DNA of 64,000 bases, counting the filler, from Basidiobolus ranarum (taxonomy: Eukaryota), in the NCBI GenBank assembly GCA_040143965.1. It is 20 parts of 20 records of this genome, joined end to end, with 100 filler letters (N's around TTAATTAATTAA, not from the genome) between each part and the next. Parts side by side here need not be neighbours in the genome. Positions count along the whole stretch, not along the records: positions 1 to 3,122 come from JASJQH010009589.1; 19 more parts are not named here. The stretch is one strand, 5' to 3'. Below the pieces are notes generated by a model. The model was not told the origin of the DNA. It saw only the letters and a list, made by a program, of their open reading frames with translations, and did not search any database. Below, piece after piece: positions 1 through 64,000 of this stretch; position 1 is the first letter of the stretch, and every line of letters begins with the position of its first letter. A program made the position numbers and the translations under genes.

Positions 1-345
1 ACGTTAGTTTGTTTACATCTTGACAAAACTATTAATGTCAACTTTCTACTCAATAAATAAATAAGTGAAAACCACCAATTCCTCTAATTCTCCAAACCAC
101 TTCCAACAGGCTCCCAAATACTTTAACAATATATAGCTTGGCATTTAGTTATCTTTTATTGAACTAAGATAATACCCATTATTCTCAATTGGAAGTTACT
201 TGGAATATTTTTACTAACTGAGTGTTAAAATTAGCATTACCTAAACATCTATATAGTCATATATAGCTTAGTACTTAGTTGTCTCATACTTCACTAAGAT
301 ATTATCCATTATTCTCACAAGAAATTTGCTTGACATATTTTTACC

Positions 346-627
346 TATTGAAATTATTTAGGGAGAAATATTGGTCTGGCCAGGATTTGAGCCTGTAACC
401 TCCTTCACTCTAGCAAGGTGATCTAATCACTGAGCTACCAGTCCTTGTATTCTATGCCTATATTGCTAGGGAACCTTAACCTAGTCTGTCAATGTATGAT
501 ACTTTGGCATTTCAGCTATAAAAGCAACTGATTGGCCTTAGACTTTGTGTTCAGATGCAGTCACCATACTCCATATTTTCCTCTTTGGGAATTACTGCTT
601 GTACCACAAGTCACCAGACTTTCAACA
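346..627 (-). mobile_element. Solo LTR (282 bp) containing a tRNA-like sequence, inserted in an LTR-A copy
   Basis: Ends read T(A)TTGAAA...TTTCAACA. TSD TTACC at 341-345 and 628-632. The empty site is visible in LTR-A at ~26001-26030. Second copy at 6445-6677. Confidence 0.88.
372..444 (-). ncRNA. tRNA-like cloverleaf inside the LTR (probably not a functional tRNA)
   Basis: GGACTGG-TA-GCTCAGTGATTAGATC-A-CCTTG-CTAGAGT-GAAGG-AGGTT-ACAGG-CTCAAAT-CCTGG-CCAGACC-A. A-box and degenerate B-box, several stem mismatches. Confidence 0.75.
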
Positions 628-1989
628 TTACCAACTTAAAAGTTCTCAGATATATAGATTTTTCAAACTTGGGTTAGAAGCCCCAAACTTGGCACACATG
701 TCTCTGAGAACTTTCTTAGCACATTATACATGTTAGTTTGCTCACATCTTGACCAAACTATCAATGTCAACTTTCAACTGAATGAATCATTAAATAAAAG
801 TTGTTAAAGTGCTTGAAAGCCTGTTGGAAGTTGAGCTTAGCCTTTGTATAGATGTAGCTAAATTACTCTTCCTATCCCCAAATTCAAATACATAGAATAA
901 CTAAATAATAAGCTATACAGTCATATATAGCTTAGTACTTAGTTATCTTATAATTCACTAAGATATTATTCACTATTCTCATAAGGAATTTACTTAGAAG
1001 TTCTCAGATATATAGATTTTTTCAAACTTGTGCTAGAAGCCCCAAACTTTGCACACATGTTCCTGGGACTTTCCTTAACACATTCTACATGTTAGTCTGT
1101 TTACATTTTGACAAAACTATAAATGTCAACTGAACACTCAATAAATCAATAAGTGAAAACCACCAATTCCTCTGATTCTCCAAACCACCTCCAACAGGCT
1201 CCAAAATACTTTAACATTTTCAACCAGTATTATGTTGGTGAATTCAAATCTTCACTATTGGCTGAAATTTTTGTGTTTTACTGATCCTCGGCTTGTAGTT
1301 TTAGCTCACTTTCCACTGACATTAAGCTGGCACACATGATACACATGCCATGAATACTTTAAAACTATTTATAGATTGATAGCAGAATTGGTGAGCTCAT
1401 ACGCATCTCCATAGAATGCTTATTCTAGATTCTCCTTTTGATTAAACATGTTTGTTAACAAATGATCACTTGATGAACCTTACTTTCAGCTCCACCATCA
1501 ATAAACTGCAGAACCAGCAGTATCCAATAATCAGCTCCAATACGACGATTTGGTTGGACAATAGAAATAGTGTAATTGGTGACGTGATGGTGGTGCTGTA
1601 GAATAAAGTTATTCGAATCTGATTCAGGATCTTTTAATTTACTTGAACCCAATCAAGGGTTTTACGATGTATTGGCACTGATCCTATCGAAGTATGATTG
1701 CACATCACGTCTATTGCTATTGACAACATATGCATATCACGTGATCACTAGTGTAAATAGTGTCCCCCATATAGGGCAGTTATTTGATTTGGATTTAATG
1801 AGTAATGACGCTTGGAGATTGTCAGGTAAAAGATGACTTATTCATTGCCACATCCAAGTGTGCTTGGTACAAACATACCGGTCAATTGCCTAATGCACTC
1901 CTAAGTATATGAGTAACTGGGGATGATTGTTTGGTATTTCATAAAGTGAATCATCTACTGAAGACATTGATTTACACTTATTTGCGTGA

Positions 1990-2960
1990 CTAGCCTCCAA
2001 CTTGTTTACCACCAAAAGTGTCGATTGGATATCTCGGACTGCTACCATTTGCCTATCACCTCTCCGATATCACTCACGCCTCCGCCCTATGACTATACCC
2101 ACTTATCACCATGGCGTATGATAACTCTAATACATGAGGAACCCAATAGACAGGGTGCTTTTTACGGCACAAACCTCAAATGTCAACTCCAACACTACAG
2201 CCGTCTGCGAATACTACTAGAATCCATACCCAGTGACCCAATTACGCTCTTCTATTGAAAGCTAGTAAAAGATGAAATCAGATCCAAGATCAATCACCTA
2301 ACCCACTCCACAATCCGACTGTCTCCATAGCTTGGATACTTGGTTTTAACCTTGTTTGCATCAACTGGTACGTACCATGGGAGGATATTGCATAGTTATG
2401 TAGAGAGGATCAAAGTGATAGATGGTGAGCTCGTGAAGCACCCAATATGCTGATTAAGTACAAATGAATATAGCATAATGGAGGGCGTCCCACAGCACTC
2501 CCATGCGCACTTGCTTACCAGCACGGTTTCATGGATGTAGCGTGTATCATTCCGTGGGGTCATATGGTGGAGAATGCTCTTTAATAGCATTTCATGGAGT
2601 ATCCATTCGCATGAGGCAATGAAGTTATCAGTTCAAATCAACCTCCGTAACTTGTACTTTGCGGGATTGTTCACTTATGACCTAATCTATTGTCATGTCC
2701 ATGACATAACATACATTCCTCTTGCTGGTGAAAGAGTCAGAGTTTGTTTGGACACATATGCTGGATGACAACTGTTTCAGAGGTCTCCAACGCATATTAA
2801 ACTTTGTCTCAATGAATATGGATTGATATCACTAGCAGATGGATGAGCAAGAAAGTGAGTTCCATACGATGACAATGCTGCTGAGAACATAAAGAACCAA
2901 CGATGGATATGGCTTAGATTCCGTTCACAACGTCAGAGCAAGCCGGAATGACAAAGTGTA
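1990..2960 (+). pseudogene. Possible highly degraded DIRS/Ngaro-like reverse transcriptase fossil
   Basis: Ordered weak motifs across frames: PITSPISLTPPP, LIHEEPNRQGAFYG, SDPITL, KINHLTHS, EFVWT, LQRILNFVSM. By-eye similarity only. Confidence 0.3.
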
Positions 2961-3122
2961 ATTACTTGATTACCATCAGGTACAGGTTTACGGCCAAATC
3001 CGTCAGAAATGGCAAGGTAAGGGCTCTAATGGCTTCTATCGATATATCGTAGAAGACAATCAGAATATTCTTATACTTGCTCTTCTATTTAATGATAACC
3101 TTGTTCTTTCTCATCGTATCTC

Positions 3123-3222
3123 NNNNNNNNNNNNNNNNNNNNNNNNNNNNNNNNNNNNNNNNNNNNTTAATTAATTAANNNNNNNNNNNNNNNNNNNNNN
3201 NNNNNNNNNNNNNNNNNNNNNN
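3123..3222. other. Artificial contig linker N44-TTAATTAATTAA-N44 (first of 19; last at 60898-60997)
   Basis: The same 100-bp spacer, with stops in all six frames, recurs every ~3.2 kb. Contig lengths decrease monotonically. Confidence 0.99.
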
Positions 3223-4965
3223 CAGATATATTTTCAAGATCCCACAGAAATATTTACAAATGCAATACTTTCAGGCTTTGTATACAAATAAATGCCTAGA
3301 TGAGTGGCAATAGATGAGAGTCCTGGTAAAATAAGATGGTATAGACATATTTCAAGCATTTTCTTCATTGATTCAAGCTTTGATTATATCTCAAATGGCT
3401 CATTCATATTGAATTTTCTGCTACATTGCTGAGTATGTAGTATTGGAATGTTGTTGAATAGTAAGTTTACAGTGCCTAATGGGAATCTCTAGCTGCAGCT
3501 GATCCCCTTTAGGAACATATAAGCTTAGGCTTATGGCTAACCAAAAGTTTGATGACAGATTGACTATTTGATGAGTTGATATAATGAACATGGAGAAATC
3601 TGACTTTACTCTTGATGGTAAAATCATGGAGTTTAGTGGTGTATTGAGATAGTAGTAATGCATATGTACAGTAGAGTAAGCTCCATTGATTTGACAAAAT
3701 CTACAGCATGATAGTGCATTGTGCCTATAAAACCCTCCAAGTTTACTGATGGTAGGAGTGACACCAATAATTACAAAAATTTTAGCTTTAACAAAATATT
3801 AAACCATCTGAACCCCATTAGACAAACATTCAAACTGTCCATTCAAAGGCTCCAAGAAGCTATCTATAAGCACTGGTGTTTTAGGTCCACATATGATGGA
3901 TGGTATCAAGAAACTATGACTCTTATACCATTTGGAAGGAGGTAGATTTAAGTTAAGTAAAGTTATTGGCCAGCAAGCCTTTCCAAATGTATACTTGTTT
4001 AGTGAGAAACAATCCAGAGCCAGTGCAAAAGCATGATCATATGTGTTCTCAAAGAAACCTTGACTTTTCAGATTCTGGTAGTATAACCCATCAGGTATAT
4101 TGGTATTATCATCAGCTTTACAGTGAGTACTTTGGTAATGGATTAATGATCCATATTTGGGTGATTTCATCAAGACTTTAAGACAGGGAATCAATGGATT
4201 GTAAGCCTAATATGAATGTTTTTTACCTGATTCAGTGATTACCAATTATGTGCAAACAGTGCTTGACTTCAGGATTTCAGATTACCAGTGAAATCATAGC
4301 AATTATTTGGACCTGAAGGTAGTTTAATTACTGAAGGATTGTGAGTTGTAAAATTGACAAGTGTTTTTTCTTCTTGTACCAGGTCAGTAGCAAGCAACTG
4401 TTGCCAGTCAACAGTGGTAAAAGTGTAAGAAAACCATTCTACATGTGGTTGGTCAGATAAATTGAACTCTCCACTCTACAATAACAAAACTTGCTTCCTT
4501 TACTGCAAATGTCATGAGTCAACTAATGCTTGCCAATAATAAATAGTCTGTATCAAAAGCATTGTCTTCCTCTTCATCTTCTGATATACTACCGTCAGTA
4601 CTTGAATAGCCAAGATCAACATCAAGGATCATGTCCTCAAAGTTGTCAGGACTTAGTGGTTTGACCAAAGCTGCATTACTACCTATATCATTCTAGTCAT
4701 ATAACTGTGGTGACTCCATTGTATCTTGACTTTCAGCCATGTTACCAAAACTTTAAGGTAGAGCATAGCCATTGCACTCAGTGGGCAAAACTAAAGTTGA
4801 TTTTGTACACTTATTAAGGTTCATATTCACCAGGCTGTGTGCAGGTAGTAGCTTTGTACAGTGGCCATGGTTGTCACTATTTTTTCTATGAAGCCTCTGG
4901 TGTTCATTGCACAAGAACTTGTGACAGTAATAGCAGGGCTTCTTTAAATGATTGTGTTGTGGCAT
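3223..4965 (-). mobile_element. CACTA/En-Spm (Tnp2-like) transposase pseudogene
   Basis: LALDCF..CWPITLLNLNLPP..SIICGPKTPVLIDSFLEPL and downstream HYYY motifs. N-terminal CYYCH segment. Stops and frameshifts. Confidence 0.8.
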
Positions 4966-5172
4966 GAGAAGGATATTGTTGAAAAAGAACACCTCTTATG
5001 TAAGGGTGATGCTTTAAGTATATTCCATCAATATCATCAGCTGATCCTGAGATGGTGTCACAGATGAGTCATGAGAGGATTTACAAGATATTACTGGCAA
5101 AGGATGGGAGCTTGGCGCATTATAAGCTGTTTGTAAGCAATATCATTTTGACAAGTTTGCCATCAAAAATTT

Positions 5173-5640
5173 CAATGCCATTCAAAGAGCATTCAAGATC
5201 TAAATCAAACTCAGCTTCCAAGCAAAAGCCCACTGGAACACAAGCAAGAGACCCAGCAAGTCCAGAGGACTTGATTGATGAGCAGTCTAGCAATCCACTA
5301 TCCACTTTGGCAGGCATTAATAAACCAGAAACCAACTCAAGTAATGTTGAAGCAATAGTCAATTTACCAGATGTGTTACTTTCCAGCAAGAATGCAAGTG
5401 AACAGATTGTAATGCCCCAGTTATGTAGTAAATCAATATTGATCAAAGTTCAACAGAAGCACCATCCATACCATCAACTTCCTAAATGGCTACCTTGCGA
5501 ACTATTGAACACCCCTCCGTAAAAAAATTTGGATAGAATTAGTAAAACAAGGGAATCTCAGGCAGAACAACATACTTATTTGTATGTGATGTTAAGTAAG
5601 AACTAAAAAGTTGCTATACTGGCCATGACAGCAGTAACAC
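5173..5640 (+). pseudogene. 5' part of the accessory ORF of the CACTA-like element, divergent from the transposase
   Basis: MPFKEHSRSKS...IDEQSSNPLSTL, homologous to copies at ~17330, ~35793 and ~47218. Confidence 0.7.
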
Positions 5641-5645
5641 CATAT

Positions 5646-6344
5646 CCCTAACAGAAATTTGAGGATTGTTATTGTAGGAAAATGGTCACAATTTTAATCC
5701 ATTTGGGATTGACCATTTATTTACTGTCACAAAATTGTCAAGTTAGATTTGATTTTGATCAATTTTTTCAGTTTCAGGAGTGAAATTTCAAGATCTTGCA
5801 AAATAGTTGCAGATGATTGGCTAAAATATCACAGAACTATGGATCACCACATGTGAAAAAAATGTAACTCAAATTTTACACAATTACCACTTGAACGCTA
5901 GTTTGTCACCTTCAAAATCCCTAGTCTCTTTGATATATTCTCCTGAATATTGTTATACAGTTCTTCAAATCCAAGGTTTAACTCATGCCCAACACGAGTT
6001 GGATCAATATCTCCATCAAAGCCCACCAATATATTAACGTTGCTGAATCAACATTCTTCCAGCTATCTGGCAGATACCCTGCAATATTGTGCCACTCTGT
6101 ATTAAGTTCTTCCCAGTTATCTGCATGGTCAACACCAGACTGAATTTCATGCTGAATGTTCTTCTTCTGAAGCCACTTTCTGCATACTTGCACTGCATTT
6201 TTCCCTTCATACTTTTGAAAATACTCCTCAAGCACTTTGACTATTTTTGTATGTCCTTGTAGTGTGACACTACTGAGGGTGCTTTGCAGTGTTTGTGTGG
6301 CTTTTTGCTTGCCTTTACCTTTGGGACTAATTTCAACACTTTGA
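5646..6344 (-). mobile_element. Right end of the CACTA-like element (terminus CCCTAACAGAAATTT plus 3' accessory ORF)
   Basis: The same terminal sequence recurs at 7330, 9228, 16210, 35595, 37527, ~37844 and 39261. ORF EEYFQKYEGKNAVQVCRKWLQKKN. Confidence 0.85.
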
Positions 6345-6444
6345 NNNNNNNNNNNNNNNNNNNNNNNNNNNNNNNNNNNNNNNNNNNNTTAATTAATTAA
6401 NNNNNNNNNNNNNNNNNNNNNNNNNNNNNNNNNNNNNNNNNNNN

Positions 6445-6677
6445 GGGCCTCCTTCACTCTAGCAAGGTGCTCTAACCACTGAGCTACCAGTCCTTGTATG
6501 CTACGCCTATATTGCTAGGGAACCTTAACCTAGTCTGTCAATGTATGGTACTTTGGCATTTCAGCTTTACAAGCAACTGATTGGCCTTAGACTTTGTGTT
6601 TCAGATGCAGTCACCACACTCAATATTTTCCTCTTTGGCAATTACTGCTTGTACCACAAGTCACCAGACTTTCAACA
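6445..6677 (-). mobile_element. Second copy of the tRNA-containing LTR (cut by contig edge), inserted in a copia integrase
   Basis: Near-identical to ~395-627. Better D-arm GCTCAGTGGTTAGAGC. Ends TTTCAACA at 6677. Confidence 0.85.
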
Positions 6678-7329
6678 CTTAGTACCCTTCTTTCATGTGC
6701 TGATTCTTGCTCTACTATTGCTTTGTAGTCCTTGAAGGTAGCTAAGGCCTCAAATTTTGATTTGAGAAAGAATACCCAGGTATATCTTGTTTTCTCATCA
6801 ACAAAGGTCATAAAGTACCTTCCCACCTAGTCATACATCTTGCATGGGCCTAAAGAGGTCAGAATAAATCCGGGCAAAATTCTGAGTGGATTCCATCCCT
6901 CCAGGGCTTGAAAATGAATGTTTGCAACAATATCCATGTATGCAAACTTAACACTGATCTAATTAGTGATATTTTCAATTTTTAAGCCAAAAACAAGCCG
7001 ATTCTAGTTCATTTGGGCTAGTTTTTGTTCCCCAATGTAGCCTAATTTCATATGCCATGTTTGAGAGCTTATTTTACCAGTTTTGGCCATGTTTGCTTGC
7101 TCAGAATTCAATTTGTTGATTTCTGGCTTGCATAAGCTTTGAGTTTTGACCCCAATAGCTAATTTAGTATTATTCTGATCTGTGGTAGCAATCCAGCCTT
7201 GCTGAAAATGAAATATAGTCCATGAGTTGTTGCCTGGCTTACTGAGAGTATATTCTTGGCTCTCTTTGGTACATGGAGGACATTATACAGTTTTGCAGAT
7301 GGTGTAGCTGAATTTGGATCTGAATTGAG
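6678..7329 (-). mobile_element. Ty1/copia pol remnant (GAG-pre-integrase and integrase start)
   Basis: TWHMKLGYIG and YFMTFVDEKTRYTWVFFLKSK motifs. Confidence 0.85.
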
Positions 7330-9228
7330 CCCTAACAGAAATTTGAGGATTGTTATTATAGGAAAACCATGACAATTTTAATCCATTTGGGGTTGACTGT
7401 TTACTTACCACCATAAAATTGTCAAGTTAGATTTGATTTTAATCAATTTTTTCAGTTTCAGGAGTAAAATTTCAAGATCTTGTAAAATATTTGCATATGA
7501 TTGGCTAAAATCTCAGAGAACTATGGATCAACACATGTACAAAAAACGTAATTCATATTATACACAATTACCACTTGAATGCTAATTGGTCACCTTTAAA
7601 ATCCCAAGTCCCTTTGATATATTCTCCTGAATATTCTTATAGAGTTCTTCATACCCAAGGTTTAGCTCATACCCAACATGAGTATGTACCAATATCTCCA
7701 TCAAAGCCCACCATTTTATAAAAGTTGCTGAATCAACATTCTTCCAGCTATCTGGTGGATATCCTGCAATATTGTGCTACTTGGTATGAAGTTCTTCCCA
7801 GATATCTGCATGGTCAAAACCAGACTGAATGTCAAGTTGAATGTTCTTTTTCTGAAGCCGCTTTCTGCATACTTGCACTGTGTTTCTCCCTTCATACTTT
7901 TGAAAATACTCCTCAAGCACTTTGACTATTTGCATATATCCTTGTAGTTTGACACTACTGAGGGCACTTTGTGGTGTTAGTGTGGCTTTTTGCTTGCCTT
8001 CAACTTTGGGGCTAATTTCAACACTTTGAAAAGTACTAGTTGAGGTTGGAGAGCTGTGAGTTTTATTTGCTGGCATTTTGGTTTGTTGAGAGATGCCAGG
8101 TGTGGGATATACTTCCAACTTTAGCACTCTTCCAACTGGTGAACCCAGTTCCATGGTGTAATTAATATTTTTTGCCAATGTATTTGACTCTGGGAATGCA
8201 GATCTTTGTAGTGGTGTGCAGAATTCAGTAAGCAGGACAGTAGAGCCTAAACTCACTGGCTCCTTTGCTTTTCCCTCATGCTTACTAACTTCCTGCTCCT
8301 AGAGTACTTCTTTAGCTGTTTTTCTTTCTTTCCAAGTTGATAGTTGAGTACATTTTTGTGATTTTTAATGAATAGGCCTATATTAGGCCAAATGCCATTT
8401 GCTTGCAAAAACCCAGGATAAGTCACATAAAATAAGTCAAGAACCTTCAGAGTAATGCCTGGTTTTTAGTTTTTCCACAATTGGCTCAAATCTGAGTGAT
8501 CTCAGGCAAGCTTCTGCTCTATTTCCAAAATGTTAAACCACTCATCATCAGAGCAAGTGAGGGCAGCTCTGACATTCAGAGTCTATTGTTTTGCAGGTTT
8601 TCTTATGATATCTACTTTCATGTGCCCAAGCAATTTTGGGTCATTGGAGTATTTTCATAAGTATGAAAGGAAAAACGCAGAGCAAGTATGCAGAAAGTGG
8701 CTTCAGAAGAAGAACATTCAACTTGACATTCAGGCTGGTGTTGACCATGCAGATATCTGGGAAGAACGCATTACTGAGTGGCACAATATTGCAGGGTATC
8801 TGCCAGATGGCTGGAAGAATGTTCATCCAGCAGCGTAAATACAATGGTGGGTTTTGATGGAGATATTGATACAAACTTGTGTTGGATATGAGCTAAACCT
8901 TGAGTATAAGGAACTCTATAAAAATACTGAAGAGAAAATATCAAAAAAACTAGGAATTTTGCAGTTGACAAATTTGCATGCAAGTGGTAAATGTGTAAAA
9001 TTTGAGTCATGGTTTTTTGCACATGTGTTGATCCATAGTTGTAGCAGACCTTAGCCAACAAGCACAACTATTTTGCAACATCTCGAAATTCAACTCCTGA
9101 AACTGAAAAAATTAATTAAAATCAAATCAAACTTGACAATTTTATGATGGTAAGTAAACAGTCAATCCCAAATGGATTATAATTGTGATGGCTTTCCTAA
9201 GATAACAATACTCAAATTTCTGTTAGGG
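7330..9228. mobile_element. Two right arms of the CACTA-like element in inverted orientation
   Basis: CCCTAACAGAAATTT at 7330 and its reverse complement ending at 9228. Strand switches near 8640. Confidence 0.8.
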
Positions 9229-9563
9229 TACCACTATCTGAATATTAAACTAAACTCCATGATTTAACCATCAAGAGCCCAGTCAGATTTCAACATGATC
9301 ACTGACATCAATTCATCAAATAGTCAGCCTAACATCAAACCCGGTATTAGCTATATGCCTAATATTATATTGCTAAAGGGGATCAGCTGCAGCAAGATCT
9401 TCCCATTAGGCACTATGCACTTGCTTTTCAACACATTCCAATACTACTTACACACCTGTAGAGCAAATATTCATAATGAATGAGCCTTTTGAATTGGGAT
9501 CAAGGTTGAACTGATTGGGAAAATGCTTGAAAACATCAAGATATCATCATATTTTACCAGGAC
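9229..9563 (+). mobile_element. CACTA-like transposase fragment
   Basis: Matches the reverse complement of ~3320-3655 (FPLGTMHLLF). Confidence 0.75.
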
Positions 9564-9663
9564 NNNNNNNNNNNNNNNNNNNNNNNNNNNNNNNNNNNNN
9601 NNNNNNNTTAATTAATTAANNNNNNNNNNNNNNNNNNNNNNNNNNNNNNNNNNNNNNNNNNNN

Positions 9664-10546
9664 AAGAAATCAAAATTAGCACTGATGCTACGAACTAGAA
9701 TAATTCAAGAACCATTTATCAACCAAGCTCAGAACCAGAGTTGAAGTCATTCAAGATAAAAAAGTCTCGAGGTCGGGGGATGTGAACTAAAGCTTGAATC
9801 ACTACATTGATATAGTCATTTGCTTTAACATTGTTTAACCCAACAAACCCTGAAAAACTAAATTAATAACATGTTGATTCCATCAATACCATAAAGAGAA
9901 CTTTACCAGGAAGATATTTGCGAGAATTCAAGTCATAAGAATATTCAAGATTCTTGTCTAGTTGTATAACTTGCTGCTTGGTGAATGTTGGATGCAACAC
10001 ATACTAGAAAATCGCGTAAACCACTAATATCATACATAAACTAATAAAATTATACTCAAAATACCTTGATATCATCTAATGATGAGTCAATGACTTCGTA
10101 TCCCTCAGGGAGACAATAAACCTATATGCCGCAAAAGCTGAAGTTAGATCTTGGTGGTAGATACTAATAAATAGCATGAAGTACCTTTAGAGTGTGTAAA
10201 TTGATGAAGACGTGATGATCTTCGTGTATACTATGGAAGTATGCATGTGAAGATTTTCCTCTACCTAAATCAAAACTAAATTAACTCGAGATAAAAAATA
10301 AGATGCCGACTTGATCTATTGTAAACCTTGGAAATATTTTCCGCATACAAGGCAACCGTAGACATTCAGATTAGAGAGAGAGACGGAGCATAGTTTTTCA
10401 AAATCAAAATCCAACATGGAGCGATTGATGGTGTCCAGGTATAGATCTTTGGATGAAGATTTGCCACTGGAATTGGCTACATCATTTTCAGCATTCGATA
10501 CTGAATCTATCTTTCTCCTCTTTGTTTCCGGTTCTGTAGTAGACAT
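9664..10546 (-). CDS. SAD1: U4/U6.U5 tri-snRNP-associated protein 2 (USP39/Sad1), 5' part, at least 5 exons, cut by contig edge
   Basis: Spliced product: DLYLDTINRSMLDFDFEKLCSVSLSNLNVYGCLVCGKYFQGRGKSSHAYFHSIHEDHHVFINLHTLKVYCLPEGYEV...YLPGFVGLNNVKANDY. GT-AG introns, first at 10326-10265. Confidence 0.95.
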
Positions 10547-10877
10547 CACTTCTTTTGTAGACACCAAGTATAAAAGAATATGCTGTAAAGTTTAAAGAGT
10601 GGTGGATTTTGTGTCCCAGATTACACAAGAAATAATTCAATTTGTGTATATATCAATGAATACACTATTTCCGATTTTCCGAGGTATTCCGAATCCCAGG
10701 TGACTGCTCCAAGATATTAGAAAAAATCGATTTATGCTAGATCTGATCATATCACATTCATTTCCGCAAACTTTTTTTTCTTTTTTAAATATTGTAGTCA
10801 ACAGCATCGATAAAATTGATAATTCAAGCTGTAACTTGAGGTTCGCATTTGATATATACATTTTTTTTATCTTTAAT

Positions 10878-11599
10878 ATGTCTACGCAAAACATTTGGCT
10901 TGCCGCTAGTGATGGTAATTTACAAGAAGTTAAAGAATTCTTAGAAGCTGGAATCAGTGTTGACGCTAAAGATGAAAATGGGTATACTCCTTTGTAAGTC
11001 TACCATTAAACATATCTTTAGTTGACTTGTCCAAACCTGACTAATTGACTATCTTTTAAGACATGCAGCTGTATCATACGGATATACCGAGTTGGTCCAA
11101 TTTTTGCTAGATAGTGGTGCCAATGTTAACATTACTGATTCTGATGGTGATACCCCTCTTCATGTCTGTGAAAATTTCGAAGTTGCCGAACAGCTCGTTA
11201 AAGCAGGTGCTGATATTCAACTGCAAGATGACGAGGGCAAGACGGTAAGCATTTTTTGTTTTTTATAGGCTGGAGTTTCTCTATATACTGATAGAGTCTT
11301 ACATACAATAGGCCATTGATACAGCGGAAGAAGAAGGTCACTATGATGTAATGGTTTTCTTACAGGAGTATCCCAATAATGTAACTACTCTGCCTCTACC
11401 TGAAGAAGCTAAAGAAGAGCTTTCGAAAAAATTACAACCTGTTGATGTTGATGGAACAGCTTTCATGGAAAAAGCCACTGAAGTATTGCGCCAAGCTGAT
11501 CTTCAAGGTTTGGATCGTGACGCCGAGCTTCAGAAACTAGTAACTGAAATGGTTCTCAACCAGTTATCTAATGGAGCTTCGTATGAAGATGATGATTAA
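10878..11599 (+). CDS. Small ankyrin-repeat protein (3 exons: 10878-10993, 11061-11244, 11312-11599)
   Basis: NIWLAASDG..KDENGYTPLHAAVSYG..TDSDGDTPLH..DDEGKTA. Canonical GTAAG..AG introns keep the frame. Confidence 0.92.
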
Positions 11600-11938
11600 A
11601 CAAAACTTACAAATTCGTATACACTCGTTTCCTGATGGCGTAGTAATTACACACATCCTAAATCATACTTTATCCCTAATAAATTTGAATATAATCTCTC
11701 AACTCTAAAACATCATTTCTCCCAGAGAAGTTTACTTTTCTTCGCTTTACTTGATTTCGTCATTGAAACTAGATTGATGATATGTATTTATGCTCAACAG
11801 CACTCTCACAACTTGGTATACAAAATTTTCTAAGGATTATCGTGTGCACATTGAAAGTGAAAGCATACATGGTATAAATAAGAAATGGAATGCTAAAAAA
11901 AATGCTCGAGAATTATCCTGGTAAATAGTGGAGAAGGC

Positions 11939-12782
11939 TTAGTTTTTACGAATGTCCTTAAGCATATCCTCAACATGGTTCATGAATTCGCTTGTGGTGA
12001 CATAGTGGGAACGGTTCATCTGTTTACCATGAATAGCCAAAGCCAAATCCTTGGTCATTTTTCCATTCTTATCCACAGTATCAATACAAGCGCGCTCTAA
12101 ATCGTGAGAGAACTTGAGAAGAGCGGCATTGTTATCGAGTTTGGCACGATGAGCTAAACCACGGGTCCATGCAAAGATAGAGGCGATGGGGTTAGTAGAG
12201 GTTTCATTTCCTTTTTGATGTTCCCGGTAATGTCTGGTAACAGTTCCGTGTGCAGCCTCAGCTTCTAAAGTTTTACCATCTGGAGTGACAAGGACTGAAG
12301 TCATCAAACCTAAAGAACCGAAGCCTTGGGCTAATATATCAGATTGAACATCTCCGTCATAGTTCTTTGTGGCCCAGACAAAACCACCGCTGGACTTGAG
12401 AGCTTGAGCAACCATATCATCAATGAGACGATGTTCGTACCAGAGTTTCTTTTCCTCGAACTTGTCCTTGTAATCCTTTTCGAAAATGTCTTGGAAAATA
12501 TCCTTGAAACGTCCATCGTATTTCTTGAGAATAGTATTCTTTGTGCTTAGATAGAGAGGCATACCCTTGCTCAAAGCCATTTGGAAGGAACTATGAGCGA
12601 ATCCAGTAATGGAATCATCATTGTTGTACATACCCATACCAACACCAGCACCCTTAAAATCATAAACGACCCATTGTTGGGGCTTTTGAGAGGGATCTTC
12701 TGGAGTAAAGGTCATCTCGAATTTACCTGGACCATTTACGACAAAATCAGTTGCGCGATATTGGTCGCCAAAAGCATGTCTG
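11939..12782 (-). CDS. NADP-dependent isocitrate dehydrogenase (IDP/IDH1-2 type), 3' part
   Basis: [77 protein letters not shown]. Confidence 0.97.
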
Positions 12783-12882
12783 NNNNNNNNNNNNNNNNNN
12801 NNNNNNNNNNNNNNNNNNNNNNNNNNTTAATTAATTAANNNNNNNNNNNNNNNNNNNNNNNNNNNNNNNNNNNNNNNNNNNN

Positions 12883-13330
12883 CCCACCGATGCACACATT
12901 TTCCGGGGACCTTCCTAAACATATTCTACATGTTGACATTGTTAAAGTATTTTGGGAGTCTGATGGAAGTCGTTTGGAACCCCAGCTGAATTTATGGTTC
13001 TCACTTATTGATTTATTGAGTAGGGAGTGTAGGTAGATAGTTTTGTAAGGAGTTAAACAAGTAAACATATAGAATGTGCTAAGGAAGGTCTCAGGAGCAT
13101 ATGCGCAAAGTTCAGGGTCTCCAGGACAAGTTCGAAAAAATCTGTATATCTAAGGGTGATATCTTTGTGAAATATGGAATACTTAAATATTAAGCTATAT
13201 GTAACTATATAGATGCTAATTTCCGCAGATTTGTCTACTCCTTGACAAAAGTATGAATGTCACTTACACTGCATCAATTCTTCTGGTTCTCCAAAGCACT
13301 GCCAATAACTCCCAAAATACTTTCACACTA
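12883..13330. repeat. Degraded LTR-A fragments in both orientations
   Basis: Matches to LTR-A segments (GGGACCTTCCT..ACATATTCTACA; CTCCCAAAATACTTTCACA). Confidence 0.65.
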
Positions 13331-14838
13331 GTCTCATTCTAACTTCAATATATTATACAAGATGTCTATGTGGAGGTGGTGGAAGCAACTCTCCCTTATA
13401 GAGTAATAATTAAGGCCTACAGAGAGCAAAACAATATCCTGCAATATTAGCTAACTCTGTATGAATATTAGCCAGCTATGTGCTACCCCTATAGTGGTAG
13501 CCAACTAGTAATTGGCCATTTGCACAACTATGCTATTATTGAGGATGTCTTCTAGTTAGTATATATACTTAGGAAATTCTCATTGAGTTAGTGCCTAGAT
13601 CATTCCATACGGCATTTGGTTTCTCAGTATTAATAAGTTACATACATCTATATTTAACCGATTCCACACCTGAGCCTACTTCTGTGTCATTATCTATGCC
13701 CACAAAACGATTGGCCAAAGCTTTCCAGCCAATATAGGATAGGAATGTACAAATGAGCTTTTAACAAATACAGGCAACATATAGATTCTACTGACACATC
13801 AGGAACTTGAGCAAAAAACCATGACAATTCATTTATGCATTAACTGGCCAGTTAAACTGTCATTAAGTATATTCCACTATGCCAAGACAATCACCTAAGA
13901 TGACAACCACAATGAATCTCAAGTGGCGCAACAATCACCTGGGTAACATGTAGAAGTATAAAAATCACTGAGTTTTCACCTGGTCGATTGCATTGCAGCA
14001 TTTTTATTACTACGCAATGCAAAATTGACATGGTTAAGTAGCAATGGAGCCCATTAGAGAAACACCAAGACCGTGATTTTATAACTCTACCTGCAGCTCG
14101 GTATGGTAAGATCTAGAATCTTGATAAACATTTGTATCAGTAATTCCCTATCTCTGATTTATATACACGCTGTGCCGCAGCATTGGCGCTAAACCTTAAT
14201 CTGCTAATTTTGGTCACTATTAAGAATTAAAAATAACTAGATTCCAAATAATCTAGTCAGTAACGAATTTACTTGTAGTTCACTCACCTGGCCACTTATT
14301 TGTCATTAGTGTAATGGCAAGATATTTGTAACATCCAAATGAACTGGTTTCCCAACCTCTCTTTATTCAATTCAGTATATGGCATCTTATTTATTATTGG
14401 TAAAATGTCCAAGTGATAAAGACGCTCTTTGCGATCTTGTCAAAATCTCTTCAGCTCGGTTAGATAAATGTACATAATTCCAAAGAATGTTTCCACAAGT
14501 ATGCAAACTTGAATATAAGTTACCCTTCGTGGGAGCTAGTATATGTGCGTTTTAACTTGTAGATTAATCAACATGTGTTGCCGCTCACTCGGAGTAATCA
14601 CAGTGATCAGAGCAGTCTGGTTGACCATGACAAGAGATAGTGAGTATAATATCTATATACAGGATACAAGATAACAAGGGCAATTATCTTGGTTGGTAAT
14701 TACCTACCTAGCTCATTGTATTCGGTGACTTAAAAATCCGGGATACGAACTTTTTATGGTAGATAGGCAACAACTCAATTCTTTAGAAGAATACAAAGGT
14801 TTTTATTTCTTAAATTATCCTGTAGTTTGATTTGGAAG

Positions 14839-15999
14839 CTATCTCATCATGTAATTCACAGAGCCACACCTCCATCCTTTACCATGTTTCTTACTTACCA
14901 CCAAATACATATCATTTTGCTCAATATCGGCATCTGTTAAAGTTAACGTAGAGTGAACATATCGGATACGAGGCAATTTTTGGGTTGCATTTATGACGTC
15001 TGCGCTGGTTACTCCTTTTAATGAAACAAGATGGATTTCCGTAACATGCAGCATGTATCGCTGTAAGAGGGCAGATAATGTCTCCCCAGAGATTTCAAAC
15101 CCTGTAAAGCGATACATGCATTTACGGCTGATTTCCTTTCTAGGTACTACGTGGCTCAGACATTCAGTAGGTACATCTGTTCTGAGTATCTCATTCAAAG
15201 TCAAGGTTTGATGGTACTTTCCAATGTTGAGATTGAGATGTTCCAGTCGTGGGCATGAATCCAATAAGTGGAATTGGAAGAGGGTGGCTGATTCTCCTAT
15301 CAGTATCAGGCTCTTTAAGTACAGCAACTCCCAGTCCCAGGTCCATGCCCAACAAGGTGAGTCGGATGGCCGTATTGGAGAAAACGAGCCATTTTCGAAA
15401 AGCAAGATAGTTTCTAATAACGGCGAGTGTTTGAGAGAGGCAAAATTGAATTTGTAACATATTCCGTTAAGCAATGAGATTCTTCGAAGATTTGGTAGTC
15501 TAAGCACCGGGCCAAATTCAGGGCTACTACCACATTCCTTACTATGGCTGATTAAGCGAAGTTCTTTCAAAGACGGGCAGAAGTTGAGTGATTCAAGGTC
15601 AAACAAAGTAAAGTCCACAAACTGTATTTGGATCTTTACAAGGTTAGGTAGCAACCAATCCCAGTTGAGAGGTACACGACAGGGCTTACGGAAAAGTGTT
15701 TCTTCTACATCAATAACTCTGATTGTATTCTGGAAAGCATAGATAATATCATTAACAACACGGAGGGCAGAAACTTTCTGACATTTCGCGTATACCTCTC
15801 GAAGGGGTGGTAGTTTGATATCCAGCGTACTGCTTAAAGAGGAGTCAGAGCCTACAAGTAAATCACGCTTTTCTACTGCCCACTTGAAACTATTTGATCT
15901 GGATGTACAGAAACGGATCTTTTCCAATTTAGGACAATGCTTAAATAAAGATTCTGAGTCCCGGTTTGGTACTTTCACTTCATCTCTCATGAATGGGGC
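14839..15999 (-). CDS. Leucine-rich-repeat (RNI/F-box-associated-like) protein, 5'-truncated
   Basis: Open frame of 383+ aa to the contig edge. Repeated CPxLxxLxL motifs and W-x-W-D-W-x-L-x-x-L blocks. CpG retained. Confidence 0.7.
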   Translation of the reverse strand, partial: APFMRDEVKVPNRDSESLFKHCPKLEKIRFCTSRSNSFKWAVEKRDLLVGSDSSLSSTLDIKLPPLREVYAKCQKVSALRVVNDIIYAFQNTIRVIDVEETLFRKPCRVPLNWDWLLPNLVKIQIQFVDFTLFDLESLNFCPSLKELRLISHSKECGSSPEFGPVLRLPNLRRISLLNGICYKFNFASLKHSPLLETILLFENGSFSPIRPSDSPCWAWTWDWELLYLKSLILIGESATLFQFHLLDSCPRLEHLNLNIGKYHQTLTLNEILRTDVPTECLSHVVPRKEISRKCMYRFTGFEISGETLSALLQRYMLHVTEIHLVSLKGVTSADVINATQKLPRIRYVHSTLTLTDADIEQNDMYLVVSKKHGKGWRCGSVNYMMR

Positions 16000-16099
16000 N
16001 NNNNNNNNNNNNNNNNNNNNNNNNNNNNNNNNNNNNNNNNNNNTTAATTAATTAANNNNNNNNNNNNNNNNNNNNNNNNNNNNNNNNNNNNNNNNNNNN

Positions 16100-16210
16100 A
16101 AAATCAAATCTAACTTGACGATTTTATGACGGTAAGTAAACGGTCAATCCCAAATGGATTAAAATTGTGATGGTTTTCCTACGATAACAATCCTCAAATT
16201 TCTGTTAGGG
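16100..16210 (+). mobile_element. Right terminus of the CACTA-like element, CpG-retaining copy
   Basis: Ends AAATTTCTGTTAGGG. Has CG where other copies have TG or CA. Confidence 0.85.
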
Positions 16211-16269
16211 GAAATAGTTAGGTGTATAAAGATAGAGATAATAAATATGATAAAGACAATAAACTTCAA

Positions 16270-18272
16270 CATGGACTAGTGCTTGCCATTAACCAAGAGT
16301 CTATAACAAAACCATTATCTGCTTCTTCAACTTCTGATATACTACCATCAGTACTGGAATAGCCAAGGTCAACATCTAGCTCCATGTCCTCAAAGTTGCC
16401 TGGACTTACAGGTTTAACCAAAGTTGATTTTTCACCAACATCATTCTGGTCATATAATTGTGGTACCTCTACAGTATCTTGACTTTTGGCAGTGTTGCCA
16501 AAGGTCTGAGGTAAAGCAGAGCCAGTGGGCTCAGTGGGCAAAACTAAAGTTGATTTTGTACACTTATTACTGTTGATGTTCACCAGGCTTTTGTTAGGAA
16601 AATATGGGCTGTTTGGAGGAACTTTAGACAATGCAGTTATGATTAGCTTTGGGAGATAGTTATTTGTTGCCCAGATATGAAGCATAAATATATTTTGCTG
16701 GAAATACAGAAAAACAACACTGGAGTTGGTTTCACAACATCTGTGGAAGTAAAATGAGCTATCTTTGGGCAATTTGGAAAAGTTAGAAATTTCCAATATG
16801 AAATTGCTAATTCTCACATCATTTGCATATATATATAATATATGTTCCAATTTGCAGCTAAGTGTTATTTGACTAAGTAATGTTAACCAACTTATATGTG
16901 ATATATGAAATAGTTAGGTGTCTAAAGATAGAGATAACAAATATGATAAAGACCATAAACTACAACAGCTTTGTGCAGCTGGTGGTTTTATAGAGTGACC
17001 ATGCTTGTGATTATTTTTTCTATGAAGCCTATGGCTTTCATAGCTCATGAAATTGATACAAAAATAGCATGGCTTCTTTAATGGTCTGTTGCGGCATGAT
17101 GAAGATATTGTAGAAAAGAGAACACCTCCTACATAAGGGTGGTATTTAAGGTAAAGCCCATGAGTATCATCAGCTAATTCAGAGATAGTGGCATGGATGA
17201 GTCATCAGGGGATTTACATGATATTCCAGCTAATTGATGGCAATTGTGGTTGATCAACAGCTGTTTCTAAGCAATTTCACTACAAAAAGTTTACCATCTG
17301 AAAATTTCAATGCCATTCAAAACATATTCAAAATCAAAATTGGCTTCCAAGAAAAGCCTGCTGGCATGCAAGGAAAGGTACCTGGAAGAACAGAGAACTT
17401 CATTGATGAGCAGTCTAGTAATCCAATATCCACTTTAGAAGCATCAAGATGCCAGAAACTAACTCAAGCAATGGTGAAGCAGTGATCAATTCACCAGATG
17501 TGTTCCTCTCTAGCAATGGTGAAGTGCAGAGATTGTAATCCCCCAATTGCATAGTAAGTCAATAGTTGAGCAAGGTTCAACAAAAATATTGTCAACACCA
17601 TCAACACCATCAACTTCCAAAATTACTACTTTGCCCACTATTGAACAACCCTCCATAGAAAATTTGGATAGAATTATTAAAACACGGGAATCACAGGCAG
17701 AACACCAAAATGGTTTGTATGAAATCATAAGTAAAAACTACAAAGTTGCTATACAGGCCATGACAAGCACTAATGCCACAATATTGCTATTAATGCAGTG
17801 CTCAGAACAACTAGTCAATAGTCAGAGAGTTTCACACCAATGATGCAAGAACTTCAGAATGCTGCACTCTCCATCCATTCTCATATGGGATTTCAATTGA
17901 TCCCAGACCTTACTTATGAATGTCACTGTGACAATCTAGCAGAGCAGAATATATGACAAACCATTAAGCCTACACAACAACCCAAAATTGCTTTGGCGTA
18001 TGAGAGTGGCAATCTCATAGGAAAGCTGGCAAACAAAAAGACTCTAAATGTCAGAGCTGCCATCACTTGCTTTGAAGATGAGTGGTTTAACATTTGAAAA
18101 TTGTGTGGAATTTAGCCCCAAATCACCTAAATTTGAGCCAATCATTGAAAAACCAAAAACCAGATATTACTCTGAAGGTTCTTGTCCTATTTTATGTGCG
18201 TTATCCTGGATTTTTGCAAGCAAATGGTAATTGGGCTTGTATAGGCCTATTCATGAAACATATCAGAAGTGT
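16270..18272. mobile_element. Central part of the CACTA-like element (transposase 5' end on minus, accessory ORF on plus)
   Basis: Colinear with 4530-5640 and 35597-36780. Confidence 0.8.
16592..16967 (-). mobile_element. Solo copia LTR (family B) with 5-bp TSD GCTTT
   Basis: TGTTAG...CAACA ends. GCTTT at 16587-16591 and 16968-16972. Empty site at ~4831-4845. Confidence 0.9.
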
Positions 18273-18279
18273 GTGCAAT

Positions 18280-19214
18280 TCTGAACTTTGAAAAGAGTAT
18301 TAATTGTTTATGGATGTCCTCAAGGAAAGTGGCATGGCCTGAGGAAGCAGGGCAAGGAAGATTGGATGGTGGGTGAATTGTGAAACAAAGATGGAATCCA
18401 TAATTTGCAAAGATAGGAAGTTGCTTTGTTGAGTTATGATAAGAGCTGTTGTAAGCAAATTCAGCAAGAGGCAAGAGTTTTGTCCAATTATCTTGATTAT
18501 AGTTGATAGTGCATTGCAAATATTGTTCCAAAACTTGATAGACTCTTTTTTGTTTGGCCATTGGATTGGGGATGGAAGGAAGTGGAGAGCTTGGCAGAGA
18601 TACCCAAGGTATGGAGGAGACTTTTCCAGAATTTGGAAGCAAACTGCGGTCCTTGGTCAGAGATGATAGTTTCAAGGAGTCCATGTAGGTGGAAGATATT
18701 TTGAGTTGCCAATTTTGCTGTTTGTTTTGCATCAATTGACTTGTTGCAGGGCACAAAGTGGGCCATCTTTGTTAAACAGTCAACAATTACCAGAATTGAA
18801 TCTTATTTGGCAGGTAAGGGTGGATCAGTTATGAAATCCAGGGATATGCATTTCCACTGCTGATCAGGAATTGGAACAGGCTGTAGGAGGCCATAGGGCT
18901 GATGTTTTGGAGTCTTCACTCAAGCACAAGTATCACAGGCAGAAACATAAGTCTTGACAAATGCAAACATTTTGGCCACCAATAATCCCTGGATGCCAAC
19001 ATATATGATTTGGCAAGACCAAAGTATCCTGCTAGTAGTGAATCATTTCTTTCCTGCATGATTTTGAGTCTGGACGTGTGGTCTGGAATTTAGAGGCTCT
19101 TCGTATGAAACAAGTGATAATTGATGATAGAGAAATGGCAGTACAGGTTCAAGCTTGTGAGGTCTTTGGGTGTTTCCTGGGCTTTATTGATTGATATTAC
19201 CAATGGTTCTTCAG
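18280..19214 (-). mobile_element. Ty3/gypsy (Tf2-like) integrase pseudogene
   Basis: YVSACDTCA, MAHFVPC, IISDQGPQFASKFW, LSTSFHPQSNGQT, LLPLAEFAYNSS, ANYGFH. Confidence 0.92.
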
Positions 19215-19316
19215 NNNNNNNNNNNNNNNNNNNNNNNNNNNNNNNNNNNNNNNNNNNNTTAATTAATTAANNNNNNNNNNNNNNNNNNNNNNNNNNNNNN
19301 NNNNNNNNNNNNNNCT

Positions 19317-19517
19317 ACGACCACTAGTGCTACCACCACCACCTCTCCTGGTACTGGCGTTTGCGCAGGTGTCGCAGCCTGGGTATCCAATATTGCTTAT
19401 ACTGGTGCTCAAAAGGTTACTTACAACGGACGTCTTTGGCAAGCCAAATGGTGGACACAGAATGATACTCCTGGAAAGAATAGCCAGGATGTATGGTCTG
19501 ATTTAGGTGCTTGTTAG
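19317..19517 (+). CDS. C-terminal Thr-rich linker plus CBM5/12 (ChtBD3) chitin-binding domain of a probable secreted enzyme, 5'-truncated
   Basis: TTTSATTTTSPGTGVCAGVAAWVSNIAYTGAQKVTYNGRLWQAKWWTQNDTPGKNSQDVWSDLGAC*. Not in the ORF track. Confidence 0.9.
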   Translation, partial: TTTSATTTTSPGTGVCAGVAAWVSNIAYTGAQKVTYNGRLWQAKWWTQNDTPGKNSQDVWSDLGAC

Positions 19518-19739
19518 TTGCATCACTTGACGTTGAATAAATTGAATATTTAAGTAAACAAAAATCAGTAGTTAACATTCTATATTGGAGTTTTATTTTG
19601 TGAATATTATTATTACTCCATAAGGTGAGTTACAGATATGATTGAACTGATGGGGATTTACATCCGATATTGTGCCTAATACATGATGAAAAGTTGAGTA
19701 TTGTACAGTAGAGAAGCTGTCTCTTTTGATATATCATTC

Positions 19740-22429
19740 CTACATATTTTTCAGCACGGAAACGTTTCAAATCAAGTGAAGAACAGATCACAGTCACTGA
19801 AGAAAGTACCATGGCTAGGCCTGCTAGTTCAGGAGGGAAAGGTTGTAACCATAATGGGTAGAAAACACCAGCAGCTACTCAAGATTATCGGTCACTGAAG
19901 TGGCATATTGACTACCAATGGATGTGATCCAACCGGGACTTCCGATTTGAACAGTAAGGGATGCAAACTGTACCTCAGCAGACTCTGAAGATTCACCAGA
20001 GTAAATGAATTCGGGGAAGATTTTGGTTTCGGGATTGTTGGATATATTAATTATCGCCTCAATACCCTTACCAGGGACTTCCTGACAAGATTCCACCTCG
20101 AAAGGAATGATGGACGAGTAATCAGTAGGCAAGTTGGCATCACCAGTGGGTTCTGAGTCGGAGGTTTTCTTGTGATCAAAAGACGGAGAAATGATTTCAG
20201 TAGCATACTGTACTACCGCACGGGCGAGAGGATGTTCGGATCCATTCTCGAGTTTATGCACTAACTCCCATAAGAAACGTTCCGCGTCCGAGAGGATTAA
20301 GGTCTTTGTATCATCTTCTTTCTTTTCGGAATCAAAGGTAGCCGTTTTAGAATCACGGGTAATATGCTCACTACTCAAGTACATTCTGACTCCATTGACA
20401 ATAGGCTTACCAATAGTCAAAGTTCCAGTCTTATCAAAGACAATAGCATCAAGTCTGTTGATCATTTCAAGAGCTAAACCTCCACCTTTGATCAATACAC
20501 CATGTTTGGCGGCAACACCGGTTCCAACCATAATAGCGGTAGGAGAAGCGAGTCCTAGACCACAGGGGCAAGCAATGACTAGAACGGTGATGGCAAACCA
20601 TAAGGCAAACACAGCGGGGGAAGTTTTCTGCTTTGTAATCCATTCAGTAGGAACGTTACCTGCATATCCAAGTGAGCACCACAATATAAAGGTAATAATT
20701 GCGAGGACAATGACAAGAGGAACAAATACTCCTGAAAGCATATCTGCCAGTTGTTCCATGGGTGCCTTCTTTGCAGACTGTGCTTCCTGCACAAGTTTTA
20801 TGATACGAGAGAGCGTAGTATCGGCACCTACTTTTTCAGCAGTAAAGTAAATGGGAGAAGTCAAATTAAGTGTTGCAGAAATGACATGATCCCCCTTCTC
20901 GGCACTCTTTCTGACTGGAATGGATTCACCAGTAATAGTAGATTCATCAAATGTAGAAGTTCCGTGATACAGAGTACCATCACATGGAATACGTGCTCCA
21001 GGGTTTACTTTAAGGATATCTCCTTGCTGAACAAGAGCAAAGTCGATTTCTTCTTCGGTGGCATTTTCGATAGGTTGACCTTCTTTTAAGGTAACAAGGG
21101 TTGCACTCTCAGCTTGAAGCTCCATCAATTTACTGATCGTATTGAAAGTTTTTCCTTTAGCGTGAGCTTCAAGATACTTCCCGAACAAGATAAAAGTGAT
21201 TAGGTAAATAGTAGTGTCAAAGAATTGATGCTTCTCTGATGAGCTTTTCGTAACAATATTCGCAATACAAGTTCCCACGGAAGCGAAGTATGCAACACCC
21301 GTACCTAGTGATACTAACACATCCATATTGGCGGTATGAGCGTAGCGCAGAGATTTGTAAGCCTTACGATAGAATGGCCATGCTAAGATAAACTGTACTG
21401 GCGTGGCAAGAATCCACATGATCAGGAAAGATACACTAAGACCTGGGCAAACCTTGGACGCAAATGCTTTACGAACCGGGTTGTGATCAGATAAAGCTAC
21501 ATCAAAAATGATTCCAATGATGAAAGCAGGAATGGCAAAGCTTAGAGCCCAAAGGAAACGAACAAGTAAAGAGCGAGTCTCACTAGCATGTCGTTCTTGA
21601 ATAGAGGGACCTTTAGTATTAGCCTGAACAACCGCCGCTTCGTAGCCCAAATCAGAAATGAGCTCAACTAAATTACGTGGGCCTATTTTCTTAGGATCGT
21701 GAACTACTACACCAGATTGCATGAGTAAATTAATCTGACAGGAGATGATACCATCTTGAGTTTGAAGGTTGGATTCGATGCTATTTACACAGGAGGAGCA
21801 GGTCATACCAGAAATTGTCAAATTGGTAGTAATAGTGCCATTGTTCTCACTCCCTTCATTGTTTATATCGTTGGAACCGCTCTCTTGTTGAATGGTCTCC
21901 CATTGTAAATCGACCAGGTCGTAGCCTATATTAGAGATAGATTCTTTAATAACTTCTCCTAGCTGCTCTTGATCTTCTCGAGCGAAAGTAGCAACGCCAC
22001 GACCAGTTAAAGAGCTAACGCTGATAGTACCCTCGACAATAGAATCAATAGCCGAAAGAGCCTTTTCTGTGGTTTTGACACAGGAAGAGCAGGTCATCCC
22101 TTCAATTTGCATGGTGGCACGACTCAGATAAACTTGGGTCTTGACAGGCTTTTGGCCGATGGTTTCCCATTGTAAGTCACCCACGTCGTACCCGATATTG
22201 GAGATAGATTCTCCGATAATCTTGCCAAGGCTTTCGTGATCGCCATTAGTAAATGTAGCTACTCCTCTGCCAGTAAGATCACTAACACTAATAGATTCGG
22301 GAAGAATGGAATCAATGGCGGTTAAAGTCTTTTCGGCAGTTTTAACGCATGAGGAGCACGTCATTCCTTCGATTTGCATGATAGCGCGATACTGGAATAC
22401 TTGTGGCGAAGCGTCTTGGTCAGTTTTTT
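19740..22429 (-). pseudogene. Copper-transporting P1B ATPase (CCC2/ATP7-like), 5'-truncated, with internal deletion and frameshift near 19878
   Basis: Three GMTCSSC HMA domains, TGES, CPC, DKTGT and SEHPL are present. No TGDN or GDGxND. The last TM segment VAAGVFYP..LAGLAMVLSSVTV follows in another frame. Confidence 0.85.
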
Positions 22430-22529
22430 NNNNNNNNNNNNNNNNNNNNNNNNNNNNNNNNNNNNNNNNNNNNTTAATTAATTAANNNNNNNNNNNNNNN
22501 NNNNNNNNNNNNNNNNNNNNNNNNNNNNN

Positions 22530-23185
22530 ATTGCTGTGGCAGTGGGAACTTTCAGCCAATATCTCAAAAATCCAGGATCTGAGCACAAAACTGCAGTAAA
22601 ACAAATATTCAGGTATATGACAGGAACTGGAGATCTAGTTCTGGAATACTCTACCACTCCAGATGCACAAAATTTTGAAGGCTATAGTGATGCAGACTGG
22701 GGAAGAACCTTGATGATGGAAGATCAACAACTGGGAATACTCTTTTCTATGGTAATGGAACCATAACTTGGAAAACTAAGAAGCAACCAACTCTGGCACT
22801 TTTCATTGCAGAAGCAGAGTATATAGCTGCCTTGGCTGCTACACAAAAAGCCATGTGGTAAATCAAGTTATCTACAGACTTAGGATACATGCAAAACTGT
22901 GCTATTACTGTATTTTATGATACTCAAAGTTGTATTTCAGTAGCTAAAAACCATACAATTCATGCTAGAACAAGATACATAGATATTAGGTTTCATTTTG
23001 TTACAGAAGCAACCAAGATTGATATCATTGAACTTGTCTATTGCCCTACCAAAGAAATGATTGCTGAAATCTTAACCAAACCTTTAGCTAAAGCAAAATT
23101 TGAATTATTAAGACATAGGTCAGGTTCAAGATAAATACAAAATAATTAGTTGAGTGGGAATGTTCAAATTATGTAAATACAAACT
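22530..23185 (+). mobile_element. Copia RT-end/RNase H remnant, PPT and LTR start
   Basis: GYSDADWG, AEAEY, HARTRYIDIRFHF, ILTKPL. PPT AGTTGAGTGGGAA then TGTT at 23161. Confidence 0.9.
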
Positions 23186-23189
23186 ACTA

Positions 23190-23986
23190 GCAACTGTTGC
23201 TTGCCACAGACCTGGAACAAGTGGAAAACACTTTTCAGTTGTATTACTTATAATCCTCCAGTAATTGAACTACCTTCTTGTTCAAATGGTTGTTGAGCTT
23301 TCTTCAGTGATCTGCAAAACCTGAAGTCATGACTTGTTCGCACACAATTAGCAATCACCCAATCAGGTAAAAATTGTTCATATTTGGCCTTCATACCATT
23401 GATTGGCCATATTAAAGTTTTGATGAAATTACCCAACTATAGATCAGTGAAGCAATACCAAAGTGCTCACCATAAAGCTGATGGTATTACCAATATACTT
23501 GATGGAATCACTACCAGAATCTGAAAAGTTAAGGTTGCTTTGAGAACATGTATGCTCATGCATTTGCATTGGCTCTGGATGGTTTCTCACTAAACAAATA
23601 TACCATTGAAAGGCTTGCTTGCCAATAAATTTAATCAACTTATATCTTCCTACTTCTGAATGATATAAGAGTCATAATATTTTGATACTATCCATCATAT
23701 CTGGACCTAAATCACCAGTGCTTATAGATAGATTATTGCAGCCTTTGAATGTGGAATATGAATGGTTATCAAATCAGGTTTGGATGGGTGAATATTTTCT
23801 TAAAGCTAATATCATTGTATATGTTGGTGACACCCCTGCCATCATTAAACTTGGAGGTTTTAGTGGGCACAATGCACTATCTTGCTGTAGATTTTGTCAA
23901 ATCAATGGAGTCTACTAAATCAGGCATACACATTACTATTATCCAAATACAAACCAAACTCCATAAATTTACCATCAAGAGCCCAG
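23190..23986 (+). mobile_element. CACTA-like transposase core fragment
   Basis: SIISGPKSPVLID..VGDTPAIIKLGGFSGHNALSCCRFCQINGVY. Confidence 0.82.
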
Positions 23987-24765
23987 TGTAGTTAATTTAG
24001 GGTGTTAGTAGCAACTATAGGGTTTTGTGAGATATTCAAAGGGTGCAATAACCATGGTTGAAGAACTCTGGGTTGTACTGTAATATGGGTGTGTGTCTTA
24101 CATCTTGTGTCTTTGAGAAAGGGAATCAAGCCTCTAGAAATGTCTAAGGATGGATATACCACAATGCAATGTCCAGCTTTCTGTTGAATAATATGCTGGT
24201 GCCTGACAAAAGAATATACTGGCTTCAATGTCCTTTAAGGATGATCAGATAAAAAGGGTATATCCAATTAAAAACAACTGTAAACTCAGCCTGCAGGGTC
24301 TGGAACAATGATGCACTAGTAGTGATTTACCCAGGGATATGAAAAATTCTTTGCCTATGTAGACAAAGCTAGGGAAAAAAATGTAAAATATCAGAAATAT
24401 AACAACTAACCGTCAGTACTTCCTTTGAGCTGGTCATGTCCTTTCTAGTCACACAGTGGCCTGTAACTGACTCTGGTAGTCTTTCTTGAGCCTCCTCTTC
24501 TAAGGCTTTGTAAGCAGTGCCGAAAATAAGGGGTGATCACAAGTAGTAGTTGTTAGTTGAAAACCAGGAGGATTTTGATTTGAAAAGATGTGGCTCCTAT
24601 TTATACTTTTCTGGTGGTAGAAATGATTACTAATATATATGATTGGTTGAGAATATGGGTAAGTTAAAGGTGCATAATAAAATTGAAATTGTGCAATAGT
24701 AATGATATTGGCTTGGAGTGGAAATAAGTCAACCTGCCAGTGGGTAGCAACGCTCCCCCACTACA
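23987..24765 (-). mobile_element. LTR family E (TGTAGT...ACTACA), shorter variant
   Basis: Reverse complement of 27104-28194, lacking about 300 bp of internal sequence. Confidence 0.8.
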
Positions 24766-25030
24766 ATGGTGGAAAGTTTTTGGGTAGTAAGGCTCCAGTG
24801 CTATCTTGAAGTTTATAAGATCCTCCAGTGGTTCTTCTGATTATCTCAAATGAACCTTCATACTTGGGATCAAGTTTAGATTGGCAGATGGGATCTAAAG
24901 TCATGACAAAAGAACCTTCAGGAAAACTAGTGGTCTTGTGCCTAGAAGTGTGCTTAGATATCATTTTCTGTTGACTGCTTTTGCTTCTTGAGTTGATTCC
25001 AGGGTAGATAATATCTGTTAGAAATTGAAG
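24766..25030 (-). mobile_element. Ty3/gypsy integrase C-terminal remnant
   Basis: SKLDPKYEGSFEIIRRTTGGSYKLQDSTG (GPY/F-like module). Confidence 0.75.
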
Positions 25031-25040
25031 GCATTTATAT

Positions 25041-25643
25041 ATATATATATAGTAGAAAAGTAACTCAATTGTTTGAGATATTCAGGAGCTTGTGTAATAA
25101 GATATAATAGATAAGTGGGGGTAATAAGATATACTTGTTATATAGATATAGAGATATTCCTATTTAGAATAAAGGTGCTATAGATACATTGCTTTCTGTT
25201 TCTGGTATATGTATCATAACTAAAGATAACTATGATGTTGAATAAAGATTATTTATGCAACACCTTCCCTTAATTCTTACTCAGCATTGTGCTTATATTT
25301 ACTAATGCCTATTCCTGCTCTTAACTTCTCAAAGCCTAAAGTTTTGAGTAGTTTAGTTGGTATATCTGCAAGCATGTTTTCTGTATTACAATAAATAAAG
25401 TTCACTTCTTTGTCTTGAACTTTCTCTTCTGTAAAATGATGTCTTATGTCAATTTGTTTCATCCTTGAATGATGCTCAGGATTCTTGGTGATCTGAATAC
25501 AACTAATATTATCTTGATATACTGGGGTAGGATTAACTTGATCATATCCTAGTTCCTTGAAAAGACTCCTTAGCCATATAGCTTCTTGAACAGCCATAGA
25601 GCTTGCCACATATTCTGCTTCTGTGGTTGATAATGCAACAGTT
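25041..25643 (-). mobile_element. Copia RNase H end, PPT and partial 3' LTR (family C)
   Basis: VALSTTEAEY, QDNISCI, HHSRMKQIDIRHHF. PPT TTAAGGGAAGG followed by TG. Confidence 0.88.
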
Positions 25644-25743
25644 NNNNNNNNNNNNNNNNNNNNNNNNNNNNNNNNNNNNNNNNNNNNTTAATTAATTAAN
25701 NNNNNNNNNNNNNNNNNNNNNNNNNNNNNNNNNNNNNNNNNNN

Positions 25744-26239
25744 CTATAGAGAATAAGTTTATTGACTTAACTTATTGTTCTACAGAAGACATGATTGCTG
25801 ATATATTAACCAAACCATTAGCTAGACAGAAATTTGAGAAATTTAGACCTTTATTAGGATTAGTTTATATGACTATTTAGTTGAGGGAGAGTGTTGAAAT
25901 TAGCATTGCCTAAGCACCTATATAGTCATATATAGCTTAGTACTTAGTTATCTTGTAATTCACTAAGATATTATCAATTATTCTCAATCGGAATTTACTT
26001 AGAATATTTTTACCAACTTAGAAGTTCTCAGATATATAGATTTTTCAAACTTGTGCTAGAAGCCCCAAACTTTGCACACATGTTCCTGGGACCTTCCTTA
26101 ACATATTCTACACGTTAGTTTGTTTACATCTTGACAAAACTATAAATGTCAACTTTCTACTCAATAAATCAATAAGTGAAAACCACCAATTCCTCTAATT
26201 CTCCAAACCACTTCCAACAGGCTCCCAAATACTTTAACA
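25744..26239 (+). mobile_element. Copia 3' end with complete LTR-A (25892-26239)
   Basis: DMIADILTKPL, PPT AGTTGAGGGAGAG, TGTTGAA...TTTAACA. Confidence 0.93.
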
Positions 26240-26853
26240 AATCAAAGTTGTATTTCTTTAGCAAAAAATCCCAAATTTCATGCTAGAAGTAAGCACATTG
26301 ACATTCAACATCACTTTGTTAGGGATGCTATTGAGAATAAGCATGTCCAACTAGAGTACTGTCCAACTGAGGACATGATTGCTGACATCCTTACTAAATC
26401 ATTACCCAAGTCAAAATTTGAAGAATTAAGCTATAAGTTAGGATTATGATATAAGAATATTTAGTTGAGTGGGAGTGTTGAAGCTTATTGTCTTTATCAT
26501 ATTTGTTATCTCTATCTTTATACACCTAACTATTTAATATATCACATATAAGTTAGGTAACATTACTTAGTCAAATATCACTTAGCTGAAAATTGGAACA
26601 TGTATTATATATATGTGTGAATAATGTGAGAATTAGCAATTCCATATTGGAAATTTCAAACTCAACCAAATTGCCCCAAAGATAGCTCATTTTACTCCCA
26701 CAGATATTCTGAACACAACCCCAGTGTTATTTTTCTGTATTTCTGCAAAAATGTATAAAAGCTTTATTTCTGGACAATAAATAATTATCCTACAAAGCTA
26801 TTCACAACTCCACTTTTCTCAAGTTCCTCCAAACAGCCCATAATTTCCCAATA
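26240..26853 (+). mobile_element. Copia 3' end with LTR-B (26476-26853)
   Basis: KFHARSKHIDIQHHFVRD..DMIADILTK. PPT AGTTGAGTGGGAG. Confidence 0.9.
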
Positions 26854-26859
26854 TTGGCA

Positions 26860-28856
26860 ACATTGGGGGTTGTTTGTGGATATTGTTAATATATTCTTAT
26901 GGCATCAACTCACATTGGCAGATCTCAGGCAGATACAGCAACTGTGCAAAGATTTTGTAATTGGATAAGTAAAACTTCAATACAGGTTTGAAGAAGATAG
27001 ACTGAATCTATGCCAGTATTCAAGACATTACCTGCTGCATCATTCACAATGCTTAGAGCTTATAGGCCCTTGCTATATACTCTGGGAGCTCCCAATGGAG
27101 CACTGTAGTGGGGTAGCATTGCTACCCACTGTCAGGTTGATTTATTTCCCCTCCAAGCTCATATCATTACTATTCCAAGTTCTCTATTTTATTGTCCATT
27201 TTTGACTTATCAATATTTTCTAGCCAATCATATCACACCATTAGAATTCTCTCCTATTATTTCAGATTTATCAGTATTAACCTCATAAGCCCTATTATTT
27301 TCTGGAAAATTCTGTAATCTTCCAGAACATTCCATAAAATTCTTGACATATTGGATGATTGATTGAGTTTTGACCAATCAATACTTGATTTTGTGGGAAC
27401 ATTCCATGACTCTCTGGATTATTCTACAATCTTCCAAAACATTCCATGGATTACTAATCTTATGATTAATGATGATATCATAACCCCAGATCCCTGCCAA
27501 TAGAATTCTCTGCAACTTTCTGGAAATTCTCATTAGTAATCATATCTACCTTCAGAACAGTATAATTAGGAGCCATATCTTTGCAAATAAACATCATCCT
27601 GGTTTTCAACTATCAACTACTACTTGTGATGACCCCTTATTTTCATCACTGCTTACAAGACTGTTGAAGAGGAAGCTCAAGAGAGACCACTAGAGACAGT
27701 TACAGGCTACTGTGTGACTAGAAAGAACTTGACTGGCTCAAAGGAAGTCCTGACAGGTAGGTATTATAATTCTGATACTTTATATCTTTTTCCCTGGCTT
27801 GGTCCACTTAGGCAAGATACTTTTCATATCCTTAGATAAATCACTGCTAGTGCATCCTTGTTGAAGACCCTGCCGGCTGAGTTTACAGTTGTTTTTGATT
27901 GAATATACTCTTTTTATCTGATCATTCTCAAAGGACATTGAAGCCAGTATATTCTTTTGTCAGGCACCAGCATATTATTCAACAGAAAGCTGGACATTGC
28001 ATTGTGGTTTATGAGTCCTTGGACATTTCTAGAGGCTTGATTCCCTTTCACAAAGACCCAAGAGGCAAGAGACAGACCCATATTACAGTACATTGCAGAG
28101 TTATTCAACCATGGTTATTGGACCCTTTGAACACCTCACAAAACCCTTAGGATATTGCAGTTATAGTTGCTGCTATCACCCTAAAACAACTACAGTGCAC
28201 CTGTGGTGAAATGATGCTCCATGTGAAATTGTCAGTATTACCATATACTAATCTGATTAACAATGTATCAACAAAATCAGTGATGGATGTAGTGCAATGG
28301 GTTAAGGAGACTCCAGAGTATATTAACCTTCCAACAAAGGGCTCTGTTCAATGTGCTCATGGGTTTTTGCATTGTTTGAGAACAATAACAGCAACAAAGC
28401 CCAATGCATGGACACAGAGTAAGTACCTCTATAATTTGGACTAATTTATTTGTGTGATAATCTGACAGTATATCTAGGAAAGCTGCAAGACAGACTTCTT
28501 GGTGAGATAGATCAAGATATGCAGTATCATTGTTTTAACCATGGGGTAATCTATTCAAGCTATGACACATCTACTTGTAGTAGGACATTTGTTGGCTGCA
28601 AGTCAGGGATATTTTGGTAGAATTCTCTATGGAAATTTGCCAAAATCCAAGAGCTAATTCTCATTGTGCACTGTAACAAGAGTCAGCTATTTGCCAAGTG
28701 TCAGTGCTATTCAAAATTTCAGATGTTTGGCAATTTTTCCTCCATTAGTTTGCTAGTAAAGCATATTGATGTTGTTGAGTTATGTCTGATCAGTCAAGTA
28801 TGTGCATATGTAGAGACTAAACACAACGAGATTCTTGTATTTTTTGATTCTCATTA
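26860..28856 (+). mobile_element. C-terminal half of the CACTA-like transposase, interrupted by LTR-E
   Basis: HYLLH..LIGPCYILWELPME[R]TCGEMMLHVKLSVLPYTNL is restored when the LTR is removed. Confidence 0.8.
27104..28194 (+). mobile_element. Solo LTR family E (~1.09 kb, probably gypsy) with decayed 4-bp TSD
   Basis: TGTAGT/ACTACA ends. Flanks GCAC and GTGC both derive from GCGC. Confidence 0.82.
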
Positions 28857-28956
28857 NNNNNNNNNNNNNNNNNNNNNNNNNNNNNNNNNNNNNNNNNNNN
28901 TTAATTAATTAANNNNNNNNNNNNNNNNNNNNNNNNNNNNNNNNNNNNNNNNNNNN

Positions 28957-30150
28957 CTAGGGTTCAATAGCTGGTAAAGCATATTGATGTTGCTGAGTTA
29001 TGTCTGATCTGTCAACCATGTGCATATGTATAGACTAAACACAAGATTCTTGTATTTTTTGCTTCTCATTAAGGCTGGAATACAAGTCTAAAAGTACCTA
29101 GATAAACATATGGGTATGAATTTGAATTCCAACAGCAGTAAACCCAGTAATTTCTCATTTGAAAATTAAACTTTTGCAAAAATTGCTGGAAATTAAATAA
29201 TGCATATCATGTATGAGGATCAATATTTTCACATGTATGAATGCCATCCAGATACTGTCAAGAAGCCCCCATTGCACAATCATAATCCCTGGCAGAATGC
29301 AAGCCATCAATATTGTGACAGTTCTCTAATGGTATTGTGATTCCAAAGGGTAGATCAAATCCAGATCAACTAGTTTTTATTTTTGTTAGGATCAGTCATG
29401 GATGTATTGCAATGGGTTAAGATGACTACAGAGTATATCAACCCTCCTACAAAGGGCCCTTTTCAATGTGCTCATGGATTTTAGCATTGTTTGAGCACAG
29501 TAACAGCATCCAAACCCAATCCATGGACACTGAGTAATTACCTCAATAAATGGGACTAATTATTTATGTAATAATCTGAGAGTATTTCTAGAAAAGCTGC
29601 AAGAGAGACTTCTTGGTGAGAGAGATTTAATTATGGAGTATTTTTGTTATAGCCATGTAGCAATCTATTAAAGCAATGACAAATCTACTTGTGGCAGGAC
29701 AGTTGTTGACTGCAAGTTGTGGATATTTTGGCTGAATTCTTTACAGAAATGTGCCAAAATCCAAGAGCTTATTCTCACTGTAAACAGTAACTAGAGTCAG
29801 CTATTTACCAAGTGTCAATACTATTCAAAATTTCAGATGCTTAGCAATTTCTCCACCATTTGTTTGCTGGTAAAGCATATTGATATTGTTGAGTTATGTC
29901 TAATCAGTAAAGTATGCTCATATGTAGAGCCTAAGCAAAACTAGATTCTTGTATTTTTTTATTCTCATTATGGCTGGAATAAAAAGTCTAAGACATCAAA
30001 ATAAAGGCATGCATCTTAATTTGAATTCCTACAGCAGTAAACCCAGTAATTTTCATTCAAAAATTGGTTTTTTGCACACATTGTTGGAAGTTAAACAATG
30101 CATGCCAAATATGAGGATCAATATTTTACCATGTATAAATACCTTCAAAG
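28957..30150 (+). mobile_element. Two successive CACTA-like left-arm fragments, junction at terminus TTTTTATTTTTGTTAGG (~29390)
   Basis: Repeats 28275-28856. Terminus resembles the right TIR. Confidence 0.75.
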
Positions 30151-31559
30151 TACTATTAAAAGTGGCTGTCTTGCCATCAAAATATTTGGCCCTAGATATG
30201 GCCCACCAAACCAATTAACGATTCCTTCCAAATCTGTCAAAGGCTAGAACTTGACACAGGGAGCTTTTTACTTGCCAGAATAGAATGGCATTTGGTTGCT
30301 TTTGGGCCTCTTTATTCTCACAGCAAATGTTTCAAGAATGTAACTGATATGAACTCTATAGGGAAATTTTCCAGGAAATAAAAGGAATTCAAAACCTTGG
30401 AATCTTCTGTCCAAGGCACTTTCAACATCATTAATCTCTGAAGCTAGATAATTCCCACTTACTTCAAGCCTGGCATGGAAGCTTCAATGTAGAATGCATG
30501 ATGCTTGAACACACTCTTTGAAATTCACTTTGACATTTGAACCATAAATATGAAAAGTTCCTGCACTCTAATATAAATCAACAAACTCTAACATAATAGA
30601 TATATTTGGTAGTTACATATCATGTCAAAACAGGTTTTTCTGGATTCAAAGCCTACTTTGGTACAGGAAATAACCACTTGCAAAGCTTCATGTGCACAGT
30701 CAAATGAAGATGTAAGTAGCACAAAACAGAACTTGCCTAATAATTTTACAGAAGCCCAGGTATTCACTATGACTTCTGGCTTGGATACATGGGAGTTATT
30801 GATAAATTTGATGGAAGCTGGGGATGGGGCATTACACAAAAGTAGAAGCAACTTCTGACTCTGCTTTGGAGAGAAAGCCATATCTTCATGCCATCAGAAG
30901 TCTGCCAGAAAATATACAATAAAACTCATGGTGATAGAAAGCATGAATTGAGAAATAAGAATTTTGATTTTAAGTTCACAATGTCACAATTCCCATTGTG
31001 TTCTTGCATGCATAGGCCTGAAGTGATCATTGCCACCTCAACTTCAAAGACAAAAGATGTTCTAAATAGATATCTCCCTGTACTCAATGAGACCTTGCAG
31101 CAACTGCTGGTGGATGTTACCAAGCTCAAAACAGCATTGCAGGGCACTATGGCAAGTGTAATCAGCAGAGATGTAAAGAGATATGCAAGCCAATTTATTG
31201 AATAAGAAGATATTTTCAAAGGTGAATTGGAGCCATCCAGACCATTGCACATATGTATTAGATCTCTCCAAACCAAAGAGACTCCTGACAAGGTATCTAT
31301 GTCTATTTCCAGTCCTAGTCCAGTTCCATATTTTGACACATGCTGCTACATGTTCACCTTTGTAATTGCAATACTAATGGTGATATATCAAAAGATGTAA
31401 TAGTAGAAGACAGCTTTGTTACAAACTCGTTGTTTTTGGCAAGCACTAATCCATTCATTACACTTATAGTAAAGCAAGCTGCTTTTATTATTGAGGAGTG
31501 CTGAGTTCAATCCCATCTTGGCAACCAGGTGTTTACTGGTTTTGTTACACTTTCAACAC

Positions 31560-32067
31560 AGTTGAATGGTAACTGTTGCTTGGCATAGACCCAAAACAAG
31601 TGGAAAACACTTGTCAATTGTAGGACTTATAATCCTTATGTAATTAAACTACCCCCATGTCCAAATGGTTGTTTGGCTTTCACCAGTGATCTGGAAACCT
31701 GAAGTCATGTACTGTTTGCTCACAATTGGCAATCACCAAATCAGGCAAATATTGTTCAAATTTGGCTACATACTTTTAATTCCCCATCTTAAAGTTTTGA
31801 TGAAATCAACAAATATAGATCTTTGATCCGTTACCAAAGGGCTGACCATAAAGCTGATGGTATTACCAATATACTTGATGGACATCACAATTAGAATCTG
31901 AAAAGTCAAGGTTTCTTTGAGAACACATACAATCATGCACTTGCATTGGCTCCAGATGGTTTCTCACTAAACAAATATACCATTGGAAAGGCTTGCTGGC
32001 CAATAAGTTTGATCACCTCAAAACTTCCTCCTTCAGAACAGAATAAGAGTAATCTTATTTTGATTTT
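31560..32067 (+). mobile_element. CACTA-like transposase fragment
   Basis: Colinear with 23190-23690. Confidence 0.8.
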
Positions 32068-35000
32068 NNNNNNNNNNNNNNNNNNNNNNNNNNNNNNNNN
32101 NNNNNNNNNNNTTAATTAATTAANNNNNNNNNNNNNNNNNNNNNNNNNNNNNNNNNNNNNNNNNNNNTTCAAATGTAGAAGAACTAGAATTAATGCGTGG
32201 GATATACGCAAATCAACGTGATGGGATATCCACATGTCTTCAATGCACCCGACTTCGTATGAACAGCATCATATGGAAGAGCACACAATGCTGTGCAAGA
32301 CCACGAAGGAACGTGTGGTTATGGTCGACTGGAGCTGTAAACTGAAGATTCTGGTTTAACGCTATGGTTCAGTATTTCTCACCCACTAATGTCTAACGAT
32401 ACTTTGTTACATCTAGGTGGATTATTGACAGGCGCATTACTAAGCTAACACTCCCCGGGATTTGCCGATTTGTGCTTCCACTATTAGCAGTAATGATTGT
32501 GATTGATTCCTCACAAATGGGTCGTGTTATTTTACAATGAAGTGATGAGATTGAATTGGATATTTTGGTAAGCAAAATGTGGAAAAAAAGATAAATTAGT
32601 TACCAGCACAACTTCCTTCTATTGACTATTACTCCACACTAACATGAATCCCCAAAAATATCATTACAAAGCGCCCTTTATTCATTCCATCCCCACCTCA
32701 AGATTGATATGTATGGATGGGTACATATTGTGCATGCAAAGAACAGGATCGATCACATTTCATGAGAACGGTTTCACCCTAAACAATATGTCCTACATAG
32801 GAAGACCATTCATGGGTCTCTTCCCCACAGCTTCACCCGCCACATGCATCGCCAGCCGCATTTCATTCTCATTGATTTGAGTAACTTTTGCATTTACCAT
32901 CACCTCACATACTTCTCTAGAACAGGGAATATCACGTAGCATAAACGGACCATACGAACGAACCGGCCAATCCCGTAGAGGGCAATGGCCTATACTGATT
33001 GGCTGGAGTGGACATGAGCATAGGCTACCCACCTGCCACATTTTGATGTCAACCCCAATCTATTTACTACTAATATATTCACATCAATCGCTCTTTCCTA
33101 AAAGGATTGAACAATTCAGGATATTTCTATAAGCGCGAGGTATTTTGAGATATAGGTCCTGAAACAAACACCAAGTAATCTCTTTTTCACCAGCTGAAAC
33201 AGTTGCTTGTGATCAGAAAAGCAATAGCCGAATGGCTTCTGGTTGGAGTCTAACTGTTACTCCTGAGTAATAGAATAAGAGGTCTTTCTCAACTTATTTA
33301 GCTGAACTATAGCCCTACACTTTAGATTGTTCACAATGTACGTGGATATTTGTTAACAATGCCCACGCACAAACTGTAAGCGCAATTGAGTGCAACCGAG
33401 CCCAGGTGGCTACCAAAATAGTGGGACATTGACAACGTTTTGTCATTCAAGATCAACATTGGATGCAATACTTGACGGAAAAGTATTAGTTGGTGGATGG
33501 TGAGTTTGCAATGCTTGTGAGTTTCGTCTTCAACTCTTACCGAATTCAACCCTCATGGATGGCTAACGCGTCAACCATGCTAATCCTAATTATGTACAGA
33601 TTACGATCTGTCAATCCTCTAGAGGAAGGTGAGACTTACGATTCAAAAAGCATGATTCACAGAAATTGAACTCAATCCTCTAGAGGAAAGTGCCACTGAG
33701 GAGCAAATCCGAATTCTGAGAAGTGATTAAGCCTTTAAAAAGAAGAGGGGGGTGGAAAGGGTTTTGAAATTCCGAAATTTCGGAATTGATCCAGGTTGAC
33801 AAATTCTTACGGGAATTTTCGGAATAGATAGTCAGTTGGTAAGTTGTTGAAGTTCAAAGCACTCTAAATATAAACCTAGATCTAGATCGAGGTCACATTG
33901 AACTATAAACGAAATTCTCCTAGAGGAAAGTACGATCCTACCCCTAGAGGAAGGTGAGACTGCGTACTAGGGAAGATCGTATTAATTGGTCTACAACTAT
34001 ATCAAAAACTCTATCAACTGTCATTCGGAGGAAAGCGGAAGAGAATGAACGAATTAGATTAATGAGTGATTAATAATGAGCCACATCTTTCATTATCGCC
34101 CTGATCTGACCAAAATATCACAGGCAACTATAATGAGTTGATAATAAAGAATCAATGATCCTTACCCCCTGCATGGCATAGGCTAATAACACGATGTATA
34201 TTACGTTCATATGTATCTTTCATGAAAACAACACACGCCTTGTGCTGAACATGCTTGATGTAATCCAGAATATATAAAAGCTAGTGAGAGTGAGAAGTGA
34301 TGACATTTTTGTATATCTGTTTAACTAATATAAATACTGTGTGGTGTATGCTCTCTGTGAATGTTTGTCTTCGTTCCTACTTCAACATTATATTATAAAA
34401 TTCAAGAATATACGGCTATTTTTTGTTGGTACTAAGTGTTGAACTGCTATGGCCTTGAAACACTTTAGTCTCATAGTGCAAAGTTGAGATAAAGCGTTGC
34501 AGTTTGATCAACTTCAACCATCTATTGTAGATTGATTGGCTTGATCATTCAGATTCTCTATACTGATTGTTCAGCGAAATTCACAATAAGAACAGGGGGT
34601 AGACCACCTACATTTTATCAGTATTAATAATGACTCTAAAATACGTCCTGAAAAGATTAGTGATGAGTCCGTCCGAATGTCTAAGAGATAATCGGTCGTT
34701 TGAGGTAGCACCCTGCACTTAAAGAGGCGTAGTCACTTCGAATTAATCCGGTCAAGTTGATTCTATTATGTGTTCACAGGGACTCTTACTCACAGATGAA
34801 TGCTAAGAAGTTGAGGTTATTAGTACTAACTAGTTCTTACTAATCACAGCTCTGCTCGTTACTTTGCTGATAATTTGGTTGACCTAGCAATGTTTCTATC
34901 AGCACTATGGTCAGCATGGTTACCTCACTTGAATAAAACGAACAATTCCCACAGATATGATTACAACGCTCTAACTGATCAAAATAAATTATGGCAAAGT

Positions 35001-35376
35001 AAATCAATGCTACTCGCTTAATTTGCATTGTCAGTAAAGCGATTCAGGCTGTCTTGTGAATGACACAAGAGCACATGCAAAACCCTTCGAAAGATTGATG
35101 AAATCGCAAACTGTTCATCCTAATTTTTGAGATTAAGTGGCGTACGATCCAAATATAATAAGGAGTGATAAAAATCTAAACATTAGTGTAACAAATAAGT
35201 TTTTGCTAGTATTCCTTAATGTGAGTGATTTATTGTAGGAGTGGTATATCAATGCTATTCCCTTCAATTTGGTCACNNNNNNNNNNNNNNNNNNNNNNNN
35301 NNNNNNNNNNNNNNNNNNNNTTAATTAATTAANNNNNNNNNNNNNNNNNNNNNNNNNNNNNNNNNNNNNNNNNNNN

Positions 35377-38300
35377 TTTGATGGAGATATTGACACAAAC
35401 TTGTGTTGGGTATGAGCTAAACCTTGGGTATGAAGAACTCTATAAAAATATTGAAATTTCACTCCTGAAACTGAAGAAATTGATTAAAATCAAATCTAAC
35501 TTGACAATTTTATGATTGTGAGTAAACAGTCAACCCCAAATGGATTAAAATTGTGATGGTTTCCTACAATAACAATCCCTAAATTTCTGTTTGGGTGAAA
35601 AAAGTACACCTGCTACATAGGGTGGTATTTTAGATATAGCCCATCAATATCATCATCTGATTCTGAGACAGTGTCACAGATAAGTCATCAGGAAATTGAC
35701 CAGATATTTCCAGTAATGGATGGCAATTTTGGTTTATCATGAGCTGTTTCTAAACAATTTCTTTACACAATGTTCACCATCTGAAAATTCAAATGCCATC
35801 CAAGAAGCATTCAAAATCAAATTCAAAATTGGCTTCCAAGCCAAAACCTGCTAGCACAAAAGGAAAAAAACCAGCAAGAACATAGGACTATATTGATGAG
35901 CAGTCTATCAATTCACTATCCACTTTGTAAGGCATTAACATGCTGTAAACTAACTTAAGTAATGATGAAGCATTAATCAATATATGTAATGTGTTCCTTT
36001 GCCACAATATTGCAAGTGAAGAGATTTTGATCCCAAACCACATAGTAAATCAATAGTTGAGCAAATTTTGACCAAAACACTTTCAAAACCATGAACTTCC
36101 AAAATGGCTACTTTGCCCACTATTGAACAACCCTCTGCAAAAAATTTGGATAAAACTATTACAACCAGGGAATTGCAGGCAGAACATCATAATAATTTAT
36201 ATGCAATCATAAGTAAAAACTATGAAGTTGCTATACAGGGCATGATAAGTAATAGCATTGCAATATTGCAATCAGTGCAGCATTTGTAAGCAGCTAGTCA
36301 ACAGTGAGAGAGTCACTCAGTTATGATACAAGACCTTCAGATTTCTGTACTTAAGCTGCAGCAACATGCTGCTCCCTCCATCCTTTCTCATTTGGGATTT
36401 CAATCAATCCTACACCATACATATGAACATCACCATGACAATCTAGCTGAGCAGAATATATGCTGGACCACTAAACCTACACCACAACCCAAAATTACTT
36501 GGGCTCATGAAAATGGAAATCTCATAAGAAAACCGGCAAACCAAAAGACTCTAAATGTCAGAGCTGCCATCATTTGCTCTGCTGATGAGTGGTTTAACAT
36601 TTTGGAAACTTTGCAGAATGTTGCCCAAAATCACTTGGATTTGAGCCAATCATGGAAAAGCCAAAAACCAGGCATTACTCCAAAGGTTTTTCACTTATTT
36701 CATGTAGCTTATCCTGGATTTTTGCAAGCAAATGGCAATTGGGTTAGTATAGGCTTAATCATGCAACATCTCAGAAATGAAGACAATTATTGACTTAGAA
36801 AAGAACAAAAAGCAGCTAAAGAAGTACTTAAGGATCAGGAAGTTACTAAACCCAAGGGAAAAGCAAAGGAGCCAATCAGCTTAGGCTCTACTGTCCCACC
36901 TATGTAATTCTTCCCAACATTATAAAGAACTGTATTTCCAGAGTCAGATATACTGGAAAAAAAGCCTCATTTTATAATGAAACCAGGTACACCAGTTGAC
37001 AAAGTGCTAAATTCAGAAGTTTATCCAACACCTGGCACCTCTCAGCAAGCCAAAACATCAGAAAATAAAACCTATGGCTATCCAACCTCAACTGGTACTT
37101 TTGAAATGTTGAAATTAGTCCTAAACTTAAAGGCAAGCAAAAAGCCACATAAATACTGCAAAGCACCCTCAGTGGTGTCACACTCCAAGAATGTATGAAA
37201 ATAGTAAAAGCTCTTGATGAGTATTTTCACAAGTATGAAGGGAAAAATGCAATGCAAGTATGCAGAAAGTGGCTTCAGAAGAACAACATTCAACTTGACA
37301 TTCAGTCTGGTGTTGACCATGCAGATATCCAGGAAGAACTAAATACAGAGTGACACAATATTGCAGGGGATCTGCCAGATCTTGAAATTTCACTCCTGAA
37401 ACTGAAAAAATTGATTAAAATCAAATCTAACTTGACAATTTTATGATGGGGAGTAAATGGTCAATCCCAAATGGATATAAACTGTGATGGTATTCCTACA
37501 CTAACCATCTTCAAATTTCTGTCAGGGCTTATAGTTTCTGTTGTTTTGTTTTATGTATCAAAGGACTGCAATGGAAACAGTGACAAGATAAAATCTTAGA
37601 TGAAGATTGTGTGGTTACAACTTCAAACATAGCTGAAGAAATCAAAAAGGATGTAAAGGTGTGTCTTCCTGATACTGCAAAGAGGATTAGTAACATGATA
37701 GATCTAAGACAAGAGTTACTGGAGTTATTGATAAATTTGTACTTGTCAGTGCCCAAACCTGGCAATAAAAGTTGGTGATAGTTGAGCTAAAAAGGTTATA
37801 AAAATGGGTGAACAAGTGATCTGTTATCCTTATCTACATACAACCCTAACTAAAATATGAGGATTTTTATTTTGGGAAAACCAACACAATATTAATCTAT
37901 TTTGAATTAATTTTTTACGTACCACCATAAGATTGTCAAGTTAGATTGAATTTACTTACTTTTTTCAGCTTCAGGACTGATATATCAAGATCTCACAAAG
38001 TAGTTGCACATGATTGGCTACAATCTCTGGCAACTTTGGATCAACACATGTGCAAAAAAGGTAGCTCAAATTTTACACATTTACCACTTGTATGCTAATT
38101 TGTCACCTTTGAAATCCCTAGTTTCTTTGGTGTATTCAACTGAATATTTCTAGAGTTCTTTATACCCAAGGTTGAGCTCATATCTAACACAAGTTTGTAT
38201 CAATATCTCCATCAAAGCCCATCAATGTATTGAGATTGCTGAATCAACATTCTTTCAGCTATCTGGCAGGAACCCTGCAATATTGTGCCACTCTGTGTTT

Positions 38301-39261
38301 AAGTTCTCACCCAATATCTCCATGGTCAACACCAGACTGAATGTTAATGTGAATTTACTTCATCTGAAGCAACTCTCTGTATACTTGCACTAAGTTTTTC
38401 CCTTAATCCTATTATAAATACTCCTAAAGCACTTTTACTATTTTTATAGATCCTTTAAGTGTGACACTACTAAGGGTGCTTTGNNNNNNNNNNNNNNNNN
38501 NNNNNNNNNNNNNNNNNNNNNNNNNNNTTAATTAATTAANNNNNNNNNNNNNNNNNNNNNNNNNNNNNNNNNNNNNNNNNNNNAAAGTTAAAGTCAAGCA
38601 AAAAGCCGCCCAAAAACCACAAAGCACCATTGTTAGAATCACACTACAAGGATGTACAAAAATAGTCAAAGTGCTTCAGGAGTCTTTTCACAAGTATGAG
38701 GGGAAAAACACAGTGCAAGTATGAAGAAAGTGGCTTCAGAACAAGAACATTCAACTTGACATTCAATCTGGTGTTGATCATGCTGATATCTGGGAAGAAC
38801 TTAATACAGAGTGGCACAACATTGCAGGGTATCTGCCAGATAGCTGGAAGAATGTTGATTCAGCAACATTAATACAATGGTGGGCTTTGATGAAGATATT
38901 GATACAAACTTGTGCTGGGTATGAGCTAAACCTTGGGTATAAAGAACTCTATAAAAATATGCAGGAGAATATATCAAAGAGACTAGGGATTTCAAAGATG
39001 ACAAATTAGCATTCAAGTGGTAATTGTGTAAAGATTGAGTTATGTTTTTTGCACCTGTGTTGATCCATAGTTCTCTGAAATTTTAGCCAATCATGTGCAA
39101 CTATTTTGCAAGTTCTTGAAATTTCACTCTTGAAACTGAAAAAATTTATTAAAATCAAATCTAATTTGACAATTTTATGACAGAGAGTAAACAGTCAATC
39201 CCATATGGATTAAAATTGTGATGGTTTTCCTATGATAACAATCCTGAAATTTCTGTTAGGG
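35377..39261. mobile_element. Multiple right arms of the CACTA-like element across two contigs; longest accessory-ORF copy at 35793-37380 (+)
   Basis: Termini at 35595, 37527, ~37844 (inverted) and 39261. ORF ..TLPTIEQPS..AAPSILSH..VRAAIICSADEW..YPGFLQANGNW. Confidence 0.82.
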
Positions 39262-39712
39262 AAGCCAAAATTTAAAGAATTAAGATTTAAGTCAGGATAA
39301 AGATATATGAATATCTAGTTGAGTGGGAGTGCTGAAGTTTACTGTCTTTATCATATTTGTTATCTCTATCTTGATTCATCTAACTATTTCATATATCATA
39401 TATAAGTTAGCTAACATTACTTAGTCAAATATCACTTAGCTGAAAATCAAACAGAATGTATATTATATATATATGTGAATAATGTGAGATTTAGCAATTC
39501 CATATTGGAAATTTCAAACTCAATCAAATTGCCCAAAAAATAGCACATTTTACTCCCACAGATGTTCTGAACTTAACCCCAGTATTAGCTTTCTGTATTT
39601 CTACCAAAATGTATAAGAGCTTCATTTCTGGACAATAAATAATTATCTCACATAAGTTATACACAACTCCACTCTTCTAAAGTTCCTCCAAGCAGCCCAT
39701 ATTTTGCTAATA
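39262..39712 (+). mobile_element. Copia 3' tail, PPT and LTR-B
   Basis: AGTTGAGTGGGAG followed by an LTR matching 26476-26853. Confidence 0.85.
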
Positions 39713-39719
39713 ATCATAG

Positions 39720-40945
39720 TTATTAATTGCTAAAATCTCATCAACAAACTAAGACCTGGCAATCTACTGAGTTTGAAATGCAAGATCATTTGTTACTAGC
39801 ATATTATCTTGGGATGCAAATATTTCAAAATTCAAATATTGGAACACTCTGCATACACAAGAAAATATATTGGAGATGTTTTAAACAGATTCAAACTGTA
39901 TTATCAACTACAGAAGCAGAATATATGGCAAGCTCAATGGCTATTCAAGAAGCTATATGGCTAAGAAGTCTTCTCAAGGAATTAGGACATGATCAAGTTA
40001 ATCCTACCCAATATATCAAGATAATATATGTTGCATTCAGATCACCAAAATTGTGGTTCATCACTCAAGGATGAAATATATTGATGTAAGACATCATTTT
40101 ACACAAGAGAAAGTTTGAGACAAGGAAGTGAACTTTATTTATTGTAACATTGAAAATATGCTGGCAGATATGCTAACAAAACCAACTTGGAACTTCAAGC
40201 TTTGAGAAGTTAAGAGCAGAAATAGGTATGAGAGAATATAAGCACAATACTGAATAAGAATTAAGGGAAGCTACATCTGAGTTAACATTAGTTATGATAC
40301 ATATATCATAAACAAAAGCAATGTATCTATAGCCCCTATATTCTAAAGAGGAATATCTCTATATCAATATGCCAAGTACATCTTATTAACCCCACTGATC
40401 TATAACATCTTTACAAAAACTCCTGAATATCTGAAACAATTGAATTACTTTTCTACTATATAAGTCACCATATACTCTTGAGAATAAAGTAACTAAAACA
40501 CACTGTCATAAGTTGCTTATGATACACACAGTCTACCCCCATTAAAACAAGATTCTTCCGCAATTCTTCAATGTTGTTGAACTTTGCCCTCTTCTGAGTA
40601 AATGGATGGAAACAATTACAAGTTTGGAATTTTAAGATCAGAATGCTGCTGCAGGAAAATGGATTTTGGGCACTGTGATAGGTGAAGCAGGCAATGCAAA
40701 ACTATCTGAATGCAAAGTTTTACTCCAGATTAAAAAAGAACAAAGTGCCTTTATCAGAATCTGTCTTAGTGTCAAACACAAGTTGTTTTTACATTATTCA
40801 AGAGCTAAAACTACCTAGAAGGTATCAAAAGCAATGGAGGACACCTGCCAAACATGTTCTGCTGCCAACAAGATGTTTCCAATAAGTCAATTCTTTAACT
40901 TAAAGATCAAGCAAGGAGAAAGCATTAAATCAGTAATTACTATAG
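39720..40945 (+). mobile_element. Copia RNase H, LTR-C and gag fragments
   Basis: LSTTEAEYMASSMAIQEAIWLR. LTR matches 25041-25262. Gag fragment matches 55180-55540. Confidence 0.8.
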
Positions 40946-41689
40946 TCACTACTTCAGTAGCCCTAGCAAAAATAAATCAATTTGATCCAGATTGGATACA
41001 CCCTTCTGGATGGCAAAACCATCAGAGAATCATCACAATATTAATAGCTTGAATTCTGCCACAGATTTTGCTAGTGAGATTGCAGCTTCTTGATGGTATT
41101 TTGACAATATTCAAATAGAGTAGAATATTGACACTCATATTTAGCATGTAATGTTTAATTTCCCACAATTTTTGTGAAAAAAACTAATTTTCAAATGGCA
41201 AATTACTGGGTTTACTGCCGTAGGTATTTGAATTAATATGCATGCCTTTAAGAAGATATCTTAGGCTTTGTATACCAGCCATGATGAGAATCAAAAAATA
41301 CAAGAATTTTGTTGGGTATAGTCTCTACATATACACATACTTAAATGATCAAACATGGCTCAAAAACATGAGTACATTTTACCACCAAACCAATGGTGGA
41401 AAAATTGCTTAACATTCAAAATTTTCAATAGCACTGACACTTGGCAAATAGCTGACTCTTGTTACCATTCACAATGAGAATAAGCTCTTGGATTTTGGCA
41501 AATTTCTGTAAAGAATTCAGCCAATATATCCCTGACTTGCAGTCAACAAATGTCCTGCCACAAGTAGATGTGTCATTGCTTGAATAGATTACCTCATGGC
41601 TAAAACAATAATACTGCATATCTCCATCTATCTCACCAAGAAGTCTGTCTTGCAGCTTTCCTAAAAATACCGTCAGATTATCACTCAAG
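40946..41689 (-). mobile_element. CACTA-like left arm (transposase 3' end)
   Basis: DNLTVFLGKLQDRLLGEID, matching 28455-28856. Terminus CCCTAGCAAAAATAAA near 40961. Confidence 0.8.
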
Positions 41690-41789
41690 NNNNNNNNNNN
41701 NNNNNNNNNNNNNNNNNNNNNNNNNNNNNNNNNTTAATTAATTAANNNNNNNNNNNNNNNNNNNNNNNNNNNNNNNNNNNNNNNNNNNN

Positions 41790-42190
41790 GATAATGGTGG
41801 AGAATATACTTCAACACTATTTAAGCACTTTTGCAAAGTTCATGGAATTAAGCAAGAAACTACTGCTCCCTATTCACCTCAACAAAATGGAGTTGCTGAA
41901 AGAGCTAACAGGACTATAATAGAAATGGCAAGATCTATGATAAATGCACAAAATTTATCTCATAACTTTTGGGTGGAATCTGTTGCTACAGCTGTATATC
42001 TGAAGAATAGGAGCTTTACTAGAAGTCTGTCTAACTCTACACCATATCAAGCTTGGTTTGGAGTTAAACCTGATGTAAAACATTTGAGGATCTTTGGATG
42101 CATTGCTTATGTCAAAATTATGACCAAAAATTGGTCTAAATTTGATCCAAAAAGTAAGAAATGCATATTTCTGGGTTATTGTACTATTAT
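41790..42190 (+). mobile_element. Copia integrase fragment
   Basis: DNGGEY, PYSPQQNGVAERANRTIIEMARSM, HLRIFGC. Confidence 0.93.
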
Positions 42191-42345
42191 ATCTTATTAC
42201 ACAAACTCCTGAATATCTCAAATAATTGATTTACTTTTCTACTATAGAAGTCACCATACACTCTTAAGAATAAAGTAACTAAAACATGCTATCACAAGTT
42301 GCTTTTAATACCCAAAGTCTACCCCCATTATGTCAAGATCCTCCA

Positions 42346-44490
42346 ATAGTTGCTTCACAAGCAGCTATGTATTCTGCTGCTGTAGTTGAAAGTGCTATAG
42401 TTGGTTGCTTCTATTAATTTCAAGAAATAGTTCTATTACAGCAAGAAATTCAGTATCATATAGTAGATCTCCTGTCTTCAATATCTCTTCCCAGTTTGCA
42501 TCAGAATATCCCATCAGATCAAAGCATGATCTAGGATATGATTATTGCAAGGACAGAGCCACAGTATCCTTCAAATGTCTGAAGATCTGCTTAACTGCTA
42601 TGATTTGATTGGATCCATTATTTTGAGCATATTAACATATAAATCCTGCAGAAGGTGCAATATCTGGCCATGTTCGAACCATGATATATACCCAACTATT
42701 GACCATAGATTGATAAAGAGACTTTTGGCTTTCATTTGCATACAAGAATGTTTGAATTTAGCCATTTTTGTTGAACTTAAGATTTGTCTCCATTGGGGTA
42801 TATACTGATTTTTGTCACTCTCTGAGGTTGTTTTGAATGAAAATGTTTTGTTTTCATCAAGCAAAGCATCCTTGGACTTGATTAACATTGAAATATTGGT
42901 ATCATAGAGTCTGTAGGCCTTAGTTTGAGTATAATGACCCTGAAATATGCATTTCTTACTTTTTCAATCAACTTTAGACCAATTTTTGGCATAATTTTGA
43001 CATAAGCAATGTATCCAAAGATCCTCAAATGTCTTATATTAGATATATCTCCAAACCAAGTTTGATATGGTGTAGAGTTTGACAAACTTCTAGTAAAACT
43101 TTAATGCTTCTGATATATAGCTATAGCAACAGATTCCACCCAAAAATATGAGATTAATTTTGTGCATTTATCATAGATCTTGCCATTTCTATTAAAGTCT
43201 TGTTGGCTCTTTCAGCAACTCTATTTTGCTAAGGTAAACAGGAGGCAGTAGCTTCTTGCTTAATTCCATGAACTTTGTAAAGTGATTCAATAGTGTTGAA
43301 GTATATTCTTCACCATTATCAGTGCGTATTTTCTTGATTCTGGTTCTAGTGTAAGTCTCCACATGAGCTTTGAAATCTCTAAAGATAGAGGGTACTTCTT
43401 CTTTACTTTCCACAAAGTAGACCCAAGTGTATCTTGTATAATCAAGAATAAGGTGACTGAGTATCTTTTTTATCTAAAGATAAATTTTGCATAGGTCCAT
43501 ACATATCTGAATGCATTATATCCAATTTTTGATGGATTTAATTAAACCAGAGCTTTTGAATAGTTGCATGGCTTGTTTTCCATGTATACAACCCTTGCAT
43601 ATTTTTTTTTGGCTGGGGGGTTAATCCGAATTTCATAAATTAGGCAATCTTGGACCATTTTGCTCATATACTCAAATTCAATATGGCCAAATCTCTTATA
43701 CCATAATTCAATAGTCTCTTGACTGGATGAACTTATATCTACACATAAACCTCTTGGATTCTATGTAAGTTTGTATAAGCTCTGATCCCTTTCTCCCAAA
43801 GCTAAGTAACTCCCATTTTGATCAGTTTTGATGCATCCTGATTTATCAAAATTGAATTTTAGCCCATCTGAGGTGGCCTTGAATAACTATATTGAATTCT
43901 TGGCAGTATCTGAAGCATGCAGTACCTCCTTAAAAGTATATACTTTCTCTTCAGAAGCATCAGTCAAATTGTCTTGAATTGTTCCCATTCCAATAGCATC
44001 CAATGTATGAGCATCTCCCATGAAAACCTTTCCAATTGGGATTTCTTCATAATCTACATACCAATATTTTTCATTTCTGAGATACTGGGAGGCTCTAGAA
44101 TCAATATACCACATCAGAGAATCCTTATTTGTAGTCATAGATAGAGCATATATGAACAAGTGATCTTCTGTTTTAACCATATTTCCAGATTCAGTTTATT
44201 TATTTTCTTTGGCAATTCTTTTAAAGCAATCTTTGCTTAAATGGTCAGTTCATTCACTGTAATCACAGAATGTGTTACTGTTTTTCTCCAAGTGCTCTTG
44301 AATCTTGTAGAAATGTTTTCATAGCCAATTGAAGCATTTTCTTCATTCTTTTTGTAGGATCCTAATATGCATAAGTCTCCATCCAGAAGTCTACCAAATA
44401 CATAATTGAAGGTTGAATTTTGAGTTCTTGATTCTAAAGCCATTAATAGGCTCTAAAGCTCGTGTAGCTGGCTGTTAGGACTTTAACTGT
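42346..44490 (-). mobile_element. Deleted copia gag-pol pseudogene
   Basis: WYIDSRAS, IRTDNGEEY, HLRIFGY, GYSDANW. RT core deleted near 42790. Confidence 0.9.
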
Positions 44491-45100
44491 TAAGGTTTGT
44501 GGGAGCCAGTTGGAAGTGGTTTGGGAATCAGAGAAATTGATGGTTTTCACTTGTTGATTTATTGAGTAGAAAGTTGACATATATAGTCTTGTTAAAATGT
44601 AAACAAACTAATGTGTATAATGTGTTAAACAAGAAGGTCCCAGGAACATATGTGCAAAGTTTGGGGCTTCTAGCACAAGCTTGAAAAATCTATAAATCTG
44701 AGAACTTCTAAGTTGGTAAAAATATTCCAAGTAAATTCCAATTGAAAATAATGGATAACATCTTAGTGAATTTTAAGGTTAACAAGTACTAAGCTATATA
44801 TTGTTAAAGTATTTGGGAGCCTGTTGGAAGTGGTTTGGAGAATTAGAGGAATTGGTGGTTTTCACTTATTGATTTATTGAGTAGAAAGTTGACANNNNNN
44901 NNNNNNNNNNNNNNNNNNNNNNNNNNNNNNNNNNNNNNTTAATTAATTAANNNNNNNNNNNNNNNNNNNNNNNNNNNNNNNNNNNNNNNNNNNNTGATAT
45001 TTGACTAAATAATGTTGACTAACTAATATGTGATATATGAAATAGTTAGGTGTATAAAGATAGGGATAACATATATGATAAAGACAATAAACTTCAACAC
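44491..45100 (-). repeat. LTR-A copies and an LTR-B fragment (separated by a linker)
   Basis: Reverse-complement matches to 25892-26239 and 26476-26580. Confidence 0.82.
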
Positions 45101-45839
45101 AAACAAACCACAAACTAGACCGGACAAGCCAATGCATACCACAGCACATTGACCTCAAGCCACAACTCATGCTGGCCAAGGTAGAGGAACTTCAGAAGAA
45201 TCAAACCAACCACCTCAGTGCAGAGGTTCAAGCAAAGTTCCTTCCGTGGAAATATCAAGAAGACAACAAAAGTAACAGAAGCAAATCAGCATGTAATGCT
45301 TCAAACCTAGGCAACTGCTGAATACTCTTGTTAATACTTACATTATCCTATCTTTACTGTTTAGTGCATGATGCAAAATTGATATGGATCGCATTTAAAT
45401 ATAGCATAAATTGCTTTAGTTAGATCACCATTGCCTATGTGTTTATGAAACACTGATAGCATGAAATTGGTATATATCAAAAAAATCAATGATAGCCTAT
45501 TAAAACAAGTGATTTCACTACAATCAAATGAAAAATGTCTGTCAATAAAAAGCTTACACAGCTGTATTGGCATGATATGGCTCAATCCATTCACATTTTC
45601 ACCCAATTAGAAGCTTACATGATTGAATAAATGATTTGCTGATCTAAAAATAATGAGTCAAGCGATCCTGATCACTACTATCATATTGCAGGTTGATCCA
45701 TCATTGAGTGCTGTGATTTGTTGCCGGTGTGCCAAAATTACTGGTGTTTTGTAATGCAGGAGCTGTTGTGCCCAATTGAAAATCAGGATGCTGTGTTGGT
45801 GAGGGACAAATGATTGGCCTAAAAAAATGTGAATGTCTT

Positions 45840-46170
45840 GGTTATACATTTGATTGGGTAAGTGACAGTATATATTGCTTATTGTTACACATTCAGTAAT
45901 TTTTAAGTTACAAACTAGGGGATGAACTTACTTTGTCAGTTACCCAAAATTGTAACTTGGCAATACTAAATCAGGTACCTTGGTACGGGCTGGCACAATA
46001 TCTCCAATAAACTCATCATGTCTGATTGTGATGGGATAGTGCCATATTGTTCCTTTTAGTGTCTGATCAAGTGTTATAGGACCCAGCCTTGGTAATTGAC
46101 AGATTGCACCAGATGGTGTACTAGCAGGCTGGATTGAGCGGCACAATCTGACCTGGTCCAATGGAACAAG
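45840..46170. repeat. Unclassified repeat shared with 60998-61330
   Basis: About 330 bp colinear between two contigs. CpG-poor. Confidence 0.75.
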
Positions 46171-46199
46171 TCTACTAAATTATCTTCATTTAGAGATGC

Positions 46200-47007
46200 T
46201 CCAGTGGAAGAGAGCTAATCAGCCATAGTTTTTATCCAATTTATATGTTTAAGCTTAGAATCATCAGAATTCACCTGAATTGAGAATAATTTTCACGTAA
46301 GATATAGCCTATCAGCCAGACTTTTAGTCTCATATAGTCCCTCAAGTGTTTCCCAAGGATTTTGGATGTTTTTGGCTGATTGTACGTTCCTCAGTTGAGA
46401 GTCTCTGAGATGTAGACAAATTGTAGAGAGTGCTGTTCTCTGCTTCTTATGAAATGCAAGGATAGCTTTTGGTGGTCCCTTTGGCTCTATTACCTCTCTT
46501 GTAACAAATCCCCAAAGGTCCTTGTTTTCTAGCACCATTTGCATGTAGAACTTTCCAAGGTGCAAGTCTTCTCCATCAAAATTCTCTGTATATGAATAAA
46601 CATTGGTACTAGTACTGGTAGACACTCTTTCAACAACTAGCTTGGGGCTCATAACCTGATAAAAGTGTTTAGGGGATTTGGAAGTGTTTTGGACAAGATT
46701 TGGCTTTATGAATTAGACACTTAAGTTTTATTGTATTCAATATGTCCTATTAATAGTTTACTATGAAATAGGACTATTGGACATACTTGGATCATAACCA
46801 ACACTCCTGTTAAGCATGGGTAAAAATTGGAGGTGATTTGGAGAGGATTTGAGAAAATAGTGAAAATTGGAAAAGGGATCTAATTGATATTCCTTTCAAT
46901 TTGAGCAATAAACACATGTTTTTGAATTACAGAAATGAATACTAACTAATCCAAATATGAATAAAGTAACTACTAAATAATGAGTTGCTATTTACCTAAT
47001 TTCAACA
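46200..47007 (-). mobile_element. Copia 5' end: LTR-D (47007-46657), PBS GGTTATGAGCCC, gag
   Basis: TGTTGAA...TTATCA LTR. PBS complementary to the tRNAiMet anticodon arm. Gag KFYMQMVLENKDLWGFV. Confidence 0.9.
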
Positions 47008-48097
47008 TACTTTGGTATTGATTAGATGAGCAATATTTGGGTGATTTGATCAAAACTTTAAGACTAGGAATCAATGGTATGTAAGCAAAATATGAGCAAT
47101 ATTTTTCTGATTTAGTAATTGTCAATGGTGTGCAAACAGCACATGACTTCAGGTTCTTCATATCACTGGTAATTCTAACTAATTTCACTATGCCAAGTTT
47201 GTGTTCTAAAAATTTCAATGCCATTCAAAAAGCATTTTAAATCTTAACCAAAATTGGTTTTCAAGCATAAGCCTGCTGGCACAAAAGGAAAAAAACAAGC
47301 AAGAACAGAGAATTTAAGTAATGAGCAGTTTAGCACTGCACTATCCACTTTTAAAGGCATCAACTTGCTGGAAACCATTAATGAACTTACCAGATGTGTT
47401 CCTTTTTGGCTGTGGTGCAAGTGATGAGAATGTAGTCCCCAAATTACATAGTAAATCAATACTGGAGCAAAGTTGAACAGAGACATTATGAAAACAATCA
47501 ACTTCCATATTGGCTATCTTGTCAACTTTTAAACAACCCTCAATAGAAAACTTGGATATATTAATTACAACAACCAAATCTCAGGCAGAATGCCTTAATG
47601 ATTTGTATTCAATCATAAGTAAAAGCTACAAAGTTGCTATACAGCCCATGACAAGCAATAATGCTGTAGTATTGCAATTAATGTAGTGTTATGAAGCAAC
47701 TAGTCAACAATTAGAGTCATTTGGCAATGATACAAGACTTTTAGAAAGCTGTATCACGGTAATGATTTGTATGCAATCATAAGTAAAAACTATGAAGTTG
47801 CTATACAGGCCATGATAAGCAATAACGCCACAATATTGCAATTAATGCAGCGTTTGGAAGCTACTAGTCAACAGTTAGAGAGTCACTCAACAATGATACA
47901 AGACCTTCAGAATGCTGTACTTGAGCTACAGCAACATGCTGCTCCCTCCATCCATTCTCATACAGGATTTCAGTCAATCCCACACCAAACATATGAATGT
48001 CATCGTGACAATCTAGCAGAGCAGAATGTGTGTTGGACCATTAAGCCTACACAGCAACCTGATATTGCTTGGGCACATGAAAGTAGAAAACTCATAG
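47008..48097. mobile_element. CACTA-like fragments (transposase piece and two accessory-ORF pieces)
   Basis: Matches 4126-4300 and 35790-36530. Confidence 0.78.
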
Positions 48098-49535
48098 NNN
48101 NNNNNNNNNNNNNNNNNNNNNNNNNNNNNNNNNNNNNNNNNTTAATTAATTAANNNNNNNNNNNNNNNNNNNNNNNNNNNNNNNNNNNNNNNNNNNNACA
48201 TAGTATCATACAACCTGACTCTTTGCAGAGTTAACTTGGTATTAGGAAAAACTAATCAATTGGATGTTGATTTCTCAAAGATGAGGAAGCCTAACATAGG
48301 TGAAGTTTTCATTCAAGCCAAAAGCAAACCTATGAAGTTTCACTTTTTTCAATGATTTTTTTAAATTTTGCACATTGCCATCATATTCTTTTAATGATGG
48401 CTAATGAAAGAGCTATCTTGGGCAATTCTCAACTTAGGCTTATATTTAAATTTTAATGCACTGCATAAAGAAATATGGGTATATGCTATATTGAGCTGCA
48501 CTCAAATGTTTGTACTCTCCGTTAAAATGTTGATCAGCTATTATTAGTAAAGTGCAATTCCAATAATATCTGTGCATGTGTATCTTTATGGCTTTTGCAT
48601 TACTCAAGCCTGACCTTTTCTGGGCACTGTATGGAGTATTATTCACCAAAATACCTTGGCATCCACTGTGACAAGTGTCGTGATAAAGATTGATACGATA
48701 TTACTGAATATGAAATAAATAGCTGGAATGTTCTAAACACAATCTCATCGCCAGTTTTTAATGTTACCTTCCAAGATAGAATCATTGGATTTTTGTTAAA
48801 TTCATAAACTTCTTACAAGAACTCTGTTTCTATAAAGTATCTTCACGAGATGCCAAGTTACACAATTGATTAGGAGCACTAACTTTGGCAGCATGTCTGA
48901 AATCTCTATTTGTTTAATATTTTAATGATGTTGACCCTTGCCAACTTTCTATCATTTTCGAGTGCGTTTAGTGCGTTTCCTCCCATCATAACCATGCGTA
49001 AAGTTATGGTTGAGGTCACAAAACAGTGAAGTATAAATCCAACTTCAAACAATACCGACTCAGGTAAAAATGAAGCATCCGAATCGAACCAAATCAAAAA
49101 CTACAGCAAACCACCTACATTAACTGTATTTGACGTGCTAGCACCATTCTCAATAGACCAAGGTTACGACTTGATTCACCACAGGATCATTATTACCAAA
49201 TGGCGAAATGATCGCTTTTAAGGTATAATTTAGTATGATCTGGGGATGTTCAAATATCAAGATATAATATCCGTTAGTACTAGATTTGATTTATATATCG
49301 ATACAGTAATCATTATCCTTGCCTACATCTAAAATAGAATATATACACTACGAGATCAACAGATGTAAAACTTAAAGTACACTTAATAATAATAAATGCC
49401 TCTCTTTGTCCTGTTTTTACCATTTCAGCCTTTGGAAGTATTTTCCTTTATTTTCGTCTTTCCTATTATTCAAATAGGTAACAAAACCAAAGGGTTTTTT
49501 ATTCTTTATTCCCTCATTGTGCATTGTTTATAATA

Positions 49536-51018
49536 ATGGATATTGCCAACAGCAATGTTGATAAGGAAGAAAATACTCACATTTCTAAAACTGGCATAAC
49601 TCCTTCGAGCGGATTAGTGTGGAGAGATTTAACATACAAAGCTAAAATCCTGAGATGGACTCTTTTACTGAAAAATATTTCTGGGTAATATCTTTTTCTT
49701 ACTTCGAAACACTCCCAAAACATATATTGTGCGAGTTTTCAATTATATGCTAACTGAGAATTTCCTTTAAATAGTGAAGTTCGTCCTTCAGAGATGGTCG
49801 CTATAATGGCAAGTTTGTTAAGAATATCTCTCTCGCTGATATTGTATTCTCTGAGAAGTCATAAACTTCCCATCACCTCCTAAGACATTGGATAACTAGT
49901 CCATCCATAATAGTAATCCGGTTTTCTCTTAACAGGGTCCTGGAAAAAACACTTTACTCAACGTTCTAGCTGGAGTATCCAATGGCAAACTATCCGGCAG
50001 TATTCTGTTTAATGGCGCTAAGTGTAGTCCAAAAGACTTTAGGAAAAACATTGCTTATGGTATAGCTCTTTAATAACTGAAGTTCTCATCAATCAAAATG
50101 GTGAATTTACCTTCTGTATATACTTTTCCATGCACAGTGAAACAAGATGACTTACTGTACAAAAATCTGTCGGTACGTGAAACCATTGATTATGCAGTAC
50201 AGATGCGACTTCCATCAAATCAATATGATCAAACTGCGAAAAAAGAACGAGTGGAGGAGATCATAAGACTTTTACGACTCAATGAATGTGCAGATACTTT
50301 CATTGGCGATTCTTCTGGAGGTATCTCTGGGGGAGAAAGAAAACGTACTTCGATTGGTATTGAAGTGGTGACTGATTCCAAGATCTTATTTCTTGATGAT
50401 CCCACTTCTGGGCTAGACAGTAACTCAGCTTTCAGTGTGTGCGAAACAGTCCGTGATGTAGCTCGAAACACTGGTCGATGCGTCTTAATGACCATTCATC
50501 AACCCAGCAACAAAATCCTAGATTTGTTCGATAGAATTATCTTACTTGGTGGTAAAGAAGTGCTATTTAATGGAACAAAGAATGAGATCCTTGATTTTTT
50601 TGCCAATGTGAAATTTCCCTGCCCCAAGCATACCAACCTAGCAGACCACTTTCTGGACTTTATCGCAGTTGACTCGAATCGCGTGTACAGGAACATCAAA
50701 GACTACAAGCATACTTCACAGGATAAAACCACTGTGAAAGGAATGGAAAATGATAACAGCCTTTCGAATGAATCTATCATCAAAAGCATGGTCTCTGTGG
50801 AAAATCAATCTTGGAGTCTAAGTTGGCCCATGGAATTTTCTCTTCTCTTGAAACGAGCCGCCCTATCTACTATTCGAGATAAATTCTCAATTATTGTCAA
50901 ACTTGTCACCTGCGTGTTCTTTGGTCTTTTAGTTGGGATTGCTTTCGGAAACCTGGGATATAGTCAGTCCTCCATCCACAACCGAGTGGGACTCTTTACT
51001 CTTTTAGCAGTCGGCCAG
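49536..51018 (+). pseudogene. ABCG (White-like) half transporter with degenerate NBD, 3' end replaced by copia gag
   Basis: Exons 49536-49685, 49775-49808, 49936-50059 and ~50138-51018. ISGGERKR, LFLDDPTSGLDS, TIHQPS. Walker A reduced to GPGKNT. Confidence 0.8.
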
Positions 51019-51119
51019 GTTAGTTTTCTCCTTCATCTGTCCCATTGTCTACCACATCATCTATGCAGTCTACATGGCCCATTACCAATGTCCAATCAAA
51101 GTTCCCTAATCTTTGCAGC

Positions 51120-51300
51120 ATGACAGAAACCACTACTACCACTTTTATTAACTCAAGTGTTGAAAAGCTTGATAGAGAAAATTACAATTTCTGGAAGTTC
51201 AAGATGCAAATTATGCTGGAAGACAGGGAGCTTTGGGATGTAGTCTCTGGAGATGAAAAGGAACCTTCTGACCCTTCTTTATTGGAAGCTTACAAGAAAA
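51120..51300 (+). mobile_element. Copia gag N-terminus
   Basis: VEKLDRENYNFWKFKMQIMLEDRELWDVVSG. Confidence 0.9.
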
Positions 51301-51400
51301 NNNNNNNNNNNNNNNNNNNNNNNNNNNNNNNNNNNNNNNNNNNNTTAATTAATTAANNNNNNNNNNNNNNNNNNNNNNNNNNNNNNNNNNNNNNNNNNNN

Positions 51401-52925
51401 TTGTTTATTGCTCTAATTGATTGAATTATCAATTGGATGACTTTTACCAATTTTCACTATTTTCTCAAAACCTTTCCAAATCACCTCAAATTTTCACCCA
51501 TGCTTAACAGGCATGTTTGCTGTGATCTAAGTATGTCCAATAGTCCTATTTCATAGTAAACTATAATTAGGACATATTTGATTCAATAAAACCTAAGTGG
51601 TCAACTTCAAATCCAACTCTTGTCCCAATCACTTTTAAATCCCCTAAGCCCTTTTATCACTTTAGTGGTTACTGATTGGGCAGACACAATTAGATGATCC
51701 CTTGCAGTGCTTACTTGATTTGATTGTTCTAATTTTGGCTTTCAGGCAAAAATCCTTACTCTGCAATCTTTGACTTAATGTCCTGGTTTCTTGCAACACT
51801 TGATAAAAGTTTTTAGAGGATTTGGAAGTGTTTTGGACAAGATAGGATTTGTGAATTAGACAATTAAGTTTTATTGAAATTGAATATGTCCTATTTATAG
51901 TTTACTATAAAATAGAACTCTTGGGCACACTCAGATCCTAACAAACATACCGGTTAAGCATAAGTGAAAATTTGAAGTGATTTGGAAAAGTTTTGACAAA
52001 AAAGTGAAAATTGGTAAAAATGAGCCTGTAGATATTTCTATCAATTAGAGCAATAATTATGTGCTTTTGAATGATAGAATTGAGTGCTAAATAATCAGAA
52101 TATGAAGAAAGTAACTACTAAATAATAAGTTGCTATTTACCTATGCTTGAAGCAAAATGATAGTAATAGTACCGGTGGACATTCCTTTGAGAGCTGGCTT
52201 GCAGCTTATAACCTGATAAAAGTGTTTAGGGGATTTGGAAGTGTTTTGGACAAGATTTGGGTTTTGATAAAAGTGTTTAGTGGATTTGGAAGTGTTTTGG
52301 ACAGGATCTGGATATGCAAATTAGACACTTAAGTTTTATTAAATCGAATATGTCCAATTTATAGTTTACTATGAAATTAAACTATTTGACATGCTTGGAT
52401 AATAGCAAACATGCCTGTTGATCATGGGTGAAAGTTTCAGGTGATTTGGAGAAGATTTGAGAAAATAGCAAAAATTGGTAAAAATAAGCCCATTGATGTT
52501 TCAATCAATTAGAGCAATAAACACAACTCTTTGAATGACATAATTGAGTACTAAATAACTAGAATATGAATTAGCTAACTACCAAATAATGAGTTGCTAT
52601 TTACCTTATTTCAACAGGTTTGAGATTAATACACTTGAGTTTGATTGACTTGGGTATGTCCTGCTTATAGTTTACTATGAAATAGGACTATTGGACATGC
52701 TTAGATCATAAGAAACATGCCTGTTAAGCATAGGTCCAAAATTGAGGTGATATGTAGAAGGTTTGAAAAGATAGTGGAAGTTGGTCAATGTGTTCTAATT
52801 ATTGTTTCTAACAACTGGTGCAATAAGCACATGTTTTTGAATAGCAGAATTGAGTGCTAAATGATTAAAATATGAATGAACTAGCTACTGAATAATGAGT
52901 TGCTATTTACCTGATTTCTAGACAT
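51401..52925. repeat. Cluster of about 5 LTR-D copies and fragments
   Basis: Repeated TGATAAAAGTGTTTAG..GGATTTGGAAGTGTTTTGGACA and GAGTTGCTATTTACC, matching 46657-47007. Confidence 0.88.
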
Positions 52926-52959
52926 ATGTATTGTGTATGTTTGATTTCAATGCTATATA

Positions 52960-54500
52960 AGAATGGACAGCAGCTAGTTGCTGTAGCTAAAGTAATGCAT
53001 TCTGATGAACTTGTATCACTGCTGAGTAACTCTGTAACTATTGACTAGTTGCTTCAAAAAGCTGCATTGATTTTAATGTTGCTGCATTTTAGCTTGTAAT
53101 TGCCTCTATAGCAACTTTTTAGTGTTTACTTATGAATAAATACAAATCATTATGGTGTACTGCCTGAGATTTCCTTATTATGATAATGCTATCCAAATTG
53201 GCTACACAATGGTGTTCAGTAGTGAGCAATGTATGCATTTTGGATTTTGATAGTATTAATGAAGATTCTGTTCAACTTTACTCAACTATTGATTTACTGC
53301 ATAATTAGGGGACTATTATCTCTTCACTTGCACTAATGCTAAAAAGGAACACATCTGGTAAATTTATTAATGCTTCATCATTATTTGAGTTATCTGCCAG
53401 CATGTTAATGCCTCTCAAAGTGGATAGTTACCAGACTGCACATCAATTAAGTACTCTGTTCCTGCTGGTTTTACCTTTGGTCCCAGCAGACTTTTGCTTG
53501 GAAGCCAATTTTGATTTAGATTGGGAATACTTTTTGTAAGGCATTTAAATATTAGTGGGTGAATTTTGTGTAAGGAAACTGCTCAGAAACAGCTTGAAAT
53601 AGACCAAAATTGCTATCCATTTACAGCAATATGAGTAAACAACATTAATGGTTCATCTGTGACACTGTCTCAGAATCAGCTCTAGCTATTGATGAAATAT
53701 ACCTAAAAACCACCCTTGTTCAGTCCACTGGCTGTTGTTTACCTCAATGTTTTGGTTAAACTGCTAAAAGTCAAGATCTCAGGAGTTTCAAAAGTTAAAT
53801 CATCAGAAAATGTAGGTAAAAATGCTACTTCAGTCAAACCAGTGCATCCAGACAACTTTGGTAAATGGTAACAAGAGTGAAATAAGTGCCAAGTGTCAGT
53901 GCTAATGAAATTTCAGATGCTTAGCAATTTTTCCACCTTTAGTTTGCTGTTATAGCATATTGATGCTTTTGAGTTATGTCTGATCAGTCAAGTATATGCA
54001 ATATGTAGGACTGAACAAAGCAAGATTCTTGTCTCTTTTAATTATCATTATGGCTGCAATACAACATCCAAAATATCTGCATAAAGGCTTGGGTATTAAT
54101 TCAAATTCCTTTAGCAATAAACACACTAATTTGCCATTCAAAAATAGGTTTTTTGCAAAAATTGTTCAAAATTATTTAACATGTGCCAAATATGAAGATG
54201 AATACTTCACCATGTATGAATACCATCAAAATACCATCAGCAGCCACTGTTTCACCAACAAAATTGCTGGCAGTATGCAAGCCACCAATATTTTGATGGG
54301 CCTTTGATGGTTTTGCAATCCTGAATGGTTGATCCAATCCAGGCCAAATTGATTTATTTTCGTTAAGGATTGACTACTGAGGGTTGCTCAATAGTTGGCA
54401 AAGCGGGCAGTTTGGAAGATGAGGGTCTTGGGAGTGTTTTTGTTGCACTTTGTTCCCGTATTGCTTTCGGAGGCACGGGAGGATGGAAGAGCCATCAGTT
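52960..54500. mobile_element. Rearranged CACTA-like fragments including a left terminus (~54368)
   Basis: Accessory ORF on minus at 52960-53545. Transposase 3' end on plus, ending GATTTATTTTCGTTAAGG. Confidence 0.72.
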
Positions 54501-54600
54501 NNNNNNNNNNNNNNNNNNNNNNNNNNNNNNNNNNNNNNNNNNNNTTAATTAATTAANNNNNNNNNNNNNNNNNNNNNNNNNNNNNNNNNNNNNNNNNNNN

Positions 54601-54962
54601 TGGGCTGTTTGGAGGAACTTAAGAGAAGTAGAGTTGTGAATAGCTTTGTGAGATAATTATTTATTGTCTAGAAATAAAGCATTTATACATTTTGGTGGAA
54701 ATACAGAAAACTAATGCTGGGGTTGTGCTCAGAACATCTGTGGGAGTAAAGGAGCTATCTTTGGGGCAATTTGGACAGGTTTGAAATTTCCAATATGGAT
54801 TTGCTAATTCTCACATTATTCACATATATATAATATATGTTGCAGTTTGCAGTTAAGTGATATTTGACTAAGTAATTATAAATAACTTTTATGTGATATA
54901 TGAAATAGTTAGGTGTATAAAGATAGAGATAACAAATATAATAATGACAATAAACTTCAACA
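54601..54962 (-). repeat. LTR-B copy
   Basis: Reverse complement of 26476-26840. Confidence 0.87.
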
Positions 54963-54964
54963 CC

Positions 54965-57699
54965 CGGGATCTTCCTTAACACATTCTACACATTAGTTTG
55001 TTTACATTTTGACAAAACTATATATGGCAACTTTCTACTCAATAAATCAATAAGTGAAAACTATCATTTCCTCTAATTCCCCAAACCACTTCCAAAAGGC
55101 TCCCAAATACATTAACAGGTTATTAGCCCCAAGCTTGCGCTCTCTGTAATGTCTACTTCTCAAATCTATGGAACTTTTCCCTCATCTGAAAGATTGGATG
55201 GAACAAATTATCAAGTTTGGAGAATTAAAATGAAACTGCTGCTGAAAAAAAAACCTTGGGACACTGTTGTAGGAGAATAAAACAATGCAAAACTATCTGA
55301 TATCAAAGTTTTACCCCAGGTTAAAAAAGAACAAATGCCTTCAACACATTTTGTCTTAATGTTGAAGTCAAATTGCTAATTCAATGTTCAAGAGCTAAAA
55401 CTGCCATGAAGGTATGGAAAACCTTGGAAGATACCTACCAAACATGTTCTGCTGCCAACAAGATGTCTCTAAGAAGACAATTCTTTAACTTAAAGATGAA
55501 GCCAGGAGAAGACATCAAATCACTAATTAATAGAGTCACTTTTTAGTGGATGAAATGAAATGCATTGCAGTACCTACTACTGATCAAGCTATCATAGTTA
55601 CAGTCCTGAAGAGCTTGCCACATGAGTTTCAGAGCCTTGTAATGGCTCTGGAAGCAAGAACTGAAAATTTGACCTTAAATTATGTATTTGGCGGACTTCT
55701 GGATGAAGATTTATACAAATCAGGATCCAACTAAAAGAATGAAGAAAATGCTTTAATAGGCTATGGGAAACCTTCCTATAAAGGTCAAAAACACTTTAAG
55801 AAGAAAAGTAACACATTCTGTGATTATTGTTGAAGAACTGGCCATTCAAGCAAAGATTGCTTTAAAAGAATTGTAAAAGAAGAAAAACATTCTGAATCTG
55901 GAAATTTGGTTAGAGCAGAAGATCACTTGTTCATTTCTGCTCTATCTATGACTACCAACAAGTATTGTCAGATGTGGTATATTGATTCAGGAGGTTCCTA
56001 ACATTTCACAATTGAGAAACAATGGTTTATGGATTTTGAAGAAAACCCAATTAGAAAGGTTTTCATGGGAGATGACCACACATTGGATGCTGTTGGAATG
56101 GGAACAATTCAAGTCAATTTACCTGGAGCTTCTGAAGAAAAAGTATATAATTTTAAGGATGTACTACATGTTCCAGATATTACCAAGAATTTAATATTTG
56201 TATGCAAGGCCATCTCAGAAGGGCTAAAATTCAATTTTGATAATTCAGGATGCACCATCACTGATCAAAATGGGAATTATTTAGCTTTGGGAAAAATGGA
56301 TCAGAACTTTTACAAACTAACATATGATCCAAGAGATTTATGTGTAAATATAAGTTGTACCAAGTAAGAAACTATAAATATTTAATCACATTTATGGATG
56401 ATTATACAAGATACACTTGGGTCTACTTTACGGAAAGAAACCAAGAAGCTCTCTCTATCTTTAGAGATTTTAAAGCACTGGTCAAGACTGAAACTGGAAC
56501 TTAAATCAAGAAAATACATACTGATAATGGTGGATAATATACTTAAACACTATTTAAGCACTTTTGCAAAATTCATCAAATTAAGCAAGAAACCACTGCC
56601 CCCTATTCACATCAACAAAATGGACTTGCTGAAAGAGCTATCAGGACTCTAGTATATATGGCAGGATCTATGATAAATGCTCAAAATTTATCTCACAAAT
56701 TTTGGGTGGAATTTGTTGCTACAGCTCTGTATCTGAAGAATAGGAGTTGCACTAGAAGTCTGTCTAACTCTACACCATATCAAACTTGTTTGTAGTAAAC
56801 CTGATGTAAAACGTTTGAGGATCTTTGGATGTATTGCCTATGTCAAAATTGTGACCAAAAACTGGTCTAAATCTGATCCAAAAAGTGAGAAATGCATACT
56901 TCTGGATTATTGTACTCAAACTAAGGCCTACAGACTCTTTGATAACAAAATTTCCAAGTTAATCAAGTCCAGGGATGTTTTGTTTAATTCAAATGAAACA
57001 TTTTCACCCAAAACAACCTCAGATGATAACAAAAATCAATATTCCCCTTATCTAACCATTCAAATTGATTCAAAACAAAACAATGAAGAAAATAGCACTC
57101 CTGTGGACCCTTCAACTGAAAGTTTGCCTACTGTAGTGCACAATACAATGCCAGAAGTTGTAGTACCTTTGTCCCAAACCAGGAGATCAAATTGGATTAG
57201 AAATAGCCCTGATTACTATATCAATGAGTCTCAAAATTGGGCCTATGCCTGCACAGCTTGGATACATGAACCCCAGACTGTAAAAGAGGCCCTGAATGGC
57301 CCTCAAACAAAAATTTGGAGATCTACACTGGCTGATGAGTACCAGGCTTTGATTGATAATCAAACTTGGATTTTAACCAACTTACCTGATGATAGAAAAT
57401 CAATTGGCTGCTGATGGGTGTTTAAAGTTAAATACAACTCTGATGGCAATATAGAAAGGTACAAGGCTAGACTAGTAGCCAAAGGCTATTCCCAAACACC
57501 AGGAATAGATTATACAGAAACTTTTGCTCCTGTAGCAAAGTTTAATTCAATTAGATTGATTTTAGCAATTTCAGCTAAATATCAGTTTATTATACATCAA
57601 ATGGATGTTAAAACTGCCTTTTTGAATGGTGAGCTTGCTGAGGAGATCTATATGGACCAGCCAGATGGATTTGTGGACCCAGAAAACCCTAAAAAAGTT
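54965..57699 (+). mobile_element. Copia element (family A): partial 5' LTR to 55117, PBS, gag-pol pseudogene into RT
   Basis: PBS GGTTATTAGCCC at 55118. CDYC..TGHSSKDC knuckle, [41 protein letters not shown]. Many stops. Deletion near 56380. Confidence 0.95.
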
Positions 57700-57815
57700 N
57701 NNNNNNNNNNNNNNNNNNNNNNNNNNNNNNNNNNNNNNNNNNNTTAATTAATTAANNNNNNNNNNNNNNNNNNNNNNNNNNNNNNNNNNNNNNNNNNNNC
57801 CATTAGTAAGGTAGT

Positions 57816-58868
57816 TTAATACAGGGACTCGATTTCTTCAATTCCAACAGAATTGAGAGACAAATAGGTGATAGCATTTAAAATGGAGTCATGTGAAGCA
57901 TACCCTCGATCAAAAGATGGGATACTATTTTCTAGCGTAGAGAGACTACTAACAGCTTCGTTATTAAATTCTTGCTCAGAATCAGGGCCAATCTCATCGA
58001 TATCAGCATCACTTCCACTTCCAGAGCTATCCGTACTATATGCACTATTACAACTATGATGTTCAGTACGGGGAACCCACTTTCCCTTTCCCGTTCCAGG
58101 TCTGGGCCCAGATAAAACTGTCTTATATTTCTTAAACATATAAGCACCTCTCATGCTGTTTTTCTTTCGTTTTTTTAGCCGAATTTTCAACTTTGGATAA
58201 CCACCCTCTACGGCGGTTGATTCCTTGAGTGAGTTTGGTGCTTGCTTCGGTAGAGACATATCCGTAAAACTGCTTGTGTTTTCCTTAGAAGTAACATCAT
58301 CAGCAATGTAGTAATGGATTTTCCTAGAGTGTATCTCATCCACTATGCGTGCTAACAAAGGAGGCCGTGGAGGTTTATGCTCAGCAGCTCGTTTAAAATG
58401 CTGAGATATACGAGAAGAAACGGTGGCGTATGGTGTGGCTCCGCTATTAATCAAAAAAAGTTAGTAAACAAGCGTTCAAAATATCAAAGGTCGATTTCAC
58501 CCTTGCAACTATCTAAAACAAATATCCACAAGACAGCCTTACTAAAAACGGAGTTAAATAAGCTACGATAATTGTGTGTAGGTAGAGAAGAAAATGTATT
58601 TTAAGACTTACCCGAGTATGGTGAATTTGTGTTTCATTATGCAATTGGCCAGCTCTTTTGGTGAACTCGGTTTATTGTCCATGATTACCAAAGCTTTGAG
58701 TATAGCAGCGAATACTTTATCTTTGGCGTCATCAGGATGTAAATTTTCGAGACTATATGGCAACGCAGCCTTTGCTGAAAATGGACTAGACCCCCAAAAC
58801 TCGCTCGAATTTTTGATTGGCTTTTGGATATTATTCTCTTCTAAGCGTTGTATAGAGCACTCTGACAT
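57816..58868 (-). CDS. GDS1-like winged-helix domain protein (exons 58868-58612 and 58443-57816)
   Basis: DKVFAAILKAL..MDNKPSSPKELANCIMKH..LGGATPYATVSSRISQHFKR. A GTAAGT..TAG intron joins the two ORFs in frame. Basic NLS-like run KIRLKKRKK. Confidence 0.78.
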
Positions 58869-59539
58869 TATCTATTATGTGAGAAGCAGGTTCTTGAATG
58901 AGGCGTGAGAAATGCTATAGCGATTCGCCTACGTAGGAAAGTTGGAGGTTTTAAGGGGAGGTAGGTAGCAAACCAGTTGCGAGGTGAAAAAACCGTAGAA
59001 AATACAAAGATAAGTGTAAGGACAACTAGGCAGCTAAGCAAAACAAAGGTCAATCGAAATATGAATTATGAACTTAAGAATAGGAGGATATTATGGAAAG
59101 GAATAAAAGCCGGAGTAGCAAAGTTGAAACAGTATTGAATATATTTGTGAAAAATGACTGCAGTTTGTAATACCGTAAATCCATTACAGGGACTATGTCA
59201 GAGGCTCCTGACTGGACAACAAACCTAGTCATCGAATCAACTATGATTCATCTGTATTTATCGCGTTTTTTTTCTTTTTTTTCGAAAGCCCTCTTTTAGA
59301 GCAGCTGAAAATTACCGTATTCAAGAAACTCGAGCGCTGAGCCCAGCTGCGAAATCCGTCCTTTGCTTAATTTAGCTCCTAAACCTGGCTCTATTTCCAT
59401 TGATTGGTGGCTCTGTGCAGGATTTTCCGGTGAACCTAATTTACCTTTTCGTACATATCTCTAATTTCGGGCAAGTATTCAATATGGGGTACTTCTGACC
59501 CCTCGATGGCTGTTCAGATAAACAAAATTAAAAATCGAT

Positions 59540-60130
59540 TGACCAATCAGGGCGTTGGCCAAATTGTATATAGCACACAGAATGAATGAGATGTGGTCAG
59601 GAAAGCTCATGGAATAGCAACAAAACGATGCTACTTGCGGTTCCAACTCTAGCTCTGATGCTGTGGGGGCAAATCTGGGTGTTGGATCGAGGCGGTGGAT
59701 AGGGGAAGGGTGTTATCACATTGCACAAGGACTCCTAGAGATCTACGGACTCCAGACAAAACCAATATACTGCATTTGTGAAGTAAATGGATCTTCAGAC
59801 CAGATGCCATTCTGAGGGTTGGTGTCACCCCTTTTCCTTGATTGTCTGATCCATCGCCCTTGAGCACGGTCAGCCCATTGGCGCACTGCTGATCCTCTTT
59901 ATTTCCGTTGGATGATTCTTTTGAAATCTAGTGCCGCGTGTAACATATCCGAAGTTGCATGTTTCATCATCAGCCATTGTGGGCATAATAAAAGCTGTAA
60001 TGCGTAATGAATTGGTGTGCTGATTATTAGCATGTTCCTATCAAACCTTAGCTCGTTGTAACGGGCTCATGTTAATTTGAATTTGGTAGTTGGAAAGTGC
60101 CCAAGGGCCCTGCATGTTGGCTACACTCCT
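59540..60130 (-). pseudogene. Possible degraded DIRS/Ngaro-like RT fossil
   Basis: Ordered motifs across frames: YQIQINMSPLQR, DETCNFG, AVRQWAD, PFTSQMQYIGFVW, DHISFIL. Confidence 0.4.
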
Positions 60131-61435
60131 TTCAATATCCAATATACGACGCAGTGACTCTGAGATGGACCAAGTACAATGACCAGGTATTCTTTGTGGA
60201 ATACATTCAATGGCTAAAATGAAGTATTGCTTAGGGTTTCCTTGTGACTAAACTGCTTGCAGAATCCATTCAAGCAACGTAAAAACCGTTGGATTCACTA
60301 ACATACATTCCAAGTGCTCTCCATCACTTTTTATCCACTTGAACCTGCTTCTTCACTGGTACCTGTTATACCTTGAAAGCTTGCATCTCATTTCATGTGC
60401 TCCCAGATTCTTAGGTAACTTGAGAGTTTAATTAGCTACTGTGGATCGGGTAGGCAGTATTCTCTCTTCTATGTATTCATGTAAATGATTCGAATATTTA
60501 GCAAAGTGACTTTTTATCCACTTTTCTCTTGGACACAACAATGGATATAGATAGGATTGGCACTTTAATCAAATGTTGATATGAATTGAGTAAATTGTTT
60601 GTGAGAAGTTTGGGTATATGATGGAGAGTTGGGTGTAATATTAGTGTGACGATGTAAAAGTGCAAGTCCTTGTTCTAAGTAACACCATGAGATTAAAGAG
60701 TGCTCAATTCAAAAACGCTAAGCAAAGCTGAATAGCAAAAGTGCAGAAAACATTCCAATATACAAGTGTTTGAAAGGCATCACCGATCCAGCAGCGGTGA
60801 CGGCGTTGATGGATTTCGCTGCAAGTAATACGGTATTAGGACTATGTACATATGACATGTGTGCATTCACATCCAACTCAAGACTTACGTGAGCAGTNNN
60901 NNNNNNNNNNNNNNNNNNNNNNNNNNNNNNNNNNNNNNNNNTTAATTAATTAANNNNNNNNNNNNNNNNNNNNNNNNNNNNNNNNNNNNNNNNNNNNGGT
61001 TATACATTTGATTGGGTAAGTTACAGTATAAATTGTTTATTGTTACACATTCAGTAATTTGTAAGTTACAAACTAGGGGATGAACTTACTTTGTCAGTTA
61101 CCCAAAATCATAATTTGGCAATGCTAAATTGGGTAATTTGGTATGGGCTGGCACAATATCTCCGATAAAATCATCATGTCCAATTGTGGTGGGATAGTGC
61201 CATATTGTTCCTTATAGTGTCTGATTGAGTGTTATAGGACCCAGCCATGGTAATTGATAGATCGTGCCAGATGGTGTACTAGCAGGCTGGATCAAGCCGC
61301 ATGATCTGACCTAGTCCAATGGTACAAGTCTAATACATCCTTCAGGGCTTGATTCCCATAAAATATTCAGGACATATTCCCTGGTTCCTGAAATATATTT
61401 CAGGCCAGAACTTCAAGAATTCTTGCTCCATGCTA

Positions 61436-61810
61436 TTGGGAAAATATGCACTGTTTGGAGGAACTTTTAAAAAGTGGAGTTGTGAGTAGCTCTGAGATAA
61501 CTATTTATCATACAGACATATAGCATTTAGACATTTTGGTAGAAATACAGAAAACTAACACTAGGGTTGTGTTCAGAACATCTGTGGGAATAGAATGAGC
61601 TATTTTTGGGGTAATTTGGACAAGTTTGAAGTTTCCAATTCAGAATTGCTAATTCTCACATTATTCATATATACATACAGTATATGTTCAAATTTGCAGT
61701 TAAGTGATAATTGACTAAATAATCATAACTAGATTATATGTGATATATGAAATAGTTAGGTTTATAAAGATAGAGATAACAAATATGATAAAGATATAAA
61801 CTCCAAAACA
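61436..61810 (-). repeat. Diverged LTR-B copy
   Basis: Matches 16592-16967. Confidence 0.8.
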
Positions 61811-62339
61811 TACAATTAATCATGTTTGAATCAATAACAGTGATCATAGATTGAAAGTAACAAAGCATAACTCCTCTTGCTAATGCCTTGGCAAAGTTCT
61901 CCAAATAAGGATCATCACCTTAACCATTCCTAATATTTTTTTCCTTGTTGTAGTATTACATAATTGCTTGTCATGAATCTTGTATTGAATCATTCACATT
62001 CCATTCTGCAATCAGAGAGCTTTATATTTCAAGCTGTATAGGTACCATATGAAAAATGCAAGTTGAAATCCCAGTGAAAAAAAGGCAAGAAAATTGCCAG
62101 ATCCTGATTGGCCACCAGAAGCCCTTCACAATCTGGAATGAAAGCTGATTACTGACTAACAATATTCAATTTGCAGCTCACCAATTTATCACTCTATTGG
62201 ATTATCCTTCTATTATTAGCTAAAAACATCTTTAACAACTTCTCACCTATTCCAGAAAGATCTTCACAACTCACAATAAGTTACTATGACTTTTGTTCAT
62301 TATGCTCTGACTAGATACATATGCTCATCAATATTGCTT

Positions 62340-63604
62340 CAACCATAATAAAAAAAAGTCAATTTGTTCCAGATCAAATCCACCATTCCAGATAACAAAA
62401 CTGTCAGAGAATCATCACAGTATTGGTGACTTGCATTCTGCCAGAGATTTTGATGGTGAGAAGGTAGCTTCTTGACAGTATTATGACAGTAATCATATAT
62501 GGCAAAACTTTGATCCTCATATTTGGCATGCATTATTGAATCTCCTATAATTATTGCAAGAAATACATTTTTGAATGGCAAATTATTTGGTTTACTGCTA
62601 TAGGAATTCAAATTAATATGCATGCCTTTATTTACATATTTTAGGCTTTGTATTCCAGCCATAATGATAATCAAAAAATATAAGAATCTTGTATTTGATG
62701 TACCCATGCATATACAGGACTAATTGGACATAACTCAACAATATCAATACACTTTACCAGCAAGTTTAGAGTAGAAAATATTGCAAAACAGCTAAGATTT
62801 TGAATAGCCCTGACTCTTGGCAAATAGCTGACTTGTGTTACCATGCACAATGAGAATAAGCTCATGGATTTTGGCATATTTCCATAAAGAATTGAGCCAA
62901 AATATCCTAACTTGTGGTTAACAGATGTCCTGCCAAAAGTAGATGAGTTGTTAATTGAATAGATTGCCCTAGGGCTAAAACACAAATACTGCATATCTTG
63001 ATATATCTCACCAAGAAATCTGTCCCCCAACAAAAATAAAATTAATTTGATCTGGATTGGATCAACCCTTCTTGATTGCAAGACCATCAGAGAACCATCA
63101 AAATATTGGTGGCTTGCACCTTGCTATGGATTTTAATGGTGAGATGGTGGCTTCTTGATGGTAGTTTGATGGTATTTGTACAGTGTAAAATATTGGTCCT
63201 TATATTTGGATATGCATTATTCAAATTTCAACCATTTTTGCAAAATACTAATTTTTGAATTGCAAATTGCATGGCTTACTGCTATAGGAATTCAAAATAA
63301 TATGCATGCCTTTATTTAGATATCTTAGGCTTTGTATTCCAGCAATAATGGGAATCAAAAAATAAAAGAATCTTGTTGTGTTTAGTCTCTACATATGCAT
63401 ATACCTGACTGATCAGACCCAGCTCAATAACATCAATATACTTTACCAGCAAACTAATGGTGGAAAAGTTGCTTAATGTCTGAGATTTTGAATAGCACCA
63501 ACACCTGGCAAATAGCTAACTCTTATTGCCATTCACAATGAGAATCAGATGTTGGATTTTGGTAAACTTCTGTAAGAAATTCAGCCAATGCATCCCCAAC
63601 TTTC
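62340..63604 (-). mobile_element. Two tandem or nested left arms of the CACTA-like element
   Basis: Termini near 62343 and 63025 (CCCCCAACAAAAATAAAA). Sequence matches 28490-29390. Confidence 0.78.
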
Positions 63605-64000
63605 TGTCACAATAAAGAACTGAACAAGGACTGGAAGCAATGACAAGAGGCTAGAAGGTAGGAGAGTACCTGGATGTAGACCACAAGACAAGACAAGACA
63701 GGGAAGATACTTTTGCAAGAATCTTTATTGATAACTGGCATTGATCAGACTGAGATCTGATCAAGAAATACATGGAGCATATATAGATATTGCAAGGCAA
63801 AACATAATATACTGAATAGGGAAAACACAGTGAAAAAATTGAGGGTTGGGATGTTGGGGATTACTAGGACCAATACAAAGAGGGATGATGTAAGGATGAT
63901 GTAAGGGTGTTCAGGTGACCCTCCATGGAAAGTCTTGGTGAAAATACACTACATGTGGGATGACATGATTGGTTAGGTTTCATGGAATGTTCCAAAGAAC
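63605..64000 (-). repeat. Probable further LTR end (…ATTGTGACA on minus)
   Basis: Abrupt break in the transposase at TGTCAC. CpG-free non-coding sequence. Confidence 0.4.

Follow-up and report, generated by a model that had tools for sequence, protein, structure and literature searches.

A probable solo LTR with a tRNA-derived module in Basidiobolus: a candidate Helenus-type element

The locus considered here is a 282-bp unit that lies inside a repeat of the Basidiobolus genome, has the ends of a retrotransposon LTR and contains a sequence resembling a tRNA gene. The question it raises is what kind of element combines these features, and whether the tRNA-like part serves the element as a promoter or is only carried along by it. 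The unit was analyzed within a 64-kb stretch of DNA (hereafter, the window), which consists of 20 pieces of about 3.1 kb each, taken from separate small contigs and joined by linkers. The linkers appeared as 38 runs of exactly 44 N, arranged in 19 pairs, and the one pair that was read encloses TTAATTAATTAA. The coordinates of the unit, its parts and the related Copia features are collected in Table 1.

Table 1. Positions in the window of the 282-bp unit, its parts, its second copy and the related Copia features
Feature	Positions	Strand	Remarks
282-bp mobile unit, probably a solo LTR	346-627	-	Two empty sites; 95%-identical second copy
Target-site duplication TTACC, left copy	341-345		Single in both empty sites
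Target-site duplication TTACC, right copy	628-632		From the sequence and the empty-site comparison
Region upstream of the tRNA-like module, 183 bp	445-627	-	Common to both copies; starts with TGTTGAAA (627-620)
tRNA-like module, 73 nt, decayed	372-444	-	Rfam RF00005 match; anticodon position AGA (411-409)
A-box-like stretch	427-437	-	TAGCTCAGTGA; TAGCTCAGTGG at the same place in copy 2
B-box-like stretch	383-393	-	GGCTCAAATCC
Tail after the tRNA-like part, 26 nt, U5-like	346-371	-	Ends with TTTCAATA; longest T run 3
Second copy of the unit (copy 2)	6445-6677	-	Contig end cuts inside the tRNA-like part; lies within the integrase region of a degenerate Copia
Host copy of Copia LTR-A (LTR-A positions 1-290)	223-799	+	Split by the unit at LTR-A positions 119-123
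Reference LTR-A, 348-bp 3′ LTR of an autonomous Copia	25892-26239	+	Empty site 26010-26014
Primer-binding site GGTTATTAGCC	55118-55128	+	Directly after the 5′ LTR-A end (...TTAACA, 55117), followed by gag

The limits of the unit were established by comparison with paralogues of the host repeat. Two of these paralogues are uninterrupted and contain a single TTACC, at 26010-26014 (+) and 44719-44715 (-), and according to BLAST the left and right flanks of the unit overlap by exactly 5 bp at both empty sites. The third paralogue (960-1030) has a deletion spanning the insertion site and is hence uninformative. Comparison of the filled site with the two empty sites shows that the unit is mobile and was inserted precisely, duplicating 5 bp of its target (target-site duplication, TSD). 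A preliminary description of this DNA had already reported a 282-bp unit with a perfect TTACC duplication and an empty site in another LTR-A copy, and the present analysis agrees with it and adds the second empty site.

On the minus strand, the unit reads 5′ TGTTGAAA ... TTTCAATA 3′, and seven of the eight bases of its terminal repeat are complementary in inverted orientation. The preliminary description had assigned these ends to the TG..CA type. The inverted arrangement of the ends was retained, but on the tRNA strand they are TG..TA in the only copy in which the 3′ end is visible.

The second copy of the unit was 95.2% identical to the first over 230 aligned columns (BLAST); a count by hand gave 10 substitutions and an indel of one base, leaving aside the last three bases next to the contig edge. 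It has the same TGTTGAAA boundary (...TTTCAACA), and its flank is unrelated to that of copy 1. The 3′ boundary of copy 2 is not visible because the contig end falls inside the tRNA-like part. A BLAST search with a word size of 7 over the 64-kb window revealed no copies past these two, and no paired LTRs, internal domain, primer-binding site (PBS) or polypurine tract (PPT) of the unit's family were found within it. The 282 bp themselves contain no internal mini-LTRs, just two short direct repeats at chance level.

The tRNA-like module was identified by a full-length match to the Rfam tRNA model RF00005 at 444-372 on the minus strand, with 35.0 bits against a gathering score of 29 (E = 0.0013, computed for the whole window against 4227 families). 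This is the covariance-model check suggested in the preliminary description, here run on copy 1. The match is the only one at gathering level for any Rfam family within the window, and no other tRNA matches were present there up to an Rfam E of 5. The module begins 183 bp from the 5′ end of the unit and ends 26 bp from its 3′ end. According to the RF00005 alignment, its variable region comprises 5 nt, and each stem has one non-standard pair, which makes 4 of the 21 pairs of the model.

Other predictions depict a decayed sequence. With default settings, ARAGORN found no tRNA in the window, and the module of copy 1 was called tRNA-Ser(AGA) solely at a lowered threshold. The minimum-energy fold of the 73 nt was not a cloverleaf, and its energy did not surpass that of shuffled sequences (z = 0.13), 109 of 200 of which folded equally well or better. 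The earlier statement that minus 444-372 forms a tRNA cloverleaf with A and B boxes therefore stands as regards the Rfam score and the boxes but not as regards the minimum-energy fold. The tRNA match of copy 2, partial at the contig end, scored 22.2 bits. In this copy, two D-arm positions deviate from copy 1, and the D arm and A box (TAGCTCAGTGG) are canonical. When the module was given the two D-arm states of copy 2, ARAGORN at default settings called a 73-nt tRNA-Ser(AGA), and because these states restore the default call, the ancestor of the unit's family was closer to a tRNA than copy 1 is.

A genuine tRNA-Ser has a long variable arm, and a serine anticodon on a body with a short variable arm does not make one. 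Given the serine anticodon without a long variable arm, the four broken pairs and the lack of a stable cloverleaf, the tRNA-like part does not decode. This agrees with the preliminary description, in which the AGA anticodon, the missing long arm and the stem mismatches had been recorded and decoding was considered unlikely. Its remark that only three T's follow the module, so that there is no Pol III terminator, was likewise correct. The 26-nt tail contains no T run longer than 3, and the first run of four T's on this strand is located 142 nt past the tRNA-like end, in the flank.

The A-box-like stretch at 427-437 was recognized with the A-box consensus. For the tRNA-like sequences of Helenus elements, the conserved boxes are A = TRGCY ... 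YGG and B = GGTTC (Kojima 2024, Biology 13:119, PMC10886601). Box A of the unit begins with TAGCT in both copies, and its second half (YGG) is TGG in copy 2 and TGA in copy 1. Box B, visible in copy 1 only, reads GGCTC and is one base off the conserved GGTTC.

An autonomous Copia element resident in the genome has the host repeat, LTR-A, as its LTR. The reference copy is preceded by a pol C-terminus and a purine tract and begins with TGTTGAAATTAG. At a further locus, on the contig with the PBS listed in Table 1, Pol_BBD, SH3_retrovirus and RVT_2 were identified downstream of 55118, together with rve-family matches below the Pfam cut-offs. It is possible that this locus marks the autonomous partner family of the unit. 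A second Copia family carries GGTTATGAGCC after its LTR, at 46656-46646 (-). Contig 1 is a mosaic of LTR-A pieces, and the unit sits in one of them.

The unit and the reference LTR-A (25892-26239) are alike at their termini. The first 8 nt of the unit, TGTTGAAA, are identical to the 5′ end of LTR-A and to that of another Copia LTR. The last 20 nt of the unit resemble the last 20 of LTR-A with a score of 7, compared with -3.1 ± 2.7 for shuffled sequences, 5 of 2000 of which reached 7. This shuffle test was used in place of a MAFFT alignment of the 3′ ends, which was ambiguous because LTR-A holds two similar motifs. Outside the termini, in contrast, there is no similarity: the local score over the full lengths was 12, against a null of 13.1 ± 2.1. 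LTR-A also lacks a tRNA-like part, as the only Rfam tRNA match of the window lies in the unit. Similarity confined to the termini is expected for an element that relies on the same class of integrase. Elements of the Copia superfamily make 5-bp TSDs. Taken together, these features are those of an LTR: the termini are of the Copia type, the TSD measures 5 bp, and the unit stands alone between its two TSD copies.

Copy 2 is inserted into a degenerate Copia and breaks an integrase-like peptide in the middle of the domain. The peptide of its flank has a 49%-identical paralogue at 56376-56498, in the Copia of contig 18, where the rve-family matches are below the Pfam cut-offs; a Pfam search with the integrase fragments beside copy 2 likewise gave matches below threshold only. 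We considered whether copy 2 might be the 3′ LTR of the adjoining Copia and rejected this assignment. The junction splits the integrase-like peptide mid-domain, and the paralogous Copia continues from 56376 on with rve-family, SH3_retrovirus and RVT_2 sequences.

The closest described counterpart of the unit is the group Helenus (TRIMp3), which comprises TRIMs with tRNA-like sequence in their LTRs (Kojima 2024). The precedent of tRNA-like LTRs with 5-bp TSDs in fungi, cited in the preliminary description, is real. In the fungi, 113 families were reported from rusts, in addition to families from Agaricus, Coprinopsis and Amylostereum, and in that paper, fungal Helenus elements are listed only from Pucciniales and three Agaricomycetes. 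They have 5-bp TSDs and frequently occur as solo LTRs, their tRNA-like parts are mostly unable to decode, and the Copia families linked with them also make 5-bp TSDs. Hundreds of predicted tRNA genes in rusts are in fact Helenus LTRs, with tRNA-Ser-AGA among the inflated types. Helenus is defined by structure, with several origins proposed for it, and its transcription by Pol III is described as unproven (Kojima 2024).

Many features of the unit correspond to this description. Its 282 bp fall within the range of 106-284 bp given for the LTR consensus sequences of fungal Helenus families (PMC10886601 supplement). In the Helenus consensus file, TGTTGAAA has 10 occurrences, all of them the opening 8 nt of an LTR, and TTCAATA occurs 18 times, ending the LTR in most of the 10 matches listed; the unit starts with TGTTGAAA and ends with TTCAATA, like several of the published consensus sequences. 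The word GGTTATGAGCCC, of the GGTTATGAGCC type, was counted 48 times in the same file and opens the internal part in 10 of 10 among the matches listed, and Copia elements with a PBS of the GGTTATGAGCC type coexist with the unit in its genome. Read by eye, the Helenus tRNA-like part lies near the 3′ end of the LTR and is followed by a tail of about 25 nt (Kojima 2024), and the module of the unit, with its A and B boxes, is likewise near the 3′ end and followed by a short tail. The unit shares with fungal Helenus the 5-bp TSD and the occurrence as a solo LTR, and its pseudo-tRNA is of the Ser-AGA type, one of those inflated by Helenus in rusts. Among the features that characterize membership, we found tRNA-derived sequence inside an LTR-like unit and a 5-bp TSD together with LTR termini. 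Of the published LTRs, those of Helenus-4_PGr and Helenus-4_PSt (274 and 284 bp) were by eye the most alike in the T arm, acceptor and tail.

There are also differences. The host, Basidiobolus, is outside the taxa for which Helenus was published in the source consulted (Kojima 2024). In the fungal Helenus consensus sequences, again read by eye, a run of at least four T's follows the tRNA-like part (Kojima 2024), whereas no T4 run follows that of the unit. Furthermore, the unit is represented by one solitary copy and one cut by a contig end, and the structure of a TRIM (two LTRs, PBS and PPT in less than 1 kb) is not in the window. The comparison with published Helenus entries that the preliminary description had in view turned out negative: the published consensus file contained none of 12 motifs specific to the unit, each 10-13 nt long (13 were entered, two of them nested), while one 8-nt word of the unit had three matches there. 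This look-up compared exact words and excludes near-identity to published Helenus families only. As Helenus is defined by structure and several origins are thought likely for it, the mismatch of motifs does not exclude membership. Homology to Helenus proper is not shown by this comparison of words, since no unit-specific motif is shared with a published consensus.

Based on these results, we consider it likely that the unit is a solo LTR of a Copia-mobilised LTR retrotransposon, that its LTR carries a tRNA-derived module and that it is of the Helenus type (TRIMp3). The short LTR with a built-in tRNA-like module envisaged in the preliminary description fits the precise insertion, the TSD, the Copia-type termini and the position of the module near the 3′ end. 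This reading is based on two copies in the 64-kb window, one of which is cut by the contig end. Among other known systems, Cassandra is similar in that a small-RNA gene with an internal Pol III promoter is contained in the LTRs of a short non-autonomous element; as summarised by Kojima (2024), and as stated in the preliminary description, these LTRs carry 5S sequence. The difference is that Cassandra belongs to plants and has 5S rRNA sequence, whereas the unit carries tRNA-like sequence; no 5S match was present in the window at gathering level or up to an Rfam E of 5.

The main alternative, which we regard as unlikely, assigns the unit to an ordinary Copia-type element driven by Pol II, autonomous or large and non-autonomous, in whose LTR a captured tRNA gene or tRNA-derived SINE is a passenger without promoter function. 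All the LTR evidence presented above applies equally to such an element, and the tRNA-like part of the unit is decayed and has no terminator. Moreover, "not a few" LTRs in Repbase hold tRNA-like pieces, and only some of these belong to TRIMs (Kojima 2024). On the other side, copy 2 has kept the A box, the B box is largely preserved, and the AT-rich stretch in 445-627, which is the only TATA-like stretch upstream of the module, differs between the two copies. In addition, neither copy is placed as the LTR of a Copia internal region next to it: copy 1 is bounded by a TSD at either end, and copy 2 splits an integrase motif mid-domain. An entirely different origin, from a MITE with 8-bp terminal inverted repeats, a 5-bp TSD and a tRNA pseudogene present by chance, would agree with the complementarity of seven of the eight terminal bases and with a fixed TSD length. 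However, short TG..CA inverted ends are the norm for LTRs, and the termini of the unit match the ends of resident Copia LTRs. The sole DNA-transposase match among the 14 ORFs scanned was Transposase_21 (tnp2), which we take to be of the CACTA type, with 3-bp TSDs and different ends. Nothing specific speaks in favor of a MITE, and we judge it very improbable.

Many SINEs, too, contain a tRNA-like module that has A and B boxes but lacks a terminator of its own, and in SINE2 elements such modules are usually non-decoding. In these, however, the element begins with the tRNA head at its 5′ end, and the LINE machinery produces TSDs of variable length, while the unit has 183 bp before the module, LTR-like ends and a TSD of 5 bp. 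The tRNA-like +1 lies 183 bp inside the 5′ boundary common to both copies, and Pol III transcription from that point would therefore leave part of the unit out of the RNA. An A-rich or simple-repeat tail is absent from the 282 bp, as read from the sequence, and the inverted termini are of the Copia-LTR type. We therefore give a slim chance, slimmer still than that of the MITE, to mobilisation of the unit by a LINE, be it as a tRNA-derived SINE or as a composite non-LTR retroposon. As for a working tRNA-Ser(AGA) gene carried on a repeat, the Rfam score above gathering and the ARAGORN call at a lowered threshold or with the D arm of copy 2 would be in line with it. Against it are the 5-nt variable region, the 4 broken pairs of 21, a fold no better than those of shuffled sequences, the negative ARAGORN result at default settings and the lack of a T4 within 141 nt after the module. 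Kojima (2024) concludes likewise for most Helenus tRNA-like parts, and we find a working gene hardly credible.

Returning to the Helenus-type solo LTR, we suggest the following course of events, inferred by analogy with Cassandra and Helenus. The full element would have one such LTR at each end and, between them, a short internal part carrying the primer-binding site and polypurine tract. The A and B boxes of the 5′ LTR would be recognized by TFIIIC and Pol III, and the genomic RNA would start at the tRNA-like +1. Provided that transcription starts there, 627-445 would be U3, and 444-346 would correspond to R plus U5. The RNA would then run across the short internal part, with its PBS and PPT, into the 3′ LTR. 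Reverse transcription and integration would be carried out in trans by Copia proteins, giving the 5-bp TSD. Finally, recombination between the two LTRs would leave the solo LTR at 346-627. The weak T3 runs past the tRNA-like part would allow Pol III to read through from the 5′ LTR; they may equally reflect the decay of a former terminator, and one copy cannot tell the two apart.

Judging from the sequence, it is plausible that the unit represents a new family in this lineage, with Basidiobolus outside the listed taxa and none of the unit-specific motifs present in the published consensus file. The kind of element is already described, as Helenus, and the host group may be what is new. A literature search on Helenus/TRIMp3 and on Basidiobolus retrotransposons, tRNA and LTR gave no such element in Basidiobolus or other early-diverging fungi among the matches listed (titles and abstracts). 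It should be noted that early-diverging fungi may simply not have been screened, because Kojima's screen began from Repbase LTRs and extended to relatives of genomes with matches (Kojima 2024). A further proposal, to which we give a somewhat less than even chance, is that Basidiobolus, an early-diverging fungus outside Dikarya, has its own lineage of TRIMs bearing a Pol III promoter. These would have originated independently of rust Helenus when a short LTR captured a module from a tRNA or SINE, and they would parasitise Copia elements primed by a PBS of the tRNA-iMet anticodon-loop type.

The unit opens no new kind of mechanism, and its relevance is to annotators of transposons and of tRNA genes. 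LTRs of this kind get called tRNA genes, and with a less decayed D arm, ARAGORN reports tRNA-Ser(AGA). If full-length copies exist, TRIMs with a small-RNA promoter would extend from Basidiomycota to an early-diverging fungal lineage and would provide an added test case for repeated origin and for the matching of Copia partners via LTR termini and PBS type. If the lineage did arise independently, LTR elements would have captured Pol III promoters repeatedly among the fungi, and such LTRs would inflate the tRNA-gene predictions for these genomes.

Apart from the elements described above, some general features of the window were recorded. Its GC content is about 35%, and CpG is strongly depleted (observed/expected 0.29, compared with 1.31 for TG and 1.27 for CA). 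Among the long ORFs, which are intronless, some code for a P-type ATPase with HMA domains, an isocitrate dehydrogenase and an ABC transporter, and others for a GDS1 winged-helix protein, the tnp2 transposase and pieces of Copia pol. An origin from a rust fungus, considered in view of the GC content, the intronless ORFs and the Helenus literature, was rejected on the strength of two protein comparisons, which place the organism in Basidiobolus. An ORF of contig 5, a contig that also has a copy of the host repeat, gave 12 matches, one of which is the window's own protein; the 11 others are all from Basidiobolus ranarum, the best at 80%. The isocitrate dehydrogenase fragment is 95% identical to its counterpart in Basidiobolus meristosporus CBS 931.73, and the next named match is at 80%.

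Copia elements of several families were found in the window, and the features assigned to them are listed in the table together with the other repeats and ORFs. These include LTR-A, the LTR of a resident Copia element, as well as a second Copia end nested immediately past it and a third LTR; they lie in the regions 25744-26500, 46640-47010 and 54963-55130. Within the window there were 15 occurrences of the motif TGTTGAAA, where 7.1 would be expected; none of 100 shuffles had as many.

Features of the window (strand given where reported)
Feature	Position	Strand	Remarks
tnp2 (Transposase_21) transposase fragment	3421-4206	-	split, two adjacent ORFs
Multi-copy ORF family	5978-6343	-	no Pfam match
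Multi-copy ORF family	7777-8298	-	no Pfam match
Multi-copy ORF family	8500-8838	+	no Pfam match
ORF without Pfam domain	14839-15999	-	matches restricted to B. ranarum proteins
71-bp stretch, example site	16140-16210		
71-bp stretch, example site	35526-35595		
71-bp stretch, example site	39191-39261		
LTR-A	25892-26239	+	348 bp; preceded by purine tract
LTR-A PBS	after LTR-A (55118-55128)		GGTTATTAGCC
Second Copia 3′ end	26240-26476		pol C-terminus, then LTR beginning TGTTGAAG
Third LTR	47007-46809	-	
PBS of a Copia family	46656-46646	-	GGTTATGAGCC

The first of the joined contigs starts with a mosaic (1-1216) made up of end-to-end LTR-A fragments, which correspond to LTR-A positions 221-348, 37-130, 1-290 (the fragment carrying the insertion at 346-627) and 27-348. 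From this layout it seems that Copia LTRs were nested or rearranged here. The window as a whole consists of 20 separate contigs of ~3.1 kb, becoming gradually shorter from its start to its end, and of linkers (for example, 3123-3222 and 6345-6444), one of which read TTAATTAATTAA between two runs of 44 N; since separate contigs are joined, adjacency across a linker is meaningless.

Across the whole window, CpG was strongly depleted (observed/expected 0.29) and TG and CA were in excess, which is consistent with methylation-driven decay. In the 282-bp unit, a probable solo LTR with a tRNA-like module, the copy at 346-627 contained no CpG, and the copy at 6445-6677 contained one (at 6504).

The tnp2 transposase, of which a fragment is present, is of the CACTA type. 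Members of the multi-copy ORF family, which may encode a transposon-borne protein, share a conserved stretch (...KVLEEYFQKYEG...VCRKWLQKKNIQ...) and lie on two contigs, the third contig of the window having two of them in opposite orientations. In addition, a 71-bp stretch at 7330-7400, adjoining a Copia Pol_BBD-like region, was repeated at seven other sites of the window with 83–93% identity; it is either a conserved piece of Copia pol or a short interspersed repeat.

Most relatives of the ORF without a Pfam domain are named F-box domain-containing, and several of them sit together on the same B. ranarum contigs. Taken with the restriction of its matches to this species, this clustering points to a lineage-specific expanded family. 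The organism is a Basidiobolus species, as judged from two regions (9664-12782 and 12883-15999, the latter including this ORF): besides the ORF's matches, an isocitrate dehydrogenase was found with 95% identity to that of B. meristosporus.
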